DNA of 64,000 bases. It comes from Escherichia coli (GTDB lineage: Bacteria; Pseudomonadota; Gammaproteobacteria; Enterobacterales; Enterobacteriaceae). The stretch is from NCBI RefSeq assembly GCF_045037415.1, contig NZ_CP173439.1. The stretch is one strand, 5' to 3'. The translations under genes were made by a program, and so were the position numbers. The notes beneath the pieces are model-generated. The model ran no database searches. It saw nothing but the letters and a program-made list of their open reading frames with translations, and was not told the origin of the DNA. This document shows positions 1-64,000 of this stretch, in pieces. How positions within the stretch are numbered: position 1 is the stretch's first letter; each line of letters starts with the position of its first letter.

Positions 1-291
1 CAGCAGCGGTTTCGTTTTCAACTGACGTTCGGCAAGGCGCTGCTCCGCCGTCATTCCCCTTATCTCTGCCTCGATGGCGTACAGTTCGCCGATCCGTTTC
101 AGCGCTTCCTCCGTCAGGGTTGACGGGGTGCGAACGTGCACATCGTGGATTTTACGGCGGGCGTGAGCCCAACAGGCGGCTTCCGTTATCCGGTCATCCC
201 GGTACAGCTCGTTGAACCCGGCGTATGCATCCGCCTGCAGTACACCACTGAACCCCGCAAGATGGGTCTGCGGATGGATGCCTTTTCTGTG
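1..291 (-). pseudogene. IS66-family transposase (TnpC) internal fragment
   Basis: Minus-strand translation reads ...[46 protein letters not shown]...[14 protein letters not shown], with the CWAHARRK hallmark of IS66 TnpC; stop at 292-294 upstream, runs off the window at position 1. Confidence 0.6.
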
Positions 292-349
292 TCAACGCCA
301 CGATGTTTGACCGTTATTTGCCATTTTCATGCCCGCTAAGATACTTTCG

Positions 350-2319
<1,970 letters not shown>

Positions 2320-2366
2320 GTTGATGTCCTTTCTGGTGTGAGAACCTTAAGGAAACAACATGTTGG

Positions 2367-2666
2367 GTGGAGCGGACAATCCAAATGGTGAATTACCGTC
2401 TTATATCACTGGCGCTGACAAACAGGGATATTGCGACAATTCACAGCAATATCGTGCAGGAATACAACACCCTTAAAGGGTATAGCTGGAAATGGCTGGG
2501 TGGGGTGTCAGTGGCTTTTCTGGTTATGTTCTGTGTGCTCGGATGGGGAATGAAAACAATACTCGACAGGAACTACAACGCCACAGCGGCGGTGTATCAG
2601 AAAGTTGTGACACTGGAAGATAAACTGGTGGAGAAACCTGTCACGGGGAAGAGCCGGAAAAACTGA
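2367..2666 (+). CDS. hypothetical small membrane protein
   Basis: 99-aa ORF with one hydrophobic segment (GGVSVAFLVMFCVLGWG); start uncertain, may overlap the IS end. Confidence 0.3.
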   Translation: MERTIQMVNYRLISLALTNRDIATIHSNIVQEYNTLKGYSWKWLGGVSVAFLVMFCVLGWGMKTILDRNYNATAAVYQKVVTLEDKLVEKPVTGKSRKN

Positions 2667-2731
2667 CGCGCTTCGCTTGTCCAACGCCTCACGACCCGCG
2701 AAAGAATTTCGCGAACCGTTCACTGTTTTTT

Positions 2732-2941
2732 TCAATATGATTCTGTCTGCTTTGGTCGATAAAGCAGACGATAGTATTCCAGCCTTCGTATATATAACGG
2801 TACGTGCTCATCAGTAAGAGCTGGCGGTATTGTGTTATCAGGGGGAAGTTTTTTCAGATACTCACGAAATGCCTGGCTTGATGCCATAAAATCTACAGCT
2901 GCATCGATAATATGTGGGATATTTTCATCTAATTTTGTCAT
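2732..2941 (-). CDS. hypothetical protein
   Basis: 69-aa ORF, convergent with 2367..2666; no recognised motif. Confidence 0.25.
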
Positions 2942-3450
2942 GATGATTGATCTGATATTATCACGGTTCGTGAATTATAGTATGTCACTATTATTTATGC
3001 TTTAGTGAACCAGAAAAAATCCCCCGTTGGTATAGGGGGATATGTAAGGAGAAATAACTTCGCAGGTGTTCTTGTTTGTATTATAACGTGAAAAGAATGC
3101 ACGCAACTTAATTAATCTGCCGTACTTCCTTTCAGTTTTCAAGATAAGGTTTATAATAAAACATGGAATGGAAGCAAGCTTTAAGGTTTCAGCTCTAAAA
3201 TTTTTAATATCTATTAACTAGCTAGTTGTTGTCCTTGTGAGCATGTTGTATATAAAAGCTAGGATAATATCCTGACCGGAGTATTCATATTCCTTATCCC
3301 CTCTGTGTTCTCAGAGGTTTTTTTCTGTATTTAATGATATGAGCTGGAATGCGATTCCGGCCCCCCCCGTTTACATAATTCTCCCTGACATACGGCACCG
3401 GAATCGCATTGATTTTGCATTGCTAATGTCTAACTGTGCTGGTGAATGTT

Positions 3451-3488
3451 GGGGGCAGTTTGGATATCGAAAATTATTGTACGTTAAG
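3451..3488 (+). repeat. 38-bp Tn3-family-type terminal inverted repeat (copy A)
   Basis: Starts GGGG, ends ACGTTAAG as in Tn3-family IRs; related copies at 5787, 13586, 27905. Confidence 0.75.
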
Positions 3489-3554
3489 GTTGTTTTTTGA
3501 CCTTGTCGGGGTCCGCCTGCGGGCAGTAGAGATCATATAAGGTATTCAATAACG

Positions 3555-3830
3555 TCATGATGCGGTTATCCCCGATACGGTAATATACCATTTTACCTGC
3601 CCGTCGGGTTCGACCAGCTTCAGGCGACGCATGACACCCAACTGCTGAGACAGGGTCGGCTGAGTGATACCGACCGCCGCTTCCAGCTCGGTCACATTCG
3701 CTTCCCCCTGGCTTAACTGACACATCAACAATAGCCGGTCGCTGTTGGCCAGTCCCCGTAGGACATCTGCTGCCCCCAGGGCTGCATTTTTCATATCAGT
3801 CTGACGTTTTGTGTCTTCATTCATGGGCAT
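3555..3830 (-). CDS. ArsR/SmtB-family transcriptional regulator (BigR/YgaV-like)
   Basis: Winged-HTH region LLLMCQLSQGEANVTELEAAVGITQPTLSQQLGVMRRLKLV; divergent from the CoADR-rhodanese gene; start codon uncertain. Confidence 0.7.
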   Translation of the reverse strand: MPMNEDTKRQTDMKNAALGAADVLRGLANSDRLLLMCQLSQGEANVTELEAAVGITQPTLSQQLGVMRRLKLVEPDGQVKWYITVSGITAS

Positions 3831-3990
3831 TGCTGGTTTCTTATATTATGTATTTTTATATAATATTGTTCAGTATAATGATAGTGGCGTAATTTTGCCA
3901 CCGTGATCTTCAGGTCTGCAGCGTCCAGCTGGACCGGGTAACTAATTATATATGGCAGATATTTTGCCCCGAGTGAACAGAGAGGATGTA

Positions 3991-5649
3991 ATGAAAATAG
4001 TGATTGTTGGTGGTGTTGCCGGGGGAGCATCCGCTGCAGCCAGGGCTCGTCGGTTATCAGAGGATGTCAGTATTGTTGTGTTTGAGCGGGGAAGCGATGT
4101 CTCTTTCGCCAACTGTGGATTGCCTTATCATATAGGCGGAAAAATTCCGTTACGGCAGTCGCTGATTCTGAAAACCCCGGAGGATTTTAAATCCCGTTTT
4201 AACATAGACGTCCGTATCCGTCATGAAGTGATGTCAGTAGACCCGGTTAATAAGATGGTGACGGTTAAAAATCTGACCTCCGGGGAGGTCTATACCGAAG
4301 AATGGGATCGTCTGCTCCTCAGTACCGGTGCCGCTCCGGTTGTTCCCCCCTTGCCCGGACTACAGGAAGCGGGTGTCTTTACACTGCGAAATCTTACTGA
4401 CATGGATGCTATCCAGGCGTGGATTGAGCAACATAATATCGCTCACACCACGCTTGTCGGGGGGGGATTTATCGGGCTCGAAGTGATGGAGGCACTGAGC
4501 GAAAGGGGGATCAGTGTGACCCTGCTGGAGATGGGGGAACAGGTTATGGCTCCGGTTGATCCTGAAATGGCATCGGCCCTGCATCAGGAAATCAGGAGTC
4601 ATGGCGTGGATCTGCGTCTCAGAACGGCGCTCACCGAGGTACTGCGGACAGAGACGGGATTCCGCGTTGCACTGTCTGACGGTGGGTTTCTGCAGACCGA
4701 CATGGTTATTCTCGCCATCGGGGTAAAACCTGAGAGCAGCCTTGCCACAGGAGCCGGGCTCGCCGTGGGTAAACGGGGAGGCATAAGTGTCAATGCCTGT
4801 ATGCAGACAAGTATCCCTGACATCTATGCCGTGGGGGATGCAGTTGAAACACCTGACCTTGTCTTTCAGGAACCCGCTAATGTTCCTCTGGCAGGGCCAG
4901 CCAACCGCCAGGGACGCATTGCTGCTGATAATATGCTCGATCGTCACAGCCTTTACCATGGCAGTCAGGGGACATCCATTTGTAAGGTATTTTCGCTGAG
5001 TATTGGCAGTGTCGGGGCGAATGAAAAGCAGCTGAAAGCCCATGGTACCCGATACGAGAAGGTTTACGTCCATGCCGCTGATCATGCCAGTTACTACCCG
5101 GGGGCAACAATGATCAGTCTGAAACTGCTGTTCAGCCCCGATACCGGTAAAATTCTCGGGGCCCAGGCGTCAGGGAAAAAAGGGGTTGATAAACGCATCG
5201 ATGTCCTGGCTGTCGTACAGCGCGCGGGGCTTACCGTTAACGATCTCGAGCATCTGGAGCTGACCTATGCTCCGCCTTTCAACAGTGCAAGGGACGTCGT
5301 TAACCAGGCTGGAATGGTGGCGGCAAATGTTATCAAGGGTGATACGGTCATCTGTCATGTCCGCGATGTGTTACAACGGGAACCGGGCAGTTATTGTTTA
5401 CTTGATATTCGTTCTCCTGCAGAACTGAAACAATTTGGTGAATATCCTGACGCGCTATCCATCCCTCTTGATTCCCTGCGGGAGAATCTTGATAAGTTGC
5501 CTGAAGATAAAGAGATTATTATCGGGTGTCAGAGTGGTCTGCGGGGGCATGTGGCATACCGTATGCTTCAGTCTCACGGCTTCCGGACATATAATCTGAG
5601 TGGTGGTTTTATAACTTGGCAGGCGGTTACGGAATCAATGAGTCAATAA
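3991..5649 (+). CDS. CoA-disulfide reductase-like flavoprotein with C-terminal rhodanese domain
   Basis: N-terminal FAD motif IVGGVAGGASAA, redox Cys in SFANCGLPY, second Rossmann fold GGGFIGLE, C-terminal rhodanese with active-site Cys in IGCQSGLRG; AGAGG RBS before ATG 3991. Confidence 0.8.
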   Translation: MKIVIVGGVAGGASAAARARRLSEDVSIVVFERGSDVSFANCGLPYHIGGKIPLRQSLILKTPEDFKSRFNIDVRIRHEVMSVDPVNKMVTVKNLTSGEVYTEEWDRLLLSTGAAPVVPPLPGLQEAGVFTLRNLTDMDAIQAWIEQHNIAHTTLVGGGFIGLEVMEALSERGISVTLLEMGEQVMAPVDPEMASALHQEIRSHGVDLRLRTALTEVLRTETGFRVALSDGGFLQTDMVILAIGVKPESSLATGAGLAVGKRGGISVNACMQTSIPDIYAVGDAVETPDLVFQEPANVPLAGPANRQGRIAADNMLDRHSLYHGSQGTSICKVFSLSIGSVGANEKQLKAHGTRYEKVYVHAADHASYYPGATMISLKLLFSPDTGKILGAQASGKKGVDKRIDVLAVVQRAGLTVNDLEHLELTYAPPFNSARDVVNQAGMVAANVIKGDTVICHVRDVLQREPGSYCLLDIRSPAELKQFGEYPDALSIPLDSLRENLDKLPEDKEIIIGCQSGLRGHVAYRMLQSHGFRTYNLSGGFITWQAVTESMSQ

Positions 5650-5786
5650 GAGATGAGGTGCCATACACATGGCACCTCATCTTCCAGATTCATTGAAAAC
5701 GTATTATATGGAATAGAAATCTACAAAAATAATTAACACCCTGGATGGTACCCTATTGCGATAATGTGGACTGTTCAAAAAACAGG

Positions 5787-5824
5787 CTTACCGTACAATA
5801 ATTCTCTATATCCAAACTGACCCC
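5787..5824 (-). repeat. 38-bp Tn3-family-type inverted repeat (copy D, inverted partner of A)
   Basis: Reverse complement GGGGTCAGTTTGGATATAGAGAATTATTGTACGGTAAG. Confidence 0.75.
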
Positions 5825-6880
5825 AATGTTCCTGAATGTAAATCTCCGTACAAAGATATCGTTGAGTTTTATATAATTCATTGTTTTTATTGTGTTTTGT
5901 TTTTTTTGGTTGTGCTGGTTTGTAGTTATAAAAAACCCCTGGGAATCCAGGGGTAGGTAAGGAAAACAAATGATACTCAGTTAGTGTTGCACTTTAAACG
6001 GGTTGAAGTATAACTCGTATTAAATGAGATGTTGAAAATAAGTGAAAACCATTGCTGGTTGCAATAGGGCAGTATGCGTAAAAAATAAATTTGTGATGCT
6101 TTTCAAAAAAACAATTAATACATGAATATTACAGCTCATATATTACAGTTTATAAAAAACTGTGTTTTATCTATTACATAGAGAAAAATTCTTATCCTGA
6201 GCTGTGAACTTGGTTGTTTCGTTTGATATATATCTTTGTAAATGTGGTTTATTATGCGGGCATTTTTTATTGAGTATTGAATCAGAATAAGTGATGCAGC
6301 TAAATTTATTTGCGTAACTATTTCATTGTCAATATTCTGACTCAATCTGACACCTATCGTTTCTCTTGGATTCCCCACTTTTGTGGTTTTTTATCCGGAA
6401 CGGGATAGTGCCAGTTGTTTTTTATCAGCCTCAGGGTATTTTGGGGCGGTTGCGAACATTGACGCATTCCACAACTAAAAAAAATTTCTCACAGACTCTG
6501 ATTCTTGCCCCGACCCTTGGTCGGTTTTTTTTTGTCCTGGCGAAACGTGAAGCTCTGAAACAGGAAACCCCGTCAGAGCGCCACGCACCAGGGGAGAAAA
6601 CTTGTCGTTTTGAGCCGTTCGGTGTTCAGAACGCACGAAACCGATCGCACATCGCTTTCGTGCATAGTTATGCAACGCCCTGAAAACGATTCTGACGCGT
6701 TTTTCTGGTTTGGCCTGGTGTTTTCTTGTCTTTTTGCGTTTTTTGCGCCAGAAAGCGATTGAGGGCGTTTTACATGGTACGTACAACGGGAGTTATGGTA
6801 AATGGATCGGGTTTTCGGGAAGGTTCGACAGGATTTGCCGTTGGGTGTAGTGTAAGCGACTGAAAAACAAACGCCCCTGA

Positions 6881-7579
6881 AATCATGTCCAGATCCGGCA
6901 GAACCAGCCTCATGCGCAGTTCTGGCTGGTTTTTGACGTTGATCGCGAGGGGGCAGCGATTGACTGGAGCGACCGGAACGCTCCCGCGCCGAACATCACC
7001 GTAAAAAATCCTGTGAACGGTCATGCTCACCTGCTCTACGCGCTCAATATCGCCGTGAGAACCGCGCCGGACAGCTCGGTTAAGGCGCTGAAATACGCCG
7101 CTGCGATTGAACGTTCGCTGTGTGAGAAACTTTGTGCTGATGTGAACTACAGCGGACTGATTTGTAAAAATCCGTTCCACCTGGAATGGCAGGTGATGGA
7201 GTGGCGAGAGGAAGCCTATACCCTCGATGAACTGGCTGATTATCTCGATTTGAGCGCCTCAGCGCGCCGTAGCATCGATAAACATTACGGGATGGGGCGA
7301 AACTGCCACCTGTTCGAAATGACGCGCAAATGGGCTTACAGGGCGATTCGTCAGGGCTGGCCCGAATTCTCACAGTGGCTTGATGCCGTGATTCAGCGTG
7401 TCGAAATGTACAACGCATCGCTTTCCGTTCCGCTTTCACCGCCTGAATGTCGGGCTATTGGCAAGAGCATTGCGAAATACACGCACAGGAACTTCACGCC
7501 GGAAACTTTCGCACAGTATGTGGCTGATACGCACACATTAACGTACGTTTTCGTTCCATTGGCCCTCACCCCCCGATAA
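6881..7579 (+). pseudogene. ColE2-type (primase-like) Rep initiator homolog with no recognisable N-terminus
   Basis: Frame is open from 6881 with no ATG until a GTG at 7013; motifs FWLVFDVD, KNPVNGHAHLLYAL, NPFH, GMGRNCHLF recalled as Rep/primase-like; preceded by about 1 kb of AT-rich non-coding DNA. Confidence 0.4.
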
Positions 7580-7747
7580 CGACCCAGGTAGCGCGCCGTA
7601 TTCCCCCCGCCGGCCGTTTTCTTCGACATGTACATCAGGCGCGGAACTCATCGGGGCGCGGGAATGAAATCCCATTCAGACTCCGGATAGATTCAAGCAA
7701 GCCCACTTATCGTCAAAATCGGTGTTGCAAAAACGGGAGTGACCATA

Positions 7748-7770
7748 GATCCGTTTTCCAAGCGGACCCC
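7748..7770 (-). repeat. Partial Tn3-family IR (outer 23 bp) matching the IR of the miniature element at 63603
   Basis: Reverse complement GGGGTCCGCTTGGAAAACGGATC equals the first 22-23 bp of the IR at 63603-63640. Confidence 0.6.
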
Positions 7771-7816
7771 ATAATATCGGCTGGTAAACATCACTCGCTA
7801 GTGCATTCTTTTTGTT

Positions 7817-7835
7817 GGTAATGATAATCATTTAC
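7817..7835. promoter_or_regulatory. Fur box upstream of chaN-like operon
   Basis: GGTAATGATAATCATTTAC resembles Fur consensus GATAATGATAATCATTATC. Confidence 0.6.
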
Positions 7836-7911
7836 ATTCATTCTTTGATGTTTTATCATAATTAATGTTTTGTCAATAAATATATGGAAACATATTGTTT
7901 CAGATGGGAAT

Positions 7912-8787
7912 ATGAGAAAGTTCATCCTTATTTCTATGATAACGTTAGCTAGTGTTAGTCTGGGAGCCTGCAGACAGAATGTCACCATAAAGCAGGATGC
8001 GCCAGGGCAGAAAGCTTTCCTGACTGACGGGCAGATTTACGATTTGCACAGTGGCAAAATTATTTCTAGCAGCGAGCTTTTGGCGGATCTTGCTACCGCT
8101 CAACATCTTATTATTGGTGAAAAACACGATAATGCCGAGCATCATCAGATTGAGCTTTGGCTTATTCAAAATTTGCTCATCCAGCGACCACAGGGGAGTG
8201 TGTTGCTTGAGATGTTGACGTCAGAGCAACAGCCCCGAGTTAACCAAGTTAAATGTTGGCTGAAAGATAATCCTGTGGTTCGAGATAGCCGTGTTCAGGA
8301 ACTACTTAACTGGCAAAAAGGGTGGTCCTGGGAGATGTATGGCGACATCGTCATGCAGCTATTACGTGGGCCTTACCCGCTGCTCAATGCCAACATTGGC
8401 CGGGAGCAGATATTGGCACTGTACAAAAAAAACGAATTTCCTAAAGGAAAAAAATCCACTGCACCTGTGGTACAAGAAGCTCTGCGTGAAACCATCATAT
8501 CTATGCATGAAGGCAACCTTGAAAGCCAGCAACTGACGTCAATGCTCTCTATTCAGCAGCAGCGGGATCGCTACATGGCCCGCCAGCTTCTGAGTGCCCC
8601 GGTACCGTCGTTGTTGATTGCAGGTGGTTATCACGCGTCAAAAAGCATGGGCGTACCGTTACACATGGAAGATCTTGCCACCGGCACCCATCCAGTGGTG
8701 TTGATGCTTGCAGAAAAAGGAATGAACATCACAGTAGATCATGCTGACTACGTGTGGTTTGTAGCGCCAGATACAACAAAAAGGTAA
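7912..8787 (+). CDS. ChaN-family (heme/iron-associated) lipoprotein
   Basis: Lipoprotein signal LASVSLGAC; GEKHD...EHH motif region typical of the ChaN family. Confidence 0.55.
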   Translation: MRKFILISMITLASVSLGACRQNVTIKQDAPGQKAFLTDGQIYDLHSGKIISSSELLADLATAQHLIIGEKHDNAEHHQIELWLIQNLLIQRPQGSVLLEMLTSEQQPRVNQVKCWLKDNPVVRDSRVQELLNWQKGWSWEMYGDIVMQLLRGPYPLLNANIGREQILALYKKNEFPKGKKSTAPVVQEALRETIISMHEGNLESQQLTSMLSIQQQRDRYMARQLLSAPVPSLLIAGGYHASKSMGVPLHMEDLATGTHPVVLMLAEKGMNITVDHADYVWFVAPDTTKR

Positions 8788-8794
8788 ACCATGG

Positions 8795-9571
8795 ATGATG
8801 AATATTCTCCACTTCTCACAGTCGGTAAAATGGAGCAGCTGGTTTATCTGTTCTCTACTGCTTCATGGACTGATTTTCCTTGCGTTTATCTGGCGTTTTT
8901 CCGAAGTTCAGCCCGCTATGTCTCCTGCACCGGCGATCATGCTGCAATGGGCAGAAATTATAGAGGCTCCTTCTTCTCCACTTTCGCTTCCGGTGGGAAT
9001 CGCTCAACAGGAGTCCGCAGTGACAGAAGAAAAGCAACAAACTGAGGACAGACAACAACGTCCTGTCACTGAAGACAGTGATGCAACCATTGAAATAACT
9101 AGGAAGAAAAAGTCATCCGATGGAGAAAAGAAAAAGACACGTCCACCTCGTAAGATAAAGGCTCAAACCAGCGACAGCAACCCCACAGCCGTTTCCAGTA
9201 ATGCTGCACCTCAGGCTCTGGTCGAATCGTCCCGTATTGCTGCGCCTTTTAACAGTGACTCAACAAAGCGAGATAATTCTGAGGCATCTTGGGAAAGCAG
9301 AGTAAAAGGCCACCTAAACCGTTATAAACGTTACCCTGGCGATGCCAGAAAACGTGCACGAACCGGCACAGCCGTCGTGACTTTTACCGTAAACACGGAA
9401 GGCACTATTGTCAGTAGTTTCTTGGAAATCTCTTCAGGAACCTTTTCTCTTGACCGCGAAGCTATTGCTGTTTTAGAACGCGCTCAACCACTTCCCAAAC
9501 CACCGCCTGAAATATTGGAGGGAGGATTATTTAAAGTAAAAATGCCGATTACCTTTAAGTTGAAGGAGTAA
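8795..9571 (+). CDS. tonB: TonB-family energy transducer
   Basis: N-terminal anchor with S...H motif (SLLLHGLIFLA), Pro/Lys/Glu-rich spacer, C-terminal TonB domain. Confidence 0.7.
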   Translation: MMNILHFSQSVKWSSWFICSLLLHGLIFLAFIWRFSEVQPAMSPAPAIMLQWAEIIEAPSSPLSLPVGIAQQESAVTEEKQQTEDRQQRPVTEDSDATIEITRKKKSSDGEKKKTRPPRKIKAQTSDSNPTAVSSNAAPQALVESSRIAAPFNSDSTKRDNSEASWESRVKGHLNRYKRYPGDARKRARTGTAVVTFTVNTEGTIVSSFLEISSGTFSLDREAIAVLERAQPLPKPPPEILEGGLFKVKMPITFKLKE

Positions 9572-9739
9572 AGGGATAATTGGCCGTTCAAGTTCATTTA
9601 ACTGAAATTTAATTTTCATTTTTATGCTGAACATTTTATCAAACTTTTCCACTGTCAAAAAAATCAAAAAGACAGTAGAACATAATTAATAAACAAATAG
9701 TTATACTTATCTTTATTAATATTATACCCAAGGAAATTT

Positions 9740-12001
9740 ATGAACGTTATAAAACTGGCTATCGGCTCAGGCATATTATTGCTCAGCTGCGGTGCTTACT
9801 CACAATCCATCAGTGAAAAAACTAATTCCGACAAAAAAGGAGCGGCAGAATTCAGTCCGCTCAGCGTTTCTGTCGGGAAGACGACCAGTGAGCAGGAAGC
9901 TCTCGAGAAAACAGGCGCGACCAGTTCCCGGACAACGGACAAAAACCTGCAATCACTTGACGCAACAGTGCGTAGTATGCCTGGTACTTATACTCAAATA
10001 GATCCTGGTCAGGGAGCAATCAGTGTGAATATTCGAGGCATGAGCGGATTTGGTCGTGTAAACACTATGGTCGATGGTATTACCCAGAGTTTTTACGGAA
10101 CCTCTACCTCCGGAACAACGACGCATGGTTCAACTAACAATATGGCTGGCGTACTTATAGATCCTAACTTACTGGTAGCAGTTGATGTTACACGCGGTGA
10201 CAGCAGTGGCTCTGAAGGGATCAACGCCCTTGCCGGTAGTGCAAATATGCGTACTATTGGCGTTGACGATGTAATATTTAACGGTAATACATATGGCCTT
10301 CGTTCACGTTTCTCTGTCGGTAGTAATGGGCTGGGACGCAGCGGAATGATCGCCCTTGGTGGAAAAAGCGACGCTTTTACGGATACGGGAAGCATTGGCG
10401 TTATGGCTGCTGTGAGCGGCAGTTCTGTGTACTCTAATTTCTCAAATGGTTCTGGAATTAACAGCAAAGAGTTTGGTTATGATAAATATATGAAGCAGAA
10501 CCCCAAATCCCAACTGTATAAAATGGATATCAGACCAGACGAATTTAACAGCTTCGAACTTTCCGCTCGAACCTATGAAAATAAATTTACACGTCGTGAT
10601 ATAACCAGTGACGACTATTACATTAAATATCATTACACCCCTTTTTCTGAATTAATTGACTTTAACGTAACGGCCAGTACCAGTCGCGGTAATCAAAAGT
10701 ATCGTGATGGCTCGCTGTATACTTTCTACAAAACCTCAGCGCAAAATCGTTCTGACGCGCTGGATATCAACAATACCAGCCGGTTCACTGTCGCGGACAA
10801 TGACCTGGAGTTTATGCTGGGCAGCAAACTGATGCGTACCCGCTATGACCGGACCATTCACTCAGCGGCGGGCGACCCGAAAGCGAATCAGGAATCGATC
10901 GAGAACAATCCGTTCGCACCCTCCGGCCAGCAGGATATTTCAGCGCTGTATACCGGGCTGAAGGTTACGCGCGGCATCTGGGAGGCAGATTTCAATCTCA
11001 ACTACACACGTAACAGGATCACAGGGTACAAGCCCGCCTGCGATTCACGCGTTATCTGCGTGCCACAGGGTAGCTACGATATTGACGATAAAGAGGGTGG
11101 CTTCAACCCTTCAGTTCAGCTTTCTGCTCAGGTAACACCATGGCTTCAGCCGTTCATTGGCTACAGCAAATCCATGCGCGCCCCGAACATCCAGGAGATG
11201 TTCTTCTCTAATTCAGGAGGCGCATCCATGAACCCATTCCTGAAGCCTGAACGTGCAGAAACCTGGCAGGCGGGTTTTAACATTGATACCAGAGATTTAC
11301 TGGTCGAACAGGATGCCCTGCGCTTTAAGGCTCTGGCGTACCGCAGCAGGATCCAGAACTACATCTACAGCGAGTCTTATCTGGTTTGTTCTGGAGGTCG
11401 TAAATGCAGTCTGCCTGAGGTGATTGGCAATGGCTGGGAGGGCATTAGCGATGAATACAGCGACAATATGTACATCTACGTTAACTCGGCAAGCGACGTT
11501 ATCGCAAAGGGCTTCGAACTGGAGATGGATTATGATGCAGGTTTTGCTTTTGGTCGACTCTCTTTCAGCCAGCAGCAAACAGACCAGCCAACCTCCATCG
11601 CCAGCACCCACTTTGGCGCAGGGGATATAACCGAACTGCCCAGAAAATACATGACGCTGGATACTGGTGTTCGCTTCTTCGATAACGCGTTGACCCTGGG
11701 CACTATCATAAAATACACAGGCAAGGCTCGTCGCCTGTCGCCTGATTTTGAGCAGGACGAACATACCGGCGCAATAATCAAACAGGATTTGCCGCAGATC
11801 CCAACGATTATCGATCTCTATGGTACTTACGAGTACAACCGCAACCTGACACTGAAACTTTCGGTACAAAACCTGATGAACAGAGATTATTCGGAGGCGC
11901 TGAATAAGCTCAACATGATGCCAGGTCTTGGTGACGAAACCCACCCAGCCAATTCCGCGCGTGGCAGAACATGGATATTTGGCGGGGATATTCGTTTCTG
12001 A
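9740..12001 (+). CDS. TonB-dependent outer-membrane receptor
   Basis: Signal peptide, plug and barrel layout, C-terminal aromatic residue (RF); MRAP...NPFL region resembles the heme-receptor FRAP/NPNL motifs but lacks the conserved His. Confidence 0.75.
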   Translation: MNVIKLAIGSGILLLSCGAYSQSISEKTNSDKKGAAEFSPLSVSVGKTTSEQEALEKTGATSSRTTDKNLQSLDATVRSMPGTYTQIDPGQGAISVNIRGMSGFGRVNTMVDGITQSFYGTSTSGTTTHGSTNNMAGVLIDPNLLVAVDVTRGDSSGSEGINALAGSANMRTIGVDDVIFNGNTYGLRSRFSVGSNGLGRSGMIALGGKSDAFTDTGSIGVMAAVSGSSVYSNFSNGSGINSKEFGYDKYMKQNPKSQLYKMDIRPDEFNSFELSARTYENKFTRRDITSDDYYIKYHYTPFSELIDFNVTASTSRGNQKYRDGSLYTFYKTSAQNRSDALDINNTSRFTVADNDLEFMLGSKLMRTRYDRTIHSAAGDPKANQESIENNPFAPSGQQDISALYTGLKVTRGIWEADFNLNYTRNRITGYKPACDSRVICVPQGSYDIDDKEGGFNPSVQLSAQVTPWLQPFIGYSKSMRAPNIQEMFFSNSGGASMNPFLKPERAETWQAGFNIDTRDLLVEQDALRFKALAYRSRIQNYIYSESYLVCSGGRKCSLPEVIGNGWEGISDEYSDNMYIYVNSASDVIAKGFELEMDYDAGFAFGRLSFSQQQTDQPTSIASTHFGAGDITELPRKYMTLDTGVRFFDNALTLGTIIKYTGKARRLSPDFEQDEHTGAIIKQDLPQIPTIIDLYGTYEYNRNLTLKLSVQNLMNRDYSEALNKLNMMPGLGDETHPANSARGRTWIFGGDIRF

Positions 12002-12069
12002 TGACAATTTCCGCTAGGTTCAGACAATACGTTTTCTCTCTTATGTCAATTTTATTGCAGGAACGAAAA

Positions 12070-23970: not shown

Positions 23971-24007
23971 ACGTATCCTCTCGTCTAAAACAACGGCTAT
24001 ACAACGA

Positions 24008-25954
24008 TTATGGGTTATTTTTTATCGTCTCCCCGGGAACCGCGCTTTTGCGCCGCATCACCCACAGCGCCACCAGCGCCGCGAGCAGCAATACGACCTG
24101 CGGTAACAACGTTTCCACGTAGGGATAAATCCCCAGCCAGCTGATTTCAGGGAAGCCGTTAATCAACGTAGGCTGGAACAGTTTGCCTTCCACCAGTTCC
24201 AGAACGCCTTTGCCCGCAAAGACGAAGGCCATCAGATACATGAAACTGCCGGTAAACATAAAGAAGGGTTTCAGCGGCAGGCGCACTACTGAGTAACGCA
24301 TCACCAGCCAGGCGAGCAGCAGCACCACGCAGCCAATCACAAAACCGGCGCCAATCGCCATATGGCCGGATACCGTGTTTGCATCGCCAATCAGAGCGTA
24401 ATAGAACAGCACCGTTTCCGCCCCTTCGCGGTACACCGCCAGGAAGCTGGTCAGCCATAGTCCGACCAGGGAGCCTCGCGACAGGGAATGAGACAGTTTG
24501 CCTTCCAGCCAGGCTTTCCAGTGGCGCGCTTCCACTTTGGACAGCAGCCAGTAACTCATAAAGAACAGCATCACGACGGCAATCAGCATCGTTATGCCTT
24601 CCAGCAGTTCACGGCTGGCGCCGGAGTTAGTAAACAGCATCTGGAAGATAGCGGCGGTGATGACGCTGGCGATCAGCGCCACAATTACCGACTGACGAAT
24701 AAGCGGCAGCTTATCCTGATGGTTGTTTTTCACCATGTAGGCCACGATTGCCGCAACAATCAGCAGCGCTTCCAGCCCCTCGCGCACGATGATCATCAGA
24801 CTATAGAGCAGCAGACTCCACTGGGTTTCTTCGCCTTCGCCCAGCATCGTCACGGCTTTTTGCAGATCCTGCGCCAGCGCGCTGGCCTCTGCATTCAGGC
24901 GCTCAACCGGCTGACCGGCCTTCATCAGACTGACCAAGCGGGTAAAATACGCCTCCAGCGTGGTTTTAAATGCCGAATCGCGAGAGCCGATTTTGTTTTC
25001 CATGCCGCTGGCTTCGAAGCGGTCGAAGTAGGTATCCTGGATATCCAGAATCGCATTCTTCGCATCGCCGCCCTGATAGCGCGCTATCGCGTCCTGAATG
25101 CTCTGGTTAATTCCCGTCGTCACCTCAGCCCAGTCGGTGCGGTTATTTCCCTCGTCCGCCGCCGGAATGTTGTCTGCGCTTTGCGCTGCGGCAACCTGCT
25201 GATCGTCACGGGTGGTTGGCAAGCCGGGTAAGATATCCTCGATATCCTGTAGCAGCGTAGTGACCTGATAGGAGACATCGTTGAGATGGTCAGGTTGCGC
25301 GGTCAGCGCAATCAGGGATGAGAATTGTTGGTTAATGGAGGCGGCATCTTTTGCAGAACGGTTTTGTCTGAGGGACATCTCCATCTCAGAGTTTTTAAAG
25401 CCCTGATAGTGCGCCTGTTGAACGTGCTGACTGGCAACGCTGTAATTCCCGGCCTGATATTCAGTGACCGCCTGCGCCAGCAGATCGTCGATCGTCCTGA
25501 AACTCTCCTGCCAGTGAACGGCAATGTCGTCCCTGGACAGCGCGTTGTGCTGCTCTTCGGCCACCAGACGATGTCCGCCATCCAGCACCGGTTCCACTTC
25601 GCGCAGTGCGGCTTTCAGCCAGTCAATGCGCGCCTGGACGTCAGCGAGCGGTTTTTTCTCGCCAATCATTCGACGGATCTCGCCGAATGCGCTCTCCATC
25701 TCGTAACTTTTGCGCGCGGAAATGTTGATGCGGATCGGCCCTTCCAGGTTCTCGAACACCTCAAAATAGGCCATTTGTACCGTGCGGCGCGCCTCGTCGG
25801 CATGCTGTTGCTGATAAAGTTCCGCTGTTTTATCAAGACGTTGCTCGATATCTTCAATCAAAGGCGCATAATTCGTCGACGCCCAGACACTCATGCTTAT
25901 AAACAAGCCAAAGAGAGTAACCAACAAAGAGTTACGAAAGTTACGCACGTGCAC
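24008..25954 (-). CDS. Ftr1-family iron permease with N-terminal periplasmic domain (FetM-like)
   Basis: Signal peptide, about 350-aa periplasmic domain, then permease with two REGxE motifs (REGLEA, REGAET). Confidence 0.75.
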   Translation of the reverse strand: MHVRNFRNSLLVTLFGLFISMSVWASTNYAPLIEDIEQRLDKTAELYQQQHADEARRTVQMAYFEVFENLEGPIRINISARKSYEMESAFGEIRRMIGEKKPLADVQARIDWLKAALREVEPVLDGGHRLVAEEQHNALSRDDIAVHWQESFRTIDDLLAQAVTEYQAGNYSVASQHVQQAHYQGFKNSEMEMSLRQNRSAKDAASINQQFSSLIALTAQPDHLNDVSYQVTTLLQDIEDILPGLPTTRDDQQVAAAQSADNIPAADEGNNRTDWAEVTTGINQSIQDAIARYQGGDAKNAILDIQDTYFDRFEASGMENKIGSRDSAFKTTLEAYFTRLVSLMKAGQPVERLNAEASALAQDLQKAVTMLGEGEETQWSLLLYSLMIIVREGLEALLIVAAIVAYMVKNNHQDKLPLIRQSVIVALIASVITAAIFQMLFTNSGASRELLEGITMLIAVVMLFFMSYWLLSKVEARHWKAWLEGKLSHSLSRGSLVGLWLTSFLAVYREGAETVLFYYALIGDANTVSGHMAIGAGFVIGCVVLLLAWLVMRYSVVRLPLKPFFMFTGSFMYLMAFVFAGKGVLELVEGKLFQPTLINGFPEISWLGIYPYVETLLPQVVLLLAALVALWVMRRKSAVPGETIKNNP

Positions 25955-25970
25955 ACCGCCAAAGAATACA

Positions 25971-25988
25971 AATGATAATTATTATCAT
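25971..25988. promoter_or_regulatory. Fur box upstream of the Ftr1/P19 operon
   Basis: AATGATAATTATTATCAT, 17-35 bp upstream of the permease start. Confidence 0.55.
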
Positions 25989-26240
25989 ATCTTTTTGTCG
26001 CGTTGTACATGACCTGGATCATAAAAATGTCAGCAGACGACAAGTTATGTAAACTTATTTCATCAAATCGTGATGAACACACACATTATGCGTTGATAAA
26101 AGGGACGTTATCTCCCTGTTTTTCTCATGGAATTAACGGCAAGGCAGGCGCGGTAACAGAGGAATAAATCCCCCTGCCGACAGTGATATTATTCATTATC
26201 GGCAGGCAGAAATAAAACGCGTTATTGCGTACAGCAATAT

Positions 26241-27002
26241 TCAAAGATTAAGGTTATTTCGATCGCTGGCAAGACGCTGTAAGAATTGACCATATCCCTG
26301 CGGCCCCATCCAGTAGTTAATACTTTTCTCAACGCCGGTTGATGTCAACGTCGCACCGGAAATACCGTCAACGGTATATTCATCGGCATGTTCAGGTTTA
26401 TCCTGTACTATTTTCAATGCAGGATGTCCGCTGTTATCTAATAATCGTTTCCCTGGCCACTGTTTGCGCCAGTTGGCGTCTTCCACCCTAGCCCCCAGAA
26501 ACGGCGTTTCCCGTTGCTGATAATAATACAGATTTCTCACCGTACGACCGTCCAGCCCCAGAGCAAGAAACGCATGCATCATGGATTTCGCGCCCTTACC
26601 GGTAACTGGAATGATAACCTGCTGAATTTCATTATTTTTATCTTTCACAAAGAACACATCCGCCACCGTACAGCGCTGACGAACCTGCGCTGGGTCGCGT
26701 TCAGGGGCAAGTTTTTCACACTTCTGCCGCGCGGTGTCCGCGCTGCTGCCAGCCACCAGTTCGCCGGAATCTAAATTAACATGGCGTTGAATAATATAAC
26801 GATGATAGAGCGTTTCGACTGATTTTTTATCCTGGGTCTCTGATTTCATCAGGCCCGCAGCGTGTAAAATTGCCGCCTGTTTTTCCTCCTCTGTCGGCTC
26901 CGTCATTTCTCCCTGGAACAGCATAAACCATGCCGCCGCCGCAACAAAAATAAGGACACAAAGCACCATCATTGATGCAACAATAATTTTACCCTTGCGC
27001 AT
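26241..27002 (-). CDS. FMN-binding-domain protein (NqrC/RnfG-like), membrane-anchored
   Basis: N-terminal TM anchor; flavinylation-type motif VDGISGATLTSTGV. Confidence 0.6.
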   Translation of the reverse strand: MRKGKIIVASMMVLCVLIFVAAAAWFMLFQGEMTEPTEEEKQAAILHAAGLMKSETQDKKSVETLYHRYIIQRHVNLDSGELVAGSSADTARQKCEKLAPERDPAQVRQRCTVADVFFVKDKNNEIQQVIIPVTGKGAKSMMHAFLALGLDGRTVRNLYYYQQRETPFLGARVEDANWRKQWPGKRLLDNSGHPALKIVQDKPEHADEYTVDGISGATLTSTGVEKSINYWMGPQGYGQFLQRLASDRNNLNL

Positions 27003-27238
27003 TGAATTGTTATCCCTGTCAAAATGGAAATCGAAAAAATCGCCTGAACGTATCACAGACTTTCATTCAATTAAAACAGATATGCCATTATCAATTCAGG
27101 TTTGCAACGTCAGGCAGCGGTAAAAAATAATAACTGGCGTCGGTAAAAAAGCAGCAAAAATAACAGAAAACACGCTCTCCGCTCGTTTTACACATCCTTA
27201 CAATGGGTTAAAAAATGCCGGGTTTCCCCGGCACGCTA

Positions 27239-27745
27239 TCAAAACATGGCTGCCCGCCACAGACGTAACTTCATGCCCCAGTAGCTGGTCCAGCCGCTGG
27301 TCGTAGTTACCACCTGCCCCTTCGACACCACCACCAGCGTTGGCGTGACGCTGATTTCCCAGTTTCGTGATATCTCACCGCCGCTATCATTCACGACGGG
27401 GAACGTCACCCTTTTACGCGATAACCAGCGGGAAACCTCCCCGTCATTACCGGAACGCAGCGCGATGGTCATGACGCTCTCCCCTTCCGACTGCAAACGG
27501 GCGACATCCGGCGTGGTGAAACGGCAGATACCGCACCAGCTCGCCCAGAAGTAGAGCAGCACCGGGCGTTCTTCACTGATCGACGCCAGCGTTACGGTTT
27601 CCCCGTCCAGCGTATGCAGCGGCGTGCTGTCAAACATGGCCGGCATCTGCGGAGAACGCCAGACATCCAGCAGGATTATCACGCCAGCCAGCAGAACCAG
27701 TAAGATCGCGCCTTCACGCAGCCAGCGGCGCAGTTTACTGAGCAT
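27239..27745 (-). CDS. ScsD/TlpA-like thioredoxin-fold protein
   Basis: TM anchor plus WASWCGIC motif; rho-independent terminator (GCCGGGGAAACCCGGC then T-run) downstream. Confidence 0.7.
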   Translation of the reverse strand: MLSKLRRWLREGAILLVLLAGVIILLDVWRSPQMPAMFDSTPLHTLDGETVTLASISEERPVLLYFWASWCGICRFTTPDVARLQSEGESVMTIALRSGNDGEVSRWLSRKRVTFPVVNDSGGEISRNWEISVTPTLVVVSKGQVVTTTSGWTSYWGMKLRLWRAAMF

Positions 27746-27904
27746 GGGCCACCGCCAGTTTTTCTTTCACCACCGCCTCAAGGGTCTCCCACGATACCGC
27801 GCCGGGGATCATCTCGTCGCCAATGATGGTTGCCGGCGTCCCCTGAACGCCAACCAGCCGGGCGAGTTGCAGATTGGTGCTCAACGTCTCCATGCTTTTC
27901 TCAT
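27735..27904 (-). pseudogene. DsbA/ScsC-like thiol-disulfide oxidoreductase, C-terminal remnant
   Basis: C-terminal DsbA-like sequence GVQGTPATIIGDEMIPGAVSWETLEAVVKEKL overlapping the scsD-like start; 5' portion replaced by IR copy C. Confidence 0.6.
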
Positions 27905-27942
27905 CGGGGTCAGTTTGGATATAGAGAATTATTGTACTATAA
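27905..27942 (+). repeat. 38-bp Tn3-family-type IR (copy C, solo)
   Basis: GGGGTCAGTTTGGATATAGAGAATTATTGTACTATAAG, 36/38 identical to copy D. Confidence 0.75.
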
Positions 27943-28198
27943 GGGCTTCCCCGGCATGTCAACGCCGGTGTTTACGGTTTCTGTCTGCACTATAGTAAAA
28001 AAATAAAGGGGAGAGACTGCGGTACTATAAACGGTCATGATGAATCGTCATCGATTCGGACCCTGATGAAAGACGCTCGTGAGGCTCTAGTTCGTTAGTC
28101 GGGTACACTTGCCCTGTACAATAAGCAGATATACCTCACGGGGTCTAACCCTTTATCATCAACGAGTTGCAGATCAGATGGTCATACAGCTTTGTACT

Positions 28199-28512
28199 TT
28201 AGCTGGCTGAGTACAACCTGAAATCATCACCGTAATGCAATGATGCCCAGCACAGTCTTGCATTTTTGGCAGCGATGGCAACAACAGCGCGCCAGTATCC
28301 TCTGCGTTCGACCAGTGAGCAGACCCAACGACTGAATAAATCAGTCCTTTTCTCCGCCCCGATCAGTACCGAGCGGGCACCCTGAACCAGAAGTGTTCTC
28401 AGATACGAATCGCCAGCTTTCGTTATCCTGCCAAGCTTCGACTTTCCGCCGCTGCTGTACTGCGATGGTGTCAGTCCCAGCCAGGCTGCCAGCTGGCGCC
28501 CATTCTTAAAAT
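28199..28512 (-). pseudogene. IS110-family transposase C-terminal fragment, cut by IS26
   Basis: LGRITKAGDSYLRTLLVQGARS is typical of IS110/IS1111-family transposase C-termini; abuts the IS26 end at 28513. Confidence 0.55.
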
Positions 28513-29332
28513 GGCACTGTTGCAAAGTTAGCGATGAGGCAGCCTTTTGTCTTATTCAAAGGCCTTACATTTCAAAAACTCTGCTTACCAGGCGCATTTC
28601 GCCCAGGGGATCACCATAATAAAATGCTGAGGCCTGGCCTTTGCGTAGTGCACGCATCACCTCAATACCTTTGATGGTGGCGTAAGCCGTCTTCATGGAT
28701 TTAAATCCCAGCGTGGCGCCGATTATCCGTTTCAGTTTGCCATGATCGCATTCAATCACGTTGTTCCGGTACTTAATCTGTCGGTGTTCAACGTCAGACG
28801 GGCACCGGCCTTCGCGTTTGAGCAGAGCAAGCGCGCGACCATAGGCGGGCGCTTTATCCGTGTTGATGAATCGCGGGATCTGCCACTTCTTCACGTTGTT
28901 GAGGATTTTACCCAGAAACCGGTATGCAGCTTTGCTGTTACGACGGGAGGAGAGATAAAAATCGACAGTGCGGCCCCGGCTGTCGACGGCCCGGTACAGA
29001 TACGCCCAGCGACCATTGACCTTCACGTAGGTTTCATCCATGTGCCACGGGCAAAGATCGGAAGGGTTACGCCAGTACCAGCGCAGCCGTTTTTCCATTT
29101 CAGGCGCATAACGCTGAACCCAGCGGTAAATCGTGGAGTGATCGACATTCACTCCGCGTTCAGCCAGCATCTCCTGCAGCTCACGGTAACTGATGCCGTA
29201 TTTGCAGTACCAGCGTACGGCCCACAGAATGATGTCACGCTGAAAATGCCGGCCTTTGAATGGGTTCATGTGCAGCTCCATCAGCAAAAAGGGATGATAA
29301 GTTTATCACCACCGACTATTTGCAACAGTGCC
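28513..29332 (-). mobile_element. IS26
   Basis: 14-bp terminal repeats GGCACTGTTGCAAA at 28513-28526 and inverted at 29319-29332; 820 bp; Tnp26 ORF. Confidence 0.95.
28565..29269 (-). CDS. tnpA: IS26 transposase Tnp26
   Basis: 234-aa ORF starting MNPFKGRHFQRDIILWAVRWYCKYGISYRELQEM. Confidence 0.95.
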   Translation of the reverse strand: MNPFKGRHFQRDIILWAVRWYCKYGISYRELQEMLAERGVNVDHSTIYRWVQRYAPEMEKRLRWYWRNPSDLCPWHMDETYVKVNGRWAYLYRAVDSRGRTVDFYLSSRRNSKAAYRFLGKILNNVKKWQIPRFINTDKAPAYGRALALLKREGRCPSDVEHRQIKYRNNVIECDHGKLKRIIGATLGFKSMKTAYATIKGIEVMRALRKGQASAFYYGDPLGEMRLVSRVFEM

Positions 29333-30505
29333 ATTCTGAGCACTGTCGCGCTCGACGCTGTCGGCATCGGCCTGATTATGCCGGTGCTGCCGGGCCTCCT
29401 GCGCGATCTGGTTCACTCGAACGACGTCACCGCCCACTATGGCATTCTGCTGGCGCTGTATGCGTTGATGCAATTTGCCTGCGCACCTGTGCTGGGCGCG
29501 CTGTCGGATCGTTTCGGGCGGCGGCCGGTCTTGCTCGTCTCGCTGGCCGGCGCTGCTGTCGACTACGCCATCATGGCGACGGCGCCTTTCCTTTGGGTTC
29601 TCTATATCGGGCGGATCGTGGCCGGCATCACCGGGGCGACTGGGGCGGTAGCCGGCGCTTATATTGCCGATATCACTGATGGCGATGAGCGCGCGCGGCA
29701 CTTCGGCTTCATGAGCGCCTGTTTCGGGTTCGGGATGGTCGCGGGACCTGTGCTCGGTGGGCTGATGGGCGGTTTCTCCCCCCACGCTCCGTTCTTCGCC
29801 GCGGCAGCCTTGAACGGCCTCAATTTCCTGACGGGCTGTTTCCTTTTGCCGGAGTCGCACAAAGGCGAACGCCGGCCGTTACGCCGGGAGGCTCTCAACC
29901 CGCTCGCTTCGTTCCGGTGGGCCCGGGGCATGACCGTCGTCGCCGCCCTGATGGCGGTCTTCTTCATCATGCAACTTGTCGGACAGGTGCCGGCCGCGCT
30001 TTGGGTCATTTTCGGCGAGGATCGCTTTCACTGGGACGCGACCACGATCGGCATTTCGCTTGCCGCATTTGGCATTCTGCATTCACTCGCCCAGGCAATG
30101 ATCACCGGCCCTGTAGCCGCCCGGCTCGGCGAAAGGCGGGCACTCATGCTCGGAATGATTGCCGACGGCACAGGCTACATCCTGCTTGCCTTCGCGACAC
30201 GGGGATGGATGGCGTTCCCGATCATGGTCCTGCTTGCTTCGGGTGGCATCGGAATGCCGGCGCTGCAAGCAATGTTGTCCAGGCAGGTGGATGAGGAACG
30301 TCAGGGGCAGCTGCAAGGCTCACTGGCGGCGCTCACCAGCCTGACCTCGATCGTCGGACCCCTCCTCTTCACGGCGATCTATGCGGCTTCTATAACAACG
30401 TGGAACGGGTGGGCATGGATTGCAGGCGCTGCCCTCTACTTGCTCTGCCTGCCGGCGCTGCGTCGCGGGCTTTGGAGCGGCGCAGGGCAACGAGCCGATC
30501 GCTGA
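29294..30505 (+). CDS. tetA: Tet(A)-type tetracycline efflux MFS transporter, 5'-truncated by IS26 and in frame with an ATG inside IS26
   Basis: Sequence from LSTVALDAVGIGLIMPVLPGLLRDLV to GQRADR matches class A TetA; native first ~10 codons replaced by IS26-derived MISLSPPTICNSAI; function not established. Confidence 0.7.
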   Translation: MISLSPPTICNSAILSTVALDAVGIGLIMPVLPGLLRDLVHSNDVTAHYGILLALYALMQFACAPVLGALSDRFGRRPVLLVSLAGAAVDYAIMATAPFLWVLYIGRIVAGITGATGAVAGAYIADITDGDERARHFGFMSACFGFGMVAGPVLGGLMGGFSPHAPFFAAAALNGLNFLTGCFLLPESHKGERRPLRREALNPLASFRWARGMTVVAALMAVFFIMQLVGQVPAALWVIFGEDRFHWDATTIGISLAAFGILHSLAQAMITGPVAARLGERRALMLGMIADGTGYILLAFATRGWMAFPIMVLLASGGIGMPALQAMLSRQVDEERQGQLQGSLAALTSLTSIVGPLLFTAIYAASITTWNGWAWIAGAALYLLCLPALRRGLWSGAGQRADR

Positions 30506-30536
30506 TCGTGGAAACGATAGGCCTATGCCATGCGGG

Positions 30537-31295
30537 TCAAGGCGACTTCCGGCAAGCTATACGCGCCCTAGGAGTGCGGTTGGAACGTTGGCCCAGCCAG
30601 ATACTCCCGATCACGAGCAGGACGCCGATGATTTGAAGCGCACTCAGCGTCTGATCCAAGAACAACCATCCTAGCAACACGGCGGTCCCCGGGCTGAGAA
30701 AGCCCAGTAAGGAAACAACTGTAGGTTCGAGTCGCGAGATCCCCCGGAACCAAAGGAAGTAGGTTAAACCCGCTCCGATCAGGCCGAGCCACGCCAGGCC
30801 GAGAACATTGGTTCCTGTAGGCATCGGGATTGGCGGATCAAACACTAAAGCTACTGGAACGAGCAGAAGTCCTCCGGCCGCCAGTTGCCAGGCGGTAAAG
30901 GTGAGCAGAGGCACGGGAGGTTGCCACTTGCGGGTCAGCACGGTTCCGAACGCCATGGAAACCGCCCCCGCCAAGCCCGCTGCGACGCCGACAGGATCTA
31001 GCGCTGCGTTTGGTGTCAACACCAACAGCGCCACGCCCGCAGTTCCGCAAATAGCCCCCAGGACCGCCATCAATCGTATCGGGCTACCTAGCAGAGCGGC
31101 AGAGATGAACACGACCATCAGCGGCTGCACAGCGCCTACCGTCGCCGCGACCCCGCCCGGCAGGCGGTAGACCGAAATAAACAACAAGCTCCAGAATAGC
31201 GAAATATTAAGTGCGCCGAGGATGAAGATGCGCATCCACCAGATTCCCGTTGGAATCTGTCGGACGATCATCACGAGCAATAAACCCGCCGGCAA
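30537..31295 (-). pseudogene. pecM: EamA/PecM-like DMT-family transporter, 5' end abutting IS1
   Basis: Ten-TM EamA-like protein convergent with tetA as in Tn1721-type contexts; the reading frame stays open into IS1 with no ATG. Confidence 0.5.
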
Positions 31296-31312
31296 CGGGT
31301 AATGACTCCAAC

Positions 31313-31816
31313 TTATTGATAGTGTTTTATGTTCAGATAATGCCCGATGACTTTGTCATGCAGCTCCACCGATTTTGAGAACGACAGCGACTTCCGTCCC
31401 AGCCGTGCCAGGTGCTGCCTCAGATTCAGGTTATGCCGCTCAATTCGCTGCGTATATCGCTTGCTGATTACGTGCAGCTTTCCCTTCAGGCGGGATTCAT
31501 ACAGCGGCCAGCCATCCGTCATCCATATCACCACGTCAAAGGGTGACAGCAGGCTCATAAGACGCCCCAGCGTCGCCATAGTGCGTTCACCGAATACGTG
31601 CGCAACAACCGTCTTCCGGAGCCTGTCATACGCGTAAAACAGCCAGCGCTGGCGCGATTTAGCCCCGACGTATCCCCACTGTTCGTCCATTTCCGCGCAG
31701 ACGATGACGTCACTGCCCGGCTGTATGCGCGAGGTTACCGACTGCGGCCTGAGTTTTTTAAATGGCGGAAAATCGTGTTGAGGCCAACGCCCATAATGCG
31801 GGCGGTTGCCCGGCAT
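31313..31816 (-). CDS. insB: IS1 InsB (expressed as InsAB' fusion by frameshifting)
   Basis: 167-aa ORF overlapping insA in the -1 frame. Confidence 0.9.
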
Positions 31817-32010
31817 CCAACGCCATTCATGGCCATATCAATGATTTTCTGGTGCGTACCGGGTTGAGAAGCGGTGTAAGTGAACTGCAGTTGCCATGTT
31901 TTACGGCAGTGAGAGCAGAGATAGCGCTGATGTCCGGCGGTGCTTTTGCCGTTACGCACCACCCCGTCAGTAGCTGAACAGGAGGGACAGCTGATAGAAA
32001 CAGAAGCCAC
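31735..32010 (-). CDS. insA: IS1 InsA
   Basis: 91-aa zinc-finger/HTH protein [21 protein letters not shown]. Confidence 0.95.
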
Positions 32011-32065
32011 TGGAGCACCTCAAAAACACCATCATACACTAAATCAGTAAGTTGGCAGCATCACC

Positions 32066-32461
32066 CACTTTCTCCTGCCAGAGACGCCGGATATCCTTTT
32101 CATCCCGACCAGTCAGTTTTTTACCGGACAGCAGACGGTTAAGCAGTTCCTGTCTCGCATCCGGTACGTCTTCAGTCAGACGCATAAGCCGGAGTAATTC
32201 CTGACGACTGAGTACCATGCGTGATTCCTCCGGTACGCTGTAATAATTAAAAATACGACTGAATACCCCACAACAGCAGGCAACGGACAGGCACAGGGAT
32301 TTCAGATACAGGCCAGAAACACAGAATGTGGCAACACCACAAAGAATAGCTATAACTAAAAATCCCTTACCCAGTGCCATACACAAAGAACCCTGTTTTC
32401 TGGATATCCGCTCATGCTCATCCAGAATAAAATCTATTTTTTCATTTTCTGATTTATGCAT
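32066..32461 (-). pseudogene. Small membrane protein downstream of traR, C-terminus replaced by IS1
   Basis: ORF 32039..32500 runs 26 nt into IS1 before stopping; hydrophobic segment GFLVIAILCGVATFCVSGLY. Confidence 0.45.
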
Positions 32462-32675
32462 AGTGTTTCCTCTGCCTTTCCTGATACGCCTGACATTCAA
32501 CGCACAACGTCACACCGGGAAATATTTTCCGCCGGGCTTCCGGAATAGGATTTCCGCATGCTTCACAGAGATAAACAGGAATACCATGAGCATTTATTTT
32601 CTGGCGTATCCGGTTTATTCCTGTCATGGTCAGTTGTTCTGTTACTGAATATGCTTCATCGGCTTCATCACTCAC
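32454..32675 (-). CDS. traR: TraR (DksA-like zinc-finger protein)
   Basis: 73 aa, C4 zinc finger CEACGNPIPEARRKIFPGVTLCVEC; position after traV. Confidence 0.9.
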   Translation of the reverse strand: MSDEADEAYSVTEQLTMTGINRIRQKINAHGIPVYLCEACGNPIPEARRKIFPGVTLCVECQAYQERQRKHYA

Positions 32676-32809
32676 GGAATATTCCTCCCGACATGTTCTG
32701 ACACGCTACCGCCCATCCCTTTTCACGCACAGGGCACTCGTTTTACAGGCAGATTTTGAATACAGAAAGCCCGCCGGCATTGCCGGCTGATATACAACTT
32801 CAGGGCCAG

Positions 32810-33325
32810 TTAATTAATACGTGGTTTTCCCCACGCAGACGGTTTAATAACAAAAAACACACTGGATGGTTGATGATAAACATCCTGATTATCAATATAA
32901 GGCGCTATCCATAATGCTGCCGTCTGCTCACCCGTTCTTAGCGGGCGGGGAGGTGTTACCGACGCAACTGAACTGACCGGAATAATCGTTTTCACTTCCC
33001 GGGCAGCCGTAAACAACGGACGTGGTGCCAGCAGTTTCTGCTCCGGAAGTGCAGTCACAGCAGGCCTGCTGCGGGACGGCGTTGTCGCCGCAACGGCCTG
33101 CACCGACGTGGTCCGGAAGTTCCCGTCAGCCAGGCGCGGCAGTGATGCCGCAGCCGGCTTTGCTTCTGAGGACTGCTCCAGTTTTTTGGCCTTCTCATTG
33201 GCCTGCTCCATAGTCATACAGGTATCGGATGTGGTGGCATCACACTCAAAATCGGAGTTCGTTCCGGCACAGCCGGAAAGTAATAACGTCCCCAGCAGCG
33301 GAATAAATAAAGAAATCTGTTTCAT
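32810..33325 (-). CDS. traV: TraV lipoprotein (T4SS outer-membrane core)
   Basis: 171 aa, lipobox LLLSGCAG; F-like gene order. Confidence 0.9.
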   Translation of the reverse strand: MKQISLFIPLLGTLLLSGCAGTNSDFECDATTSDTCMTMEQANEKAKKLEQSSEAKPAAASLPRLADGNFRTTSVQAVAATTPSRSRPAVTALPEQKLLAPRPLFTAAREVKTIIPVSSVASVTPPRPLRTGEQTAALWIAPYIDNQDVYHQPSSVFFVIKPSAWGKPRIN

Positions 33326-33573
33326 TGTCCCTCACCTTTCTCATCGCAGTTCACAAAATCATTCTTCAAATCCCTGACCGTACAGTTTTTTACAATGTCA
33401 GGATTTTCAAAAACCGTATTCCGTGATGATTTATAAACATATGCCACAATGCGTTCTTCCCCCGCATCAGCTTCTGGTGCACTGACTTCACATAACGGAG
33501 GTGTTATTCCGGACTCATACAGCACCGGATAATTTATTTTTTTGACGCTGCCATCAGAAACCAGCTTATTCAT
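33322..33573 (-). CDS. trbG: TrbG
   Basis: 83-aa ORF between trbD-like and traV as in F. Confidence 0.7.
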   Translation of the reverse strand: MNKLVSDGSVKKINYPVLYESGITPPLCEVSAPEADAGEERIVAYVYKSSRNTVFENPDIVKNCTVRDLKNDFVNCDEKGEGQ

Positions 33574-33817
33574 CGAAGGGTTCCTTATATTTCTGAATAA
33601 TTCTGTCGATTAGTTCTTTCACCGGAACAGATTTTCCGCCACCGGATTGTCCGGCAACCACAATATGCCCCGGAGAAGAAAATAAACGCATCGACATTCC
33701 CTCCTTCATCACACCGACAGCAGCCATATTAAAATTGTGCGGCAATGATTCAGAACCGAATTTCTTCAGTGCAGGAAGAACTATCCTTGTGGTGCAGTTA
33801 CTGAGAACAGCATGCAT
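33566..33817 (-). CDS. trbD: TrbD-like small protein (start uncertain)
   Basis: ORF between traP and trbG; several candidate starts. Confidence 0.4.
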   Translation of the reverse strand: MHAVLSNCTTRIVLPALKKFGSESLPHNFNMAAVGVMKEGMSMRLFSSPGHIVVAGQSGGGKSVPVKELIDRIIQKYKEPFDE

Positions 33818-33872
33818 AAAATCATCTGATACGTTTTTATCCGGCACAGCGCGGGCAGTAATAACATTAATA

Positions 33873-34463
33873 TTACGCATGTTCATTTTTATCTCCGTTG
33901 CTTCTGTTTGTTCTGTCATCATGGAAATAAACAGGGCATTTCCTGATTTTTTCCGGCAGGGAAGCGTCTTCCGTATAAACTTCCTTCAGATGTTCATCTG
34001 CGGTTCCCACCCGGACACATTTCATTTTTCCGGGCCACATCGGATATTTCCCGGTGCCTGCCGCAAACGACATATACATCAGTGCCAGCGTTGCCCAGAA
34101 TGCGGTGACCAGTTGCATCAGTGACCGGTCAGTCTCCCTGACATAATCTGCAGCATCAGCCGCGCGGTAATGGCAGATATCCTGTATTTCTGATCTGCCT
34201 GAAGAATCAGAGGAAGAAAACCAGCATTCACTGACCGGGAACTGTCCGGCAGGTGCTGTTTGTCTTACGAAGTTAATCTCCTTAACCAGTAATTTCCCCG
34301 GCGTGGTGTTGTCCTTCCATAAAACAAACAGAGCCATCAGGGCCATTGTGGCCAGTGGCAGAATGACGGTGTACTTCAGACACCAGAACAGTCCTCGCAG
34401 AACCCGGGCGACAACATACCGGGCGGCATGGCACGCCTGACGGGACGACATATTATTTGCCAT
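33873..34463 (-). CDS. traP: TraP
   Basis: 196-aa membrane protein between traB and trbD. Confidence 0.8.
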   Translation of the reverse strand: MANNMSSRQACHAARYVVARVLRGLFWCLKYTVILPLATMALMALFVLWKDNTTPGKLLVKEINFVRQTAPAGQFPVSECWFSSSDSSGRSEIQDICHYRAADAADYVRETDRSLMQLVTAFWATLALMYMSFAAGTGKYPMWPGKMKCVRVGTADEHLKEVYTEDASLPEKIRKCPVYFHDDRTNRSNGDKNEHA

Positions 34464-35880
34464 CGTTGCCTCCTCCCTGGCTGCCGGACATAAACTGCTG
34501 CGGATTCAGGTTGCCCAGCTGCTTCAGCATCTGGTCAGTATTAAAGCCGTTAAGATGACTTTCAGCTGATGGCGGAACAGGAACCGGACTTTCCGGATTA
34601 TCTTCTTCCGCTCTGTTCTGCGTGCGCTCCAGCGCCATCTCTTCCACGGTTTTCAGCTGGAAGCCGTCCTGGAACACCACGGTCACTTCGTTGCCCGCAC
34701 CAATCGGTATCACCGGGTGATACTGTTCGGCACGTTTGATGTAGTAGTCACTGAGCGTCTGTGCGGCTTTCGATGCGCCGCCACCGATACCCATTTTCAG
34801 GACATCACCAGCCCCGTAAGCGGCTGTGGCACCCAGCCCGACAGCCGGCTGGGAGGCGCGCTCCATTCCCTGACCGATACCGTCAACAAATCCCGCGCCC
34901 CATGCCCAGCCGAGGATTTTGCCGTTACGCATCACCACTTCGCCCTTGATACCGTTTTTACCCCGGAAGCTGACATGCCCCTTAATCGGCATATCAATAG
35001 TTTTGCCGTCCTTCAGGCAACTGATATTGCGGGTGCGTACAATGGCACGCTCACTGGACACATCCCCCCAGGCTTCCAGCCCCACAAAACATCCCGTTGC
35101 GTCATACGTCTTGCTGTTCGGCATTTCCACCAGGCCGGTGATACGCAACTGCATCGGCACCGTGGATTCATTACCGGTGACTGAGGCATTGGCATCCGCC
35201 CCTTCAATCAGCATGGCTTTCGCAAAACTTCCTGACGGAATGTACGGCAGCGATGTTCCCTGTTTTCCCTCATTACGGGTAAACACCTTACGCTGTATCC
35301 GGTTAGGCACCGGCACAGACTGGTACGTCACCTGTGGTGGTGGCGTGACACCATTCCCGGGATAAAACGCCGTCGGCGGTGGAACAGCAACGCTGCCCTG
35401 CGGCGGGAAGGATACGGGGGTGTTTCCTGGCTGTGGTTCGCCTTCCGGCCCGGGCGGTGAGGCAGGCATCTGAGGTACAGGCTCACCGGTCGCCGTGACG
35501 GGATTAGCACCCAGGGCTTTTACCTGCTCTGCCAGGGCAGCATTATCCTGTCCCAGCTTTTCAATACGACGCTGGTCATCACCGCGCTGTTTGTTCAGGA
35601 CATCCAGTTCACGACGGATTTCCTCATACTGCTTCTGCATCTGCGCTGCCGTCACCTGCATCTCTGTGGTGGCATGCTGACGCACCTTGTCATCAAAGGT
35701 CGTATCCACCACACCGGTCATATCCGGCACAGGCTCCTGTTCAGCCACGGTTTCACCGTTACCGGACATGTCCACATCAGACAGATACAGTGCCCCACCA
35801 ATCGCGGAGGCTGCACCGACAACCACAATCCCCAGCCACAGGTACTGCTTGCGTTTCACAATGGTATTGATACTGGCCAT
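34453..35880 (-). CDS. traB: TraB (VirB10-like T4SS core)
   Basis: 475 aa, N-terminal TM, Pro-rich region, C-terminal VirB10-like domain. Confidence 0.9.
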   Translation of the reverse strand: MASINTIVKRKQYLWLGIVVVGAASAIGGALYLSDVDMSGNGETVAEQEPVPDMTGVVDTTFDDKVRQHATTEMQVTAAQMQKQYEEIRRELDVLNKQRGDDQRRIEKLGQDNAALAEQVKALGANPVTATGEPVPQMPASPPGPEGEPQPGNTPVSFPPQGSVAVPPPTAFYPGNGVTPPPQVTYQSVPVPNRIQRKVFTRNEGKQGTSLPYIPSGSFAKAMLIEGADANASVTGNESTVPMQLRITGLVEMPNSKTYDATGCFVGLEAWGDVSSERAIVRTRNISCLKDGKTIDMPIKGHVSFRGKNGIKGEVVMRNGKILGWAWGAGFVDGIGQGMERASQPAVGLGATAAYGAGDVLKMGIGGGASKAAQTLSDYYIKRAEQYHPVIPIGAGNEVTVVFQDGFQLKTVEEMALERTQNRAEEDNPESPVPVPPSAESHLNGFNTDQMLKQLGNLNPQQFMSGSQGGGNDGK

Positions 35881-36608
35881 CAGTTGCCCTCCCCGTCACG
35901 GATGACATACACATCCATGCGCGCACCTGCCAGTAACTGGCTGGCAGGCTGGCTGAACATCACGGCACGGGTTCCCGGCTGCCAGAAATCACTTTCCCGG
36001 ATATTCAGGGCAGACAGCGTTTTATTTTCCACGGCAAAGCGGACCATCTTCAGGTGATTCCCCGTCCATACGGCATCTGCCACTGAAGACAGCCCCGCCG
36101 GGGCCTGCAGGGTTTCCTTTGTCACAGGAACCTGATACCAGCCGGCGGGTAATTTTCCGCCACGGACAGCCTGGCTGATGGTCACAAGCAGGGATTCGTA
36201 AGGCGTGGACGTTTCCCACGCGCCGGCTTCTTCTCCGGTTCCGCGCAGGTCACTGACCAGCTGAATGGTACGCCCCGCGCCTTCACGGGGAACAGCCTGA
36301 ATGGAAAGGTTCAGACCACGTTCTGTTTCCAGAATGAACGTAAAGGGCTTTTTGTTGACGGTGGCCACCACCACACCGCCGGAGGCGGTCTGCTCATTAT
36401 TGGTCAGGGCACCATCCAGACTGTTCACGGCGATAATCCGGTCACCGGGAACGGTAAACAGATTCGGGCTGGTATTGCTGATGGCAATACTGGCCTGACC
36501 ACCGTTCACCATTGGCACCACGGTGGGGGCCAGCGTACCGTTTGCGGCCATCACGCTGCAGGAAAAAAACAGGCTGCCGAATATTATTGCCGTATTATTT
36601 TTTCTCAT
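35880..36608 (-). CDS. traK: TraK (VirB9/secretin-like)
   Basis: 242 aa with signal peptide; gene order. Confidence 0.9.
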
Positions 36609-37161
36609 CGTCTGTTTCCCCGAAATTATCCAGCCAGGTCACCCCGTTTTCCCGCTTCAGAATAAGGATGTAATGTTTGATATCAATAAAAGGTTCGGAG
36701 TTACCAATCCATGTTTTCCGAATTCCACGGATTTCCACACGACCATACTGAGGCCAGACACGGACACTGGTCTGGAAAAAAGCAGAATTCACGTTATCTT
36801 TTTTAATGAGTTTCGCTTCTTCAGCCAGAATAACTTTCATCTGGTTCTGTGCGCCCGGGCGGATATATTGCAGAAGCGCCTGATGTGAGGCATCGACGAT
36901 TTCCGGTGAGACATTCAGACGGAGGGCAATAAATGACAGCGCCATCTGCTGCAAATAAGAGGCATCGGCACTGTTCTGTGACACGGCAAAGGGCACATTA
37001 AATCCCATTGGCGTCACGGCAGTGCGTTGCTCATTCTGAAGGCGGTAGTTATTCACCCCCTGAATGACGTTAACAGAGAGGCTGAGAACAATAAGCACTG
37101 ACATAAATATAAAGGCGATGGCCATTACACGACTGGTACTTAAACGGGCACCGTGTTCCAT
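36595..37161 (-). CDS. traE: TraE (VirB5-like pilus assembly)
   Basis: 188 aa with N-terminal TM. Confidence 0.9.
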
Positions 37162-37182
37162 ATAACAATCCTGGTATCAGTT

Positions 37183-37494
37183 CTATTTAATCCACTGCCG
37201 GAAACACGAATCGGGAACATTATGAAAAATACCGCGCAGCAGGGCTGTTGGCATATACCAGTAAATCAGGTCACGTAACCAGGAACTGCCTCGCCCTTTT
37301 TTCAGTTTTTTAATCCCGAAATAAACCAGAACCGCTGCACCAATACCGAACAGATATTTCGATGTTGTGATACCCCAGCCAACACAGATTGCTGCGGGGA
37401 TCAGTTCATCCAGTGGCAGGCCAAACCAGCGGCTCTGGTTGGTCAGTGTTTCCGGGAAACGATATTTCTTAAGTTTATTCTCGTCTCCCGACAT
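37183..37494 (-). CDS. traL: TraL
   Basis: Small membrane protein following traA. Confidence 0.85.
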
Positions 37495-37508
37495 CGTTTT
37501 ATTTCCTG

Positions 37509-37868
37509 TCAGAATCCGGCAACAGACATACCTACTGCAATAAATACAGAGAGTATGGCAAAGCCGACCAGGAACTTGACGTTTTTGGTCATCATGTACA
37601 TGACCGCACCGACCAGCACCTCAGCCAGAACAACCCATTTAACGATACTGGAGTCCTTACCGAAGGTCGCCTTAACCGTATCGTTACCTTTAGCCATCAG
37701 GTCGCCTTTACCAGCAGCCATAGCTAACTCAGGGAACAACATCATCAGAACAGCAACCGGGATCACTGCACGAACCAGGCGAAGCATATTCAGACGAGTG
37801 AATTTAGAAAAAAACGACTTCTTTTTGACGGGCGCAGAAGCACCCTGAACACTTAAAACAGTATTCAT
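37509..37868 (-). CDS. traA: TraA propilin (F-pilin)
   Basis: 119 aa with long leader and pilin core [48 protein letters not shown]. Confidence 0.95.
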
Positions 37869-37901
37869 ATGATTCCTCTGATTAATATTGACAGATGAAA
37901 A

Positions 37902-38129
37902 CTAAAGTTCTTTAAATGTTGACTCGTTCTCTTCGATCACCTCCCTGAATATTTCTTCATTATAGAAATCAGGAAACCGTTTCAGATGATCTCTGAGACG
38001 GATCTGAACCTCTATAGTTTTACTTCTACCGCTACGATCTTTGGCCCGAATAAGTCGGTTATTTGTATCTTCATCGAGATACACTGAAACTGTTCTGCTT
38101 ATCCCGCCTCTCGCGTTACGCCTCCTCAC
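37902..38129 (-). CDS. traY: TraY (relaxosome accessory, RHH)
   Basis: 75-aa basic protein between traJ and traA. Confidence 0.85.
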   Translation of the reverse strand: MRRRNARGGISRTVSVYLDEDTNNRLIRAKDRSGRSKTIEVQIRLRDHLKRFPDFYNEEIFREVIEENESTFKEL

Positions 38130-38222
38130 TCAATTCACCTCTGTTTCCCGACTAATAAAATCATGATTGCACAGAAACCGACGAAAAAAAACACGCCAAA
38201 ATTGGCGTGCCTTGTTTAACAT

Positions 38223-38909
38223 TTACTTAACACCATAAAATTCACGAATTATACTTAATAGCGAATCTATTTCTCCTTTATAGATACATGACACTCTGAA
38301 TAAATCAAAGTGTTCAAAAAATCCTTTTATTTTCCGTTTAACTGGTTTAATTCGATCCTCAGATGCTCTGTCTGTAATACCCAACTCTCTGGCAATTGTT
38401 GCGTGACCAACACCCAGCATATAAAAAGAGAAAACAACCAATGTCCCTGGAGAAAGATCATTCCATATCGTTAATTTATCAGAAGTATTTGTATTACTTC
38501 CACTCTGATTTAACGCAAAAAATGGATAATCAGGAAACGGATTAATTTGCCATAAAACAACAGATTCGTCATTATAAAAAGAAACATTCTCCATCCTTAT
38601 CTGATAGATTTCGCCATGAAAATTAAAACGACGACAAAATGCAGAGCCATGTCCAAGAGCCTGGCATTCCAGTTCAAGTGATGAAAGAAAAATTTCAACC
38701 TGCAGACGTATATAACTCTCTCCGGATAAGGGTTTATCTTCTCTGGAAAAGAGTTCAATAAAAGCCCCATTGGCATAAAGGATTTTCCGGTTGTTGTTAC
38801 GGACACAAACCGGAACGGGAGAATTTCTGTAGATATTCTGAACGTTAAGGATGTATTTATTTACAGATTGACTGTTAAGTGGCCTTTCTCTACGATCCAG
38901 CGCACACAT
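38223..38909 (-). CDS. traJ: TraJ transfer activator
   Basis: 228 aa from ATG 38909 with GGAGG RBS; C-terminal HTH. Confidence 0.85.
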
Positions 38910-38979
38910 AGGAACCTCCGTTAAGGATTCTATGGACAGTCGATGCAGGGAGGTCTGAACTCCCTGCATCGGCGATTTT
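38900..38979 (+). ncRNA. finP: FinP antisense RNA (candidate)
   Basis: Opposite strand of the traJ RBS/start; hairpin GATGCAGGGAGGTCTGAACTCCCTGCATC followed by GGCGATTTT. Confidence 0.55.
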
Positions 38980-39102
38980 CAGTTTCAATTTTTAACGTGG
39001 CATTAACCACGTAATTAATATAACCTTTATGCGGTTAATTGTCATCAAATTGAACCAGATCAAAATCCTGTTATTTGAAGCAAATCAACTTTTAATTCCT
39101 TT

Positions 39103-39486
39103 TTATTCCTCATCATTTTCTGGAAAGAACCTCTCCATCTCAGATGACACCTTATCCCTGATATCTTCGACCATATTCGCATATTCAAACTTTGGATTCC
39201 CGGAAACATGAGGGCTTAGTGACTCAATACCTAAAATCTTAGCAACTGTTGACTGTGTTTTTACCGCACATTCAAGAAGTACCTTATTAAACTCAGCCTG
39301 ATTGAACGCTGACTCTTTACGCTCCATCTGAGCCTCATGTACACGAAGCCCTAATTCGAGAAGCATAGTGGATATGCTTGAGAAACTTACATCTGTACTT
39401 TTAGCTCCTTCTGCACGTCTTCTTTCCACAATTTTATTTATTTTATAGACAATTTCGTCACTGACATAAGCCTGCACTTTCGCCAT
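39103..39486 (-). CDS. traM: TraM relaxosome protein
   Basis: 127 aa, MAKVQAYVSDEIVYKINKIVERRRAEGAK. Confidence 0.95.
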   Translation of the reverse strand: MAKVQAYVSDEIVYKINKIVERRRAEGAKSTDVSFSSISTMLLELGLRVHEAQMERKESAFNQAEFNKVLLECAVKTQSTVAKILGIESLSPHVSGNPKFEYANMVEDIRDKVSSEMERFFPENDEE

Positions 39487-39499
39487 ATGTATACCTCTT

Positions 39500-39900
39500 T
39501 ATTTTCTTATCGCATCAAATTTATTTCACATATAAAAAAATGACAATTCATCGATGAATCGAATCGTGACGCAAGTTACGAAAATTACGATTCATGCAGC
39601 AAATCACATCACGAATTGAATCTAGAGTCAATTCGCTTTAACTCGTTGTTTTATTATTACTGATTCATCTATGAGTTGCGTTAAATTCATAGGTGAATCA
39701 TATGCGATTCACCTATGAATCCTTTTTATAATGTAAAATAAATTAAAATACATTATTTAAAACATAAGTTAATGATTCAAATAGCAAATCAGCAAAAACT
39801 TGTTTTTGCGTAGTGTGTGGTGCTTTTGGTGGTGAGAACCACCAACCTGTTGAGCCTTTTTGTGGAGTGGGTTAAATTATTTACGGATAAAGTCACCAGA
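39500..39900 (+). other. oriT: oriT region with F-like nic site
   Basis: Between traM and gene X; GCGTAGTGTGTGGTGCTTTTGG at about 39810-39832 resembles the F nic region; AT-rich tract and inverted repeats upstream. Confidence 0.7.
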
Positions 39901-39909
39901 GGTGGGAAA

Positions 39910-40419
39910 ATGAAAAAATGGATGTTAGCCATCTGCCTGATGTTTATAAATGAGATCTGCCAGGCCACTGATTGCTTTGATCTTGCAGGCCGGGATTACA
40001 AAATAGATCCTGATTTACTGAGAGCAATATCATGGAAAGAATCCCGTTACCGGGTTAATGCCATCGGTATTAATCCGGTAACGGGATATGGCAGCGGACT
40101 GATGCAGGTAGATTCCCAGCATTTTAACGAACTGGCCCGCTATGGAATTAAGCCGGAACATCTGACAACAGATCCCTGCATGAACATTTATACCGGTGCT
40201 TATTATCTGGCAATAGCCTTTAAAAAATGGGGCGTCTCCTGGGAGGCCGTTGGTGCATACAATGCCGGATTCAGGAAGACCGAACGCCAGAACCAGAGAC
40301 GTCTTGCCTACGCATCAGAGGTTTACCGGATTTATACCGGGATAAAAAGCAGTAAAGGTATCCGGATTCCGGTCACGAAGAAATCACTTCCGGAAATCAA
40401 CAGCGTGCAGAACAATTAA
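39910..40419 (+). CDS. Lytic transglycosylase (F gene X / orf169-like)
   Basis: 169 aa, signal peptide, SLT motifs ISWKESRY and AYNAG. Confidence 0.85.
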
Positions 40420-40713
40420 TCTTACAGACATTGTCAGATACCGGTTATGCCGCAAAAGCGGCATGAAGGCCACACACAAAAATATCATATGAGTGACAAT
40501 GCTGACTGGCCGAAGCCCCGCGAAGCGGGAACCCATCTTATATATACCCGGTAACTGCGCAGCCTCCTGCCAGACCATTTTTCGCGGGCACAATATTTAC
40601 AGACAACCGGAAAGCCGGTTGATGGAATTGAGGTATATCAGACGACACAGCGATGCCGAAGAATGATAATATAAGTAAAGCCCCGAAAAATTTTCGGGGC
40701 TTTACTTATATTA

Positions 40714-41535
40714 TCATGACTTCCACTTTCTGAACTGTTCGGCAATCACCCATAACGCCTTGTTGATTCTTATATCACCATCAATACCTGTAATGGCTCT
40801 TGTCCTGGTATTTTTCCCGGAGGCACTTCGCCCCGATAATCCACCTTTTATCATATTCTCCTGAACCCGCTGCCAGGTTGTCCAGAGATCGTTCTGTTTG
40901 TCTTCCCGACGACGGGGAGTAATTATCTGTTCAGGTGTCACTGGCGTTTTATTTTCATCTTCATACCTGACCATCAGTGCAGCTCTGCCAAATAAATGTT
41001 GCTCGTCACTGTTAAGATGAATTTCTTTCATCGCCTCCATATTATCAGTGACCTTATCAAAGACACCGAGCACTTCATACGCTCCCTCGATAACCTGCCC
41101 GACAATATCACCTTTATGTGGAACGCGGATTTCGCCAAAATTATTTCCGCACACCAGGCCATTTGTGCAGACAAAACGAAAAATTCCGGGGATCATCTGA
41201 TAACTGGATGAACCATCATGTGAATTAAGCAGGATAATTTCAGGAACTTCCTGTCCGTTAATATGCCCTTCCCTGCGAAGACGTAACATATGTTTACTGT
41301 ATTCGCGACGTCCCAAATCACGAACCCGACTCTGACAGGCAAAGAATGGCTGGAAACCTTCATCACGTAACTTATTGATGATATTGATTGTTGGAATATA
41401 CGTATAACGTTCACTCCGGGACTCATGTTTATCACCGGAAAATACCGAAGGCACGAACTGCATTAATTCATCATCCGTTAAAGGACGTTCACGGCGGATG
41501 GAATTATACCGACCAAAACGGGAAGCTAATCGCAT
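40714..41535 (-). CDS. Leading-region conserved protein of unknown function (273 aa)
   Basis: AAGGAG RBS before ATG 41535; position typical of F-like leading regions. Confidence 0.6.
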   Translation of the reverse strand: MRLASRFGRYNSIRRERPLTDDELMQFVPSVFSGDKHESRSERYTYIPTINIINKLRDEGFQPFFACQSRVRDLGRREYSKHMLRLRREGHINGQEVPEIILLNSHDGSSSYQMIPGIFRFVCTNGLVCGNNFGEIRVPHKGDIVGQVIEGAYEVLGVFDKVTDNMEAMKEIHLNSDEQHLFGRAALMVRYEDENKTPVTPEQIITPRRREDKQNDLWTTWQRVQENMIKGGLSGRSASGKNTRTRAITGIDGDIRINKALWVIAEQFRKWKS

Positions 41536-41655
41536 AACAGCTACTCCTTTATGAAAGAATAAATTTAATAAAAAATTTTTCCGCTTAATATCATCCCCCC
41601 CCCGATCTCCATTAACAAGATTGCAACAATCAGGAGGGATATTCATCACATCCGG

Positions 41656-41943
41656 TCAGCAGATCGCCCGGATATCGAGGCCGGCACGCTTAATCTGACG
41701 CAGGAACTGTTTGAAGTGATCGGCTTCCGCAATGTTGATATGGCGGAACTGCTTATCCACACCCTGACTGAGCGCGTAGCTATAACTGAAGGCCATCTTT
41801 TCCGGGTGGCTTTTGCGATATTTTTTCAGCTCAGTCAGGCTGCTGAATTCCAGGACGTCCCACTCTTCCCCGGTGTTTTTTTTCTTCCCGGCAACAAGAA
41901 GCGTGTACGACGCGGTGTTAACGTGGATATTTCGGGTACTCAT
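41656..41943 (-). CDS. Leading-region small protein (95 aa)
   Basis: ORF directly downstream of repeat copy 1. Confidence 0.45.
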   Translation of the reverse strand: MSTRNIHVNTASYTLLVAGKKKNTGEEWDVLEFSSLTELKKYRKSHPEKMAFSYSYALSQGVDKQFRHINIAEADHFKQFLRQIKRAGLDIRAIC

Positions 41944-41964
41944 CCTGCTTTCTCCTCTCTCTGG

Positions 41965-42317
41965 TTTTCAGCCCCCATCATCTGTTGAGTTTCGGGACCC
42001 GCCGCAACGACGTGAAGCGCGGTTTGCGAAACGGCGTTGCGCCTTACATCCCGGCGGCCTTTTGCCGGGATGCCAGGAGCGCAGGCCACGGCGCGACAGA
42101 GGCGGCGCGACCGGAACGGTCGCTGCAAGCCCGGGGTTTTCACGCATCGGACCGTAGCGACAGCCCGAAACCGCGCCAGCGGGTTCGGCGGAGACTGGCA
42201 GGTGCGCCAGCAGCTGCCAGTCGGAGTCGGGCCTGACGACCGGATGCCGCCAGGCAGCCGGGAGCCGAAGGTGCGCCCGGCAGACAGGACAACACTGCAG
42301 TAGTCAGAATCAGAGCA
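41965..42317 (+). repeat. Structured GC-rich leading-region repeat, copy 1 (short form; ssi/Frpo-like)
   Basis: About 350 bp near-identical to the outer parts of copies at 47113 and 50479; many hairpins (CCCGGCGGCCTTTTGCCGGG). Confidence 0.7.
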
Positions 42318-42589
42318 GGAAGAAAAAGAGAATAATCACAGGGAAGGTGATGTGATTTCTGACAGGCCATAACCAGAGAAGGCGGGGGAAAAGAACGGGC
42401 GCCGCAGGCGCACGTTCATCCCCGTTCCTGAAGGGAAACGACCTTCCTGAAGTCAGGTTGTTCATGCCCGTACAACATCAGCAAGGAGAAAGGGGCTACC
42501 GGCGAACCAGCAGCCCCTTTATAAAGGCGCTTCAGTAGTCAGACCAGCATCAGTCCTGAAAAGGCGGGCCTGCGCCCGCCTCCAGGTTG

Positions 42590-42748
42590 CTACTTACCGG
42601 ATTCGTAAGCCATGAAAGCCGCCACCTCCCTGTGTCCGTCTCTGTAACGAATCTCGCACAGCGATTTTCGTGTCAGATAAGTGAATATCAACAGTGTGAG
42701 ACACACGATCAACACACACCAGACAAGGGAACTTCGTGGTAGTTTCAT
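42590..42748 (-). CDS. hok: Hok/FlmA-family membrane toxin
   Basis: 52-aa [55 protein letters not shown]. Confidence 0.9.
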
Positions 42749-42806
42749 GGCCTTCTTCTCCTTGCGCAAAGCGCGGTAAGAGGCTATCCTGATGTGGACT
42801 AGACAT
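42594..42806 (-). CDS. mok: Mok/FlmC overlapping leader ORF
   Basis: 70-aa ORF overlapping hok in another frame. Confidence 0.6.
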
Positions 42807-42860
42807 AGGGATGCCTCGTGGTGGTTAATGAAAATTAACTTACTACGGGGCTATCTTCTT
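42780..42860 (+). ncRNA. sok: Sok/FlmB antisense RNA (approximate position)
   Basis: Inferred from hok/mok architecture only; ends not determined. Confidence 0.3.
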
Positions 42861-43027
42861 TCTGCCACACAACACGACAACAAACCACCTTCACGTCATG
42901 AGGCAGAAAGCCTCAAGCGCCGGGCACATCATAGCCCATATACCTGCACGCTGACCACACTCACTTTCCCTGAAAATAATCCGCTCATTCAGACCGTTCA
43001 CGGGAAATCCGTGTGATTGTTGCCGCA

Positions 43028-43747
43028 TCACGCTGCCTCCCGGAGTTTGTTCGGCACCATCCACCGCTCCATCTCACGGACAGCGTGACCGGCCTCTCTT
43101 GCTGCAAGACTGGCTTCCGCAATAACCTGCCAGAACGGCATATCCTGCCACTGCCAGCGTTCCATTCCGGCCAGTGACGGAAAACGCTCGCCCCACTGCC
43201 AGAACAGGGTTTCCAGGTCATGCTCTGCCACCCGGTCACTCCAGCGTGCATGCCAGCTTCCGACTGTTTCCGGTGAATGGAACGCCAGTTCGATTTCAGC
43301 CTGGGCGACCAGCGCCTGGTACGCACGGGCTTTCTGCTCTGCCTCCCGTGCCTGCTGGCGGCTGTACTTCTGCATGACCAGCGCGGATTTATGGCGACTG
43401 CGTTCCCTGACACGAAACCGCACCGACGGGAACAACCGCTCTGCTGCATCACCGGGAAGGGGAAGGAGGCAGACCTCGCCCTGTGTTTCAATCAGCACAT
43501 CGATGGCATACAGCCACTGAAGACGGTTGCCGTGCAGTTCTTCTGCGGTCAGGGACGGCATGAAAAATCGCAGGTCAGACAGCGATATCCTGCGGCTTCC
43601 GTTCAGACAGCGGAAAAACGCCCCCGCATACGGATATTCAGCCAGCGTGTTACCCTGATGGCGGCGTTTTTCGGTCTCCGCCACCGCCCGCCATGCGGCC
43701 TGTTGCTCTGTGCTGAGAGGAACCAGTGCCTGTGAACGTGCGCTCAT
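43028..43747 (-). CDS. psiA: PsiA
   Basis: 239 aa, overlaps psiB stop. Confidence 0.9.
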
Positions 43748-44178
43748 GCCTGACCCCCTTCCGCCATCAGGATATGGATGATGTCACTGACGCTGTACCC
43801 CTGCGCGTCCAGTGACGCCGCCAGTGCCAGTGAATGGCTGACGGCTTCCGGTGCAAACCGCCGCTGTACCTGAACCACCGCAAACGGCTCACCACCGGCA
43901 TTCACCAGAACCAGCACCCAGACCTGAGAGACATCGCCCGGTGAACATAACGCCAGGTGAAAACGTTCGTGGGCAGGCGTGAAACGGACCTGGACGGGGA
44001 AAAATCCGCCAAACTCGCTGCCGTACTCGCCGTTCATCGTCCAGTTGTCCGGCGCATCCAGCTCCCGCATCACGGCGTGTGTCAGCTCACGGCGTTCATC
44101 ACTTCCGGCAGCCCGGATATCTTCATATTCCTGTGCGTTCATGGTCTGTAATACATTCAGGGTCAGTTCAGTTTTCAT
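43744..44178 (-). CDS. psiB: PsiB (SOS inhibitor)
   Basis: About 144 aa, [20 protein letters not shown]. Confidence 0.9.
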
Positions 44179-44232
44179 CACGGTATCTCCCTTGCTGCCG
44201 CCCCGTCTCCGGCGGGGCGGTGTGGTTGTTCA

Positions 44233-46191
44233 TCAGGCGGCATCAGCCAGGTTATCGGTACGTTCAGTGGCATCCGTCTGTGGGCGTGGTGCACACATCC
44301 AGCCAGGCACCCAGCGGTTGTCTTTCATGTGGAACTCTGCATGTTCAGCCGCATCGCCTTTCTTCATCTTCTCCGCGTCCCGTGCAGCACCGGACAGTCC
44401 GGCCTCATTCAGGGCTGCGATAATCTGCGGCTTTTTCAGGTGTCCGAAGAAGTTTGCTTTTGTCGGCTGCCACCAGTCGCGCATGTGGAATCCGATAGCG
44501 GTTTCCAGCGGGTCAAGCGGACTGCGTGACGTGTGACCACACTCGCGGGTCTGAACGCCGTGGATGCTGCACGCAGTGCAGAAACTGAGCAGGGATAACA
44601 GCACCTCCTGGCTGAGTGACAGGAACGTCGTCATGTCCCGTGACCATCCCTCCGGCAACAGGGCGACCAAACGTGCTTTTTCTGCCATCAGCGCCATGAA
44701 TGCGGCACCTTCCTTCCCTGACGGCGCATCGCTGGTCAGCGAATAATGTTTACATTCCAGGCTGATTTGTGCTGGTTTACTGTACGCCCCGCTGCCAAAC
44801 ACATTCAGGCAGAGCGTCCATGCCAGCAGTGCCAGGGATTTGTCCGGCTGCTGCATCAGTGCTGCCTGGACTGCCAGCGTGCGCTCTGAGGACATTTTCG
44901 TCAGCAGTGGCAGACTGATTTCCTCCACGGAGGCTTTCTCCTGCACCTGTTCCGTGTGGTCAGCGTCGTCAGCCACATCATCCTCACTGCGTAACTGCAC
45001 ACCACGCTGGACACATACGTTTCCATAACGCCAGGACACCACCACGCCACTTCCGGCACGCATCTCCGGCGTCCACGCCCTGACCTTCGCCATGCAGTCA
45101 ATCAGCTTCATTTCTGCTTCCAGCAGGTCGGATTCCTCACACTGGTTTTCCAGCGCATCGTAACGTGCCATCAGTTCGTTCAGGCGTTCTTCTTCTGCCT
45201 CCGTCAGCACCGCTTCCGGCTCCGGCAGACTGCGGTATGTTCCGGCATCCTCACGGCACTCACCAACGGCCTCCATGCGTCCGGCACACCATCTCCAGCC
45301 CTCGGCTTCCCGAAGGTGTTCAGCAACAGCCTGGAGTTTTTCCAGCAGGGCAGCATCGAGCGCAACACAGTCCACATAGCCACCCTCGTCGTCGCTGAAC
45401 AAATCGGTGCGCAGTTCATCTGGCGAGAAGGCATCAGCCCCCACAAAGCGGAATTTAGTGTTCCCCACCACCGCCACTTCACTTTCGGTCACCAGACGAC
45501 GAATGGTCTGTACTTCCGGTTTTCCGCCCCATCCCGACTGACAGGCAGCTTCAAACACCTGCACCTGACGCGCGGTGTCGTTCTCCAGCGCCAGCGCCTG
45601 ACAGTGCTCTGTGGTGATGCGGTCTTCTGCCAGCGCATCGAGGATGACAGGCGCAAGGTCTGCCAGTTTCAGCATTCGCTGAACGTGGCGGGGTGAATAG
45701 CCCAGCAAATCACCGATTTGTGCAGGCGTTTTGCCTTCCTGCGCCATTGCACGGAATCCGGCAATCTGTTCGGCAGGGTGCATATCCCGACGATGACCGT
45801 TTTCAGTCATTGATGCGGCAGTCGCCAGTTCCTGCGGAATAACCTTCACGCGGACAGGCCAGTCAGCCGGAAGGATGTTGCGCTCTGCCAGCATGTTGAG
45901 TGCTGCCAGTCGGCGACCGCCTGCGGCGACACCGTAACGGTCACCTGGCAGGGCATGAACAACCAGATTCTGCAGCAGGCCGACGCCCTGAATGGACTCT
46001 GCCAGTTCGCTGACGGACTCCGCAGAATACGGCACCGTGCGCACATTCAGCGGTGACTTAATCAGCGAGGCCAGCGGCACGCTCACTTCAGCCGTCTCCG
46101 CCAGCAGGGCCGACAGGACTGTTTCCTGCGTTTTTGCAGGTTTACGGCTGGATTTACGCTCCGTTTTTACCTTAGACTCTGTAACTGACAT
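44233..46191 (-). CDS. ParB-like nuclease domain protein (leading region, 652 aa)
   Basis: N-terminal ParB/Srx-like domain; AGGAG RBS before ATG 46191. Confidence 0.75.
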   Translation of the reverse strand: MSVTESKVKTERKSSRKPAKTQETVLSALLAETAEVSVPLASLIKSPLNVRTVPYSAESVSELAESIQGVGLLQNLVVHALPGDRYGVAAGGRRLAALNMLAERNILPADWPVRVKVIPQELATAASMTENGHRRDMHPAEQIAGFRAMAQEGKTPAQIGDLLGYSPRHVQRMLKLADLAPVILDALAEDRITTEHCQALALENDTARQVQVFEAACQSGWGGKPEVQTIRRLVTESEVAVVGNTKFRFVGADAFSPDELRTDLFSDDEGGYVDCVALDAALLEKLQAVAEHLREAEGWRWCAGRMEAVGECREDAGTYRSLPEPEAVLTEAEEERLNELMARYDALENQCEESDLLEAEMKLIDCMAKVRAWTPEMRAGSGVVVSWRYGNVCVQRGVQLRSEDDVADDADHTEQVQEKASVEEISLPLLTKMSSERTLAVQAALMQQPDKSLALLAWTLCLNVFGSGAYSKPAQISLECKHYSLTSDAPSGKEGAAFMALMAEKARLVALLPEGWSRDMTTFLSLSQEVLLSLLSFCTACSIHGVQTRECGHTSRSPLDPLETAIGFHMRDWWQPTKANFFGHLKKPQIIAALNEAGLSGAARDAEKMKKGDAAEHAEFHMKDNRWVPGWMCAPRPQTDATERTDNLADAA

Positions 46192-46255
46192 ATATTTCTC
46201 CTTTGACCGGGGTGGTTGTATGTCTGCCGGACGTGATCCCCGTCCGGCACCTCTC

Positions 46256-47740
<1,485 letters not shown>

Positions 47741-47757
47741 GCAGGAAAAAGAAGAGC

Positions 47758-47813
47758 AGTAGCAGTAGCAGTAGCAGTAGCAGTAGCAGTAGCAGTAGCA
47801 GTAGCAGTAGCAG
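47758..47813 (+). repeat. Hexanucleotide tandem repeat (GCAGTA)n, about 9 units
   Basis: Perfect AGCAGT/GCAGTA repeats; not present at the equivalent position of copies 1 and 3. Confidence 0.9.
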
Positions 47814-47992
47814 GAACAACAACATCATCAGTAACAGACAAATGACAGGTCTGAAAAGACAGAAGCCCCCATCAGAACGTCCGCGTAATGAAAGGGGCGG
47901 CGCGTGAGCGCAGCCCCTTTCAGCGCCACCGGCGCGCGGTCTTTTCCCGGCGCGGACAGACGGGCATTTATCCTCCCGCCAGCCCTGTGTCA

Positions 47993-48556
47993 TCAGGCAC
48001 GCAAACGAATAATCATCGTCGGGACATCGGTATAAGCAAACGTGCCGCGCGGCAGCTCCTCGCGGACGTCAGAAAACGGTAACAGCTTCTCCTGCTGGCG
48101 TGGCCCGTTGAGACAGACGGCAACCAGAACGCCCCCCGGACGCAACAGGGAAAAAGCCCGCAGGATATGCCGGATATCCTGCCCGTGACTGAACGGCGGA
48201 TTCATAATGATCCGGCTGTAATACTGCACCGGCTGCCATTCCATGAAGTCGCCACACTGAACCCTGACACCGTTAAAATTTTCCCGCAGATACCGGACCA
48301 GCCCGCTGTTAATCTCCACCGCATCACACATGGCCTCCGGCGCGGTATCCCGAATAGCCCGCAGTATGGCCCCGGTGCCGGCAGAGGGTTCCAGAATGTG
48401 ATCACGGTTGCTGATTTCCGCCAGCGTCACCAGGCGATCACAGACCGGGGCAGGAGTCACAAAAAGCTGAGATTCAGCCCGGATTTCAGCAACCGGCGCG
48501 GCGTTATCCAGCCTTGCGCGCATCAGCCGGATACGTTCTCTTAACTGACTGTGCAT
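47993..48556 (-). CDS. Orphan SAM-dependent DNA adenine methyltransferase-like protein
   Basis: SAM-binding LEPSAGTGAI and NPPF catalytic motif; no adjacent restriction gene. Confidence 0.7.
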   Translation of the reverse strand: MHSQLRERIRLMRARLDNAAPVAEIRAESQLFVTPAPVCDRLVTLAEISNRDHILEPSAGTGAILRAIRDTAPEAMCDAVEINSGLVRYLRENFNGVRVQCGDFMEWQPVQYYSRIIMNPPFSHGQDIRHILRAFSLLRPGGVLVAVCLNGPRQQEKLLPFSDVREELPRGTFAYTDVPTMIIRLRA

Positions 48557-48602
48557 GTCATTATCTCCGTCATCCCCCGGGGATTTCCCGGGGGGATATA
48601 CC

Positions 48603-49964
48603 TTATTTCTGTGGGATTTCCGTGATTTTCATGTCGGTGATATACACATTCACCAGACGGAAATTATTGTCCATTGTGCGGCGGTAGCGGTATGCCCCGT
48701 GGTCTTCTGCTTCTTCCACACTGCGCACGGCCTTACAGTCCCGGGGCAGGGCGGCCCACTGCGCCTTTGTCATTTCCCGGAAACCTTCCCCCGGATAGTT
48801 GACTACCGGCGGACGCTTCGCGGCCTGACTGGCGACGGCAGCCTCTTCTGCCGATGGTGCTTTGTAGTCCGTGATGCGATCGGGCGTCACTTTCATCGTG
48901 CCGCTGTACCCGAGAAAACTGTAATTTGGCGTTGTGACTGAACTCACCGCCCCGTTGCTTTTGTTCACGCGGATGATAGTCAGCCACTCGCCCCGGCTGA
49001 AAACCTGTCCGCCCGGCTCAAAATCCTGTGTCCGGGTAACCACGCCGCCGCTTTCGTCCAACATGGCACGCTCATAGATCAGGCGGTTCTGATAGTGGTT
49101 AACCCAGCGTTGCTGATGCTGAATCTGCCGTTCATGACAGCGGATCGCAATTTCGCGGGCCTGCTCCGTGGTGATGATGTCATCATCCAGGGCCGACCAT
49201 AACGACCGGCTCCCTTCATACTGGCTTTTTTCTGCCGGGCGCGGATACGTATCCAGCGGGAAACAGGCGCTGATATGGTCATGACTGCTGATGAGTTTTG
49301 CCATATTCAGATCCAGCGATTCAGCCCGCCACATCGTCAGATATTTCTGCGACTGTGCGATGGTCTTTTCAGCCTTGCGCAAATCAGCTTCGATTTTTTT
49401 GATACGACGCCAGCGAACGTCCGGGCGTTCTTTATACTTCGCGTGAAGCAGTGCCGACCGCGCCCGTTCTTCCCAGTATTCCGCACGTTCAAAGAGCATC
49501 ACGGCACGTTTCATGCCGTTTTCAATACGCTGCGCATCACGACGGGCGCGGCGTTCGCTGTGATGCCCCACAAGAATGGGCTGACCGGGCGGGATCATCG
49601 CGGCCAGTCTTTCCACTTCATCAAGTGCCTGTGCGGATTCACTGGCCCGCTTTCCGCTGTATCCGGTAAACCGCTCCGCCCGTGCTTCCTGACGTTCAGC
49701 GAGCGTGCTGTCTTCATCCTCAATCTCTCCGGCAAGTGAGAGGAGCACGTCTTCCCGGCCCGGTGTCCAGGCTGGCGCGACAAACAGCGCCTGTCTGGGT
49801 GCCCAGCGAAAACCGGCATCATGCACTTTTTTATACGTTTCCTGGTCAAGACGTGACGCGGCATACAGGCGCAGTTTGTTGTCATCCGGTGAGTAGGTCG
49901 CGCGGTACATCTGCACAGGGCTGGCGGCTTCCGGGGCGGTCATGGTGATTGCTGCTAATGTCAT
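48603..49964 (-). CDS. Leading-region protein of unknown function (453 aa)
   Basis: Long ORF with Arg/Glu-rich coiled-coil-like centre; no recognised catalytic motif. Confidence 0.5.
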   Translation of the reverse strand: MTLAAITMTAPEAASPVQMYRATYSPDDNKLRLYAASRLDQETYKKVHDAGFRWAPRQALFVAPAWTPGREDVLLSLAGEIEDEDSTLAERQEARAERFTGYSGKRASESAQALDEVERLAAMIPPGQPILVGHHSERRARRDAQRIENGMKRAVMLFERAEYWEERARSALLHAKYKERPDVRWRRIKKIEADLRKAEKTIAQSQKYLTMWRAESLDLNMAKLISSHDHISACFPLDTYPRPAEKSQYEGSRSLWSALDDDIITTEQAREIAIRCHERQIQHQQRWVNHYQNRLIYERAMLDESGGVVTRTQDFEPGGQVFSRGEWLTIIRVNKSNGAVSSVTTPNYSFLGYSGTMKVTPDRITDYKAPSAEEAAVASQAAKRPPVVNYPGEGFREMTKAQWAALPRDCKAVRSVEEAEDHGAYRYRRTMDNNFRLVNVYITDMKITEIPQK

Positions 49965-50015
49965 AAAATGTTCTCCTTCCGTCTGTTGCCGCCCCTCGCG
50001 GGGCGGCTCACCTCA

Positions 50016-50246
50016 TCAGTTAAAAGCGCGTTTCAGTTCGAGTGTGCGGAGCACCTGCCCGAAGGCCGTGTTTTTCATGGCGGGGATGTGTACACCACGC
50101 CCCCGGTGAAAACTCCGGGCAATGTGTCGCCCGAAGGCTTTCAGCACGGGGTCAATTTCCGGCGCGGGGATGTCTTCGCGTCTGAAACGGGGATGACGGC
50201 GGGGCTTTACAGCCGCTGCGGAAGGTGAAACAATACTTACTGTCAT
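50016..50246 (-). CDS. hypothetical small basic protein
   Basis: 76-aa ORF between repeat copy 3 and ORF453. Confidence 0.3.
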   Translation of the reverse strand: MTVSIVSPSAAAVKPRRHPRFRREDIPAPEIDPVLKAFGRHIARSFHRGRGVHIPAMKNTAFGQVLRTLELKRAFN

Positions 50247-50478
50247 AAATGAAACTCCTTATGACAAATTGGTTAATAATGCCGTCAAAATTGGTTGCGC
50301 AATTCTTACGGCGTGGATTAAGCAGGTCCCTGACCTGCTTTTTTCATATCTGCGTCTGACGTTCTCCGGTGTTTTCCTCCTTCTGTTCCTGCGTTCTCAT
50401 TACCTGCCAGCCGGATGACTGACAGAACAAATAAATGCATATTGCCGGAGCCTGAAATAAATCCTGATTTTTAAAGAA

Positions 50479-51092
50479 CATCACCCGTTGAGTTTCGGGA
50501 GCCGCGGTTTTGACGTTTCGCGGGAACCTGCTGCTGTATTCCCTGTGGTATGAACTTCACCCGTTTGAGAACCTTCGCCGCAAGGGGCATCACTGCCACG
50601 GCCTGACGCACCTGTCCTGGGCAGAACGCAAAATTTTTTACCGGGTTTTGGGTAAAAAATTTTGTGGGCTGTTCATTTACCCTGGACAGTCAGTGCGGCA
50701 GGTTGTGGCTGTATCAGCCCCCGGCGACAGGGACTCATACGGGTGTGTGGCACCGGCAGGCAATGAGCAGGGACCCGCCGCAACGACGGAGAGCGCGTGC
50801 GCGAAACGGCGTTGCCCCTTACATCCCGGCGGCCTTTTGCCGGGATGCCGGGAGCGCAGGCCACGGCGCGACAAGGGTGGCGCGACCGGAACGGTCGCTG
50901 CAAGCCCGGGGTTTTCACGCATCGGACCGTAGCGACAGCCCGAAACCGCGCCAGCGGGTTCGGCGGAGACTGGCGGGTGCGCCAGCAGCTGCCTGTCGGA
51001 GTCGGGCCTGACGACCGGATGCCGCCAGGCAGCCGGGAGCCGAAGGTGCGCCCGGCAGACAGAACAACACTGCAGTAGTCAGAATCAGAGCA
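50479..51092 (+). repeat. Structured GC-rich leading-region repeat, copy 3 (long form; ssi/Frpo-like)
   Basis: About 615 bp near-identical to copy 2. Confidence 0.7.
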
Positions 51093-51283
51093 GCAGATAA
51101 AGGAACAACAACATCAGGAACAGTTCCATAACATAAGAAAGAAACACTCCTGAGTCAGACACATCACAGACGGGAAGGGTAACGGGCGACGCGCCAGCGT
51201 GGCCCGCTTCCCTTCCGGCAGGCGTCAGCCTGCCAGGGGTTTTCGCGCGGACTGACAGGCGGCCTCCACCGCCTGCCCCTGTA

Positions 51284-51475
51284 TCACCTGTTTCTGCTAC
51301 CCTGTAAGATGTAGTGACCGCCCAGGAAAACCGCCTGCTGATTCACCACAAAATCGCAGATTTCATCAACAATCTGCGCGGTGGTGAGCGGTTTCTGCCC
51401 CATTTCACGACGCCGCGCATTAATCACGGCCCTGTAATTACGCAGAATTTCGCGGGTTTCTGTGCTGATATTCAT
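51284..51475 (-). CDS. hypothetical small protein (63 aa)
   Basis: ORF with 4-bp overlap to the upstream ORF140. Confidence 0.35.
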   Translation of the reverse strand: MNISTETREILRNYRAVINARRREMGQKPLTTAQIVDEICDFVVNQQAVFLGGHYILQGSRNR

Positions 51476-51894
51476 GACATCGTCTCCCCGTCCAGCGCCT
51501 GTAACACAACGTCCATTGCTTCGCGTTCCTCCCTGACGAATGCGTCACCGTCGCCCCCGTTCTCACTCCCGACGGCATACAGGCGCTTCATTTCACTGCC
51601 TGCCAGCGCCATCACTTTTTCCAGCATCACCGCCGGGACTGTCACCTGACGGCTGGCGCGCTTTTCTTCCATCAGTTCACGAACAACGCCGTGAACAACG
51701 CTGACATCCGCACCATATTCAAAGGCATCGTCCAGCCGCTGCATGACGGTTTCCAGCTCATCGTCTGACAGGTTCCAGTCCTGGGCTATGTGACGCACAT
51801 CCCCACGGGTCAGCACTACGGCAAAAACGCATTCACTGTCCGGCACGTCTGTATCCAGCACTTCGCGGATAATTTCTTTAACAGTACAGTACAT
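51472..51894 (-). CDS. Leading-region protein, paralog of 53597..54031
   Basis: Shares MY(C/G)T...RQVTVPA...L layout with ORF 53597..54031. Confidence 0.5.
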   Translation of the reverse strand: MYCTVKEIIREVLDTDVPDSECVFAVVLTRGDVRHIAQDWNLSDDELETVMQRLDDAFEYGADVSVVHGVVRELMEEKRASRQVTVPAVMLEKVMALAGSEMKRLYAVGSENGGDGDAFVREEREAMDVVLQALDGETMS

Positions 51895-51940
51895 GTTCTC
51901 GTCTCCTTTACAGGGGCGGCATTGCCGCCCCGTCCGTTAA

Positions 51941-52366
51941 TCAGTCCAGTGCCGCGTAAATCGCGTTGCATTCGGGGTGAAATTCGATGTGACGCCACAA
52001 CTGCGCATCGCGCATCCGGTAAAGATGGGTCAGTCCTGCATCCCCGCTGTCGTGGTACAGCCACAACTGGCGGTTAATCACAAGGGAAGTCAGAATGATG
52101 CCTGCGGCATCGGCGCTGACCGTACGGTCAAACCAGTTTGCACCGTTCACCATGTGGAAACGGTCGCCATCCGGCATCATGTAACCGCCACCGTCCGGCA
52201 GGCGGATGAAGTGCCAGAATCCGCCTTCATATTCCGGCATCATTTTTTTCGCCAGCGCGTATACAGACGCTTCGGCATACAGAAAATCCAGGCCAAACAG
52301 GTAAGGCAGAAAGGAGAGACGGTCGCACTCTTCAACATTCAGAGTGACAGGTTTCGCATATTGCAT
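51941..52366 (-). CDS. KlcA/ArdB-like antirestriction protein (candidate)
   Basis: 141-aa acidic protein of ArdB/KlcA size in a leading region; assigned from recalled family features. Confidence 0.45.
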
Positions 52367-52781
52367 GATGTTTTCCTCCGTTGTTCACATATTCCGCGAC
52401 ACCGGGCGGTGCCGTGCCTCCATCTTTGCCGGGCCTGCAGGGTTGCAAGGGCGCAAGGGAAGCCGCAGCCTGACGCGCACGGCTGACGGGAGTTGGAGGG
52501 TGAGACCGCGAAATCTGAGCGGGTGAACGACCGGAAAATCACGGCAGACGGGAAGGAGGGACCGGGTGACCGCAGCGGTTCACCTTACCTTGCAACCCGC
52601 CCGCAGAAGCCCGGCTACGATGGAGGCACGGCACAGCCCGCACACGACGCTGAGGCCACATAACTGAAAACCCACAAGGCCATGCCCCGCATGGCCGGGT
52701 AAAGCGGAGCCTGCGGCGACATCCTTTTGCTCTTTCCGGGGACCGGCTGGAAAAGGCGGAGATTTTTCCCCGCCAGCGTCA

Positions 52782-53552
52782 TCATTTCCGGATTTTCGCC
52801 AGTGAATCCGCCATGCTGCGGATTTCGTTCCGGGCTTCCCGGACCACCTCCCGCAGAACACCACGGTCAAACCAGCGGCGGGGCGGTTCATCCGGTATAC
52901 GCAGCATATCGCAGGCCAGCCCACTGGACAGGATATGCTCCACACACTCACTGACCAGATACATTTCCACCGACGAAAAACGAGCGCCCCGGTTCAGGAT
53001 GGCATCGAGCACCACGGGCAGGTTTTCGTCGTCTTCATCGAGCCAGCAGGGGTGATCGCTTTCCTTCACCACCAGGCGAAAGCGGCGCGTCTGGCGGGTC
53101 AGCAACGTCTGACCGGTGGTGGTCAGCGCCGCACGGATACGCCGCGCATCTTCTGCCACCTGGTAACTGACACTGCATACTGCATCGCGTACCGCACCAA
53201 GAACGGCCCTGATTTCGTCCTCTGCCAGCCACTCACCGGCATACGGGAAAGACACCTGCGTTCCGTCTGCCGGAAGTACCGGCAGCGACTGCCACTGACT
53301 GCCGGACAGAACAAGTTCCGCTCCGGTTCCGGTCAGTTTCTGAATGGCAGAGGCCAGGAGCGGCGGCAGTACGCCGCCGTGACGGTTGATAAGTAACGTC
53401 GCCAGCCGGGGCGCATCCAGCCGCACGTAAATGCTGATCCAGCCCGGATACTTCGGGTTACGCTGGTCAACATCCGTCTCTTCCGGCCAGCCCTGCGCCA
53501 GCAACAGGTTGCTGGCGTGGCGATAAATCAGTGCATTCAGCGTTTCATTCAT
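52782..53552 (-). CDS. Leading-region protein of unknown function (256 aa)
   Basis: ORF with no recognised motif. Confidence 0.45.
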
Positions 53553-53596
53553 AATTCATGAACTCCCTGTATCGCCGCCCGGAGGCGGCGATAACA

Positions 53597-54031
53597 TCAG
53601 TCGTTTTCGTGTGTGTTGTTTTTCAGCAGGATGCGGACCTGATTAACCACCGCCTGACGGCGGGTGACGCATTCCGGGACGGCGAGGCCATGATCCCGGG
53701 CGGCCCATTCACGTTTCCACAATGCCTGTTCAGCGGTCTGAATCAGGGACGCCAGCAGTTCAGCAGGGACGGTCACCTGGCGGTTTTCTCTCACGTTATT
53801 GATGATCTCCATCGCCGCACCGGAAGAAATACCGGATTCAGTCCGCTGGTCTTCCGGGATGTCCTCCAGGCGCGCCAGGACAGTCCTGATTTCATGATCG
53901 GACAGGGAAATATCCATTCCGTCAGCGAGGGCCTGAATTTCTTCCGGGGACCAGATAACCAGCATCAGCGGCGTGTCTCCCGGATACTTTGCTGCCAGCT
54001 CCCGGCATAGCGTTTCGCATGTTCCGTACAT
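53597..54031 (-). CDS. Leading-region protein, paralog of 51472..51894
   Basis: 144 aa; shared RQVTVPAELL motif with ORF140. Confidence 0.5.
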   Translation of the reverse strand: MYGTCETLCRELAAKYPGDTPLMLVIWSPEEIQALADGMDISLSDHEIRTVLARLEDIPEDQRTESGISSGAAMEIINNVRENRQVTVPAELLASLIQTAEQALWKREWAARDHGLAVPECVTRRQAVVNQVRILLKNNTHEND

Positions 54032-54044
54032 TCTCGTCTCCTTC

Positions 54045-54266
54045 TCAATCTTTGAAGCAGGAATCCAGTTCCAGAATTTCGGTATACGCCTCCATGAACA
54101 GGCGATTGGCGCGATACAGCGTCTGGCGTGTCAGGCGTTCAACAAGCACATCGGAATCAAAGCGACAGCGATGCTCCATATCATTCAGCCTGGCCCGAAG
54201 GTCACACATGGTGTTGGCCACCTCCGCCACGTCGGCGCGAAGTTTTTCGTGTCCGGCATAGTTCAT
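54045..54266 (-). CDS. hypothetical small protein (73 aa)
   Basis: ORF ending 1 bp before the methyltransferase start. Confidence 0.35.
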   Translation of the reverse strand: MNYAGHEKLRADVAEVANTMCDLRARLNDMEHRCRFDSDVLVERLTRQTLYRANRLFMEAYTEILELDSCFKD

Positions 54267-54950
54267 TTACGCAGCCTCCGGTTCAAACCAGTTATCATTC
54301 GCGGCCCCCTGCTGCATGGCCCGTTGCACGGCGGCCAGTCGTTGCTGTCCGGCACGGTGATACTGTTCAAGCAGCTCGATACCGATATACCGGCGTCCGG
54401 ACTGAAGGGCGGCCACGCAGGTTGAGCCGCTGCCTGCAAACGGGTCCAGCACAATCGCGTTCGGGTGTGTGAAGCTCTCAATCAGCGGTTGCAGGCTGGT
54501 AACGGGCTTTTCAGTCGGGTGATGACGATTGCCTGAATATTTCCAGCCCAGCACGTCGGGCAATGGCTTCTGAGGCAGCGCCGGACGTCCTTTTGCCAGG
54601 ATGTAGGCGCATTCGTGGCGATAGCCCACATATGCGGCCTTCGATGTGTAGGTTTTGGTAAACACCAGGTGGCCAACCACGCTGAATCCCGCATTTTTCC
54701 AGGCGGCCATAAAGCGATCGACGCGGTTCCAGCCGTAGAAGCTGACCATCAGCGCATCTTTTTTCAGCACGCGGTACATTTCATTACAGGCCGGTTGCAG
54801 CCATTCATCGGTTTTATCGCCGGCGATGGTGCGCCCGGAACGGTCACGGAAACCGACGAGATACGGCGGGTCGGTGAGGATGAAATCGACAGCATTGCCC
54901 GGAAACGTGGCCATAACACGCACGCAGTCACCCAGGATAAAACGGGACAT
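54267..54950 (-). CDS. Orphan DNA methyltransferase (N6/N4 class, DPPY motif)
   Basis: Catalytic DPPY and SAM-binding DPFAGSGST motifs. Confidence 0.8.
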   Translation of the reverse strand: MSRFILGDCVRVMATFPGNAVDFILTDPPYLVGFRDRSGRTIAGDKTDEWLQPACNEMYRVLKKDALMVSFYGWNRVDRFMAAWKNAGFSVVGHLVFTKTYTSKAAYVGYRHECAYILAKGRPALPQKPLPDVLGWKYSGNRHHPTEKPVTSLQPLIESFTHPNAIVLDPFAGSGSTCVAALQSGRRYIGIELLEQYHRAGQQRLAAVQRAMQQGAANDNWFEPEAA

Positions 54951-55799
54951 AACACAGCACTCCTTCTCTTACAGAGGACACCGGGAGGGCACCCCTGTGG
55001 TGCCCGTTCCCCGCTGCCTGTGGGCTGTTCACCGCGTCCGGTAACGGGTCAGGCCGACCGTGGAATACCGCAGCCGTCGTCTTTTTGACGGCAAGGCTAT
55101 GCCGCGAAAGCGGCTTGAAGGGCGTTCATCAGAAAAGGGCGACGGGCTGGCGTACACTGTCACCGACGCCAGCCGGGAGCGGTAAAAGCGCCCGTCCCGT
55201 GCCCGCCGGACGCGGGACACTGACCACAGGCAGCGTTCCTGCCGCGCCGCGTCAGCCGGCGCAGTAAAAAGAGGAGCACGGCGACATCCTTTGTCGGAAA
55301 AGAAACGGGCGGTTGCCCGCCCGTCTCCGTCATACTTCATCCGCCATAATGCGCCACATTGTCGACTATCCACGCAGGTCCGGTGACTTCCGGCAGCTCA
55401 TCGTCATCTGTCGGGGAAGACCATTCCAGCTCCCCCCACAGCACATCAACAAGCTCGCCACGCTCATATCGCTGCCAGCCACAGAAATTGCAACCCTGTT
55501 CGGCATACCAGTGCTCCAGTGTGCAGCTGAAACGGCGGCTTAATTCTGCAATAACGTCGCTTTCCGGCTGACACCACGGCGTGTCGAAATCCACCTGAAT
55601 GAATTTTTCCCCTGACTGCTGATATTCAGGTCATACCCACAAGGCCACTTCACGCCATACCGTTCTGTATACCAGTGATATGCAGAAGGAACACCGTTCA
55701 GAACACCACCGTTAAAGCCATTCACTTCAACATCCAGGCGGGTGGGCAGAACCGTCAGCAGGTCAAACGGCATGGTTAAGTAGTTTCCGTCTCAGTTCG

Positions 55800-55990
55800 T
55801 GACGCAAAATGAGAAACCAATAAGAACTCAAAACGAGTCACAACAAGAACATAAAGAGACTCTAAAAGAGCAACGCCGCTTGACATAGACTCAAAACAAG
55901 ACACAATAAGAAACAACAAAAACTCAAAAAGATGCACCGACATAAAAGATGCTCAATTTGAGACAAATACAAACTCAAAACGAGGCAAAA
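55800..55990 (+). promoter_or_regulatory. parC: parC-like centromere/promoter iterons
   Basis: Repeated (A/G)ACTCAAAA(C/A)(G/A)AG-type motifs spaced about 11-22 bp upstream of parM. Confidence 0.55.
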
Positions 55991-55993
55991 AGA

Positions 55994-64000: not shown

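Follow-up and report, generated by a model that had tools for sequence, protein, structure and literature searches.

The window, a stretch of 64,000 nucleotides of Escherichia coli DNA (contig NZ_CP173439.1), contains two convergent open reading frames followed by AT-rich non-coding DNA, situated between an IS21-like insertion sequence and an inverted-repeat cassette of the Tn3 family type. The delimitation of this block as a separate unit, already put forward in the preliminary description of the sequence, was borne out. The features are as follows, with positions counted from the first letter of the window:

290-2420, minus strand: IS21-like insertion sequence with a broken istA and an intact istB (terminal repeats; IstB and rve domains).
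2367-2666, plus strand: chimeric 99-aa ORF, a pseudogene with 18 IS21 codons in frame with the 3' fragment of a 177-aa gene.
2421-2666, plus strand: codons 97-177 and stop codon of the 177-aa protein, with 100% identity to the corresponding residues of the full-length form.
2421-7536, no strand assigned: remnant of a Col156 plasmid of the pMG828-4 type, taken as a whole (DNA identity and collinearity); the region described here is its left fifth.
2732-2941, minus strand: intact yibT-like gene of 69 aa, plasmid paralogue of chromosomal yibT (identity to E. coli YibT; dN/dS).
3012-3038, minus strand: putative terminator located upstream of the yibT-like gene and made up of the hairpin CCCCCTATACCAACGGGGG with a T run after it (hairpin scan, 3021-3038).
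3176-3196, no strand assigned: conserved non-coding block AGCTTTAAGGTTTCAGCTC, nearly invariant in four lineages.
3228-3256, plus strand: promoter-like site TTGTTG / TTGTCC ... TATAAA, as read from the sequence, about 45 nt upstream of the next terminator.
3300-3325, plus strand: predicted intrinsic terminator CCTCTG-TGTTCT-CAGAGG followed by T7 (hairpin scan, 3300-3317; conservation).
3348-3360 and 3398-3410, no strand assigned: 13-bp perfect inverted repeat AATGCGATTCCGG / CCGGAATCGCATT with a conserved 37-nt spacer (repeat search; cross-lineage conservation).
3445-3500, no strand assigned: boundary, consisting of the direct repeat AATGTT and then the left inverted repeat of the Tn3-family-type cassette (repeat pair; relatives).

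The IS21-like element is 2131 bp long, carries the terminal inverted repeats TGTCAACGCCA... / ...TGGCGCTGACA together with detectable IstB and rve domains, and is the same element that is labelled IS21-like in the annotation of pVR50B; it shows no target-site duplication. Homology to small plasmids begins exactly at 2421, directly after the end of the insertion sequence at 2420, and what precedes codon 97 of the 177-aa gene is entirely replaced by IS21. The terminal 54 bp of the element (2367-2420) provide the start codon (GTG) and the first 18 codons of the 99-aa ORF, as the arithmetic of the junction confirms: 2421-2367 amounts to 54 nt, i.e., 18 codons, and window position 2421 equals position 4142 of pMG828-4, the first base of codon 97. 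The same IS21 junction is present in twelve large E. coli plasmids. Comparison with the small plasmids identifies the 99-aa ORF, including its hydrophobic stretch WKWLGGVSVAFLVMFCVLGWGM, as an accidental joining of the IS21 terminus to the 3' part of the 177-aa gene, and not as a functional gene. The preliminary description had reported a pair of ORFs on opposite strands, one of them a predicted membrane protein. Both ORFs are indeed present and convergent, with 65 bp between their stop codons, but the 99-aa frame starts inside the insertion sequence and its product is a chimera of IS21 with a fragment of a mobilization-module protein.

In its native form, the gene encodes a protein of 177 aa that is modelled as helical with a single transmembrane segment; the predicted structure is all-helical with two long helices, at low confidence (pLDDT 61), and searches of Pfam and NCBIfam with the 177-aa protein returned no family match. 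The gene lies directly downstream of mobA in plasmids of 5.2 kb, 7.5 kb and 3.1 kb, and 496 of the 516 plasmids carrying it were typed as mobilizable. Since it adjoins mobA on several different replicons, including 3.1-kb plasmids devoid of yibT, it forms part of the mobilization module. The remaining elements of this MOBQ module, namely the MobA/MobL relaxase gene, an RSF1010-like oriT and mobC, are all found in the intact relatives and are absent from the window; the oriT of the family is situated upstream of mobA (GTTTCTC..GAGAAAC, AGTGCGCTCC; approximately 1640-1680 in lineage L002). A published deletion study of the Nissle plasmids pMUT1 and pMUT2 (PMC10859263) was considered as a dissection of this same backbone and set aside: the accessory genes of pMUT2 differ, and Nissle was absent among the best 60 matches to a 3.1-kb plasmid carrying the module, so the “Hyp1/Hyp2 toxin-antitoxin” result could not be tied to it.

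The second ORF opens with ATG and encodes a protein that is 71-72% identical to E. coli YibT; the alignment has no internal gaps, and the invariant columns are common to both. It aligns end to end with this family of about 69 aa, shares its N-terminal motif (13-14 residues) and its C-terminal RLEYYRxLYRPKQ, and its homologues are named “protein YibT” in the sources. DNA homology to chromosomal yibT is limited to the coding sequence (window 2747-2947, 77%), and a dN/dS of 0.16-0.18 against the chromosomal gene of CFT073, at a dS of approximately 1.1-1.2, is that of a sequence evolving as protein-coding. These comparisons show the 69-aa ORF to be a YibT-family gene of the plasmid backbone that is intact and maintained by selection. 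YibT is a small enterobacterial protein subject to stress regulation; in E. coli K-12 and Salmonella it is 69 aa long and reported to be sigma-S dependent, and a yibT knockout altered butanol tolerance and membrane fatty acids (PMC5437024, PMC4888631). The statement that no function can be assigned stands insofar as neither ORF has a characterised function, and needs amending insofar as the 69-aa product now has a family. A check of conservation in related plasmids, suggested with the preliminary description as a way of refuting it, found both ORFs conserved, so it was not refuted on this count; the label of an “uncharacterised ORF pair” is nonetheless misleading, given that the 177-aa gene and yibT occur independently of each other.

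The YibT family itself appears to be distantly related to the theta subunit of DNA polymerase III and its phage relative HOT, as judged from profile comparisons. The family matches the theta profile PF06440 collinearly (residues 15-60 to profile positions 16-61) at 13-26 bits, and these scores fall below the gathering threshold of 34.6 bits (13.3 for E. coli YibT, 26.2 for the best family member); the window protein searched alone against PF06440 gave no match. The link runs through intermediates: a YibT profile retrieves P0235, P0249 and P0252 (E-values across the library of 2e-7 to 8e-5), all of which pass the PF06440 threshold with 36-44 bits. HOT (1se7) matched the YibT family at E = 0.026, hhalign against HolE gave a probability of 1.8%, and fold searches from the low-confidence model of the 69-aa protein (pLDDT 67) were uninformative.

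On the right, the cassette is bounded by an inverted-repeat pair (3444-3500 / 5775-5831) with AATGTT flanking both ends. The 5167-bp relatives do not have it, and homology to the backbone starts again at 5869; alignment with these relatives indicates that the Tn3-type cassette was inserted at 3451, splitting the AT-rich backbone at a later time. The cassette corresponds to the inserted “NADH oxidase” gene by which pMG828-4 has been described as differing. Beyond it the homology continues, and the whole remnant measures 5.1 kb, abutting the 2131-bp IS21-like element at its left. Positions 2421-6561 are 99.5% identical to pMG828-4 (NC_008489 / DQ995354) over 4.1 kb, a match that spans the yibT-like gene, the AT-rich backbone and the inserted oxidoreductase cassette, with more blocks up to 7536; against the 5.16-kb (5167-bp) Col156 type, 2421-3416 are 90.6% identical. 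Identity and collinearity place the block in the Col156 / ColE2-type backbone. A cer-like XerC/XerD core was located at 6776-6803 by a scan for such cores, and the ColE2-type origin lies 3' of rep, as judged from sequence comparison (PMC6856555). Rep domains (PF03090 and PriCT_1) are present in the relatives; in the window, rep ends at 7536 and is missing about 183 bp from its 5' side. Being cut at both ends, it marks the block as a remnant and not as an autonomous replicon. The best explanation overall, which we consider very probable on these sequence grounds, is that the block is what is left of a small mobilizable plasmid of Col156 type, with a ColE2-type Rep and a MOBQ mobilization module, incorporated into a large E. 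coli plasmid.

The DNA between the yibT-like gene and the cassette is AT-rich, as had been noted (33-42% GC across 2900-3450, compared with about 48-59% in the flanking genes); instead of an anonymous spacer of the large plasmid, however, comparative alignment establishes it as conserved non-coding backbone of a known family of small plasmids. Its identity (2942-3450) across plasmid lineages is 82%, 74% and 69%. A scan of genome collections for more lineages yielded only two loci, both of known types, and a metagenome scan added one further variant, L040. Comparison of short ORFs across lineages revealed no conserved ORF in this DNA. The candidates for a hidden gene were discarded, as a hydrophobic 55-aa ORF of L002 (3646-3813) is interrupted in the window, and tiny ORFs of 4-9 aa behind Shine-Dalgarno-like motifs differ between lineages. 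Covariance models of Rfam 15 gave no match at E <= 1 in 2300-3500 or in the matching intervals of L001 and L002. Several identities for the AT-rich region were likewise rejected. There is no XerC/XerD core (11-bp arms, 6-8-bp spacer) in 2367-3450, the cer-like core of the plasmid being at 6776 instead; as to a replication origin, 2300-7600 contains no DnaA box within one mismatch, and tandem repeats or iterons are absent; and the 13-bp hairpin lacks an AGTGCGC-type nick sequence, with the family oriT lying upstream of mobA.

Within this backbone, a 129-bp core comprising the terminator and the hairpin (equivalent to 3289-3416) is kept at 75-78% identity where the flanks have been replaced, which suggests constraint; two lineages keep this core alone of the whole non-coding region. 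In L006 the core lies beside the microcin B17 operon, at a recombination junction that is uninformative. The terminator block is better conserved than any other non-coding block in every lineage, the two that keep the core alone among them; it is preceded by the conserved motif ATTCCTTA(C/T)CCCC, and its RNA folds with z = -2.3 to -3.4 relative to shuffled sequences. The minus-strand hairpin (3012-3038) has the same form in the 5167-bp lineage; lineage L004 has lost its stem through a 5-nt deletion and can form a different short stem. Three terminator-like hairpins were found where 1.4 +/- 1.2 are expected, a number not significant by itself. The ATATAAA element of the plus-strand promoter-like site is kept in the window, L002, L040 and L004.

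The 13-bp inverted repeat is perfect and real, as had been described, although its extent, originally given as 3346-3409, is off by 1-2 bases and has to be corrected to 3348-3410. Approximately 0.06 perfect 13-bp inverted repeats with a spacing of <=60 nt would be expected in 64 kb (64000 x 61 / 4^13), and this is the only one with a long spacer in the window. The hairpin folds better than shuffled sequences both as DNA (z = -3.1 and -4.1) and as RNA (z = -2.5 and -3.0), and 92% of stem cells are paired across seven distinct variants. One stem pair has changed on both sides, from A-T to G-C, and 45 of 500 shuffles scored as well; one-sided changes are tolerated in several lineages. Covariation of the stem is weak, amounting to one compensatory pair, probably from a single event. 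Three A.C mismatches on the plus strand had hinted at a minus-strand hairpin RNA, but the variant L040 is of the opposite type and the strand is not inferable from them.

As to the role of the core, our first choice, which we regard as possible if short of probable, is a module for transcription stop and insulation. The terminator (3300-3325) and the 13-bp-stem hairpin (3348-3410), followed by a U-rich tract, would stop transcription. In the intact plasmid, the cer site and the antisense-controlled rep region downstream would thereby be protected from transcription that originates on the mob/yibT side or at local AT-rich promoters. Against insulation, terminators rarely have a loop as long as 37 nt, and this loop is conserved to the same degree as the stem, which points to a sequence-specific role beyond insulation; furthermore, with both ends of rep lost in the window, any insulation function would be vestigial here. 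The AT-rich region could otherwise encode one or two small regulatory RNAs, a reading that we find rather doubtful. One candidate would be a plus-strand RNA of about 60 nt running from the promoter-like site at 3228-3256 to the terminator at 3325; the other, divergent and of about 55 nt on the minus strand, would run from TTGCGT-N15-TATAAT (approximately 3105-3076) to the terminator at 3012-3038. Each would expose a single-stranded UCCUUA(C/U), complementary to the Shine-Dalgarno sequence, and could in this way block translation of a target mRNA. Promoter-like elements and terminators are correctly ordered on both strands, TCCTTA(C/T) precedes each of the three backbone terminator hairpins, which is very unlikely by chance, and conservation extends to both the ATATAAA element and the 3' motif ATTCCTTACCCCC; the plus-strand candidate also folds better than shuffled sequences, in the z range already given for its terminator. 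On the other hand, permissive Rfam searches gave no match; the plus-strand candidate differs among lineages in the sequence and length (about 25 to 44 nt) of its 5' half, where no structure is conserved, and it has only a degenerate promoter in L082 and none in L006; a consensus scan called neither of the two promoters. The L004 lineage has lost TCCTTA in two of the three modules, and pairing to the yibT-like ribosome-binding site is just 6 bp, at a site absent in the window copy. The hairpin could also serve as a single-strand initiation (priming) signal, for the lagging strand or for complementary-strand synthesis after mobilization, which we judge improbable. Its stability as single-stranded DNA on both strands, at the z values reported above, and the conservation of stem and loop in a mobilizable plasmid family would suit such a signal, and ColE2-type plasmids reportedly carry ssi signals; in the intact plasmid, however, the hairpin lies about 2.9 kb away from the ColE2-type origin and about 2.2 kb away from oriT, does not resemble the latter, and is accompanied by no DnaA box.

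A different view is that the AT-rich DNA is a decaying accessory operon, e.g., for a bacteriocin, with no present function, the terminator and hairpin being its eroding 3' end. In ColE9-J the equivalent stretch upstream of cer is taken up by the colicin operon (PMC6856555), the lineages share no conserved ORF, and between two lineages the non-coding DNA is about 82% identical compared with 97% for the yibT coding sequence (6 differences in 207 nt) and >99% for the 177-aa protein. Although TTGTATATAAAAGCTAG loosely resembles a colicin LexA box, it lacks the essential CTG and CAG triplets, so that a decayed colicin promoter as in ColE9 was rejected; there is no DNA similarity to ColE9-J outside the rep/cer region, and the persistence of the core amid replaced flanks speaks for constraint. 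Decay seems unlikely to us as an account of this DNA. Least credible of all is a functional module formed by the two convergent ORFs, such as a membrane toxin and a small partner protein. The ORFs are adjacent in all Col156-type relatives and the 99-aa product would retain the transmembrane segment; yet this ORF exists only as an IS21 fusion of a native 177-aa gene, which accompanies mobA on plasmids without yibT, while YibT homologues stand alone both on the chromosome and on plasmids, IncX1 among them, and convergent genes are not co-transcribed. Their independent distributions effectively refute the module. Finally, the plasmid YibT paralogue could bind the proofreading subunit of DNA polymerase III or another host factor to the benefit of the plasmid, with the core acting as an undescribed RNA or cis element of Col156 plasmids, perhaps together with the UCCUUAC mini-units; taken jointly, these two propositions appear quite improbable.

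The finding is largely ordinary, concerns an already known plasmid type and leaves current understanding unchallenged. The region testifies to a small Col156 plasmid having been captured by a large one, and its main value lies in correct annotation, given that the “99-aa membrane protein” of several large E. coli plasmids is an artefact of IS21 fusion. Besides, about 300 sequenced plasmids keep the unstudied terminator-plus-hairpin core and carry a yibT copy; if either of them serves plasmid maintenance, this would be a small addition to the biology of the cryptic plasmids that are common in clinical E. coli (e.g., ST131).

Among known systems, the closest are pMG828-4, pIGJC156 and the 5.16-kb Col156 plasmids such as pJJ1886_2, small MOBQ-mobilizable E. 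coli plasmids with a ColE2 replicon. Unlike pMG828-4 and its 5.16-kb relatives, the window copy is embedded in a large plasmid and is not autonomous, and owing to IS21 it lacks the mobC, oriT, mobA and first 96 codons of the 177-aa gene that the intact relatives possess. The 177-aa gene resembles those of MOBQ accessory proteins (e.g., MobB of RSF1010/R1162) in its position directly downstream of the MobA/MobL relaxase gene, in encoding a small, predicted membrane-anchored helical protein, and in moving with the relaxase gene between replicons. In R1162, MobB is small, associates with the membrane and assists transport of the relaxase. The 177-aa protein has no sequence similarity to described families, and in the window it survives as a 3' fragment. 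Compared with the chromosomal yibT gene, the window copy is plasmid-borne and its upstream region is unrelated; the yibT of the 5.16-kb lineage has a TAAGGA ribosome-binding site that the window copy lacks. Theta (HolE) and HOT of phage P1 are small three-helix proteins, and plasmid YibT, like HOT, is carried by a mobile replicon. With respect to intrinsic (Rho-independent) terminators, the hairpin at 3300-3325 conforms in sequence, with a GC-rich 6-bp stem, a 6-nt loop and T7, whereas the 13-bp-stem hairpin, with its conserved 37-nt loop and a U-rich tail in place of a U-run, is non-canonical.

By homology, the block at 2421-7536 is not native to the large plasmid: it is the backbone of an already sequenced small plasmid, here a dead remnant. 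In a similarity search, the E. coli plasmid pMG828-4 (7462 bp), set apart by the insertion of a gene called 'NADH oxidase' (PMC3364232), matched window positions 2421-6561 at 99.5% identity, with more blocks up to 7536, and the very common 5.16-kb Col156-type plasmids (e.g., pJJ1886_2) matched 2421-3416 at 90.6%. Both encode a ColE2-type Rep (PF03090 and PriCT_1); Col156 stands for ColE2-like initiators (PMC6856555). They also carry genes for a MobA/MobL relaxase and a MobC-like protein, and an oriT resembling that of RSF1010 lies upstream of their mobA; mobA, mobC and oriT are all missing from the window. Since the homology ends at 7536, within rep, and the 5' end of this gene has lost ~183 bp between 6883 and 6893 with respect to pMG828-4 and pVR50B, the replicon is dead. 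The arrangement and its junction recur in a dozen large plasmids of E. coli, pVR50B among them. What persists is a pseudogene, an intact YibT paralogue and a non-coding core that is conserved, within the following features:

290-2420: IS21-like element, 2131 bp, with IstB and rve domains and terminal repeats TGTCAACGCCA... / ...TGGCGCTGACA
2367-2666, plus strand: 99-aa ORF, GTG start
2732-2941, minus strand: 69-aa ORF, ATG start
3021-3038, minus strand: terminator-like hairpin
3289-3416: 129-bp core, comprising ATTCCTTA(C/T)CCCC, a terminator on the plus strand and, loop included, the hairpin with the 13-bp stem
3300-3317, plus strand: terminator-like hairpin
3348-3360 and 3398-3410: perfect 13-bp inverted repeat, AATGCGATTCCGG / CCGGAATCGCATT, 37 nt between arms
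3451-5824: non-autonomous cassette of Tn3-family type, 2.37 kb, flanked by the direct repeat AATGTT (3445-3450 and 5825-5830)
3555-3830, minus strand: ArsR/SmtB regulator, in the cassette
3952-5649, plus strand: pyridine-nucleotide disulfide oxidoreductase with C-terminal rhodanese domain, 565 aa, in the cassette
6776-6803: cer-like XerC/XerD core, GGTACGTACAA-CGGGAG-TTATGGTAAAT, from the captured ColE2-type plasmid

The preliminary description had reported two ORFs on opposite strands followed by AT-rich DNA, and as an observation this holds, the ORFs being convergent and 65 bp apart; its interpretation holds only in part, and the reading of the ORFs as an uncharacterised pair does not, as the 99-aa ORF is an IS21 fusion and the 69-aa ORF a YibT. 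Small-plasmid homology starts at 2421, which corresponds to pMG828-4 position 4142, where codon 97 of a 177-aa gene begins. The 54 nt between 2367 and 2421 thus add 18 IS-derived codons in frame with codons 97-177, and the 99-aa ORF is best described as a truncation artefact, a pseudogene. The IS21-like element has its istA broken into 299-aa and 85-aa ORFs, and its two 4-bp flanks (286-289 and 2421-2424) are not alike, so that it lacks a target-site duplication, consistent with IS-mediated deletion or recombination rather than simple insertion. The intact 177-aa gene lies directly 3' of mobA in Col156 plasmids, in 3.1-kb plasmids that lack an annotated rep and in other small replicons, and 496 of the 516 plasmids with this protein were typed mobilizable. 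The protein matched no Pfam or NCBIfam family, and its low-confidence model contains two long helices, including a transmembrane segment; we infer a putative accessory protein of the MOBQ module.

The 69-aa ORF shares 71-72% identity over its full length with E. coli YibT, which places it in this family, and plasmid copies have already received the YibT label (PMC10265513). Chromosomal homology of the region is limited to the coding sequence. Against CFT073 yibT, dS is ~1.1-1.2 and dN/dS 0.16-0.18, indicating that the ORF evolved as a real protein. As YibT-like genes are found alone on IncX1 and other plasmids, the 99-aa and 69-aa ORFs do not form a functional pair. YibT is a small protein reported as sigma-S-dependent (PMC5437024), and knocking out yibT altered both the tolerance to butanol and the fatty acids of the membrane (PMC4888631).

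On the right, what had been called IR copy A marks where the Tn3-family-type cassette starts on its left side; the terminal inverted repeats of the cassette span ~40 bp (GGGG.CAGTTTGGATAT...ACG.TAAG). The 5.16-kb relatives lack the cassette and present an empty site; it was therefore inserted into the AT-rich backbone, which resumes beyond it (5832-6400, GC 27-39%). A sub-threshold Rfam match to the Vibrio antisense RNA AS7 (4010-4178, minus strand; 52.7 bits, gathering score 90) falls inside the oxidoreductase gene; its most probable cause is conservation of the coding sequence, not an RNA gene. In the ColE2-type plasmid record NZ_CP022687.1 of E. coli Nissle (L103), kwaA and kwaB of the Kiwa anti-phage system are annotated beside rep, showing the variability of the accessory slot in ColE2-type plasmids.

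The AT-rich stretch is as first described, with a GC content of 33-42% over ~2900-3450 compared with ~48-59% in the adjoining genes. It is 82% identical in the 5.16-kb lineage and ~69% in L004, a lineage that sits within large plasmids of Escherichia, and a metagenome scan added one variant (L040); no ORF is kept across the lineages compared, and the stretch is conserved non-coding plasmid backbone. TCCTTA(C/T) occurs 0-5 nt ahead of three terminator-like hairpins, at 3012-3046 (minus), 3289-3325 (plus) and 5929-5962 (minus); read on the opposite strand, each hairpin precedes a TAAGGA motif resembling a Shine-Dalgarno sequence and a tiny ORF that is not conserved. In the L004 lineage the motif is gone from two of the three hairpins.

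The 129-bp core is the best-conserved part of the AT-rich DNA, and is kept in two other loci (L006 and L082) despite replaced flanks. Its inverted repeat, already noted beforehand, is the only long-spacer repeat of that kind in the window, with a calculated chance expectation of ~0.06 per 64 kb, and folds better than shuffled sequence (z = -3.1 and -4.1 as DNA, -2.5 and -3.0 as RNA). In the seven distinct variants of the hairpin, 92% of stem positions are paired and one A-T to G-C double change occurs; the stem also tolerates several changes on one side only, and 45 of 500 shuffles score as well. The loop's C run beside the left arm (3361-3368, C8) varies as C7/C8/C9 among near-identical pMG828-4-type sequences, possibly through replication slippage or sequencing error, and is absent in other lineages.

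The conserved repeat may act as RNA, single-stranded DNA or a protein-binding site. Tentatively, terminator and hairpin would halt plus-strand transcription before the downstream cer site and antisense-controlled rep of the intact plasmid, shielding both; in the window, where what is left of rep has no 5' end and stops at 7536, such a role would be vestigial. In a less probable reading, divergent promoter-like sites would give rise to one or two small RNAs, each candidate carrying a UCCUUAC motif before the terminator; the region at 2367-3450 has no Rfam match. Just as probable as the small RNAs is an accessory operon, since lost, of which the DNA would be an inert remnant. A single-strand priming signal is the least probable. 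The same region contains neither an oriT-like nick site, DnaA boxes nor iterons; no XerC/XerD cer core was found in it.

Finally, a kinship of YibT with Pol III theta is suggestive, not established. PF06440 gives collinear, sub-threshold matches to YibT-family members, phage P1 HOT matches the family at E = 0.026, and a YibT profile run against 1.8 billion proteins brought up intermediates that reach the gathering score of theta. The hhalign comparison with HolE was weak, and fold searches with the 69-aa model (pLDDT 67) were uninformative. Four distant YibT relatives (P0235, P0244, P0252 and P0255) match GlgS (PF08971), below threshold, and also theta, where some of them exceed the gathering threshold. 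These comparisons hint that YibT, theta/HOT and GlgS may belong to one superfamily of small three-helix proteins.

Follow-up and report, generated by a model that had tools for sequence, protein, structure and literature searches.

A non-autonomous Tn3-family cassette carrying a predicted reactive-sulfur module in Escherichia coli plasmids

The window analyzed here, a stretch of 64,000 nucleotides from an IncF virulence-type plasmid of Escherichia coli, contains near its start two divergent genes enclosed by inverted repeats (IRs), which in turn lie within a captured segment of a small Col156-type plasmid. The features of this region are as follows.

350-2319: IS21 copy bordering the captured Col156 segment (proteins identified as IS21)
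2421-7536: captured Col156-type small-plasmid segment (pMG828-4-like) with the cassette (blastn against NC_008489: 99.5% over 4.1 kb, plus two Rep-region pieces)
3445-3450: left direct repeat AATGTT, 6 bp, a target-site duplication read from the sequence; identical flanks in pMG828-4, 8 assemblies, and 14 metagenome contigs
3451-3503, plus strand: left transposon end, the 38-bp IR (3451-3488) and about 15 nt of conserved inner sequence, Tn6901/TnEc1 tnpA-end type
3484-3831, minus strand: gene for an ArsR/SmtB-family regulator resembling BigR/SqrR, whose product has 115 aa in other copies (NCBIfam and structure matches)
3843-3866: AT-rich palindrome ATATTATGTA-N4-TATATAATAT, candidate operator in the divergent promoter region, overlapping a promoter-like -10 hexamer
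3991-5649, plus strand: CoA-disulfide-reductase/rhodanese (CoADR-rhodanese) fusion gene encoding 552 aa, a predicted NAD(P)H-dependent persulfide reductase resembling Npsr (PDB, Pfam, and NCBIfam matches)
5651-5682, plus strand: hairpin with a perfect 14-bp stem just 3' of the reductase stop codon, likely transcript end (repeat search)
5750-5824, minus strand: right transposon end with the 38-bp IR (5787-5824); the outer 54 nt (5771-5824) equal MITESen1 nt 1-54, with weaker similarity to about nt 75
5825-5830: right direct repeat AATGTT, 6 bp, read from the sequence
7537-7574: another Tn3-family IR, bordering the captured Col156 segment

The two 38-bp IRs, GGGGGCAGTTTGGATATCGAAAATTATTGTACGTTAAG and GGGGTCAGTTTGGATATAGAGAATTATTGTACGGTAAG, lie at 3451-3488 (plus) and 5787-5824 (minus), are 34/38 identical in the window, and fit the Tn3-family form GGGG...ACG(T/G)TAAG of about 38 bp. 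Both the coordinates and the identity given in the initial annotation were reproduced. A repeat search stretched the arms to 57 nt with 86% complementarity (3444-3500 and 5775-5831), and a shuffling control for the 38-bp repeats returned 0 matches in 100 shuffles. The hexamer AATGTT is indeed found directly outside both IRs, but it had been taken to fit a 5-bp target duplication, whereas it is actually 6 bp long, the nearest five bases (ATGTT and AATGT) being different on the two sides. A 5-bp duplication was rejected for this site because the boundaries set by a second insertion (assembly L012, described below) leave AATGTT, not ATGTT, on both sides. For Tn3-derived non-autonomous elements, target repeats of 5 bp and sometimes 6 bp have been reported (PMC13367494). 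Between the IRs, the gene content consists of the ArsR-family gene and the CoADR-rhodanese gene. The list of open reading frames holds no further frame of Tn3-family transposase length inside the cassette, and tblastn with Tn3-family TnpA and resolvase queries gave 0 matches across the whole 64-kb window, in agreement with the earlier description of a divergent gene pair lacking transposase and resolvase. The tnpA-tnpR intergenic region of a Tn6901-like transposon has no counterpart in the cassette beyond chance, the ends of about 53 bp being all that the two have in common. A 17-nt match to that intergenic region was considered as a res site and rejected, being no better than shuffles.

The reductase gave a full-length match to PDB entry 3NTA (E 2.5e-204), along with matches to 3ICR and to 8A56, 'Coenzyme A-persulfide reductase'. 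It carries the Pfam domains Pyr_redox_2, Pyr_redox_dim, and Rhodanese, and two of its cysteines, Cys42 within SFANCGLPY and Cys513 within the CQSGLRG loop of the rhodanese domain, align with those of the template, all of which bears out its initial annotation as a CoADR-rhodanese fusion. The score against the NCBIfam equivalog for CoA-disulfide reductase (490.9 bits) fell below the cut-off of 578.8, as is expected for the fusion subfamily.

Likewise, the assignment of the second gene as an ArsR/BigR-like regulator held, with a passing score for profile NF033788 (77.6 against a cut-off of 55) and with BigR (3PQJ, E 1.9e-22) and SqrR (6O8L) as the closest solved structures, while the NCBIfam BigR equivalog was not reached (95.9 bits against a cut-off of 155). 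Cysteines C37 and C102 align with the cysteines of BigR and SqrR. In intact copies, the last nine codons and the stop codon TAA (3484-3486) are made of transposon-end sequence. A detail overlooked in the initial annotation is that the window copy of this gene is frameshifted by a 1-nt deletion after position 3609, which leaves an open frame of 91 aa (3555-3830) and removes C102. Base-level alignment showed that the deletion is absent from pMG828-4, CP077244, pRHBSTW-00309_3, and the IncI-context copy in L012. The cassette-specific regulator protein was found in 2534 blocks of the assembly collection. Judging from these protein matches, the cargo is probably a persulfide sensor paired with a persulfide reductase, with the palindrome at 3843-3866 as a candidate operator.

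Evidence for movement came from assemblies L012 and L015, which contain an exact IR-to-IR unit homologous to window positions 3451-5824 (2375 nt, 99.7%) and nothing beyond. In both, the unit lies in a DUF3800 gene of IncI-type plasmids with a perfect 5-bp repeat, TTAAC, on each side. The corresponding empty site, rebuilt with a single TTAAC, matched 800/800 nt in listed plasmids (314 records at 99% or above) and falls within an intact DUF3800 gene. Between the two insertion contexts, the shared sequence breaks off precisely at the outermost G of each IR. Since the L012/L015 unit is delimited to the base by its IRs, duplicates TTAAC, and has an exact empty site, the cassette has demonstrably moved, as one unit, from one E. 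coli plasmid to another. The initial annotation had described a transposase-less mobile insertion cassette and had proposed a search of plasmids for its empty sites. The second site and its matching empty site sustain that description, and the cassette is thus not confined to one fixed context lacking a flanking duplication. For the Col156 (AATGTT) insertion, by contrast, an empty site of the sort proposed in the initial annotation had no exact match in PLSDB (800-nt and 360-nt junctions), complete E. coli genomes (360-nt junction), or JGI metagenome contigs (exact 25-mer, 0 found). The 6-bp duplication at this site is therefore read from the flanks. Col156 relatives at 71-77% identity are continuous over the point of insertion. 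In total, just two insertion sites emerged from 25 records of PLSDB, 30 of complete genomes, 14 metagenome contigs, and 10 loci in assemblies, and the 14 metagenome matches to a left-junction 44-mer were all in the Col156 context; movement is therefore rare. No cassette-mediated cointegrate was seen. The two records with two cassette copies (10.9 and 14.3 kb) were considered and rejected as cointegrates, being small-plasmid multimers, one of them incomplete and linear.

Taken against the definition of an autonomous Tn3-family transposon (tnpA, tnpR or an equivalent, and a res site), the cassette fails, whereas it conforms to a Tn3-family mobile insertion cassette (MIC) in its terminal IRs, its target duplication and empty site, and its passenger genes unaccompanied by transposase or resolvase. 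Positions 3451-5824 are thus very probably a non-autonomous Tn3-family MIC-type cassette, formed by two ends of about 53 bp from the MITESen1/TnEc1/Tn6901 group around a two-gene reactive-sulfur module only.

How this copy reached its present replicon is a separate matter. The captured piece of about 5 kb (pMG828-4 type) is bordered by the IS21 copy and the other Tn3-family IR, and the cassette entered the IncF plasmid passively, inside this piece. It is the Col156 small plasmid, not the IncF plasmid, into which the window cassette inserted, and this copy is consequently uninformative on transposase activity on the IncF replicon. The initial claim that a cognate transposase had been active on this replicon or its ancestors thus gains no support from the cassette copy, which came in with the Col156 capture. 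That claim had cited recurrences of the same IR type at 13586 and 27905. Both were found (13586-13623 and 27906-27943, the second shifted by one position), but they belong to a different sub-variant, ending in ACTATAAG, and are devoid of target duplications. A further Tn3-family IR lies at 13519-13556. Outside L012 and L015, all cassette copies in the records examined were in the Col156 context with AATGTT flanks. Versions of the two genes at about 93% identity that lack these IRs are also found in chromosomes and large plasmids of E. coli, where homology stops just inside the transposon ends. A region of the Enterobacter plasmid L002 between IS5075 and IS4321 was considered as a larger IR-bounded unit and rejected, since its IR tips face outward; it is simply DNA between two Tn21-family transposons.

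Such a passive arrival, together with the single Col156 context with AATGTT flanks of every copy bar those in L012 and L015 and the lack of a cognate transposase in the window, could suggest that the repeats are an immobile relic, left from a decayed transposon or from two unrelated insertions, and that the genes have spread with Col156 plasmids and by recombination of larger segments. This is improbable, because recombination of larger segments would not yield IR-exact boundaries, and the L012/L015 unit is delimited to the base by its IRs within an unrelated gene, with a 5-bp duplication and an empty site present in hundreds of plasmids. The relic explanation is largely refuted by these two assemblies and the empty site.

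The IR sequence, which the initial annotation had not recognized, is a known one. Specifically, the right end agrees with nt 1-54 of MITESen1 at 54/54 positions (reference taken from PMC13367494, Table S2), and the left end agrees with a formaldehyde-resistance transposon of the Tn6901/Tn6399/Tn7489 (TnEc1-like) type, found in L006, at 51/53, so that, by sequence comparison, the cassette IRs belong to the MITESen1/TnEc1/Tn6901 group. The L006 element is a 6.9-kb Tn3-family transposon with 53-nt IRs, 94% complementary to each other, that encodes tnpA (NF033527, 1127 bits against a cut-off of 500), tnpR, and the cargo frmR-frmA-VOC-fghA. This 6.9-kb type is named Tn6901/Tn6399/Tn7489 in the literature, with IRs near-identical to those of TnEc1. 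A full transposon with the same type of ends, which had also been proposed as a target for searching, therefore exists as an autonomous element. TnpA proteins at least 90% identical to the L006 type are encoded on about 640 PLSDB plasmids, and the IR type itself is very common (at least 5000 plasmids).

The resemblance of the right end to MITESen1, exact over 54 nt and partial to about nt 75, raises the alternative of a TIME-COMP, i.e., a composite bounded by two complete MITESen1 copies, as for tet(A), qnrS1, and floR. Composites with MITESen1 boundaries are on record from plasmids of Enterobacteriaceae, and in L031 DNA adjacent to tet(A) lies between two full-length MITESen1 copies. Against this, the cassette has one IR per end with no inner IR and no 256-bp element, so that it fails as a member of that class. 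At the right end, it matches MITESen1 from nt 1 to approximately nt 75. At the left end, the shared stretch is about 53 nt long, and the sequence there is closer to the Tn6901-type end than to either MITESen1 end. A present-day composite is accordingly very improbable, more so than a relic, although it may describe the origin of the cassette rather than its current structure; no ancestral form with complete MITESen1 copies on both sides of the cassette genes was found among the records listed. Finally, that the repeats are internal to a larger known transposon rather than its termini, as the abundance of the IR type and the nearby Tn3-family IRs at 7537-7574 and 13519-13556 might imply and as had been raised at the outset as a possible objection, is hardly credible when homology stops at the outer G of each IR between insertion contexts and just inside the IRs in the IR-less gene version.

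Under the MIC-type reading, we infer that the cassette is mobilized by a cognate TnpA acting in trans. The same cell would contain, outside the cassette, a gene for a Tn6901/TnEc1-type transposase of the Tn3 family, whose product would bind both inverted ends and carry out replicative transposition, duplicating 5 or at times 6 bp of the target. Since neither a res site nor a resolvase is present in the cassette, resolution of the donor-target cointegrate would depend on homologous recombination by the host between the two 2.4-kb cassette copies. The window copy inserted once into a Col156 small plasmid, which gave the AATGTT duplication. As for the cargo, the BigR/SqrR-type repressor would detect persulfides by means of a conserved cysteine pair and thereupon free the divergent promoter, and the CoADR-rhodanese would then reduce low-molecular-weight persulfides, including that of CoA, or polysulfides at the expense of NAD(P)H. 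In the window copy, if the frameshift is real, loss of the repressor would lead to constitutive expression of the reductase. A more far-reaching proposal is that the cassette is an active Tn6901/TnEc1 hitch-hiker that spreads a defence against persulfide/H2S stress among plasmids of gut and urinary E. coli, that its res-less transposition leaves cointegrates and promotes fusion of small Col and large conjugative plasmids, and that repressor loss in the window is an adaptive constitutive switch, not a sequencing error. We consider this proposal doubtful.

Non-autonomous Tn3-derived elements encode no transposase and are missed by annotation pipelines. We found no description of the cassette unit in the literature on pMG828-4 or on persulfide reductases in combination with plasmids and transposons; for pMG828-4, a 2012 paper goes no further than naming a 'putative NADH oxidase gene'. 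A 2026 survey (PMC13367494) argued that such elements are under-counted and covered antibiotic resistance cargo only. In the cassette, the same mechanism moves a physiological module, namely a predicted reactive-sulfur sensor and reductase. It is a real non-autonomous Tn3-family element and a new example of known hitch-hiking mobile elements, which leaves knowledge of Tn3-family transposition unaltered. With two insertion sites, one exact empty site, and a named candidate transposase, it provides a clean, testable case, and a simple induction phenotype is available to assay.

Among known systems, the Xanthomonas TALE/mlt cassettes (TnXax1-related) and the Aeromonas qnrS2 cassette are reportedly Tn3-family MICs, said to carry virulence or resistance cargo and to be presumably mobilized in trans. 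The cassette has in common with them one Tn3-type IR per end, passengers only, no transposase or resolvase, and a short target duplication. It differs from them in its IR group (MITESen1/TnEc1/Tn6901), its predicted reactive-sulfur sensor and reductase cargo, and its hosts, which are Col156, IncF, and IncI plasmids of E. coli. Tn6901/Tn6399/Tn7489 and TnEc1 share near-identical terminal repeats of about 47-53 bp with it; unlike the cassette, however, they encode TnpA, TnpR, and an intergenic putative res, and they carry other cargo. MITESen1 (a 256-bp Tn3-derived miniature element, ISfinder) and the TIME-COMPs bounded by it (Gomi & Yano 2026, PMC13367494, where the cassette is not mentioned) are likewise non-autonomous, with 5- or 6-bp duplications and the same plasmid pool. 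In contrast to these composites, the cassette is not flanked by complete miniature elements, its left end belongs to the transposon (tnpA-end) type, and its cargo is not antibiotic resistance. On the one hand, its reductase has the domain architecture and both catalytic cysteines of Shewanella loihica Npsr, Bacillus anthracis CoADR-RHD, and Enterococcus faecalis CoA-persulfide reductase, and its intact regulator conserves both sensing cysteines of the persulfide-sensing repressors BigR, SqrR, and YgaV. On the other hand, the C-terminal tail of the cassette repressor is replaced by transposon-end sequence, and, in contrast to all of these proteins, the cassette genes reside on plasmids, as parts of a transposable unit.

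The unit at window 3451-5824 is a transposase-less Tn3-family cassette that transposed as a unit. Its features in the window are as follows.

3445-3450 and 5825-5830: AATGTT direct repeat, abutting both cassette ends
3451-3488, plus strand: left inverted repeat (IR), GGGGGCAGTTTGGATATCGAAAATTATTGTACGTTAAG, read from the sequence
3484-3831, minus strand: ArsR-family gene, inside the cassette
3843-3866: AT-rich palindrome (10-N4-10) in the divergent intergenic region, overlapping a promoter-like site
3991-5649, plus strand: flavoprotein-rhodanese gene of 552 codons, inside the cassette
5787-5824: right IR, GGGGTCAGTTTGGATATAGAGAATTATTGTACGGTAAG, inverted partner of the left IR, read from the sequence

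The two IRs are identical at 34/38 positions, and a repeat search extended their arms to 57 nt with 86% complementarity; shuffled versions of the window yielded zero matches to the pair. Besides the two genes, the ORF list of the interior held no ORF of Tn3-family transposase length, and Tn3-family transposase and resolvase queries gave no tblastn match anywhere in the 64-kb window. The sequence thus bears out the initial annotation, which described inverted 38-bp Tn3-type repeats with AATGTT outside both, two cargo genes only, and neither transposase nor resolvase. A look-up with the cassette-specific regulator protein (C-terminus ending DPDKVKKQP) retrieved two assemblies, L012 and L015, whose homology to the window covers exactly 3451-5824 (2375 nt, 99.7%), ends with the outermost G of either IR, and is bordered by TTAAC on either side. 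Their flanks, joined by a single TTAAC into an 800-nt query, were matched at 800/800 positions in the PLSDB plasmids listed, and 314 PLSDB records matched this reconstructed empty site at ≥99%. The insertion target falls within a DUF3800 gene that is intact in IncI-type plasmids such as pSal8934a. In these assemblies the IR-to-IR unit therefore represents a second, independent insertion, for which the empty site is verified and the target duplication is 5 bp; the proposal of a mobile cassette holds, and the segment is not confined to one fixed context, which would have counted against it.

The window's copy was inserted in a different backbone. Over window 2421-6561 the sequence shares 99.5% identity with the Col156-type plasmid pMG828-4 (NC_008489, 7.46 kb), and two more pieces of its Rep region follow after 6561, reaching 7536. 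Altogether, the IncF plasmid contains ~5 kb of pMG828-4-like Col156-type DNA at 2421-7536, in which the Rep region is rearranged and which is bordered as follows.

350-2319: IS21 copy, left of the captured Col156 fragment
7537-7574: Tn3-family IR, GGGGGGTGAGGGCCAATGGAACGAAAACGTACGTTAAT, right of the captured fragment

Since the cassette is surrounded by pMG828-4-like DNA captured from a small plasmid, the AATGTT insertion occurred in the Col156 backbone rather than in the IncF plasmid. The IR at 7537-7574 resembles the Tn1000/IS101 type, which would fit capture of the fragment via a cointegrate. Beyond this IR lies a haem/TonB receptor cluster that is also seen in IncF plasmids, among them CP077244 (99.9% identical); the last gene of the cluster aligns with a CP077244 gene called senB by AMRFinderPlus. 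The AATGTT/Col156 flanks are common to nearly all other copies across 25 PLSDB records, 30 complete E. coli genome records, 14 metagenome contigs and 10 assembly loci (8/10 of the latter). The 5-bp duplication originally proposed applies to the TTAAC insertion but not to the Col156 site, where the boundaries fixed by L012 and L015 make it 6 bp (AATGTT); repeats of Tn3-derived non-autonomous elements are reported to be 5 bp and sometimes 6 bp long (PMC13367494). The search for empty sites succeeded for TTAAC but returned no exact match for AATGTT in PLSDB, complete E. coli genomes or metagenome contigs. Col156 relatives at 71-77% identity (e.g., pJJ1886_2) are uninterrupted across the insertion point.

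The initial annotation did not recognize the IR sequence. By sequence, they fall into a named group: on the right, the outer 54 nt match nt 1-54 of MITESen1 without a difference, with weaker similarity to ~nt 75, and the left end matches that of a Tn6901-like transposon in plasmid pNE_JUE7 at 51/53 positions. MITESen1, which ISfinder lists, is a Tn3-derived miniature element of 256 bp (sequence in Table S2 of PMC13367494), and Tn6901/Tn6399/Tn7489 is a formaldehyde-resistance transposon with 47-bp IRs near-identical to those of TnEc1 (preprint 10.1101/2022.09.12.507718). At least 5000 PLSDB plasmids have a match to this very common IR type. The pNE_JUE7 unit, the full transposon of this IR type that had been sought, spans 6.9 kb between 53-nt repeats 94% complementary to each other. 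It encodes a TnpA scoring 1127 bits against the NCBIfam Tn3-family transposase model (cut-off 500), a serine recombinase and frmR-frmA-VOC-fghA. Beyond the ends it has nothing in common with the cassette, which is without a detectable res because the tnpA-tnpR intergenic region is unmatched. We infer that a Tn6901/TnEc1-type transposase would mobilize the cassette in trans, with RecA-dependent cointegrate resolution. This helper is absent from the window, but a TnpA at least 90% identical occurs on ~640 PLSDB plasmids, chiefly of Klebsiella, Escherichia and Enterobacter, so the candidate helper is common in the same plasmid pool. As for MITESen1, its interior (nt ~121-166) aligns at 34/45 positions with the tnpA-tnpR intergenic region of pNE_JUE7 (11125-11170, putative res), with a score of 40, where the highest of 300 shuffles reached 24. 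The element may contain the res belonging to its own group of transposons; a 2026 survey reported no similarity to Tn3, Tn21 or Tn1721 res sites (PMC13367494). The 5.9-kb tet(A) plasmid p663Rt_4 has two direct complete 256-bp MITESen1 copies (1849-2104 and 4905-5160), which may be a TIME-COMP-like arrangement.

Other Tn3-family ends are present in the window. The recurrence of the IR type initially noted at 13586 and 27905 was confirmed at 13586-13623 and 27906-27943; both IRs end in ACTATAAG, whereas those of the cassette have ACGTTAAG. They share the same orientation, and their flanks have no matching target duplication (AAGTA versus GATGA). Their counterparts in CP077244 face each other across IS26 (22287-24207); relative to that plasmid, 25408-29335 is inverted in the window, the rearrangement lying at the boundary of IS26. 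A degenerate Tn3/Tn2-like IR, GAGGGCTGACGCTCAGTGGAACGAAAACTCACGTTAAG, lies at 13519-13556 in the same orientation, 30 bp upstream of the 13586 IR, so two different Tn3-family ends are stacked there. Another IR, GGGGGCCGCTTGGAATTCGGAAAATAAACCACGTTAAG, occupies 63849-63886 on the minus strand, and homology of the cvaA/cvaB colicin V export region to the two best-matching plasmids stops at its outer end, 63886. Finally, 7630-7775 shares 92-94% identity with the ends of IS5075/IS4321 copies in an Enterobacter plasmid (L002) and abuts a Tn21-type IR tip, GGGGTCCGCTTGGAAAACGGA (reverse complement of 7750-7770); it looks like what is left of an IS that had inserted into an IR of the Tn21 family.

The regulator-reductase pair also occurs without cassette IRs, at ~93% identity, in E. 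coli chromosomes and in large Enterobacter, Citrobacter and E. coli plasmids, for example:

L002, 5974-8144: IR-less pair of the Enterobacter plasmid, adjoining dps, a PaaI thioesterase gene (paaI), and nifB/X-like and DUF134 genes
NZ_CP030768, 870480-872680: IR-less pair of an E. coli chromosome

Homology between the cassette and these loci stops just inside each transposon end, and such a locus is the likely source of the cargo. At the left junction, nine transposon-end codons stand in for the last ten codons of the regulator, the stop being the TAA within the IR motif ACGTTAAG. Cys102, just upstream, is kept.

The 552-aa protein was matched over its full length by 3NTA (PDB title FAD-dependent pyridine nucleotide-disulphide oxidoreductase, E 2.5e-204; Npsr of Shewanella loihica), 3ICR (Coenzyme A-Disulfide Reductase, E 1.5e-173; CoADR-RHD of Bacillus anthracis) and 8A56 (Coenzyme A-persulfide reductase, E 3.3e-152; from Enterococcus faecalis). 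Its Cys42 (SFANCGLPY motif) and Cys513 (CQSGLRG motif) coincide with the cysteines of the templates in the alignments. The structures closest to the regulator are Xylella BigR (3PQJ) and Rhodobacter SqrR (6O8L), and its Cys37 and Cys102 align with both redox-sensing cysteines of each. Both proteins score under the strict NCBIfam equivalog cut-offs; we therefore use the names Npsr-like and BigR/SqrR-like and do not count them as members on that test. These likenesses suggest a sulfur-stress function. Most likely, the regulator would repress the divergent promoter, with the palindrome as candidate operator, until persulfides arrive and cross-link its two cysteines, releasing the repressor; the reductase, using NAD(P)H, would then remove CoA and other low-molecular-weight persulfides or polysulfides. 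A perfect 14-bp hairpin lies downstream of the reductase gene.

The window's own cassette measures 2374 bp, against 2375 bp in all complete copies measured elsewhere. A C present in pMG828-4, CP077244, the IR-less homologue and L012 is absent after 3609 from the minus-strand regulator gene. The frame shifts past codon 74, giving a 91-aa product without the wing, C-terminal helix and Cys102. The repressor may truly have been lost, in which case the reductase would be derepressed, or the deletion may be a sequencing error, since one copy in a multimeric small-plasmid assembly is likewise annotated as frameshifted.

In open-access papers and bioRxiv, prior account of the unit was confined to a passing "putative NADH oxidase gene" in pMG828-4, and the specific cassette unit and its cargo appear to be undescribed. 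As a kind of element the cassette is not new, since Tn3-type ends are already established for mobile insertion cassettes and for TIME-derived composites.

Follow-up and report, generated by a model that had tools for sequence, protein, structure and literature searches.

Introduction

In plasmids of the ColE2 type, the primase-initiator Rep binds to an origin of 32 bp lying just 3′ of its own gene, and its translation is limited by RNAI, an RNA antisense to the leader of the rep mRNA (PMC6856555). A cer-like site has also been described in the ColE2-type MOBQ42 plasmids; located upstream, it lets the host XerCD, together with ArgR and PepA, resolve multimers (PMC6856555). Surveys also describe IncF plasmids that “co-encode” Col156 (PMC6949217; PMC6981087).

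In this work, we analyzed a 64,000-nucleotide stretch of Escherichia coli DNA (contig NZ_CP173439.1), hereinafter referred to as the window, which embeds a ColE2-type rep-like frame. The host plasmid is F-type (FinP, the traJ 5′ UTR, and sok are present), and the segment under study neighbours the cjrABC-senB genes. When compared with the ColE2-type replicons ColE2-P9 and ColE9-J, the window exhibits the same Pfam domains in its rep fragment and the same order of elements, i.e., terminator, cer-like site, leader/antisense RNA, and rep. However, it differs from them in lacking the start codon, the RBS, the first 41 codons, the HTH, and the 32-bp origin, and in having only half of the antisense gene; because of the missing start, HTH, and origin and of the halved antisense gene, the segment fails as a replicon. 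It is very likely that the region represents an inactivated ColE2-type replicon (PlasmidFinder “Col156”, MOBQ42), carried as a passenger on an F-type cjrABC-senB plasmid.

Results

The Rep Frame and Its Identity

As stated in the initial annotation, which was made from the sequence alone, the Rep frame is preceded by a TGA (6878-6880), is open from 6881 up to the stop at 7577-7579, and has GTG 7013 as its first in-frame ATG/GTG/TTG. The similarity to ColE2-type Rep suggested there also stands: the fragment matches the Pfam families Replicase (PF03090, E = 4.6e-40) and PriCT_1 (PF08708, E = 1.4e-5), its DNA is 94% identical to the ColE9-J rep, and a full-length homolog matches PDB 3VW4, the DNA-binding domain of the ColE2-P9 Rep (E = 2.5e-41). 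Pfam and PDB were used for this assignment since NCBIfam has no model for the ColE2 Rep, and indeed it returned no family for either the fragment or the full-length protein. Intact Rep proteins are 304-311 aa long and embed PF03090, PriCT_1, and the HTH, whereas the fragment embeds the first two only.

The protein alignment revealed a rep pseudogene on the plus strand (6898-7536), corresponding to codons 42-254 of a 304-311-codon ColE2-type rep. The fragment retains the primase motifs I (LVFDVD, residues 51-56) and II (GHAH) and the PriCT_1 domain, with no internal stop or frameshift over 213 codons; the maintenance of both motifs in an uninterrupted frame could reflect either a recent inactivation or a residual constraint. 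Start codon, RBS, and C-terminal HTH are absent, and the fragment is not a complete, translatable rep gene. In the PGAP annotation, this stretch appears as a pseudogene of an incomplete “replication initiation protein”; hence, its status as a pseudogene is already known from the public annotation.

Loss of the 5′ End

In the alignment with p3-LC-1302-2020, the left-hand match to the window ends at 6900 and the right-hand one begins at 6898, which allowed us to place a deletion junction to within 3 bp, at a GCA microhomology (6898-6900) also recovered in a three-way alignment. The deletion encompasses 185 bp, of which 60 nt belong to the leader and 125 nt to the coding sequence, and the Rep frame is devoid of a start because this event took the end of the leader and codons 1-41. 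In the autonomous plasmids of 5.2-7.5 kb, the intact homologs start 41 codons 5′ of the retained part of rep and run 50-57 codons past it. The claim that no upstream frame can supply the N-terminal part of Rep is, thus, correct, the comparison with the homologs showing that this DNA was deleted. A native start at GTG 7013 in a full-length homolog, proposed in the initial annotation as the observation that would disprove the loss of a start, is not what the homologs show; the native start has been deleted. A messy deletion, apparently suggested by the odd bases at the junction in the comparison with NZ_OZ546997.1, was discarded, in that these bases are allelic and the deletion is clean with respect to p3-LC-1302-2020.

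The plasmid pVR50B (NZ_CP011136.1) shares with the window the flanking genes and the same junction between rep and a transposon inverted repeat (IR, see below) adjoining cjrA, but it still has the 185 bp, so that neither the leader nor the first 41 codons, start included, are affected and the antisense hairpin is preserved. For the pVR50B rep, PGAP reports a “missing C-terminus” only. The passage from the pVR50B type to the window type is a two-step decay series.

The Antisense RNA Gene

The minus strand of intact plasmids carries a long hairpin followed by UUUGUUUUU. In one of them, the hairpin fold has z = −3.7, with none of 200 shuffles as good, and a second one folds into a like shape although the sequence of its stem differs. 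No such hairpin persists in the window (z = −0.04), and what is left is the stump of an RNAI-like antisense RNA gene (6860-6897, minus strand) retaining the 3′ arm and the U-run; no ColE2-type RNAI gene complementary to the rep mRNA leader was recognized. We infer that the 185-bp deletion also took the 5′ arm and, from its presumed position, the RNAI promoter. Since a simple promoter/terminator scan of the intact leader of the first of these plasmids (2300-2850) found no consensus promoter for the antisense RNA, its assignment relies on the folding and on the literature.

Loss of the 3′ End and of the Origin

The rep gene is also truncated at its other end, a feature that had been overlooked: it is cut after codon 254, at 7536/7537, by the inner end of a solo 38-bp Tn3-family terminal IR of the Tn1000/ISEc63 type (7537-7574, minus strand), whose outer end is oriented toward cjrA and from which the open frame takes its last 13 codons and its stop. 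Tn3-family terminal IRs of 38 bp run from GGGG to ACGTTAA(G); the one at 7574-7537 shows 3 mismatches to a Tn1000-type IR and aligns with the end of an annotated ISEc63-family Tn3-like element, the tnpA gene of which ends within the IR. No tnpA adjoins the solo IR, because the rep sequence abuts its inner end. A mismatch scan of the window disclosed no partner of the same IR type at ≤9 mismatches, and the Tn3-type ends that it detected at 13519 and 57458 are unrelated. A simple transposon insertion does not account for rep being joined exactly at the inner edge of the IR.

The HTH spans residues 275-308 of the full-length Rep, and the last 50-57 codons have been replaced by the IR; the fusion after codon 254 therefore leaves the region without the C-terminal HTH and without the origin. 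In three intact plasmids, ColE9-J included, the stop of rep is directly followed by the motif CCTATATCAGATAACAGCGC, which was identified as the origin by its conservation with ColE9-J and by the description in PMC6856555. This motif is absent from the window, with no 32-bp origin lying 3′ of rep, and the sole match to its 17-nt core (at 26427, with 3 mismatches) is at chance level.

The cer-Type Xer Site

A putative cer-type Xer multimer-resolution site, apparently intact on the basis of its sequence, is located upstream of the deletion (6590-6803, plus strand). Its core, GGTACGTACAA-CGGGAG-TTATGGTAAAT (6776-6803), consists of 11-bp XerC and XerD arms separated by a centre within the 6-8-bp range and is the sole match in the 64 kb (1 mismatch; 0.00 expected by chance). 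On the XerC side, where sites of this type have about 180-200 bp of accessory sequence with an ArgR box at a fixed distance, the ARG-box-like TGCATAGTTATGCA (6661-6674) is placed 115 bp before the core; the corresponding TGCATAGGTATTCA of ColE1 is at 113 bp, and a like spacing is found in ColE9-J and in two Col156 plasmids. With respect to the ColE1 cer, the XerC arm has 10/11 matches, the XerD arm is identical, the ARG-box-like palindrome is at an equivalent distance, and GCGTTTTA is conserved adjoining the core; in contrast, the centre has 6 bp (CGGGAG) instead of 8, and the remaining accessory sequences are poorly conserved. Homology with ColE9-J begins at 6592, the cer/leader region of this plasmid being 89% identical to that of the window.

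The Upstream Kilobase

The kilobase preceding the Rep frame had been described as strongly AT-rich, which is true of 5825-6500 (33% GC vs. 51% in the whole window) but not of 6501-6897 (49.6% GC). The former is a spacer of small-plasmid backbone with no conserved ORF, and its conservation with other Col156 plasmids is restricted to 5869-6012 and 6359-6395. The absence of ORFs exceeding 100 codons was not confirmed, as two TTG-start ORFs just over this length exist (6366-6683, plus strand, 105 aa; 6475-6786, minus strand, 103 aa); both share sequence with the terminator and the cer site, and neither is likely to be a gene.

The plus-strand terminator recognized in the initial annotation was recovered by the terminator scan: it is an intrinsic one (CCGACC-CTT-GGTCGG, stem 6510-6524, followed by T9; overall 6510-6533) lying just 5′ of the cer/rep module, and it is kept in p3-LC-1302-2020 with an altered loop. 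The terminator scan and the alignment also pointed to a conserved block on the minus strand (5928-6000), a candidate small RNA or terminator module, in which a −10-like TATACT is followed, after ~65 nt, by an intrinsic terminator (stem 5954-5935 plus T6). In the alignment with two diverged Col156 plasmids, the block is conserved while its flanks have diverged; it is present in ~295 plasmids in essentially two alleles. Rfam searches on the region (permissive thresholds) and on the whole window (gathering thresholds) gave nothing relevant in 5600-7900: a PsrR1 match to the minus-strand terminator is weak (E = 0.17), and both this and a mir-627 match to the oxidoreductase terminator were rejected as hairpin look-alikes.

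The Small-Plasmid Segment and Its Context

The blastn comparison with the complete 7,462-bp NZ_OZ546997.1 (2421-6889 at 99.0% and 6893-7536 at 95.8%) delimits a segment of a Col156/ColE2-type MOBQ small plasmid at 2421-7536, amounting to ~5.1 of 7.46 kb. The segment abuts an IS21 end on the left (transposase and helper genes at 350-2319) and the Tn3-family IR on the right, and complete autonomous small plasmids of this type align collinearly with the window except at the deletion. The 7.46-kb Col156-type plasmids harboring arsR and a CoADR-rhodanese gene (e.g., NZ_OZ546997.1 and NZ_OP242265.1) share with the window 99% identity over 2421-6889, including an IR-bounded cassette, the AT-rich spacer, the terminator, and the cer site, but they carry an intact rep, the ori, mobA, and the oriT region, none of which is found in the window. 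The value of 95.8% suggests that the rep fragment may descend from a ColE2-type allele different from that of the 7.46-kb plasmids. In pCE10A, the upstream context is a colicin-immunity one, instead of the 5.1-kb small-plasmid segment.

The cassette (3451-5824) has no transposase, is inserted in the AT-rich backbone, and is bounded by inverted 38-bp Tn3-family IRs that agree at 34/38 positions, AATGT(T) recurring on either flank; cassette-free relatives are collinear across the empty site. Its cargo consists of an ArsR-family regulator and a CoA-disulfide reductase with a rhodanese domain (NCBIfam TIGR03385, E = 3e-147), and position 5825, from which the initial annotation started, is the first base beyond its right IR. 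On the other side of rep, between the solo IR and the cjrA promoter, a ~140-bp repeat (7630-7777) is widespread: >5,000 plasmids carry it, frequently more than once. An IS4321 transposase gene immediately precedes it in one plasmid that we inspected, and the repeat is probably an IS4321/IS5075-associated end fragment. Its interpretation as a single-strand promoter hairpin was abandoned, as the fold is no better than that of shuffles (z = +1.1).

Of 5,426 complete E. coli genomes, 473 carry the rep/IR junction, a number that refers to the junction and not the deletion allele, since BLAST joins both halves on intact alleles. MOB-suite assigns the best-matching F plasmid to rep_cluster_2131, i.e., the cluster of ColE9-J.

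Discussion

Of the two possibilities that had been put forward for this region, a decayed auxiliary replicon and a regulatory/sRNA region, the data reported here support the former, and the decay is even greater than previously recognized, for rep has lost both its 5′ and 3′ ends and the origin is gone. Such a segment would initiate no replication and would produce neither Rep nor RNAI; no replication or incompatibility function would be expected of it. The upstream kilobase would correspond to the native backbone of the small plasmid, with no separate regulatory invention. The regulatory option is right insofar as a terminator, a cer-type Xer site, and an antisense stump, all of them plasmid-maintenance signals, are present; a dedicated plus-strand sRNA is not supported. 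We found no evidence contradicting the idea of a dead replicon.

Different explanations might be envisaged for the same region. The idea that the missing start is an assembly or sequencing artefact can practically be set aside, given that the identical junction is found in hundreds of independently assembled complete plasmids and that the deletion is a clean one of 185 bp at a 3-bp microhomology. A shortened but functional Rep of 188 aa initiated at GTG 7013 appears extremely improbable; even though the 188-codon frame is open, this GTG is not preceded by a Shine-Dalgarno sequence (AAAAAATCCT-GTG), the product would lack primase motif I (LVFDVD) and the C-terminal HTH, its last 13 residues would be those of a transposon IR, it would have no origin to act on, and all the full-length homologs begin 132 codons 5′ of it. 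Less extreme, but still very unlikely, is the existence of a dedicated small regulatory RNA, transcribed from the plus strand and terminated at 6510-6533. That terminator does exist, Col156 plasmids conserve it, and a weak TTGACG-type −35 lies ~45 nt 5′ of it; however, no consensus promoter was picked up by the scan over the 370 nt upstream of it on the plus strand, Rfam has nothing at or near threshold, and the ColE9-J terminator occupying the same position, after the lysis gene, merely ends the colicin/lysis operon. The simplest role for this terminator is the insulation of cer/rep from read-through, whereby it would shield the replicon from upstream transcription, and the minus-strand block at 5928-6000 represents a better candidate for a small RNA.

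A further explanation, which we regard as unlikely although clearly less so than the preceding ones, is that the remnant is still partly active. According to this idea, the putative cer-type site would be used by the large plasmid, either for multimer resolution dependent on XerCD/ArgR/PepA or for docking, that is, site-specific cointegration with co-resident Col156 plasmids, and the 185-bp deletion would have been favored because it abolished RNAI-based incompatibility. In agreement with this, the core and the ARG box show no damage and lie at the right distance from each other, the piece retained in pCE10A-type plasmids begins at 6590, exactly where the accessory sequences start, and the undeleted allele (pVR50B) still possesses the antisense hairpin. 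Moreover, the DNA on the left of the junction is 98.3-99.0% identical to small plasmids vs. 95.8% for the rep fragment, a contrast that would fit a subsequent recombination, within the cer/leader region, involving a resident small plasmid. On the other hand, accessory-dependent Xer sites are typical of small high-copy plasmids, those of 30-100 kb usually being without them, and large circles are expected to be resolved poorly by their mechanism (bioRxiv 10.1101/2024.04.05.588136). In addition, all the carriers are nearly identical, and conservation is therefore silent on selection. The stronger proposal, in which the site would serve both as a host-Xer resolution site and as a docking point for Col156 plasmids, with formation of cointegrates and conduction, and the deletion would have spread by ending antisense-RNA incompatibility, appears quite doubtful. 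Partial activity of the cer-type site could coexist with an inactivated replicon.

Conclusions

The inactivated replicon raises no new biological question, and its practical value concerns replicon typing. Typing tools score the rep pseudogene as a replicon; on cjrABC-senB plasmids of the kind described here, the Col156 marker is a dead remnant with no start, origin, or copy-control RNA, and scoring it as a second working replicon, or taking it to indicate a separate small plasmid, would be a mistake. The decay series leading from the pVR50B type to the window type provides, in turn, a handy lineage marker for these virulence plasmids.

Structure and Origin of the rep Remnant

The rep frame follows a TGA at 6878-6880, is open from 6881 and stops at 7577-7579, and it indeed has no start, as the initial annotation had claimed, before the GTG at 7013, the first in-frame start-type codon. 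The ColE2-type Rep likeness proposed there was borne out by Pfam, which returned PF03090 (Replicase, E=4.6e-40) and PriCT_1 (E=1.4e-5) for the translated frame; this pairing is that of ColE2-type initiator-primases (PMC6856555; PMC5862659).

By megablast, some 20 large plasmids of E. coli contain the whole of 5650-7870 with 97-99.7% identity, and complete circular plasmids of ~7.46 kb cover the first 85% of it. The intact plasmid NZ_OZ546997.1 (7,462 bp), which shares the ArsR regulator and the FAD-dependent oxidoreductase of the window and also encodes MobA/MobL and a Rep of 311 aa, aligns with 2421-6889 (99.0%) and 6893-7536 (95.8%), and 185 bp of it lying between the two blocks are missing from the window. 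At its left edge, 2421, the segment adjoins an IS21 end. Relatives of 5.2 and 7.9 kb were typed by MOB-suite as Col156/MOBQ. The host replicon is F-type, as judged from FinP, the traJ 5' UTR and sok, and the immediate neighbours of the remnant are cjrA (ChaN family), cjrB (TonB family), cjrC (receptor) and senB.

The 5' deletion can be placed on the intact 5.2-kb plasmid p3-LC-1302-2020, which is identical to the window up to ...CATGTCCAGATCCGGCA and again from GCAGAACCAGCC, the left and right alignments sharing the three bases GCA (6898-6900). The 185 bp lost are made up of 60 nt from the leader and 125 nt from the coding part of rep, so that Rep is kept from codon 42 (Q-N-Q-P-H-A-Q...) onward; PGAP annotates this allele as a pseudogene. 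The large plasmid pVR50B, carrying the same insertion next to cjrA, has the flanks and the 3' junction of the window and still keeps the 185 bp, PGAP recording only a "missing C-terminus"; its allele represents an intermediate state.

The frame is also truncated at its 3' end, a feature absent from the initial annotation. The match to every small plasmid ends at 7536, after codon 254 (...YVADTHT), and from 7537/7538 a 38-bp Tn3-family terminal inverted repeat (IR) follows, its minus strand reading GGGGGGTGAGGGCCAATGGAACGAAAACGTACGTTAAT. This IR (7537-7574) can be aligned to the terminus of a Tn3-like element annotated as ISEc63 family, in which tnpA ends inside the IR. Since its inner end abuts rep, with the fusion exactly at the inner boundary, and its outer end points towards cjrA, the orientation identifies it as a solo IR left by rearrangement rather than by simple insertion. 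The 50-57 C-terminal residues lost include the HTH (residues 275-308), which is part of the DNA-binding domain whose structure is PDB 3VW4. The motif CCTATATCAGATAACAGCGC comes after the stop codon, the place of the 32-bp ColE2 origin (PMC6856555), in three intact plasmids, one of them ColE9-J, which has been studied experimentally; all sequence 3' of codon 254, this motif included, is gone, and a search for the motif in the window found none.

Rep translation in ColE2-type plasmids is stopped by an antisense RNA whose sequence is complementary to the leader of rep (PMC6856555). The minus strand of the leader in intact plasmids forms a long hairpin, then UUUGUUUUU; in one of them (L001) the hairpin has a z-score of -3.7, with 0/200 shuffles folding as well, and in another (L008) the same shape is formed with different inner-stem bases. 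The window retains the 3' arm and the U-run alone (~6860-6897), and the fold is gone (z=-0.04). The promoter of this RNA would lie over the rep start codon, a position at which a simple promoter scan flagged no site.

Beyond the remnant, cjrABC-senB (7870-13245) is flanked by the outer ends of two unlike Tn3-family IRs, the left one (ending at 7574) of Tn1000/ISEc63 type and the right one (13519-13556) of Tn3/Tn2 type. Upstream of cjrA, 7630-7777 is an orphan fragment of a ~140-bp sequence that >5,000 plasmids carry, frequently more than once, and that is located directly after the IS4321 (IS110-family) transposase gene in one plasmid examined; it probably represents an end of IS4321/IS5075 and the IR targeted by that element. 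Near the window end, 59435-62798 encodes an HlyD-family adaptor and a peptidase-domain bacteriocin-export ABC transporter, an export pair of microcin/colicin V type.

The Upstream Kilobase and Its Possible Residual Functions

The kilobase upstream of rep belongs to the small-plasmid backbone itself, and its parts can be identified. Position 5825, where the initial annotation began, is the first base beyond the right IR of a transposase-less cassette (3451-5824; 2.37 kb) carrying an ArsR-family regulator and a CoA-disulfide reductase with a rhodanese domain. Given the inverted 38-bp Tn3-family IRs at its ends (3451-3488, plus; 5824-5787, minus; 34/38 identical) and the direct repeat AATGT(T) flanking it on both sides (3445-3450 and 5825-5830), the cassette is a non-autonomous Tn3-derived cargo element in the small-plasmid backbone; cassette-free Col156 relatives are collinear over the empty site. 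An IR of this type with ~40 bp of adjoining interior (5750-5827) recurs in >4,000 PLSDB plasmids across Enterobacteriaceae, and a third copy stands alone at 27906-27943.

The AT-richness claimed for the whole region applies to the spacer at 5825-6500 (33% GC versus 51% in the window) and not to 6501-6897 (49.6%). No conserved ORF was found in the spacer, of which diverged relatives share 5869-6012 and 6359-6395 only. Likewise, the statement that no ORF exceeds 100 codons is valid for ATG starts only, because two ORFs starting with TTG are longer (103-105 codons), and these overlap the terminator and the cer region. Within the spacer, a minus-strand block (5924-6012), ~82% conserved in ~295 Col156-type plasmids with diverging flanks and existing in only two alleles, has a -10-like TATACT/TATAGT, ~65 nt and a strong intrinsic terminator (5954-5935, then T6), and is a candidate small RNA.

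The predicted plus-strand terminator is present (6510-6533; stem 6510-6524, then T9) and conserved in Col156 plasmids. It could mark the 3' end, at 6533, of a dedicated plus-strand sRNA, an idea to which we give very little credit; in ColE9-J, a terminator at the matching position follows the lysis gene. Further downstream, there is what looks by sequence like a complete cer-type Xer site, with the core GGTACGTACAA-CGGGAG-TTATGGTAAAT at 6776-6803 (the single match within the 64 kb, where chance predicts 0.00; the ColE1 cer core was itself located verbatim in ColE1) and an ARG-box-like TGCATAGTTATGCA 115 bp upstream, versus 113 bp in ColE1. ColE9-J and two Col156 plasmids have the same layout, the homology to ColE9-J starts at 6592, the beginning of the accessory sequences, and a cer-like site was already reported for this plasmid family (PMC6856555). 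A residual use of the site, the main rival reading, would be compatible with the decay of the replicon; we consider it rather doubtful, in that accessory-sequence-dependent Xer sites are typical of small high-copy plasmids and expected to perform poorly on large circles (bioRxiv 10.1101/2024.04.05.588136), and the carriers are so alike that conservation carries no information.

A functional protein starting at GTG 7013 is effectively excluded, given the lack of an SD, the loss of motif I and of the HTH, and the missing origin, and hundreds of independent assemblies exclude that the loss of the start codon is an artefact. The suggestion of a decayed auxiliary replicon is the one that stands: at the level of sequence comparison, the homology is clear, both ends of rep are cut, the origin motif is absent and the antisense hairpin is lost. 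Such a segment would be unable to replicate, to make Rep or to exert RNAI- or ori-based incompatibility.

Distribution and Meaning of the Remnant

Of 5,426 complete genomes of E. coli, 473 have the rep/IR junction (query 7460-7630, coverage >=80%), nearly always on plasmids of ~100-170 kb. The junction is also found, with cjrA, on the IncK2/Z plasmid pECOED, and in pCE10A (3519-5000) a colicin-E1-family immunity gene precedes the remnant in place of the small-plasmid segment; therefore the truncated rep/cjrABC-senB module has moved between backbones. Since the pCE10A-type cer/rep piece begins at the equivalent of 6590, with another gene upstream, the window arrangement seems to be the later outcome of recombination with a resident Col156 plasmid.

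The object is of an already known kind, a decayed ColE2/Col156-type replicon with a pseudogene annotation. Surveys describe Col156 as "co-encoded" on IncF plasmids with cjrABC-senB (PMC6949217; PMC6981087), and MOB-suite places the F plasmid that matches best in rep_cluster_2131, to which ColE9-J belongs. What the present analysis adds is the exact anatomy of the remnant, and the practical lesson is that this Col156 typing marker on such F plasmids does not denote a working replicon.

What the first reader, a model, noticed from the sequence alone, without database searches (positions are those of the whole stretch)
7748..7770. Orphan 23-bp outer IR fragment of the miniature-element type between the Rep-like gene and chaN
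The reverse complement of 7748-7770 is identical to the outer 22-23 bp of the IR at 63603. That is a footprint of the same transposon family at a second site, right at the boundary between the Rep-like remnant and the Fur-regulated uptake operon.
Basis: seen in the sequence. Interest (0 to 1): 0.4.

Follow-up and report, generated by a model that had tools for sequence, protein, structure and literature searches.

The report
IS-split transposon end, a dead relic
The 22-base match is real, but it is the outer half of a Tn3-family transposon end that was split by a known end-targeting insertion sequence (IS4321/IS5075 type) and then mostly deleted, leaving an ordinary inert scar upstream of the cjrABC-senB iron-uptake genes.

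Summary
Observation confirmed. rc(7749-7770) equals 63603-63624 exactly over 22 nt; the 23rd base differs; none is expected by chance.

Interpretation partly right. The fragment is not isolated and does not sit at the Rep boundary. It adjoins 117 nt (7633-7749) that are the 3' end of an IS4321/IS5075-type insertion sequence (IS1111 family). These ISs are known to insert into the 38-bp inverted repeats (IRs) of Tn21-type transposons, between IR positions 21 and 22, in one orientation. That explains why only the outer 20-21 nt of the IR survive.

The rest of the IS, the inner IR half and the transposon are deleted. The IS stub is joined to a 60-nt internal IS91-family transposase fragment (7575-7634). 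A gamma-delta-like IR (7537-7574) and a Col156-type rep remnant lie further left.

The 20-mer is not specific to the miniature element. In 87 instances from other Enterobacterales, about 75 continue as complete IRs, some next to a Tn3 transposase. Eight are IS-interrupted in the same way, and one of those is a relative of the miniature element. The owner of this IR therefore cannot be identified.

The same scar occurs in E. coli and Shigella boydii cjr plasmids. It is a known kind of relic with low interest.

The parts
7751..7770 (-). Outer 20 nt of a Tn3-family (Tn21-type) terminal inverted repeat, GGGGTCCGCTTGGAAAACGG. The tip is at 7770 and the former transposon interior lay toward lower coordinates. 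T7750 is either repeat position 21 or the last base of the IS.
   Evidence: The sequence is identical to the tip of complete 38-bp inverted repeats in 80 stretches from other genomes. In L027 this repeat directly precedes a Tn3-family transposase.
7633..7749 (+). 3' terminal remnant of an IS4321/IS5075-type insertion sequence (IS1111 family), about the last 117 of 1327 nt. It is the distal part of the non-coding region downstream of the transposase gene, and includes the subterminal inverted repeat GGGAGTGACCAT (7735-7746) and the terminal tail AGA(T).
   Evidence: 91-95% identity to annotated IS5075 and IS4321 copies; the right-end junction has the same form as in intact copies; the left breakpoint is at 7633/7634.
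7575..7634 (-). 60-nt internal fragment of an IS91-family transposase gene, joined to the IS stub with a 2-nt (CA) overlap.
   Evidence: (H107, 98% identity, inside a 402-aa IS91-family transposase CDS). The fragment is longer (72 codons) in the Shigella boydii plasmid L008.
7537..7574 (-). Complete 38-bp gamma-delta/Tn1000-like inverted repeat, GGGGGGTGAGGGCCAATGGAACGAAAACGTACGTTAAT. Its tip at 7574 abuts the IS91 fragment and its inner end is fused to the truncated rep gene.
   Evidence: It is absent from the Shigella boydii plasmid, whose homology with the window starts at 7575. The likeness to Tn1000 is recalled from memory, not tested.
6446..7536 (+). Remnant of a Col156-type small-plasmid replication region: a Replicase/PriCT_1 rep gene truncated at its 3' end at 7536 and carrying an internal deletion.
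   Evidence: PF03090, PF08708; 94-95% identity to the 5.2-kb plasmid pAVS0972-C.
7771..7775 (.). ATAAT, the 5 bp just outside the repeat tip. It would be one copy of the 5-bp target duplication if the original transposon insertion was simple.
   Evidence: No partner ATAAT+GGGG was found in the window.
7817..7859 (+). Fur-box-like site (7817-7835) overlapping a sigma-70-like promoter (TTTACA-17-TATCAT, 7831-7859) for cjrA. It lies 47-90 bp outside the repeat tip and is not part of the relic.
63603..63886 (+). 284-bp miniature element whose left inverted repeat shares the 22 nt. Left repeat GGGGTCCGCTTGGAAAACGGATTTTCCCACGTCAAG, right repeat GGGGGCCGCTTGGAATTCGGAAAATAAACCACGTTAAG.
   Evidence: It recurs as a discrete unit in other plasmids.

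Best explanation
7750-7770 is the outer half of a 38-bp terminal inverted repeat (IR) of a Tn3-family, Tn21-type transposon or miniature derivative. That element once sat immediately upstream of cjrA, with its tip at 7770 and its body to the left.

An insertion sequence of the IS4321/IS5075 group (IS1111 family) then inserted into that IR. This group uses a DEDD transposase and, by analogy with the IS1111-family members tested experimentally (IS4321/IS5075 were not), a seekRNA made from its 3' non-coding region. Insertion is at a fixed position (between IR bases 21 and 22) and in a fixed orientation.

A later deletion or illegitimate recombination, with a 2-nt CA overlap, removed the first ~1210 nt of the IS, the inner IR half and the whole transposon. 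It fused the last 117 nt of the IS to the middle of an IS91-family transposase gene.

Later still, in the E. coli IncF lineage only, a gamma-delta-like IR carrying Col156 small-plasmid DNA cut the IS91 fragment at 7574/7575.

The relic has no transposase, no IS left end, no seekRNA guide segments and no intact target. It is therefore inert and is carried along passively with the cjrABC-senB module.

Shown: the anatomy, the junction positions, the homologies and the conservation of the scar. Inferred: the order of events and the inertness.
For: - Exact 20-22-nt IR match, with none expected by chance.
- 7630-7770 matches the 3' ends of annotated IS5075 and IS4321 copies at 91-95% identity.
- Intact copies read ...CTTAGCGTGCTTTATTT|AATGAGATGGTCACTCCC...GGGAGTGACCATAGAT|TCCGTTTTCTGAGACGACCCC. 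The two flanks reassemble into a 38-bp IR. From memory (not checked with a tool) this is the canonical Tn21 IR. The IS therefore sits between IR positions 21 and 22.
- The window shows the same right junction.
- IS4321 is found in an IR with the identical outer 21 nt in pN62675, and that IR is uninterrupted in two other plasmids.
- Eight of 87 independent instances of the 20-mer in other genomes are interrupted at the same position and in the same orientation.
- The literature states that IS4321 and IS5075 (1327 bp) target the terminal IRs of Tn21-like transposons (PMC8269217; PMC5001619). It also places the seekRNA in the 3' non-coding region of IS1111-family elements (PMC11187229).
- Breakpoints were mapped base by base.
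- The same scar is present in a Shigella boydii plasmid, in an IS26-flanked fragment and in the other E. coli cjr plasmids inspected.
Against: - The junction has one T fewer (ATAGAT|CCG) than reference IS4321/IS5075 junctions (ATAGAT|TCCG). The same short form occurs in Hafnia psychrotolerans, so this may be an isoform feature rather than damage.
- The remnant is only 91-95% identical to any full-length IS retrieved, so its exact parent IS is not identified.
- The order of events is inferred from two lineages only.
- The original description of the insertion point (Partridge and Hall 2003) could not be read. The position was re-derived here from sequences.
Confidence: 0.9

Rival explanations
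1. The inverted repeat belonged specifically to a copy of the 284-bp miniature element family seen at 63603-63886. That copy was hit by the IS and then truncated. This is a sub-hypothesis about the owner of the repeat and is compatible with the IS-split model.
For: There is a 22-nt identity with that element's left inverted repeat. The miniature family is common in IncF plasmids. A 74-75% related ~287-bp element in Rouxiella silvae carries an IS4321-like insertion at the same position in its repeat.
Against: Beyond position 22 the sequence is IS, not miniature element. The 20-mer is shared by complete 38-bp repeats of many elements. Only 1 of 87 surveyed instances has the miniature element's left-repeat continuation, and about 75 have the AAAATATCC-type continuation, some next to a Tn3 transposase. 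The miniature element's left repeat reads GGAAAA|TCCG at the insertion point, whereas intact targets read ATTT|TCCG. The window's own type of left repeat may therefore be a poorer target.
Confidence: 0.25
2. The 21-mer is not a transposon end at all. It would be a chance inverted-repeat-like pseudo-target in the cjr upstream DNA, like the ureC or yfeC-like chromosomal sites that IS5075 also uses.
For: IS5075 does insert into non-transposon look-alike sites (PMC8269217; chromosomal copy L003).
Against: Pseudo-targets share only about 12-13 nt around the insertion point. L003 reads TCCGTTTTCCAGCC and then diverges. Here all 20 nt out to the GGGG tip are identical to real transposon repeats, and the homology stops exactly at the tip.
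Confidence: 0.03
3. The fragment is conserved because it is functional, for example a regulatory site or a promoter element for cjrABC supplied by the outward-facing TTGCAA at the IS right end.
For: TTGCAA (7725-7730) is a -35-like hexamer at the IS right end. With the IS left end it would form TTGCAA-17-GATAAT in a circular junction (sequence inspection). The scar is conserved in all cjr plasmids inspected.
Against: In the window the hexamer 17 nt downstream is GATCCG, which is not a -10, and the promoter scan found nothing there. The predicted cjrA promoter and Fur box lie at 7817-7859. The conservation equals that of the surrounding DNA (98-100%), as expected from recent common descent.
Confidence: 0.02

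Closest known systems
[quoted passage not shown]
   Same: The 3' terminal sequence is the same: subterminal repeat GGGAGTGACCAT plus the AGA(T) tail. The insertion point in the inverted repeat (between positions 21 and 22) and the orientation are also the same.
   Different: Only the last ~117 nt survive. There is no transposase, no left end and no guide region. Identity to reference copies is 91-95%, and the junction has one T fewer. The target repeat is the GGGGTCCGCTTGG variant rather than Tn21's GGGGTCGTCTCAG.
Tn3-family transposons of Enterobacterales with the repeat GGGGTCCGCTTGGAAAACGGAAAATATCC(T/C)ACGCTAAG, for example the Pantoea sp. IMH element with a 994-aa TnpA and a serine resolvase (L027)
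   Same: The outer 20 nt of the repeat are identical.
   Different: The inner 17-18 nt and the whole body are missing in the window, so membership of any particular transposon cannot be established.
The 284-bp miniature Tn3-derived element at 63603-63886 and its relatives (comparable to TIMEs/MITEs of the Tn3 family; this comparison is from memory)
   Same: It shares the 20-22 nt repeat tip. A relative in Rouxiella is IS-interrupted in the same way.
   Different: No interior homology is left to compare. This element's left repeat is a 36-nt variant with a different inner half.
ureC::IS5075 and yfeC-like::IS5075 chromosomal insertions (PMC8269217; L003)
   Same: The same IS group and the same junction chemistry are involved.
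   Different: Those are look-alike pseudo-targets that share about 13 nt. Here the flank is a real transposon tip.

Membership tests
Tn3-family (Tn21-type) 38-bp terminal inverted repeat | Starts with a GGGG tip and matches repeats that directly flank a Tn3-family transposase gene. | tested here: met
   The 20 nt are identical to the tip of complete repeats in 80 genome stretches. In L027 the repeat is followed by a 994-aa protein that matches NF033527 (Tn3 family transposase) at 1213 bits, and by a serine recombinase.
Tn3-family (Tn21-type) 38-bp terminal inverted repeat | Full ~38-bp length ending in ACG(C/T)TAAG. | tested here: not met
   Only positions 1-20 (or 21) are present. From 7749 leftward the sequence is IS. 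It is therefore half a repeat, not a functional end.
Tn3-family (Tn21-type) 38-bp terminal inverted repeat | An inverted partner repeat and a 5-bp target-site duplication. | tested here: not met
   No ATAAT+GGGG partner exists in the window. The other repeats found belong to other pairs or types. About 29 kb of the plasmid lies outside the window and was not searched.
IS4321/IS5075 group (IS1111 family) | Characteristic right end: 3' non-coding region, subterminal repeat GGGAGTGACCAT and a short terminal tail. | tested here: met
   Alignment to annotated IS5075 and IS4321 copies. The right-end strings are identical.
IS4321/IS5075 group (IS1111 family) | Site- and orientation-specific location in a Tn21-type inverted repeat. 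| tested here: met
   The junction lies at repeat position 20/21-22, the same as in L007, L010, L002 and L004 and in 8 further loci, all in one orientation.
IS4321/IS5075 group (IS1111 family) | DEDD transposase gene and the left end (AATGAGATGGTCACTCCC). | tested here: not met
   No left-end match in the window with up to 2 mismatches. Homology to the IS begins only at 7630-7633. This is a remnant, not an element.
IS4321/IS5075 group (IS1111 family) | seekRNA guide segments that match both strands of the target. | tested here: not met
   By inspection, the candidate segments in IS4321 are AAAACGGAAA (L007 2462-2471) and ATATTTTC (L007 2488-2495). Both lie upstream of the truncation point at L007 2504. 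The assignment of these segments is my inference from PMC11187229, not an experimental result.
284-bp miniature element (63603-63886) | Homology beyond the shared repeat tip, in the inner repeat half and the interior. | tested here: not met
   The sequences diverge after 22 nt. The informative part has been deleted, so membership cannot be decided.

The most novel reading that the evidence does not exclude
The scar may be a single, ancient, shared-derived marker of how cjrABC-senB became mobile. On this reading every known cjr plasmid descends from one event, in which DNA next to an IS-disabled Tn3-family transposon end was captured. The module is bracketed by transposon tips on both sides (7770 and 13519). 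The residual IS end plus half-target might still bind IS4321/IS5075 transposase as a decoy.
Probability: 0.05. Interest if true: 0.35.

Novelty: already known. Interest (0 to 1): 0.12.

Why it matters
This is mainly an annotation correction. None of the annotated plasmid records inspected here lists a feature on this stretch. It is in fact a stack of four mobile-element relics. The "orphan" inverted repeat is explained by a well-known, site-specific insertion sequence that disables Tn21-type transposon ends.

The relic gives a precise, shared breakpoint marker for tracing the descent of the cjrABC-senB virulence module between Shigella and E. coli IncF plasmids. It also shows that IS4321/IS5075-type elements use the GGGGTCCGCTTGG repeat variant that is widespread in environmental Enterobacterales. 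It opens no new biological question.

Tried and rejected
- Rfam scan of 7300-8000 at E<=1 found nothing.
- A search for the IS left end in the window found none, so there is no full copy and no detached 5' part.
- A search for a target-duplication partner (ATAAT+GGGG) found none.
- A search for the missing part of the IS91 fragment, or a second gamma-delta-like inverted repeat, found none in the window.
- I looked for an empty-site or alternative left junction among plasmids carrying the cjrA upstream DNA. All 542 records begin at the first base after the repeat tip. The one short hit (H270) turned out to be the same scar trapped between IS26 copies.
- I considered that the repeats at 3451 and 7770 might be the two ends of one 4.3-kb transposon. 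This was rejected: 3451-3488 pairs with 5787-5824 and has its own duplication, and the Col156 plasmid homology is colinear across that insertion.
- I considered that CCGTTTTC at about 7610 might be a divergent seekRNA guide of the remnant. This was rejected because that stretch is 98% identical to an IS91-family transposase gene.
- A Tn3-family tnpA C-terminal remnant in the S. boydii plasmid (L008 4303-4698) has no inverted repeat after it and does not identify the parent transposon.
- Partridge and Hall 2003 is not held.
- No held paper links cjrA or senB with IS5075 or IS4321.

Full report
**Check of the observation**

The 20-mer GGGGTCCGCTTGGAAAACGG occurs exactly twice in the window, at 7751-7770 on the minus strand and at 63603-63622 on the plus strand. 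A third copy with 3 mismatches lies at 63867-63886. None of 100 shuffles gave a match. Reading both sites extends the identity to 22 nt, and the 23rd base differs.

**Replicon context**

The window is part of an E. coli IncF plasmid that carries cjrABC-senB (ChaN-family lipoprotein, TonB, TonB-dependent receptor, SenB/TieB). It is 99.8% identical to CP077244 and shares this region with several hundred plasmids.

The partner site at 63603-63886 is a 284-bp miniature element with Tn21-like inverted repeats (IRs). It recurs as a discrete unit in other plasmids at 94%, 91% and 78% identity.

**What adjoins the fragment**

A search of E. coli genomes with 6400-8000 split the region into blocks with different relatives. 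The block from about 7630 to 7770 matches thousands of sites at 91-96% identity. In annotated records these sites lie just downstream of "IS110-like element IS5075 family" or "IS4321 family" transposase genes.

The alignment and local BLAST show that the window carries the last ~117 nt of such an IS. This is the distal part of its 3' non-coding region, ending ...GGGAGTGACCATAGAT.

Intact copies have these junctions:
- Left flank: ...CTTAGCGTGCTTTATTT | AATGAGATGGTCACTCCC...
- Right flank: ...GGGAGTGACCATAGAT | TCCGTTTTCTGAGACGACCCC

In pSIM-1-BJ01 the two flanks reassemble into a 38-bp IR, GGGGTCGTCTCAGAAAACGGA|AAATAAAGCACGCTAAG. I recognise this from memory as the canonical Tn21 IR. The IS spans 1327 nt, the length published for IS4321 and IS5075. 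It therefore sits between IR positions 21 and 22, with a one-T ambiguity that the literature also notes.

This is the known behaviour of the group. IS4321 and IS5075 transpose into the terminal IRs of Tn21-like Tn3-family transposons (PMC8269217; PMC5001619). Target choice in experimentally tested IS1111-family elements is set by a seekRNA from the 3' non-coding region (PMC11187229).

The window shows the same right junction, with the IR variant CCGTTTTCCAAGCGGACCCC. The fragment is therefore the outer half of an IR split by this IS.

Only 20 nt (7751-7770) are certainly IR. T7750 is either IR position 21 or the last base of the IS. The 22nd matching base is IS sequence that matches the miniature element by chance.

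The window and its close relatives have one T fewer at the junction than the reference copies. The same short form occurs in Hafnia psychrotolerans.

**Is this IR variant a real target, and whose IR is it?**

In pN62675, IS4321 sits in an IR whose outer 21 nt are identical to the window's. The reassembled IR, GGGGTCCGCTTGGAAAACGGAAAATATCCCACGCTAAG, is found uninterrupted in two other plasmids.

A scan of one genome per species returned 80 stretches and 87 instances of the 20-mer. They come mostly from Photorhabdus, Xenorhabdus, Pantoea, Erwinia, Rahnella, Brenneria, Symbiopectobacterium and related genera.
- About 75 instances continue as a complete 38-bp IR. The commonest continuation is AAAATATCCTACGCTAAG (36 instances).
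- Eight are interrupted at the same position by the same IS end, all in one orientation.
- One has the miniature element's left-IR continuation. It is a contig with the window's own flank, filed under a Lachnospiraceae MAG.

In Pantoea sp. IMH the IR is followed directly by a 994-aa Tn3-family transposase (NF033527, 1213 bits) and a serine recombinase. The tip is therefore generic to a widespread group of Tn3-family elements and not diagnostic of the miniature element.

Conversely, a ~287-bp relative of the miniature element in Rouxiella silvae (74-75% identity) has an IS4321-like insertion at the same IR position. A miniature-element origin therefore cannot be excluded. Everything that could decide the question has been deleted.

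**The rest of the scar**

Base-by-base comparison gives these blocks:
- Col156-type rep homology (Replicase plus PriCT_1 domains) ends at 7536.
- 7537-7574 is a complete gamma-delta-like 38-bp IR. Its tip is at 7574 and its inner end is fused to rep.
- 7575-7634 is an internal piece of an IS91-family transposase gene (98% to H107).
- The IS4321-like stub starts at 7633, with a 2-nt CA overlap.

The Shigella boydii plasmid CP026733 shares everything from 7575 rightward at 99.2% identity. It has a longer IS91 fragment and lacks both the gamma-delta-like IR and the rep remnant.

I infer two things from this. The IS91 / IS-stub / half-IR / cjrA arrangement is the older state. The gamma-delta-like IR and Col156 DNA arrived later, in the E. 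coli IncF lineage.

All 542 plasmids with the cjrA upstream DNA begin at the first base outside the IR tip. The one odd hit is the same scar trapped between IS26 copies. No empty site was found.

**Function**

The relic lacks all of the following:
- a transposase gene;
- an IS left end;
- the likely seekRNA guide segments. By inspection these are AAAACGGAAA and ATATTTTC at L007 2462-2471 and 2488-2495, upstream of the truncation point; this is my inference;
- an intact target.

No Rfam family matches the region. The outward-facing TTGCAA at the IS end has no usable -10 after it, and the promoter scan places the cjrA promoter and Fur box at 7817-7859, outside the relic. The IR tip points toward cjrA, so cjrABC-senB is outside DNA for that transposon.

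I conclude that this is an inert scar, conserved by descent.

**Comparison with known systems and verdict**

This is a textbook case of an IS4321/IS5075-type element in a Tn21-type IR, followed by truncation. It is a remnant, not a member, of either family. The defining right end and the site specificity are met. The transposase gene, the IS left end and the full IR are absent.

The "footprint of a transposon" idea is right in outline. The terms "orphan", "miniature-element type" and "at the Rep boundary" are not supported as stated.

Novelty: already known kind. Interest: low.

Noticed in passing
window 3451-5824: A 2374-bp non-autonomous unit bounded by Tn3-family inverted repeats, 3451-3488 (+) GGGGGCAGTTTGGATATCGAAAATTATTGTACGTTAAG and 5787-5824 (-). 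It carries an ArsR/SmtB regulator gene and a 565-aa FAD-dependent oxidoreductase. It is flanked by AATGTT on both sides, consistent with a 5-bp target duplication, and is inserted in the Col156 plasmid remnant. A 93% relative of the cargo lies next to IS4321 in K. pneumoniae pSIM-1-BJ01.
   Followed up: partly
window 2421-7536: A Col156-type 5.2-kb mobilisable plasmid is embedded in the IncF plasmid as colinear pieces: 2421-3416, 5869-6012, 6359-6395 and 6446-7536. About 180 bp are deleted at the start of rep.
   Followed up: partly
window 7537-7574: A complete gamma-delta-like 38-bp inverted repeat is joined by its inner end to the truncated rep gene and by its tip to an IS91 fragment. This is the reverse of a simple insertion. 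It may be a relic of one-ended transposition or cointegrate formation. No second copy exists in the window.
   Followed up: partly
window 13519-13623: Just after senB lies a Tn3/Tn2-type inverted repeat, GAGGGCTGACGCTCAGTGGAACGAAAACTCACGTTAAG (13519-13556). About 30 bp later lies another repeat-like sequence, GGGGTGAGTTTGGATATGGAAATTATTGTACTATAAG, which resembles the 3451 repeat. cjrABC-senB is thus bracketed by transposon tips on both sides.
   Followed up: no
window 63542-63560 and 59115-59133: Fur-box-like sites with 2-3 mismatches to the consensus. One lies about 40 bp upstream of the miniature element's left end.
   Followed up: no
loci L013, L014 (hits H37-H43): A truncated copy of the miniature element (its first ~205 bp, 93.7% identity) is fixed in the backbone upstream of parM in many IncF plasmids of Klebsiella and E. 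coli. A separate ~109-bp piece of its right part recurs near coordinate 3167 of many IncF plasmids.
   Followed up: partly
locus L044 (Rouxiella silvae NZ_MRWD01000080.1): A ~287-bp relative of the miniature element has its inverted repeat interrupted by an IS4321/IS5075-like IS that is about 80 nt shorter than 1327 nt.
   Followed up: partly
loci L015-L026 (Photorhabdus cinerea): The 20-mer lies about 108-127 nt from many contig ends. This suggests a high-copy Tn3-family element or miniature derivative that breaks the assembly.
   Followed up: no
locus L030 (CAAGKF010000237.1, 'Lachnospiraceae' MAG): A 1.9-kb contig carries the miniature element with the same left flank (ccctataa) as the window. 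It is probably an E. coli plasmid contig mis-binned into a Firmicutes MAG.
   Followed up: no
locus L058 8832-8972 (Hafnia psychrotolerans): An IS4321-like right end is joined to the repeat GGGGGCCGCCTGGAAAACGG by the same one-T-shorter junction as in the window. This suggests an isoform-specific terminus rather than a deletion.
   Followed up: partly

Follow-up and report, generated by a model that had tools for sequence, protein, structure and literature searches.

A probable three-layer mobile-element scar at a truncated scsC gene: Tn3-family repeat stub, IS1111-group insertion sequence and IS26

Introduction

The insertion sequences (ISs) IS4321 and IS5075 are reportedly found inside the 38-bp terminal repeats of Tn21-family transposons, as Partridge and Hall are said to have described in 2003. 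Both belong to the IS1111 group, insert site-specifically, in one orientation and without target duplication, carry subterminal repeats and a non-coding region downstream of the transposase gene, and are often found truncated in resistance regions. The behaviour of IS5075 in Tn21-type repeats has been discussed in terms of safe harbours (PMC8269217). IS1111-family elements have terminal extensions of 3 bp on the right and 6–7 bp on the left, and the IS5708 group of ISfinder comprises IS5708, ISEc76, ISSm1, ISCfr26, IS1618 and ISLad6 (PMC11187229 and its supplement). Insertion of IS1111/IS110 elements is directed by a seekRNA or bridge RNA that is encoded in the non-coding region downstream of the transposase gene and presents two short guides in an internal loop; the 5′ guide pairs with the strand to the right of the insertion point, the 3′ guide equals the left flank, and the guides change with the target (PMC11187229; PMC11208160). 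A member of the IS5708 group in a Tn3-family transposon is documented by Tn6399b, which is Tn6399a (Tn6901 of Rts1)::IS1618 (PMC6339943).

Two further described systems meet at the locus studied here. In IncF multiresistance regions, IS26-mediated adjacent deletions leave IS26 without a target duplication, truncated neighbours on both sides and nested endpoints in related plasmids. The copper-tolerance operon scsABCD is found on Salmonella and Citrobacter chromosomes, and scsC and scsD have been named as copper-tolerance genes of plasmid pRS218 (PMC4155114).

We analysed a 64,000-nucleotide stretch of Escherichia coli contig NZ_CP173439.1 (the window), in which a DsbA/ScsC-like reading frame, a terminal inverted repeat (IR), an IS110-family transposase fragment and IS26 follow one another (Table 1). 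We read the locus, with a probability of roughly 85%, as a three-layer mobile-element scar made up of the end of a Tn3-family element, an RNA-guided IS and IS26.

Table 1. Features of the locus, with positions in the window. L005 is a contig of Klebsiella pneumoniae plasmid p52984-161.7; L009 and L047 are described in the text.
Feature	Position	Strand	Basis
Citrobacter koseri-like chromosomal segment, 10.8 kb	17113–27905	−	homology to L047, L009 and other Citrobacter
scsD-like thioredoxin-fold gene, intact, 168 aa	27239–27745	−	open reading frame; thioredoxin/TlpA-type NCBIfam matches
scsC remnant, codons 152–207 and stop of a 207-codon gene	27735–27905	−	DNA identity to intact scsC
Outer 32 bp of a 38-bp Tn3-family terminal IR	27906–27937	+	32/32 to 5793–5824 (−)
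Right-hand 575 bp of an IS5708/IS1618-group IS (~1369 bp)	27938–28512	−	99.3% identical to the complete copy in L005 (6039–7407)
IS right terminus: 3-bp extension (27938–27940) and 12-bp subterminal repeat (27941–27952)	27938–27952	−	pairs with the left repeat
seekRNA/bridge-RNA-like module (predicted) in the IS non-coding region	28057–28157	−	guide-target complementarity, covariation, stem
3′ part of the IS transposase gene, last 104 of 340 codons and stop	28199–28512	−	NF033542; aligns to L005 6301–6614
IS26, 820 bp, 14-bp terminal repeats GGCACTGTTGCAAA and Tnp26 gene	28513–29332	−	sequence; transposase open reading frame

Results

A 32-bp stub of a Tn3-family inverted repeat

A 38-mer on the plus strand (GGGGTCAGTTTGGATATAGAGAATTATTGTACTATAAG; 27906–27943) matches 5787–5824 on the minus strand at 36 of 38 positions, and no chance match to it arose in 100 dinucleotide-preserving shuffles. 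Two further, more diverged copies start at 3451 and 13586 on the plus strand. The sequence-only reading had described a complete 38-bp IR with this 36/38 score; the score stands, but the repeat lies one base to the right of the 27905–27942 given there, and only its outer 32 bp are transposon IR. The last six bases (TATAAG) are the terminus of an IS, which resembles the GTTAAG or GGTAAG of the IR and thus accounts for both mismatches. The copy at 13586 was considered as the carrier of a decayed IS and rejected, as 7 nt (TATAAGG) align and no more.

GGGG-tipped repeats of ~38 bp are common to the ends of DDE_Tnp_Tn3 elements. The stub begins GGGGTCAG; it meets scsC with its GGGG tip and once had the interior on its right, where IR bases 33–38, which should end in TAAG and lead into the interior or tnpA, are absent together with that interior. 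Neither a 5-bp target duplication nor an inverted partner of this end was found in the window. The flank outside the stub is TCATC, and the sole inverted copy in the window (5787–5824) is flanked by AATGT; a pairing of these two as the ends of one insertion was discarded on these flanks, and the DNA between them would moreover be plasmid backbone. The IR at 27906–27937 is a stub and not a functional end.

The stub differs by two nucleotides (ATAGAGAATT, not ATCGAAAATT) from the tnpA-proximal IR of Tn6399b-like transposons (30/32 in contigs L005/L080, L076 and L078), which leaves room for a parent other than Tn6399. For the Tn6399b-like element in L080, a search allowing ≤6 mismatches over 11 kb did not recover the second IR. 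Which kind of Tn3-family element left the stub has two answers, and we consider a non-autonomous parent (a miniature or passenger-only element mobilised in trans) possible, if clearly the less probable than a transposase-bearing transposon. The same 32 bp form the right IR of a 2.4-kb element without tnpA in this very window (3451–5824) and also serve as one of the IRs that bound a 256-bp element on a Salmonella plasmid (L077), while the tnpA-proximal IRs of full transposons are of the other variant. A few differences between the left and right IRs of a transposon are common, however, and this variant may come from a full transposon at its tnpA-distal end; with nothing surviving to the right of IR base 32, the locus itself speaks neither for nor against a non-autonomous parent.

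The repeat tip abuts scsC in DNA of C. koseri type

The gene interrupted at the repeat was traced through contigs encoding an identical 168-aa ScsD protein. Most of these were IncF-type contexts and one was chromosomal (L009, 2.49 Mb), where scsD lies beside an intact scsC in the order cbpA/cbpM-like, scsA-like, scsB (DsbD-like, 628 aa), scsC, scsD, FMN-binding NqrC-like, FTR1, P19 and FtrD-like. Comparison with this scsC (4388–5011) gave 171 bp kept in the window, with 100% DNA identity leftward from 27905 and none rightward; the remnant starts at L009 position 4841, and L009 4841–10507 is 98.9% identical to window 27905–22242. The alignment ended at 27905 for every Citrobacter or Salmonella homologue that reached the break. 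The DsbA-family frame (...TDP/DEKSMETLSTN...) indeed ceases to be ScsC exactly at the IR, as the sequence-only reading had noted: alignment with intact homologues mapped the break to codon 151/152, with homology ending at the base before the repeat. From the first codon past the repeat, the remnant matches chain residues 137–190 of Salmonella ScsC (PDB 4gxz; E 2e-25), with 47 of 54 aligned residues identical.

As in the chromosomal scs operon, scsD follows scsC on the plasmid with overlapping stop and start, and it is the first complete gene past the scar. Unlike chromosomal scsABCD, the plasmid lacks scsA, scsB and the 151 5′ codons (73%) of scsC, and thus cannot encode the ScsB–ScsC redox pair. 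scsD and the iron-uptake operon behind it are still intact.

The DNA to the left of the break holds scsC′, scsD, the NqrC-like FMN-binding gene, FTR1, P19, an FtrD-like gene, an ABC transporter, a TlpA-like gene and a truncated agp. Window positions 27905–21750 are 98.8% identical to C. koseri NCTC10786 (L047), which is itself 98.5% identical to L009 and whose scsC appears frameshifted in that assembly. In Citrobacter species without the FTR1 cluster, the gene after scsD is agp-like and aligns to window 17835–17113, where the agp homology stops. The segment is bordered by the IR stub on the right and, on the other side, by a truncated histidine phosphatase gene beside an IS5-family element. 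On this sequence identity, 17113–27905 derives from a C. koseri-like chromosome. Since the whole stretch from scsC to agp is of this origin, the IR junction may mark how the Citrobacter DNA was captured, and not an insertion into a gene set that was already plasmid-borne.

The junction between the remnant and the IR was present in 675 of 5,426 complete E. coli genomes and in 661 PLSDB plasmids, and the first 32 bp of the repeat with the sequence following it recurred in 2,757 plasmid records across Enterobacterales. By contrast, the 2.85 kb before the break in L009 (scsA, scsB and 5′ scsC) had no megablast match in the 5,426 complete E. coli genomes. In PLSDB, a search for plasmids with the uninterrupted gene gave none of this lineage and, at best, homologues of 67–70% identity on Serratia, Klebsiella, Enterobacter, Rahnella and Cronobacter plasmids. 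No partner IR, 5-bp target duplication or 5′ scsC fragment was found in either collection, and an exact 30-mer across the uninterrupted scsC site had no match in the GTDB species-representative genomes.

These searches bear on how the junction was formed. Because the break coincides exactly with the GGGG tip, we favour a junction made by a transposase. Adjacent deletions made by Tn3-family elements stop precisely at the IR tip, and the plasmid holds several copies of this IR family; a resident element could thus have produced the junction by intramolecular replicative transposition (adjacent deletion or inversion) into a complete plasmid-borne scsABCD–FTR1 set. We regard this as an unlikely course of events, at perhaps one chance in a few, since such an intact plasmid-borne stage left no trace: no PLSDB plasmid and no complete E. 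coli genome carries scsA, scsB or 5′ scsC of this lineage. No partner end, reciprocal junction or target duplication survives, and the insertion step itself would have taken place on a chromosome or on a plasmid. The proposal of a Tn3-type element that had entered the thioredoxin gene set and was later truncated thus holds for the Tn3-type end abutting a 5′-truncated scsC upstream of Ftr1/P19 and for the later truncation, and the insertion is its inferred part. A reciprocal junction would read ...CTGACCCC (the reverse-complement IR tip) followed by TCATCCAGCGTAACC (5′ scsC with a TCATC duplication).

An IS1111-group insertion sequence occupies the repeat

From 27938 onwards the sequence is that of an IS (TATAAGGGCTTCCCC). 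The retained 575 bp comprise the right terminus, the whole non-coding region (27938–28198, 261 bp, downstream of the transposase gene) and the last 104 transposase codons. The frame at 28199–28525 on the minus strand matched positions 247–341 of 343 of NF033542 (NCBIfam, IS110 family RNA-guided transposase; E 4e-31). The complete copy in L005 has the full 340-aa transposase gene, and its product is 95% identical to that of IS1618, 87.6% to that of IS5708 and 39% to that of IS4321. The right subterminal repeat, GGGGAAGCCCTT in IS orientation, pairs with the left repeat of complete copies, AAGGGACTTCCCC. The terminal extensions are GAATGG(A) on the left (6–7 bp) and ATA on the right (3 bp), of which the right end alone is present in the window. 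A check of 27943–28198 for an IS1111-type end was thus positive.

Complete copies define the insertion point. The uninterrupted IR at 3451 runs ...TTGTAC/GTTAAGGTTGTTTTTTGACC (TTGTAC GTTAAG GTTGTTTTTTGACC), whereas the interrupted IR in L005 has the 1369-bp IS between ...TTGTAC and GTTAAGGTTATTTTTTGACC. In this K. pneumoniae plasmid (L005/L080), IR bases 1–32 are followed by the IS, GTTAAGGTTATTTTTTGACC, a Tn3-family tnpA, tnpR and fghA-frmA-frmR. The IS therefore lies between IR positions 32 and 33 (with a 1-nt ambiguity), and its flanks rejoin into an uninterrupted IR with no duplicated bases beyond that ambiguity. Insertion point and orientation were identical in the window, in both copies of a Klebsiella sp. 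megaplasmid (L004), in L005, in Yersinia pestis pMT1 (L076, where the IS is annotated as IS1618) and in a Serratia IncHI2 plasmid (L078). With its DEDD/IS110-type transposase, its subterminal repeats and asymmetric extensions, a non-coding region with a putative guide, and site- and orientation-specific insertion without target duplication, the element belongs to the IS1111 group.

The same comparison speaks against taking the IR as a complete 38-bp repeat in which ...GTACTATAAG leads into a non-IS transposon interior, with the IS110-family gene merely cargo or an unrelated internal insertion. The 36/38 match and the terminal TAAG, shared with Tn3-family IRs, would suit that reading, as would the copy at 13586, which likewise reads ...GTACTATAAGG. 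Yet in L005, L076 and L078 the true inner IR (GTTAAG and interior) resumes beyond the 1369-bp IS, directly before the tnpA end; uninterrupted copies read GTAC/GTTAAG or GTAC/GGTAAG; many plasmid copies match the window through IR base 32 only; and the TATAAGGGCTTCCCC terminus of the IS is conserved as far as IS5708 and a Burkholderia relative, although these have other targets. We consider a complete repeat highly improbable. The sequence-only reading had the interior of the element facing right into an IS110-family fragment cut by IS26. The fragment and the cut are there, but the IS is an insertion into the IR and not cargo.

A guide RNA-like module matches the insertion site

Within the non-coding region of the IS we predict a seekRNA/bridge-RNA-like module. 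Its guide 1 (UUAUUGUAC, 9 nt, 28116–28124) is complementary to IR positions 24–32, beside the insertion point; in IS orientation the guide reads TTATTGTAC, and its complement in the IR, GTACAATAA (bases 24–32), directly abuts the IS right end. Guide and flank covary over three target classes (TATTGTAC/GTACAATA, TATCCTAC/GTAGGATA and ACTAAGCGC/GCGCTTAGT): IS1618 combines guide 1 CTATTGTAC with right flank GTACAATA, IS5708 has the second pair, with two compensatory changes, and a Burkholderia glumae relative has the third. Guide 2, located 3′ of guide 1, equals in relatives the left flank followed by GAA (CTTAAC-GAA, TTAAC-GAA and CCGCC-GAA). In the window it is CUAACGAAC (28090–28098), i.e. a weaker CTAACGAAC, which fits its target (TAACG and flanks) less well than that of IS1618. 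The guides lie on opposite sides of an internal loop that is capped by a small variable hairpin and closed by a conserved stem, CGUGAGG/CCUCACG, with three compensatory pairs. An Rfam scan of 27600–28600 at E ≤ 1 gave no match, and single-sequence folds were not more stable than shuffled controls, which gives the RNA module no thermodynamic support.

The placement of the putative RNA downstream of the transposase gene, the two guides in an internal loop, their change with the target, and the pairing of the 5′ guide with the right-hand strand and identity of the 3′ guide to the left flank all resemble the seekRNA and bridge RNA systems; compared with those, the RNA of the IS5708 group is predicted here from complementarity and from covariation over three target classes. 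Comparison of these copies suggests that insertion into the IR is guided by an RNA of this type, predicted to be encoded downstream of the transposase gene. Since both guides need both IR flanks, the IS would have inserted into an IR that was still complete.

A promoter scan gave a weak outward promoter-like match (9 of 12 positions). We think it very doubtful that the retained IS end drives transcription of scsD and FTR1/P19, or that it supplies an orphan guide RNA in trans. If it did, the outward site would replace the lost native scs promoter for scsD and the FTR1/P19 iron-uptake operon, and the orphan guide, together with IS5708-group transposases elsewhere in the cell, would lead to insertions into this Tn3-type repeat family.

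IS26 ends the retained IS fragment

As had been proposed, the transposase fragment is cut by IS26, here an element of 820 bp with 14-bp repeats and Tnp26; PGAP gives the same name in identical plasmids. Its flanks, CTTAAAAT on one side and ATTCTGAG on the other, are not an 8-bp target duplication, so this IS26 is a deletion or recombination endpoint, and on its far side lies a 5′-truncated tetA-like gene. In other junction-bearing contigs (IncF), the same IS26 end occupies at least four other positions (2 bp past IR base 32, ~27990, ~28225 and ~28496), compared with 28512 here. These endpoints form a nested deletion series typical of IS26-mediated adjacent deletion, and they also show that the IS remnant is not under selection. 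In all these respects the window shows nothing unusual against known IS26 deletions of IncF plasmids.

The plasmid scsC is a pseudogene

The intact ScsC of L009 is a 207-aa protein with a signal peptide and a CPYC motif at residues 66–69. A protein scan of GTDB species representatives found full-length homologues (~207 aa) in more than 40 species, including Citrobacter (≤88% aa identity), Salmonella, Cedecea and Enterobacter. The protein thus does not naturally begin at the break, and no homologue naturally beginning or ending there, which would have spoken against a truncation, was seen. A search with the 58-aa fragment, by contrast, returned other fragments only and no full-length protein. 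ScsC proteins are recognised by CXXC in a thioredoxin fold and a signal peptide; the remnant begins at residue 152, past CPYC, and has neither. On these grounds of sequence the plasmid scsC is a non-functional pseudogene. PGAP labels it 'DsbA family protein, incomplete, missing N-terminus', and the IS110-family fragment 'transposase, incomplete'. That the short frame encodes a genuine small protein starting naturally at the break, as might be thought from the open reading frames of 52–75 aa that many records list under the names DsbA family or ScsC and from the description of pRS218 as encoding scsC and scsD (PMC4155114), can be dismissed for practical purposes: the full homologues are all ~207 aa with CPYC at residues 66–69, the remnant lacks active site and signal peptide, the IR and IS terminus encode the first 19 codons of the 75-aa frame, PGAP marks it incomplete, and the intact C. 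koseri-like gene already contradicts such a reading.

Discussion

The evidence is best arranged in three steps. In the first, C. koseri-like DNA would have been joined at codon 151/152 of its scsC to a Tn3-family end by the transposase of that element, either by simple insertion or by a cointegrate or adjacent deletion that also brought scsC′-scsD-FTR1/P19-agp′ onto an IncF plasmid; scsA, scsB and the part of scsC before codon 152, with its signal peptide and CPYC, would have been lost. In the second, an IS5708/IS1618-group IS would have entered the IR between positions 32 and 33, guide 1 pairing with bases 24–32 and guide 2 with the inner bases. In the third, IS26 took away 794 bp from the left of the IS, IR bases 33–38 and all that remained of the transposon; a 32-bp IR stub and 575 bp of IS survive, with IS26 joined to a truncated tetA. 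The IS26 deletion is evident at the locus itself and the entry of the IS is established by comparison with complete copies, whereas we infer the order of the first two steps.

The closest counterpart is Tn6399b, a Tn3-family transposon that has IRs of this family and an IS of the same group at the tnpA-proximal one; the transposon in L005/L080 (frmR-frmA-fghA-tnpR-tnpA) fits its description. Compared with Tn6399b, the window retains 32 bp of IR, in a 2-nt variant, and 575 bp of IS. The resemblance to IS4321/IS5075 extends to group, site specificity, single orientation, the lack of a target duplication, subterminal repeats and the downstream non-coding region. The two differ in the transposase, in the IR family targeted (GGGGTCAGTTTGGATAT...) and in the insertion point, which in a direct comparison is at about position 24 for an IS4321 copy in contig L079. 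The different IR positions suggest that two IS lineages use Tn3-family repeats as safe harbours independently.

All components of the locus are of described kinds: a Tn3-family IR, an IR-targeting IS1111-group IS, IS26 deletions and an scs fragment. Minor points that may be unpublished are the remnant status of scsC, the C. koseri origin of the segment, and the targeting of IR positions 32 and 33 by the IS5708 group together with its covariation. Current understanding of these element families is unchanged, and the value of the locus lies mainly in annotation and plasmid history.

For annotation, the scsC of this locus should be corrected to a pseudogene. What is called 'ScsC' on IncF plasmids of the pUTI89/pRS218 and ST131 types has 56 codons left and no active site, and claims of copper tolerance from 'scsC/scsD' should rest on scsD alone. 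Repeat-based annotation can, moreover, be misled here, as the IS terminus gives an interrupted IR the look of a complete one. For plasmid history, a Tn3-family end bounding one side of the 10.8-kb FTR1/P19 segment suggests a route of capture. The locus is also a clean natural example of an IS5708/IS1618-group IS with a predicted RNA guide targeting a Tn3-family repeat, and it extends the IS4321/IS5075 paradigm to a second IS lineage and a second IR position.

Elements bounded by the 38-bp IR

Two inverted copies of the 38-bp Tn3-family terminal repeat (IR), the family to which copy C beside the truncated scsC belongs, bound a 2.4-kb element in the window. Its cargo consists of genes for an ArsR-family regulator and for an FAD-dependent oxidoreductase whose C-terminus is of the rhodanese type, and no transposase gene is present within it. 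The two IRs are differing sequence variants, and a direct repeat (AATGTT) lies on both sides of the element; at 6 bp, this repeat differs from the 5-bp target duplication usually generated by Tn3-family elements.

Features of the window and of a comparison plasmid
Feature	Position	Strand	Details
IR-bounded element, 2.4 kb	3445-5830		IRs 3451-3488 (+) and 5787-5824 (-), inverted, IR family of copy C
cjrABC-senB region	7000-13500
Tn2/Tn3-type IR remnant	13521-13557		GGGCTGACGCTCAGTGGAACGAAAACTCACGTTAAG; ~30 bp upstream of copy B
IR copy B	13586-13616		31 bp, 1-nt deletion
Sigma-70-like site, weak	28024-28051	(-)	ATGACG-16-TATAGT, 9/12
tetA-type MFS efflux gene	29333-30505		immediately after IS26
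IR-bounded unit, 256 bp	384-639 of L077 (Salmonella Senftenberg plasmid pSSE-ATCC-43845)		inverted IRs, IR family of copy C

The same IR family was found in other plasmids. The 256-bp unit of the Salmonella plasmid, one IR of which is identical to copy D (the 5787-5824 repeat) over 32 bp and the interior flank, looks like a Tn3-derived miniature element. A copy of IS5708, an element of the same group as the IS1111-group insertion sequence (IS) that interrupts copy C, lies ∼800 bp from this unit in a different IR-like target (GGGTCCGCTTGGAAAAAGGAAATTATCCTAC). On the Klebsiella sp. LTGPAF-6F megaplasmid (L004, 6001-8156), two inverted IR stubs are separated by 2.16 kb, each with the IS right end directly inward. 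Two complete IS copies would not fit into this spacing, and the arrangement suggests that two copies, one in each IR of a small element, recombined with each other. Within the window, copy B is followed by TATAAGG, the outermost 7 nt of the right end of the IS, beyond which the sequence, downstream of senB, is unrelated. A second IR interrupted by the IS may have left this trace after being deleted almost completely.

Surroundings of the IS right end and IS26

The sigma-70-like site lies inside the IS right end and is directed outward, towards the IR and scsD. This putative promoter might contribute to scsD/FTR1 transcription. On the other side of IS26, the tetA-type gene, putatively tetA(A) of Tn1721, lacks its first ∼10 codons and begins ...ILSTVALDAVGIGL.

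Extent of the Citrobacter koseri-like DNA

The C. koseri-like segment terminates at ∼17113, inside a gene for an agp-like histidine phosphatase. According to the PGAP annotation of identical plasmids, the C-terminus of this gene product is missing, and the truncated gene is adjoined by a frameshifted ISKpn26-family IS5 element. The paper on pRS218 (PMC4155114) reports that senB is also present in C. koseri. Taken together with the derivation of the scsC'-agp' segment from C. koseri, this hints that further parts of the plasmid accessory region may stem from this species.

Follow-up and report, generated by a model that had tools for sequence, protein, structure and literature searches.

In the 64,000-nucleotide stretch of Escherichia coli DNA analysed here (contig NZ_CP173439.1; "the window" below), the left end of an IS26 element abuts a Tn1721-type tet(A) gene that has lost its 5′ end, and the tet(A) reading frame continues into the insertion sequence up to an ATG from which a Tet(A)-like fusion protein could be translated. 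The question raised by this locus is whether it encodes a working tetracycline efflux pump freed from its repressor or a silent remnant of a deletion. Comparison of the sequence with related plasmids and with public records, together with a search for expression signals, points to the second answer: The locus is probably a scar of an IS26-mediated deletion with the fusion frame as its by-product, and its tet(A) would be silent or expressed at levels too low for clinical tetracycline resistance. The features on which the argument draws are the following, in window coordinates.

28199 to 28512, minus strand: 3′ remnant of an IS110-family transposase gene, matching profile positions 247-341 of the 343 positions of the NCBIfam IS110 transposase model
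28513 to 29332, minus strand: IS26, 820 bp, with IRR at 28513-28526 and IRL at 29319-29332
29269 down to 28565, minus strand: tnp26, transcribed away from tet(A)
29294 to 29296, plus strand: ATG within the left end of IS26 (complement of IS26 nucleotides 37-39) at which the fusion frame starts
29294 to 30505, plus strand: fusion frame (403 codons and a stop) in which 13 residues from IS26 precede residues 10-399 of TetA(A)
29332 to 29333, no strand: deletion junction at which 1,317 bp of plasmid pDLI.6n are absent
29333 to 30505, plus strand: Tn1721-type tet(A) from codon 10 to codon 399 and the stop, with a protein product identical to that of pDLI.6n
30537 to 31297, minus strand: pecM-like EamA transporter gene belonging to the Tn1721 tet module; a second deletion, beside IS1, has taken its 5′ end
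31297 to 32066, minus strand: IS1 bounding the second deletion, in which 5,623 bp are missing relative to pDLI.6n, including the mer operon

The element next to tet(A) had been recognised as IS26 in the first-pass annotation, and this identification holds. Perfect 14-bp terminal inverted repeats (GGCACTGTTGCAAA), of which the window contains only these two copies, are found at 28513-28526 on the plus strand and at 29319-29332 on the minus strand, and they bound exactly 820 bp at a chance expectation of no such repeats. The single DDE transposase of 234 residues reaches 275.6 bits with the IS6-family model of NCBIfam, whose cut-off is 125, and the element differs by one synonymous base from the annotated IS26 of pDLI.6n (WP_001067855.1). 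Given the minus-strand orientation of tnp26, the end abutting tet(A) is IRL, which holds the transposase promoter, and tnp26 heads away from tet(A). No 8-bp direct target duplication surrounds the element, its flanks being CTTAAAAT on the left and ATTCTGAG on the right, which fits a product of deletion or recombination and is therefore no argument against its identity as IS26.

How this IS26 came to lie inside tet(A) can be read from pDLI.6n (NZ_CP103975.1), an E. coli IncF plasmid of the same backbone that we used as comparator. The alignment has 3 mismatches over the 7,333 bp of window positions 22000-29332 and 1 mismatch over the 1,965 bp of positions 29333-31297, and exactly 1,317 bp of pDLI.6n are missing between these two blocks. 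In the annotation of pDLI.6n, this segment carries tetR(A) and a small remnant of the Tn1721 tnpA, the control region between tetR and tet(A) with its tet promoters and operators, and 27 bp from the beginning of tet(A). Comparison with an intact tetR-tet(A) module, which the first-pass annotation had proposed as a check, thus bears out its view that IS26 has removed tetR, the tetA promoter and the beginning of tet(A); only its estimate of about 10 lost codons needs adjustment, since the alignment gives 9. Neither the 1,317-bp segment nor any other tet gene was found elsewhere in the window. In both pDLI.6n and the window, IS26 occupies the same site in the same orientation with the same allele at its nucleotide 43 and shares the left flank CTTAAAAT; the IS110-family remnant cut by the IRR end is this unchanged left flank.

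By its signature, the junction would be a typical product of IS26-mediated adjacent deletion. The starting point may have been a pDLI.6n-like IncF plasmid with IS26 located ca. 1.3 kb upstream of a Tn1721 tetR-tet(A)-pecM module, in which the IRL end of IS26 would have been joined to the target ATTCTGAG at codon 10 of tet(A). This could have happened by intramolecular replicative transposition or, equally possibly, by insertion of a second IS26 followed by recombination between the two copies; both routes give the same product and are indistinguishable from sequence. The event would have cost the plasmid the Tn1721 tnpA remnant, tetR, both tet promoters/operators, the native GGAGG site, the GTG start and 9 codons of tet(A). 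The outward strand of IRL would by chance have been open in the phase that was joined, with an ATG 39 nt from its tip, which left a frame of 403 codons that resembles Tet(A) and is annotated by gene callers.

Among known systems, IS26 adjacent deletion indeed gives the best fit to the structure of the locus. As in the described cases (PMC7986276), a single IS26 has kept one flank and is newly joined on its other side to the interior of a gene, with the DNA in between lost and no 8-bp duplication. We see no difference in kind, and the sole special feature of the window is that the junction happens to be in phase with an ATG internal to the insertion sequence. With the Tn1721 tetR(A)-tet(A)-pecM module, the locus shares near-identical DNA across tet(A) codons 10-399 and the pecM-like EamA gene (the 1 mismatch in 1,965 bp mentioned above, against the module of pDLI.6n). 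Unlike that module, it has neither tetR nor the divergent promoters with their operators; the GTG, nine codons and the native ribosome-binding site are gone as well, and its pecM is cut at the 5′ end by IS1.

IS26 is a classic cause of mis-assembly, and the junction appears in the window's orientation in only 1 of the 5,426 complete E. coli genomes in RefSeq, so a mis-join at the repeated element deserved consideration. We regard it as extremely unlikely, since the one complete genome in question, NZ_CP159754.1, is a complete plasmid (of strain Z22-2) with the same junction and the same product of 403 residues, and since both were found again on at least 10 independent contigs from NCBI, ENA and Logan that read across the junction from one side to the other. 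On NZ_CP159754.1, the NCBI pipeline annotates the same frame from the same IS26-internal ATG as Tet(A) (WP_224728653.1); the identical protein is already in RefSeq, and the fusion is hence not new. We found the exact 403-residue protein on at least 35 public contigs across NCBI, ENA, Logan and UniRef. Ten contigs beyond NZ_CP159754.1 have an identical IS26-tet(A) junction and differ on the other side of IS26, with at least 9 different outer flanks. A search of PLSDB found no record in which the junction is oriented as in the window, and the apparent full-length matches each consist of two separate pieces. Altogether, the junction is real, already catalogued, moved about by IS26 rearrangements, and rare. 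Our full-text literature search found no paper on this junction, on start codons supplied by IS26 or on IS26 antisense promoters, and no report of a tetracycline MIC or a transcript for any carrier.

The same junction nucleotide also occurs next to a complete IS26 in the inverted orientation, i.e., with tnp26 directed toward tet(A), in pSBF22a, p2EC1-2 and P3-MCR-8; for three related records, we infer the inverted junction from sequence matches. In the inverted form, a TAA codon lies five codons upstream and there is no in-frame start, and PLSDB lists no coding sequence. A tet(A)-LysR-floR context downstream is common to NZ_CP159754.1 and two of the inverted cases, and the junction nucleotide has been seen with two transposase alleles and with both IS26 nucleotide-43 alleles. 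For the inverted cases, one possible origin is an IS26 target hotspot at which intramolecular transposition can end in either a deletion or an inversion; alternatively, the element may have flipped by way of its 14-bp repeats, or an inversion product may have undergone a secondary deletion.

With the junction established, the question becomes what its reading frame amounts to. The earlier reading that the tet(A) frame runs uninterrupted into IS26 and that an ATG at 29294 would add 13 IS26-derived residues is confirmed, and the annotation of NZ_CP159754.1 uses the very same start. The ATG at 29294-29296 lies 39 nt inside the IRL end, and the frame is free of stop codons down to the TGA at 30503-30505. 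Its translation reads MISLSPPTICNSA, followed by residues 10-399 of the Tn1721-type TetA, identical to the pDLI.6n protein; the native gene starts with GTG and encodes 399 residues. The presence of an in-frame start is no more than what chance gives. Reading outward through IRL, all three phases have a start codon in an open frame (an ATG at -39 in one phase, a TTG at -13 or an ATG at -73 in another, and a GTG at -5 in the third), and the phase used by the fusion has no stop over 228 codons antisense to tnp26. Since every phase of IRL offers a start codon, the ATG at 29294 is not remarkable in itself: Its presence is mechanical, and whichever gene is truncated by this end of IS26 in the present orientation receives a nominal start codon.

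Whether such a nominal start is ever used depends on a transcript and on a ribosome-binding site. The first-pass annotation had noted that expression would be constitutive if read-out transcription drove it, a route that finds no support in the strand of the neighbouring genes, in the outward -35 box of IS26, which lies past the ATG and lacks a -10 partner, or in the weak, zero-spaced ribosome-binding sequence. In particular, tnp26 is encoded on the minus strand, as are all genes within several kilobases left of IS26, and there would thus be no read-out from them into tet(A). The sole documented outward signal of IS26 is the TTGCAA -35 box within its inverted repeat (PMC7986276). In the window, this box is found at 29320-29325, where it faces tet(A) and is located downstream of the ATG at 29294, and it can therefore not serve the fusion frame.

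The TTGCAA box might still form a hybrid promoter with a -10 element inside tet(A), as documented for the use of the IS26 inverted repeat as -35 in front of aphA7, blaSHV-2a and blaKPC (PMC7986276; Lee et al. 1990, as cited in PMC2887853). The same box in the same 14-bp repeat faces the adjacent gene in those cases and here. Unlike them, tet(A) offers no suitable -10 at the right spacing, and the box is 3′ of the candidate start: The hexamers located 16-18 nt past TTGCAA (29342-29349) are ACTGTC, CTGTCG and TGTCGC, all of them unlike TATAAT, so that a -10-like hexamer 16-18 bp after the box and upstream of the start used is lacking. A transcript from such a promoter would begin inside tet(A) and would have to be translated from the ATG at 29378, i.e., native Met25. 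The 20 nt ending at 29374, just upstream of this ATG, contain no ribosome-binding sequence, and half of helix 1, with D17, would be missing from the product. We consider this scenario very unlikely, and even if a hybrid transcript existed, the Met25 product would not be expected to confer a resistance phenotype.

Scans for other promoters gave a similar picture. A consensus search of positions 28400-30700 returned no site, and a weight-matrix scan of the plus strand gave best scores of 7.6 and 7.1, which is background given that scores of at least 7 occur about twice per kilobase across the window; none of its candidates begins at the inverted-repeat TTGCAA (29320). This matrix is crude, in that the real tnp26 promoter scores only 5.9 and a weak antisense promoter inside IS26 could escape it. 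We note weak promoter-like matches at 29202-29230 (TTGCAG-17-CAGAAT) and as TAAAAT at 28507-28512 and 28620-28625. In the literature, we found no mapping of transcription starts on the antisense strand of IS26; the transcriptome paper on pBIC1a says of IS26 fragments only that their expression is weak, and the small-RNA paper on pNDM-HK contains nothing relevant on IS26 antisense transcription.

The predicted signals for translation are similarly poor. Pairing with the 16S rRNA 3′ end amounts to -9.5 kcal/mol at a spacing of 5 nt for the native tet(A) GTG with its GGAGG site, compared to -4.2 kcal/mol at a spacing of 0 nt for the fusion ATG of the window with its AAGGG sequence. With the common IS26 allele, the fusion ATG would reach -6.6 kcal/mol, also at a spacing of 0 nt. 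A ribosome-binding site that directly abuts the start codon makes for poor initiation. The difference between the two IS26 alleles is due to an A at 29290 (IS26 nucleotide 43), four nucleotides before the ATG, which is a minor allele found in 414 of the 5,831 E. coli records with IS26. We considered this base as an adaptive mutation and rejected the idea, because it is present in pDLI.6n, which does not have the junction, and in those 414 records, and because it weakens the pairing; judging from this distribution, it is an inherited minor allele of IS26 and no adaptation.

The protein itself is largely that of a genuine TetA. The fusion scores 875 bits against the NCBIfam Tet(A) model NF012193 (cut-off 840), with an alignment that begins at profile position 7, and 618 bits against the family model NF012174 (cut-off 475). 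Its N-terminus is not native, with codons 1-9 gone and 13 unrelated residues in their place. In an alignment of 121 full-length representatives of the family, 114 have at least one lysine or arginine ahead of the column of residue 10, and positions 7-9 are hydrophobic throughout; the 13-residue tail of the fusion contains no lysine or arginine at all and has N-S-A at positions 7-9. From position 10 onward, all of the strongly conserved residues of transmembrane helix 1 (D17, G20, G22, P26 and P29) are kept in the fusion, including D17, which is conserved in 101 of the 121 homologues. There is no solved structure of TetA, and the nearest one, that of NorA, aligns only from fusion residue 18 onward and is uninformative on the replaced segment. 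If made, the fusion protein could plausibly fold and work despite its atypical N-terminus.

Because no promoter facing tet(A) is recognisable, the ribosome-binding sequence abutting the ATG is weak and the N-terminus is atypical, the gene is most likely silent or near-silent. TetA confers resistance already at low expression levels. Together with the intact core of the protein, this makes a functional low-level pump conceivable, and the fusion could then be a working, TetR-independent tet(A) driven by a weak cryptic promoter that is antisense in tnp26 or lies just to the left of IS26. Such a promoter would supply a constitutive, scarce mRNA containing the ATG at 29294, and the pump of 403 residues would insert correctly and confer low to moderate tetracycline resistance. 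The intact frame, the wild-type residues 10-399, the retained core residues of helix 1, the score above the Tet(A) cut-off and the name given by the annotation pipeline would all agree with such an allele, as would the persistence of the junction in many contexts and the promoter-like matches at 29202-29230, 28507-28512 and 28620-28625. These matches, however, occur only at background density and the consensus scan shows none; the weak ribosome-binding sequence directly adjoins the ATG and loses more of its pairing through the inherited A at 29290 (from -6.6 to -4.2 kcal/mol); and the N-terminal tail has neither a basic residue nor the hydrophobic positions 7-9. We therefore regard a working allele as possible but unlikely.

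The closest precedent for such an allele is IS257, another IS6-family element, which drives tetA(K) in the mec region of Staphylococcus aureus (Simpson et al. 2000, as cited in PMC7986276). There as here, an IS6-family element lies directly upstream of a tetracycline efflux gene and parts it from its own promoter, and the outward promoter at the left end of IS257 lends the idea of a working fusion some plausibility (PMC7986276). In contrast to the window, IS257 has demonstrated outward and hybrid promoters and tetA(K) keeps its own start. The tet(A) coding region of the window is truncated, and no outward promoter is known or was detectable for it in two scans, one of them crude.

The recurrence of the junction is a further observation that we count against a silent gene: Its presence with at least 9 different flanks and in both orientations of IS26 may point to selection or a target hotspot. 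One might go further and propose that a functional, repressor-free allele has been made repeatedly, with ATTCTGAG at codon 10 as a preferred target of IS26, though we consider this improbable, more so than a working allele as such. If it were true, a weak antisense promoter of IS26 and a borrowed ATG would give constitutive low-level tetracycline resistance, and sequence-based prediction would call "tet(A) present" while blind to the changed regulation. However, the junction is also found next to inverted IS26, where tet(A) has no in-frame start codon, so its recurrence is no argument for selection on function and its spread needs none. We thus favour the reading of the locus as a deletion scar with a probably silent tet(A).

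The value of the locus lies in annotation and in the prediction of resistance from genotype. Its protein passes the curated threshold for Tet(A) and is named Tet(A) in RefSeq, so that tools for calling resistance genes will report its carriers as tetracycline resistant. If the gene is silent, the junction would be a source of false-positive resistance predictions; if it is weakly active, it would be a constitutive allele of tet(A). Either way, it involves no new biology and adds a further example of the routine remodelling of resistance regions by IS26.

The window is a portion of an E. coli IncF-type plasmid, and its outer parts carry the following genes, given under one joint range:

1-22000 and 40000-64000, senB/TieB, a TonB-dependent receptor and an FTR1-type iron uptake cluster
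1-22000 and 40000-64000, transfer, export and partition genes (F-type tra, CvaB/MchF-type microcin export and ParM/ParB)

Three features lie between these regions, around IS26 and tet(A):

28199-28512, minus strand, remaining 3' part of a transposase gene of the IS110 family, truncated by the IRR of IS26
28742-30505, plus strand, frame of 587 residues in the ORF listing that starts within IS26 and extends across tet(A)
30537-31297, truncated pecM-like EamA gene

In pDLI.6n (NZ_CP103975.1), a near-identical E. coli IncF plasmid with intact tetR-tet(A), the IS110-family remnant is cut by the IRR of IS26 in the same arrangement as in the window. Compared with this plasmid, the window has suffered a further deletion of 5,623 bp adjoining IS1 (31297-32066), which truncated the pecM-like gene by removing its 5' end and also took an EAL-domain gene and the entire mer operon. 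The 587-residue frame arises because, in the phase of tet(A), the antisense strand of the IS26 transposase gene tnp26 has no stop codon over 228 codons. This frame is a mechanical ORF, predicted from the sequence.

The IS26 copy of the window has an A at its nucleotide 43 (window position 29290) instead of the common G, a minor allele found in 414 of the 5,831 E. coli records with IS26, and its tnp26 carries a private synonymous change at 29012. Both the junction with tet(A) and the 29290-A allele are present as in the window on the metagenome contig L009 (ENA ERZ28577923 scaffold_3107). There, the outer flank of IS26 (at about 2190-2200) reads GATAAACTTATC, which itself belongs to the left end of IS26 and thus suggests an insertion into or beside another IS26 fragment.

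The junction nucleotide of the window (29332/29333; tet(A) codon 10, target ATTCTGAG) recurs identically in other plasmids that carry a complete IS26 in reversed orientation:

3195-4074, reversed IS26 case in L002 (NZ_CP067236.1)
1758-2574, reversed IS26 cases in L015 (NZ_CP047573.1) and L016 (NZ_CP087672.1)

These reversed junctions comprise two transposase alleles and differ in their outer flanks, which, together with the shared junction nucleotide, suggests either a target hotspot at tet(A) codon 10 or an IS26 that flipped in place.

Follow-up and report, generated by a model that had tools for sequence, protein, structure and literature searches.

pEK516 (NC_013121.1 / EU935738), a plasmid of Escherichia coli ST131, is a close described counterpart of the locus reported here. 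Its original description reportedly comes from Woodford and colleagues in 2009. The plasmid is a complete 64.5-kb circle that keeps oriT and the genes from traM to traR, and from which traC to finO have been deleted. It encodes no relaxase and is typed in PLSDB as mobilizable, and a bioRxiv preprint describes it as usually non-conjugative (10.1101/2020.05.07.081380). A second relative, pRHBSTW-00177_5 (CP056798.1), is an intact 69-kb ColV IncFII plasmid that is typed as conjugative (MOBF/MPF_F). More generally, decayed conjugative plasmids are described as keeping an oriT of conjugative type and are predicted to be mobilised in trans (Ares-Arroyo, Coluzzi & Rocha, PMC10123127). Truncation of tra by insertion sequences, with loss of conjugation, is reported to be common in IncF plasmids and affected all five ST131 IncF plasmids in one study (10.1101/2021.08.17.456450).

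We analyzed a stretch of 64,000 nucleotides of E. coli contig NZ_CP173439.1 (assembly GCF_045037415.1), here called the window. Like pEK516, the window retains oriT and traM to traR, and in both sequences an equally oriented IS1 meets the ORF downstream of traR at one and the same nucleotide. In pEK516 the other side of IS1 is a nuclease/hha/RepFII region, whereas the window has a Tn1721 remnant there. The tra backbones of the two also differ, with 8 SNPs in the 635 bp beside the junction and ~97% identity overall, and trbG is not annotated in pEK516. Their IS1 copies are separated by 2 SNPs.

The 13 proximal Tra proteins of the window are the same as those of pRHBSTW-00177_5. Unlike the window, that plasmid has the full ORF downstream of traR, traC...traI, traX, finO and RepFII, and no IS1. 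It also differs from the window in having a group II intron beside ssb and in having no cjr-senB or resistance module. The window resembles the pdCONJ and pOriT plasmids of PTU-FE in carrying several MPF genes of an incomplete set together with an ancestral oriT of conjugative type; those plasmids originate by deletion from a conjugative plasmid, and the class is defined on the whole replicon, of which 64 kb were read here. The phenomenon is an ordinary one, and is already documented down to the same junction in pEK516. The window adds one instance of the IS-driven decay of IncF plasmids into oriT-bearing mobilisable plasmids, a well-described process.

A transfer operon interrupted after traR

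We searched the window by tblastn with the proteins of CP056798.1. traM, traJ, traY, traA, traL, traE, traK, traB, traP, trbD, trbG, traV and traR each matched at 100% identity over their full length (Table 1), and the DNA of this proximal block is 99.98% identical to CP056798.1 across 14,990 bp. Together with the exact nic motif described below, these matches bear out the sequence-only reading, in which oriT and the genes from traM to traR had been described as intact and in F order.

The same reading had reported that traC and all distal tra genes are absent from the window, and this agrees with the searches. None of the 31 CP056798.1 proteins encoded past the truncated ORF, in the tra/finO/hha/copB segment, had a match in the window at E ≤ 1e-3 (tblastn). 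The unmatched distal set includes two small ORFs before traC, traC, trbI, traW, traU, trbC, traN, traF and traQ, and also traH, traG, traS, traT, traD, traI, traX and finO. When three allele sets of distal tra DNA were compared with the 64-kb window by blastn (word size 11), only IS sequences were recovered.

The MPF genes found within the window are traA, traL, traE, traK, traB and traV, in addition to traP, trbD, trbG and traR. With no TraI or TraD, and with an MPF_F set that lacks TraC, traW, traU, trbC, traN, traF, traH and traG, the content of the window falls short of that of a self-transmissible MOBF/MPF_F plasmid. Within the 64-kb window it corresponds to the definition of pdCONJ (at least two MPF genes, MPF incomplete), a definition that concerns the whole replicon.

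Downstream of traR, the transfer operon ends at IS1, as the sequence-only reading had claimed, and the next ORF runs into the element. This accessory ORF keeps residues 1-132 of 158 at 100% identity to CP056798.1 (tblastn), and these 132 native codons are followed by 8 IS1-encoded codons. The ORF has no Pfam or NCBIfam family match and is uncharacterised, and it is absent altogether from F-like plasmids such as pEC958. No exact record of the ORF-IS1 fusion protein (140 aa) was found in the assembly collection.

No RepFIB, RepFII RepA1 or FIA-type initiator gene was found across the 64-kb window, and thus the replicon continues outside it. Our assessment leans modestly towards the distal genes being absent from the whole replicon. 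A distal set, complete or partial, that sits at another place on the replicon in a cointegrate or translocation form is given a distinctly lower probability, and partial remnants account for what is left.

Table 1. Coordinates of features at the interrupted transfer operon and beside it (positions in the 64,000-nucleotide window)
Feature	Position	Strand	Remarks
IS26	28513-29332	-	820-bp match, 99.4-99.9% to IS26 of pEC958 and pDLI.6n; inverted repeat ends at 29332
tet(A) of Tn1721	29333-30505	+	First 27 bp (9 codons) missing; tetR(A) absent
EamA-family (pecM-like) gene of Tn1721	30537-31297	-	First 100 bp missing at IS1; 761 bp kept of 861 bp in pDLI.6n
IS1 (IS1B-like), complete, 768 bp	31298-32065	-	Terminal inverted repeats and insA/insB ORFs; orientation as tra operon
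insB ORF, 167 aa	31313-31816	-	
insA ORF, 91 aa	31735-32010	-	
Truncated accessory ORF downstream of traR	32039-32461	-	Native part 32066-32461; start at 32461 overlaps traR end
Promoter-proximal tra block, traM to traR, 13 genes intact	32454-39486	-	F order
traR	32675-32454	-	tblastn 100%
FinP antisense RNA	38903-38979	+	Rfam RF00107, 91.2 bits
traJ 5' UTR	38904-39012	-	Rfam RF00243, 118.3 bits
traM	39486-39103	-	tblastn 100%
oriT nic region, GCGTAGTGTGT/GGTGCTTTTGGTGG, presumed R100-type	39815-39832	+	Single exact motif match

The IS1 junction and its possible origin

The element at the end of the operon has the size, the insA and insB' frames on one strand and the inverted repeats of IS1. 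The terminal repeats are imperfect (GGTAATGACTCCAACTTATTGAT / GGTGATGCTGCCAACTTACTGAT), with matches at 18 of the 23 end positions. Relatives carry this sequence under the annotation IS1B family transposase, and it matches the IS1 copies of pWS1933D_95 and of other plasmids at 100% identity. The truncated ORF directly adjoins its insA-side end. No second IS1 copy was found within the 64-kb window, and no 9-bp target duplication surrounds the element, the flanks being ccggcaacg (left) and cactttctc (right). The missing duplication argues against a simple insertion, not against the identity of the element as IS1. Given the unrelated flanks and the absence of a 9-bp repeat, the IS1 is a rearrangement junction, formed by adjacent deletion or as a cointegrate, rather than a simple insertion.

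On the left, IS1 is followed by the Tn1721 remnant, IS26 and then ~28 kb of virulence and iron-uptake cargo. The sequence-only reading had named Tn1721-derived and IS26 sequence as the neighbours. Both do adjoin, but the Tn1721 piece amounts to only 1,965 bp, without tetR. It is an internal remnant bounded by IS26 and IS1 and does not have the full complement of a complete Tn1721 (tnpA/tnpR, tetR-tet(A), 38-bp inverted repeats). The truncation of tet(A) is seen where window position 29333 aligns to position 14151 of the comparison sequence L007, in which tet(A) starts at 14124, and the tet(A) translation ...ILSTVALDAVGIG begins directly past the end of IS26. Collinearity with FIB-type cjr-senB/iron-uptake plasmids covers positions 1-29332 and stops with that IS26. 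The junction between the truncated EamA gene and IS1 also occurs in other plasmids and in chromosomes; in pWS1933D_95 it is 100% identical over 1,368 bp, the whole IS1 included. The search returned no contiguous match to the exact IS26/tet(A)...EamA/IS1 configuration. As a separate observation, an open frame leads out of the IS26 end and continues in frame into tet(A); a possible ATG in it at 29293 would give MISLSPPTICNSA-ILSTV... and a putative fusion at 29293-30505.

Classical replicative transposition of IS1 yields an adjacent deletion when intramolecular and a cointegrate when intermolecular, and the element keeps one old flank and acquires one new flank; recombination between two IS1 copies also gives a cointegrate. 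We consider it likely that the IS1 in the window marks where an IS1-mediated rearrangement broke an R100-type F-like (IncFII) transfer operon apart, most likely by adjacent deletion. In detail, IS1 would already have been resident at the edge of the Tn1721-derived resistance remnant, beside the truncated EamA gene, and its target would have lain 396 bp inside the dispensable 477-bp ORF that follows traR. In retaining its old left neighbour and gaining a new right one, it would have been left with no flanking target duplication. The event would most likely have been an adjacent deletion by intramolecular replicative transposition, removing traC through finO.

The direction of this event is suggested by the two flanks. 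The left flank pre-exists elsewhere, and CP056798.1, the intact relative of the right flank, has no IS1 and carries traC-finO directly downstream of the ORF. In combination, this indicates that IS1 attacked the ORF from the resistance edge and kept its left flank. The deletion mechanism is deduced from the end product, and within the window a deletion and a cointegrate would look alike. The reciprocal junction, ...TGCATTGCATCCACTTTCTC/GGTAATGACTCC (the 3' part of the ORF, 9 bp and IS1), is absent from all PLSDB plasmids, which mildly favours deletion.

We regard as unlikely an IS1 cointegrate or translocation, in which the IS1 of a FIB-type cjr-senB/resistance plasmid fused that plasmid to a free pRHBSTW-00177_5-like plasmid via the ORF. 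In that case the rest of the ORF, together with traC-traI-finO, would lie beyond RepFII, past the right end of the window and beside a second IS1, and the operon would be split rather than lost. Such an origin is consistent with the intact relative, which is 99.97-99.98% identical over 32 kb and exists as a free 69-kb plasmid without IS1; for this reason, one IS1 event between two molecules would be as economical as a fusion followed by a deletion. Where the truncated EamA gene occurs elsewhere, the IS1 beside it has the same sequence as the one in the window, which points to the latter having come from the resistance side, and the window has no rep gene and ends heading towards RepFII. There is also a precedent in an ST131 IncF plasmid, where part of the distal half of tra lies 29.5 kb from the proximal half (10.1101/2021.08.17.456450). 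However, neither a second IS1 nor distal tra DNA is present in the 64 kb, no PLSDB plasmid has the reciprocal junction at this site, and pEK516, the only other instance of the IS1/ORF junction, is a deletion. Even if the two plasmids had been fused in this way, the distal genes would be cut off from PY, and self-transfer would probably still fail.

It is very improbable that the junction is an assembly artefact, with two real IS1 junctions from different places or molecules joined through a collapsed IS1 repeat. Each half-junction is known separately in other records, and none in PLSDB or among 5,426 complete E. coli genomes has both. In the same collections (72,556 PLSDB plasmids and the 5,426 genomes), no record covers at least 80% of positions 30700-32700; the 28-36 kb stretch had no full-length match, and the 36-nt junction sequence had 0 exact-pattern matches in a scan of JGI metagenome contigs. 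Against an artefact, the window runs unbroken through IS26 and IS1 with no sign of a misjoin in the sequence. Moreover, IS1 interrupts the ORF at that nucleotide whatever lies on its other side, and the operon is severed regardless. A simple IS1 insertion with traC immediately after it, for which only the presence of a complete IS1 speaks, was rejected: the DNA to the left of the element belongs to Tn1721 instead of being the remainder of the ORF, and the 9-bp repeat that such an insertion would leave is missing.

Adjacent deletion, the reading we prefer, has its counterpart in pEK516 at the same nucleotide. A 110-nt query over the IS1/ORF junction matched 1 of the 72,556 PLSDB plasmids (pEK516) and 0 of the 5,426 complete E. 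coli genomes. The target at the junction reads GCATC/CAC and the IS1 end reads GCATCACC, at position 32066 in the window and ~14748 in pEK516. The window flank at the junction has 0 SNPs relative to pRHBSTW-00177_5, and the first of the 8 SNPs that separate it from pEK516 lies 33 bp from IS1. The use of the same junction nucleotide in backbones that differ by ~1-3%, together with the 2-SNP difference between the IS1 copies, suggests a hot spot. We therefore propose, tentatively and with rather less than even confidence, that IS1 may have a sequence-specific hot spot at this site, 396 bp into the ORF, and may have hit it independently in at least two diverged IncFII backbones. If true, conjugative F-like plasmids with resistance and virulence genes would repeatedly and convergently lose traC-finO through IS1 attack at this site and still keep oriT. 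In other records, IS1 occurs near traR at other positions, as a simple insertion between trbG and traV, as an insertion that truncates traV, and at a deletion from traR to traU. These records indicate recurrence in the region, not at this nucleotide.

oriT, regulation and predicted mobility

The nic motif GTGTGGTGCTTTTGGTGG has one occurrence in the window, compared with 0.01 expected by chance. It lies between traM and the SLT gene in the context GCGTAGTGTGT/GG. We take this to be an R100-type rather than an F-type nic sequence, with the nick presumably after GTGT on the + strand; the primary papers relevant to this distinction are reportedly those of Harley and Schildbach from 2003 and of Fekete and Frost from 2000. 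From this nick position, the leading region (~40-52 kb) would enter the recipient first. The window contains an oriT with nic, traM and traY, the last two at 100% identity to their counterparts in CP056798.1. Both FinP and the traJ 5' UTR were recognised by Rfam (Table 1), and finO, the partner of FinP, had no match in the window.

Transcription from PY would end in IS1, after traR. The severed operon would not provide the VirB4-type ATPase TraC, most of the pilus-assembly and mating-pair genes, TraD, the relaxase/helicase TraI, TraS/TraT or FinO, and the plasmid would neither build a pilus nor nick its own oriT. Without TraC, TraW, TraU, TrbC, TraN, TraF, TraQ, TraH and TraG, neither a pilus nor a mating pair is formed, and without TraI and TraD, oriT is not nicked and not coupled to the pore. 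Loss of TraS/TraT removes entry exclusion, and the acquisition of a helper should become easier. Loss of FinO should destabilise FinP, which may lead to costly expression of traJ and the truncated operon.

Given its gene content, the plasmid is probably a decayed conjugative plasmid that is mobilisable by a helper. As oriT, traM, traY, traJ and finP are kept, a co-resident F-like plasmid could mobilise it in trans, provided that the helper has an R100-type TraI and a compatible TraD. The sequence-only reading had held that, unless the distal tra genes are found elsewhere on the replicon, the plasmid is unable to self-transfer but could be mobilised, and this functional reading is plausible. 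This helper specificity (R100-type TraI, TraM-TraD fit) is the one that would be expected from the literature. Self-transfer is unlikely even with the distal genes elsewhere, judging from the organisation of the F tra operon, with its single long PY transcript, and the polarity of IS1, since IS1 and >31 kb of foreign DNA would stand between PY and any distal genes that survive. A traC-traI block elsewhere on the replicon would not by itself restore self-transfer. If the lesion holds, vertical inheritance and helper-mediated mobilisation would be the main ways for this ColV, cjr-senB and iron-uptake plasmid to spread, and with entry exclusion absent, the host could receive F-like helpers.

Two backbones and their cargo

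The window joins segments with different relatives. Positions 1-29332 are 99.69% identical to and collinear with NZ_CP069461.1, a FIB-type plasmid with cjrABC-senB and several iron-uptake systems. Positions 32062-64000 are collinear with pRHBSTW-00177_5 at 99.97-99.98% identity over ~32 kb, and contain the proximal tra genes, oriT, the leading region (psiAB, ssb, hok/sok), parM, pemIK and the colicin V operon. For the left half, the parent comparison covered pDLI.6n, pR6-1255-1, pWS1933D_95 and NZ_CP069461.1, and is informative on module order. At its right end the window is collinear with pRHBSTW-00177_5 heading towards RepFII, and in that plasmid hha, finO, traX and traI sit behind RepFII. 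By position in the relatives, RepFIB is ~9 kb past the left end of the window and RepFII ~2-3 kb past the right end.

The colicin V export genes (HlyD-family and CvaB ORFs, 59435-62798) are on the same replicon as cjrABC-senB and the iron-uptake genes at ~7-27 kb. From collinearity with pRHBSTW-00177_5, cvaC and cvi are expected at ~62971-63493. The contiguous form of this mosaic of a ColV-FII backbone and a FIB virulence module was not found in PLSDB.

NZ_CP069461.1, the best relative of the left half of the window, has a complementary defect (39270-50000), with the leading region followed by an IS5-family element and then trbE-traF...traG. The ~1.8 kb that separate the IS5 element from trbE carry no annotated gene, and the annotation of the 50-kb stretch examined lists none of the proximal tra genes from traM through traN; the PLSDB type of this plasmid is nevertheless conjugative.

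At 47051/47052, pRHBSTW-00177_5 has ~2.66 kb of extra sequence beside ssb, which includes the group II intron (ltrA), and the flanks join cleanly in the window. The leading region also contains a repeat of 340-630 bp in three copies that are 92-97% identical (41994-42332, 47124-47752 and 50479-51105). They probably correspond to the repeats of single-strand initiation/promoter type that are known in the leading regions of F-like plasmids. Rfam matches were found to AS-pc01, an antisense RNA first described on pHK01, at 50241-50343, and to the ALIL pseudoknot, a frameshift element of IS3-family insertion sequences, at 14380-14496.

Follow-up and report, generated by a model that had tools for sequence, protein, structure and literature searches.

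The locus studied here raises the question of why a perfect hexanucleotide repeat stands beside the single-strand promoter of ssb on an Escherichia coli plasmid, and whether the number of its units has any consequence for the neighbouring genes. The stretch of DNA that was analysed, 64,000 nucleotides in length, is referred to as the window. The reading that is favoured below, with a probability of about 0.85, is that of a non-coding VNTR which varies by slippage and is probably near neutral.

Sequence and plasmid setting of the tract

Direct reading of the plus strand gave nine GCAGTA units (47756-47809) followed by GCAG (47810-47813). Tandem Repeats Finder delimited the same array at 47755-47813 with a period of 6, 9.8 copies, 100% matches and no indels; its score of 118 was the highest of the 18 arrays in the 64-kb window. 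With about 59 perfectly periodic bases, a chance origin is out of question. On the gene-sense strand the tract reads (TACTGC)n. The preliminary description of this DNA had reported a perfect tract of about nine GCAGTA units at 47758-47813, which was right to within 2-3 bases. Two other arrays in the window are imperfect, one at 22670-22721 (period 18, 2.8 copies, 82% matches) and one at 63483-63526 (period 15, 3.0 copies, 90% matches). The features around the hexamer tract are collected in Table 1.

Table 1. Features around the hexanucleotide tract, with positions in the window
Feature	Position	Strand	Details and basis
Plasmid ssb, downstream of Frpo2	46551-47090/47129	-	PGAP coordinates from NZ_OZ043947
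Frpo2-type single-strand promoter repeat, copy 2 of 3	47130-47745	+	Alignment, folding, position upstream of ssb
80-aa ORF reading the tract as (Ala-Thr)n	47599-47841	-	Overlaps the conserved Frpo2 3' extension; judged not a gene
86-aa ORF reading the tract as poly-Leu	47733-47993	-	ATG overlaps the methyltransferase stop (ATGA); judged not a gene
Perfect hexanucleotide VNTR	47755-47813		(GCAGTA)9 + GCAG on the + strand; direct reading and Tandem Repeats Finder
Trinucleotide repeats GAA(CAA)2(CAT)2CAG, adjoining the hexamer tract	47814-47831		Vary among relatives
VNTR-37 forward-primer equivalent site	47875-47901	-	2 mismatches in the window's plasmid
G+C-rich hairpin just downstream of the methyltransferase stop	47890-47921		Alignment; paired in MFE and centroid structures
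Class I SAM-dependent methyltransferase gene, 187 aa	47993-48556	-	Stop 47993-47995

Over 5,000 plasmid records match the region; the majority are conjugative IncF plasmids from E. coli, Klebsiella, Salmonella and Shigella. The record NZ_OZ043947 is identical to the window over 47300-48100, and its minus-strand order is psiB, a ParB-like gene, DUF905, ssb, the tract, the class I SAM-dependent methyltransferase and DUF3560, with an antirestriction gene further on. The region around the tract is a plasmid leading region. The records closest to the window's plasmid are conjugative IncFIA/IncFIC plasmids, and the locus sits on a backbone of this kind. Comparison with F placed oriT on the low-coordinate side of the region; from the gene order and the standard model of F transfer, the plus strand would thus be the one transferred and would serve as template for these genes.

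The window contains three copies of a structured repeat about 600 nt long, with cores at 41994-42293, 47417-47716 and 50769-51068. Copy 2 was predicted to form, as single-stranded DNA, a very long hairpin at about 47120-47570 (z = -8.6), which is followed by a conserved 3' extension ending about 10 nt before the hexamer tract. Copy 2 corresponds by position to Frpo2, which PMC9849209 describes as lying upstream of ssb. In F, Frpo2 is the single-strand promoter that drives early ssb-psiB expression and is required for early expression of ssb, and deletion of either Frpo2 or ssb had no measurable effect on F transfer (PMC9849209). The single-strand DNA promoters of F-like and IncI plasmids, named Frpo or ssi, are credited to Masai and Arai (1997), cited in PMC9849209 and PMC11541004. 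Three Frpo-type copies are found in the window (41994-42293, 47130-47745 and 50470-51090), and F has been described with two (Frpo1, Frpo2). The third copy of the window precedes a small ORF, DUF3560 and the methyltransferase gene.

Alignment of the three copies showed that their homology stops near 47745 and that the hexamer tract follows copy 2 only. The uniqueness of the tract to copy 2, with no repeat at the equivalent place in copies 1 and 3, had been claimed beforehand and is hereby confirmed, as is its location between the methyltransferase stop (180 nt away) and the structured repeat upstream of ssb, on which the ORFs and the repeat alignment agree. No hexamer tract was detected in F (52-67 kb examined), though F has Frpo2. 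In F, the interval that separates the antirestriction region from ssb also lacks the DUF3560-methyltransferase module, as would be expected if recombination between Frpo copies had removed or introduced it. Since F lacks both the methyltransferase module and the tract, the latter travels with the 3' flank of the methyltransferase gene and not with Frpo2.

The sequences on the methyltransferase side of the tract were inspected as well. The adjoining trinucleotide repeats were found in 92 loci as GAACAACAACATCATCAG (50 loci), GAACAACAACATCAG (37), GAACATCATCAG (4) and GAACAACATCAG (1). The (CAA)n(CAT)n runs are therefore also variable, and the hypervariable zone is wider than the hexamer tract itself. 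All three Frpo copies are accompanied by the G+C-rich hairpin (GAAAGGGGC...GCCCCTTTC), which is conserved some 150-190 nt 3' of each on the transferred strand; as it has no T-run on either strand, it is no obvious intrinsic terminator. The methyltransferase displays an NPPF motif, and its NCBIfam matches, all far below cut-off, were to Erm/KsgA-type rRNA adenine methyltransferases and to PrmC/HemK. DUF3560 (48603-49964) gave no NCBIfam match.

Length variation and correspondence with the typing locus VNTR-37

The length of the tract was compared in seven complete plasmids, 78 loci from metagenome contigs, one locus from a species-representative genome and six pO157 loci. The metagenome and species-representative loci were retrieved with an exact pattern on the left junction of the tract, and CAGTAG units were counted. 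Across 94 related loci the tract had 1-18 units (mean 5.6, Nei diversity 0.886), a range that covers relatives with at least one unit, as this was needed by the search pattern. The window has nine units, and the other complete plasmids have 4, 6, 9, 13, 15 and 18; the metagenome contigs span 1 to 13 units, in assemblies that may under-represent long alleles. Both main flank types among the metagenome contigs are variable, with 1-13 units for G/G and 1-8 units for A/A.

A comparison over a 6-kb backbone, aimed at near-identical plasmids that differ only at the tract, gave no record with more than 99% identity. The three Frpo copies confuse joined alignments over such a distance, and groups of loci with identical 1,200-nt right flanks were used instead. 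Four of these groups contained differing unit counts, namely [3,6,7,7], [4,9], [6,8] and [7,8]. The tract thus changes faster than point substitutions accumulate.

Among the 94 loci the tract was pure in all except one, in which the interrupted allele CAGTAG CAGTG CAGTAG... lacks one base in the second unit (SKEI01005639.1). Purity is therefore not absolute. Its near constancy fits a high turnover and is also compatible with selection that retains a repeat. The 291 nt surrounding the tract were found at a coverage of at least 80% in 1,906 of 5,426 complete E. coli genomes, and the hexamer tract persists across divergent lineages and hosts. A small number of the matching places in complete E. 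coli genomes (64 of 6,851) are chromosomal and not on plasmids, so that some strains may carry an integrated F-like leading region. The sole match among species-representative genomes is an 11.4-kb contig with this enterobacterial IncF leading-region locus, of two units, in a metagenome-assembled genome labelled 'uncultured Oscillibacter sp.' (CAAGJQ010000034.1). This label most likely reflects a binning contaminant.

The search of E. coli genomes also revealed that the alignment starts in pO157 plasmids of O157:H7 step by six bases. Six pO157 loci of this clonal lineage were counted and gave 5, 6, 6, 7, 7 and 8 units. MLVA schemes for E. coli O157 include a locus with a 6-bp unit, O157-37 or VNTR-37 (PMC3768571, PMC3777172); both papers credit the O157-n loci to Keys et al. 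(2005). The PulseNet primers for VNTR-37 (PMC8461963; forward GCCGCCCCTTACATTACGCGGACATTC, reverse GCAGGAGAACAACAAAACAGACAGTAATCAGAGCAGC) gave exact matches flanking the tract in each of the six pO157 loci, and the resulting amplicons of 172-190 bp fall within the published range of 157-274 bp. The unit counts in pO157 (5-8) also agree with the published O157-37 alleles of 5-9, with 7 in EDL933, 6-9 in other strains and clade medians of 5-7.

The correspondence between O157-37 and the tract of the window rests on the common 6-bp unit (in the CAGTAG register), the same immediate left flank (AAAAAGAAGA) and the same right flank in its whole length through the methyltransferase gene. The two differ in that O157-37 sits on pO157, which the window's plasmid is not, and the alleles of IncF plasmids at large (1-18) range more widely than in O157. 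The 6-bp unit and the variation by whole units among isolates were both observed for the tract, the passage rate being taken from PMC3777172. On this basis the tract of the window is taken as the counterpart of the established MLVA marker O157-37/VNTR-37, a link that the preliminary description had not made, and the finding is in this respect already known. The standard VNTR-37 PCR would probably fail on the window's plasmid, since the forward site carries mismatches (Table 1) and the reverse site is absent; the sequence further to the left here is the standard Frpo2 extension and not the diverged version of pO157. The primers of VNTR-36, the other, 7-bp O157 locus, found nothing in the window at up to 4 mismatches.

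The preliminary description had proposed that the tract undergoes slipped-strand length variation. This is strongly supported by the 1-18 units among 94 loci, the differences between loci with identical flanks and the 5-8 units in pO157, with slippage as the presumed cause. The comparison across relatives that it had suggested showed that the unit number is not identical in them, and length change within a culture had already been measured by published serial passage of O157:H7 at this very locus (PMC3777172). In these parallel passages O157-37 mutated at 8.5e-5 mutations per generation, in all cases by whole units.

Coding, regulatory and binding-site readings

The tract can be read through without a stop in three minus-strand and two plus-strand frames, and PGAP annotates the 86-aa and 80-aa ORFs as hypothetical proteins; in pO157 the annotated ORF is instead a poly-Ser one on the plus strand. 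The repeat could accordingly encode a variable homopolymeric segment of a small protein, either poly-Leu, (Ala-Thr)n or poly-Ser on the opposite strand. The start of the 86-aa ORF within the methyltransferase stop (ATGA) would suit such a protein, as would a 6-nt unit that keeps any frame open. The conservation of these frames argues against it. In 21 of 53 testable loci (~40%), the coupled 86-aa ORF is cut short ahead of the tract by a 1-nt deletion. In the 182-nt spacer, 52 unique haplotypes displayed 45 variable sites, distributed 19/14/12 over the codon positions of the 86-aa ORF, unlike the methyltransferase control with its clear third-position excess (27/24/59); the spacer between tract and methyltransferase gene also carries indels of 1 nt and 10 nt. 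Neither the 86-aa nor the 80-aa ORF gave an NCBIfam match, the annotated strand and frame of the tract ORFs change between records and lineages, and a hydrophobic helix whose length would range from about 4 to about 40 leucines fits poorly with a conserved function. Neither the conserved frame nor the codon-position bias of a protein-coding amino-acid repeat was thus found for the tract. A coding function is considered highly improbable, and the tract ORFs are very likely annotation artefacts of a stop-free repeat.

The tract may alternatively act as a tunable spacer, in which the unit number would set the distance between the upstream methyltransferase/hairpin region and the Frpo2 element on the incoming single strand or on a read-through transcript. 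It would then modulate early (zygotic) ssb-psiB expression or priming, and would represent a plasmid contingency locus. Several properties are in line with such a role, namely the start of the tract close behind the conserved Frpo2 extension, its purine-rich and seemingly unstructured nature on the presumed transferred strand, its hypervariability and the need for Frpo2 in early ssb expression in F (PMC9849209). The position of the tract speaks against it. In gene orientation the tract lies upstream of Frpo2 and would be transcribed only by read-through from the methyltransferase operon and not from Frpo2. Compared with the Frpo/ssi promoters, it stands directly 3' of a Frpo2-type element on the same presumed transferred strand, but outside the conserved repeat and the hairpin; it is neither part of the hairpin nor conserved between copies, being absent from copies 1 and 3 and from F, whose Frpo2 is functional. 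Moreover, the non-mobilizable pO157 retains the tract, which still varies there.

In order to evaluate the influence of unit number on the fold, the strand 47100-47990 was refolded with 0 to 25 units using DNA parameters, as naked DNA free of SSB and RNA polymerase. In the centroid fold the tract is unpaired and located about 185 nt 3' of the Frpo2 hairpin. The predicted minimum free energy varied by no more than 0.4 kcal/mol over 0-9 units. Over the first 480 nt the predicted fold was identical for 0-9 units and differed at 10 positions for 12-25 units, and the mean pairing probability predicted for the Frpo2 hairpin was 0.74 throughout 0-25 units. No pairing partner for the tract was found on the transferred strand, where 45000-50000 contains a single plus-strand TACTGC, and no 9-mer complement of the tract exists anywhere in the window. 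A scan of 47050-48050 for promoters detected no sigma-70-like site, which also tells against a tunable spacer, and a terminator scan of the same interval gave two terminator-like sites against 1.3 expected by chance. The sole match of a permissive Rfam 15 scan over 46400-48700 was a chance hit to a microRNA model (20.8 bits, gathering score 80). The hexamer tract is not mentioned in the Frpo and leading-region literature that was consulted (including PMC9849209), and no publication linking a hexanucleotide repeat with the leading region was found.

An effect of the tract on the adjacent element had been suggested earlier, both on its spacing and on its structure. The first part stands, as the distance to the upstream gene changes trivially with every unit; the second is not supported, as the predicted hairpin is the same for 0-9 units and nearly so up to 25. 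The further suggestion that unit number could alter ssb expression is unsupported, in view of the hairpin prediction, the lack of a complement and the fact that Frpo2 was tested in F without a tract. As deletion of Frpo2 or ssb had no measurable effect on F transfer (PMC9849209), any selectable effect is expected to be small. A tunable spacer is altogether quite unlikely, and that the unit number is a heritable, rapidly reversible tuner of leading-region function is given a still smaller chance, as no result points to it. If this were true, the length would alter read-through from the methyltransferase operon or the traffic of polymerase or SSB into the promoter hairpin, and plasmid populations would carry a spread of early ssb-psiB expression levels.

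The GCAGTA/TACTGC units could also form an array of binding sites, to which a leading-region protein, for instance, might attach on single-stranded DNA. Their regular direct repetition and their location in the leading region would suit such an array, and the consensus half of the LexA box, CAGTA/TACTG, is contained in the unit. The copy number goes down to 1, neither F nor the other Frpo copies have the tract, and no known family of binding sites was matched, which makes a binding array barely credible. A LexA box in particular was rejected, since the units are all direct repeats and give no CTG-N10-CAG palindrome on either strand. A priming site for DnaG, which starts at a template CTG, was rejected as well, because the transferred strand carries CAG and not CTG.

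Origin of the variation and consequences for typing and annotation

The favoured reading, a slippage-driven and non-coding VNTR, places the tract in the spacer between the 3' end of the leading-region methyltransferase gene and Frpo2, the single-strand promoter of ssb. The variation by whole units is observed; the 6-nt units would be gained and lost when strands slip and mispair in the course of DNA synthesis. MutS recognises six-base loops poorly, and such tracts are therefore unstable even in repair-proficient E. coli. With a unit divisible by three, and with no conserved ORF, predicted promoter or predicted hairpin covering the tract, a change in length neither switches a frame nor refolds a neighbour. 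The variation is thus probably close to neutral. As a speculation, synthesis of the complementary strand might stall at the Frpo2 hairpin of about 450 nt, just past the tract, and so favour slippage. Against this idea, copies 1 and 3 have the same hairpin and no tract, and the tract of the non-mobilizable pO157 varies nonetheless.

Simple-sequence contingency loci, the phase-variable genes of Haemophilus, Neisseria, Helicobacter and other bacteria, likewise consist of a pure short-unit repeat with slippage far above the point-mutation rate. The present tract differs from them by a unit that is a multiple of three and by a location outside conserved ORFs and a predicted -35/-10 spacer, so that no on/off or graded switch is apparent. 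The features of a phase-variable contingency locus were accordingly not recovered, given the 6-nt unit, the unconserved ORFs and the lack of a promoter-like site in 47050-48050. The biological importance of the tract is judged to be small, and the prior for a spacing effect on Frpo2 low.

What is added here to the knowledge on VNTR-37 is its context. The marker is the immediate neighbour of the Frpo2 single-strand promoter, it forms part of a methyltransferase module absent from F, and it is widespread in IncF plasmids with alleles of 1-18 units, against a narrower range in O157. VNTR-37 is consequently not specific to pO157, but part of a leading-region module that roughly one in three complete E. 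coli genomes carries and that also occurs in plasmids of Klebsiella, Salmonella and Shigella. With such a distribution the tract could serve as a fast-evolving marker for tracking IncF plasmids. Conversely, a change in the VNTR-37 allele of a strain may reflect plasmid exchange instead of slippage.

The repeat has also consequences for gene annotation, as pipelines register a further 'hypothetical protein' accession whenever the allele length or the frame differs. In the six pO157 loci (at about 1184-1675 in locus coordinates) the plus-strand poly-Ser 'hypothetical protein' has received a separate RefSeq accession per tract length, namely WP_001304227.1, WP_001358896.1, WP_001451816.1 and WP_001492078.1. 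The minus-strand poly-Leu and (Ala-Thr)n ORFs of IncF plasmids likewise get accessions by allele. These tract-ORF accessions are probably artefacts that multiply with the number of alleles.
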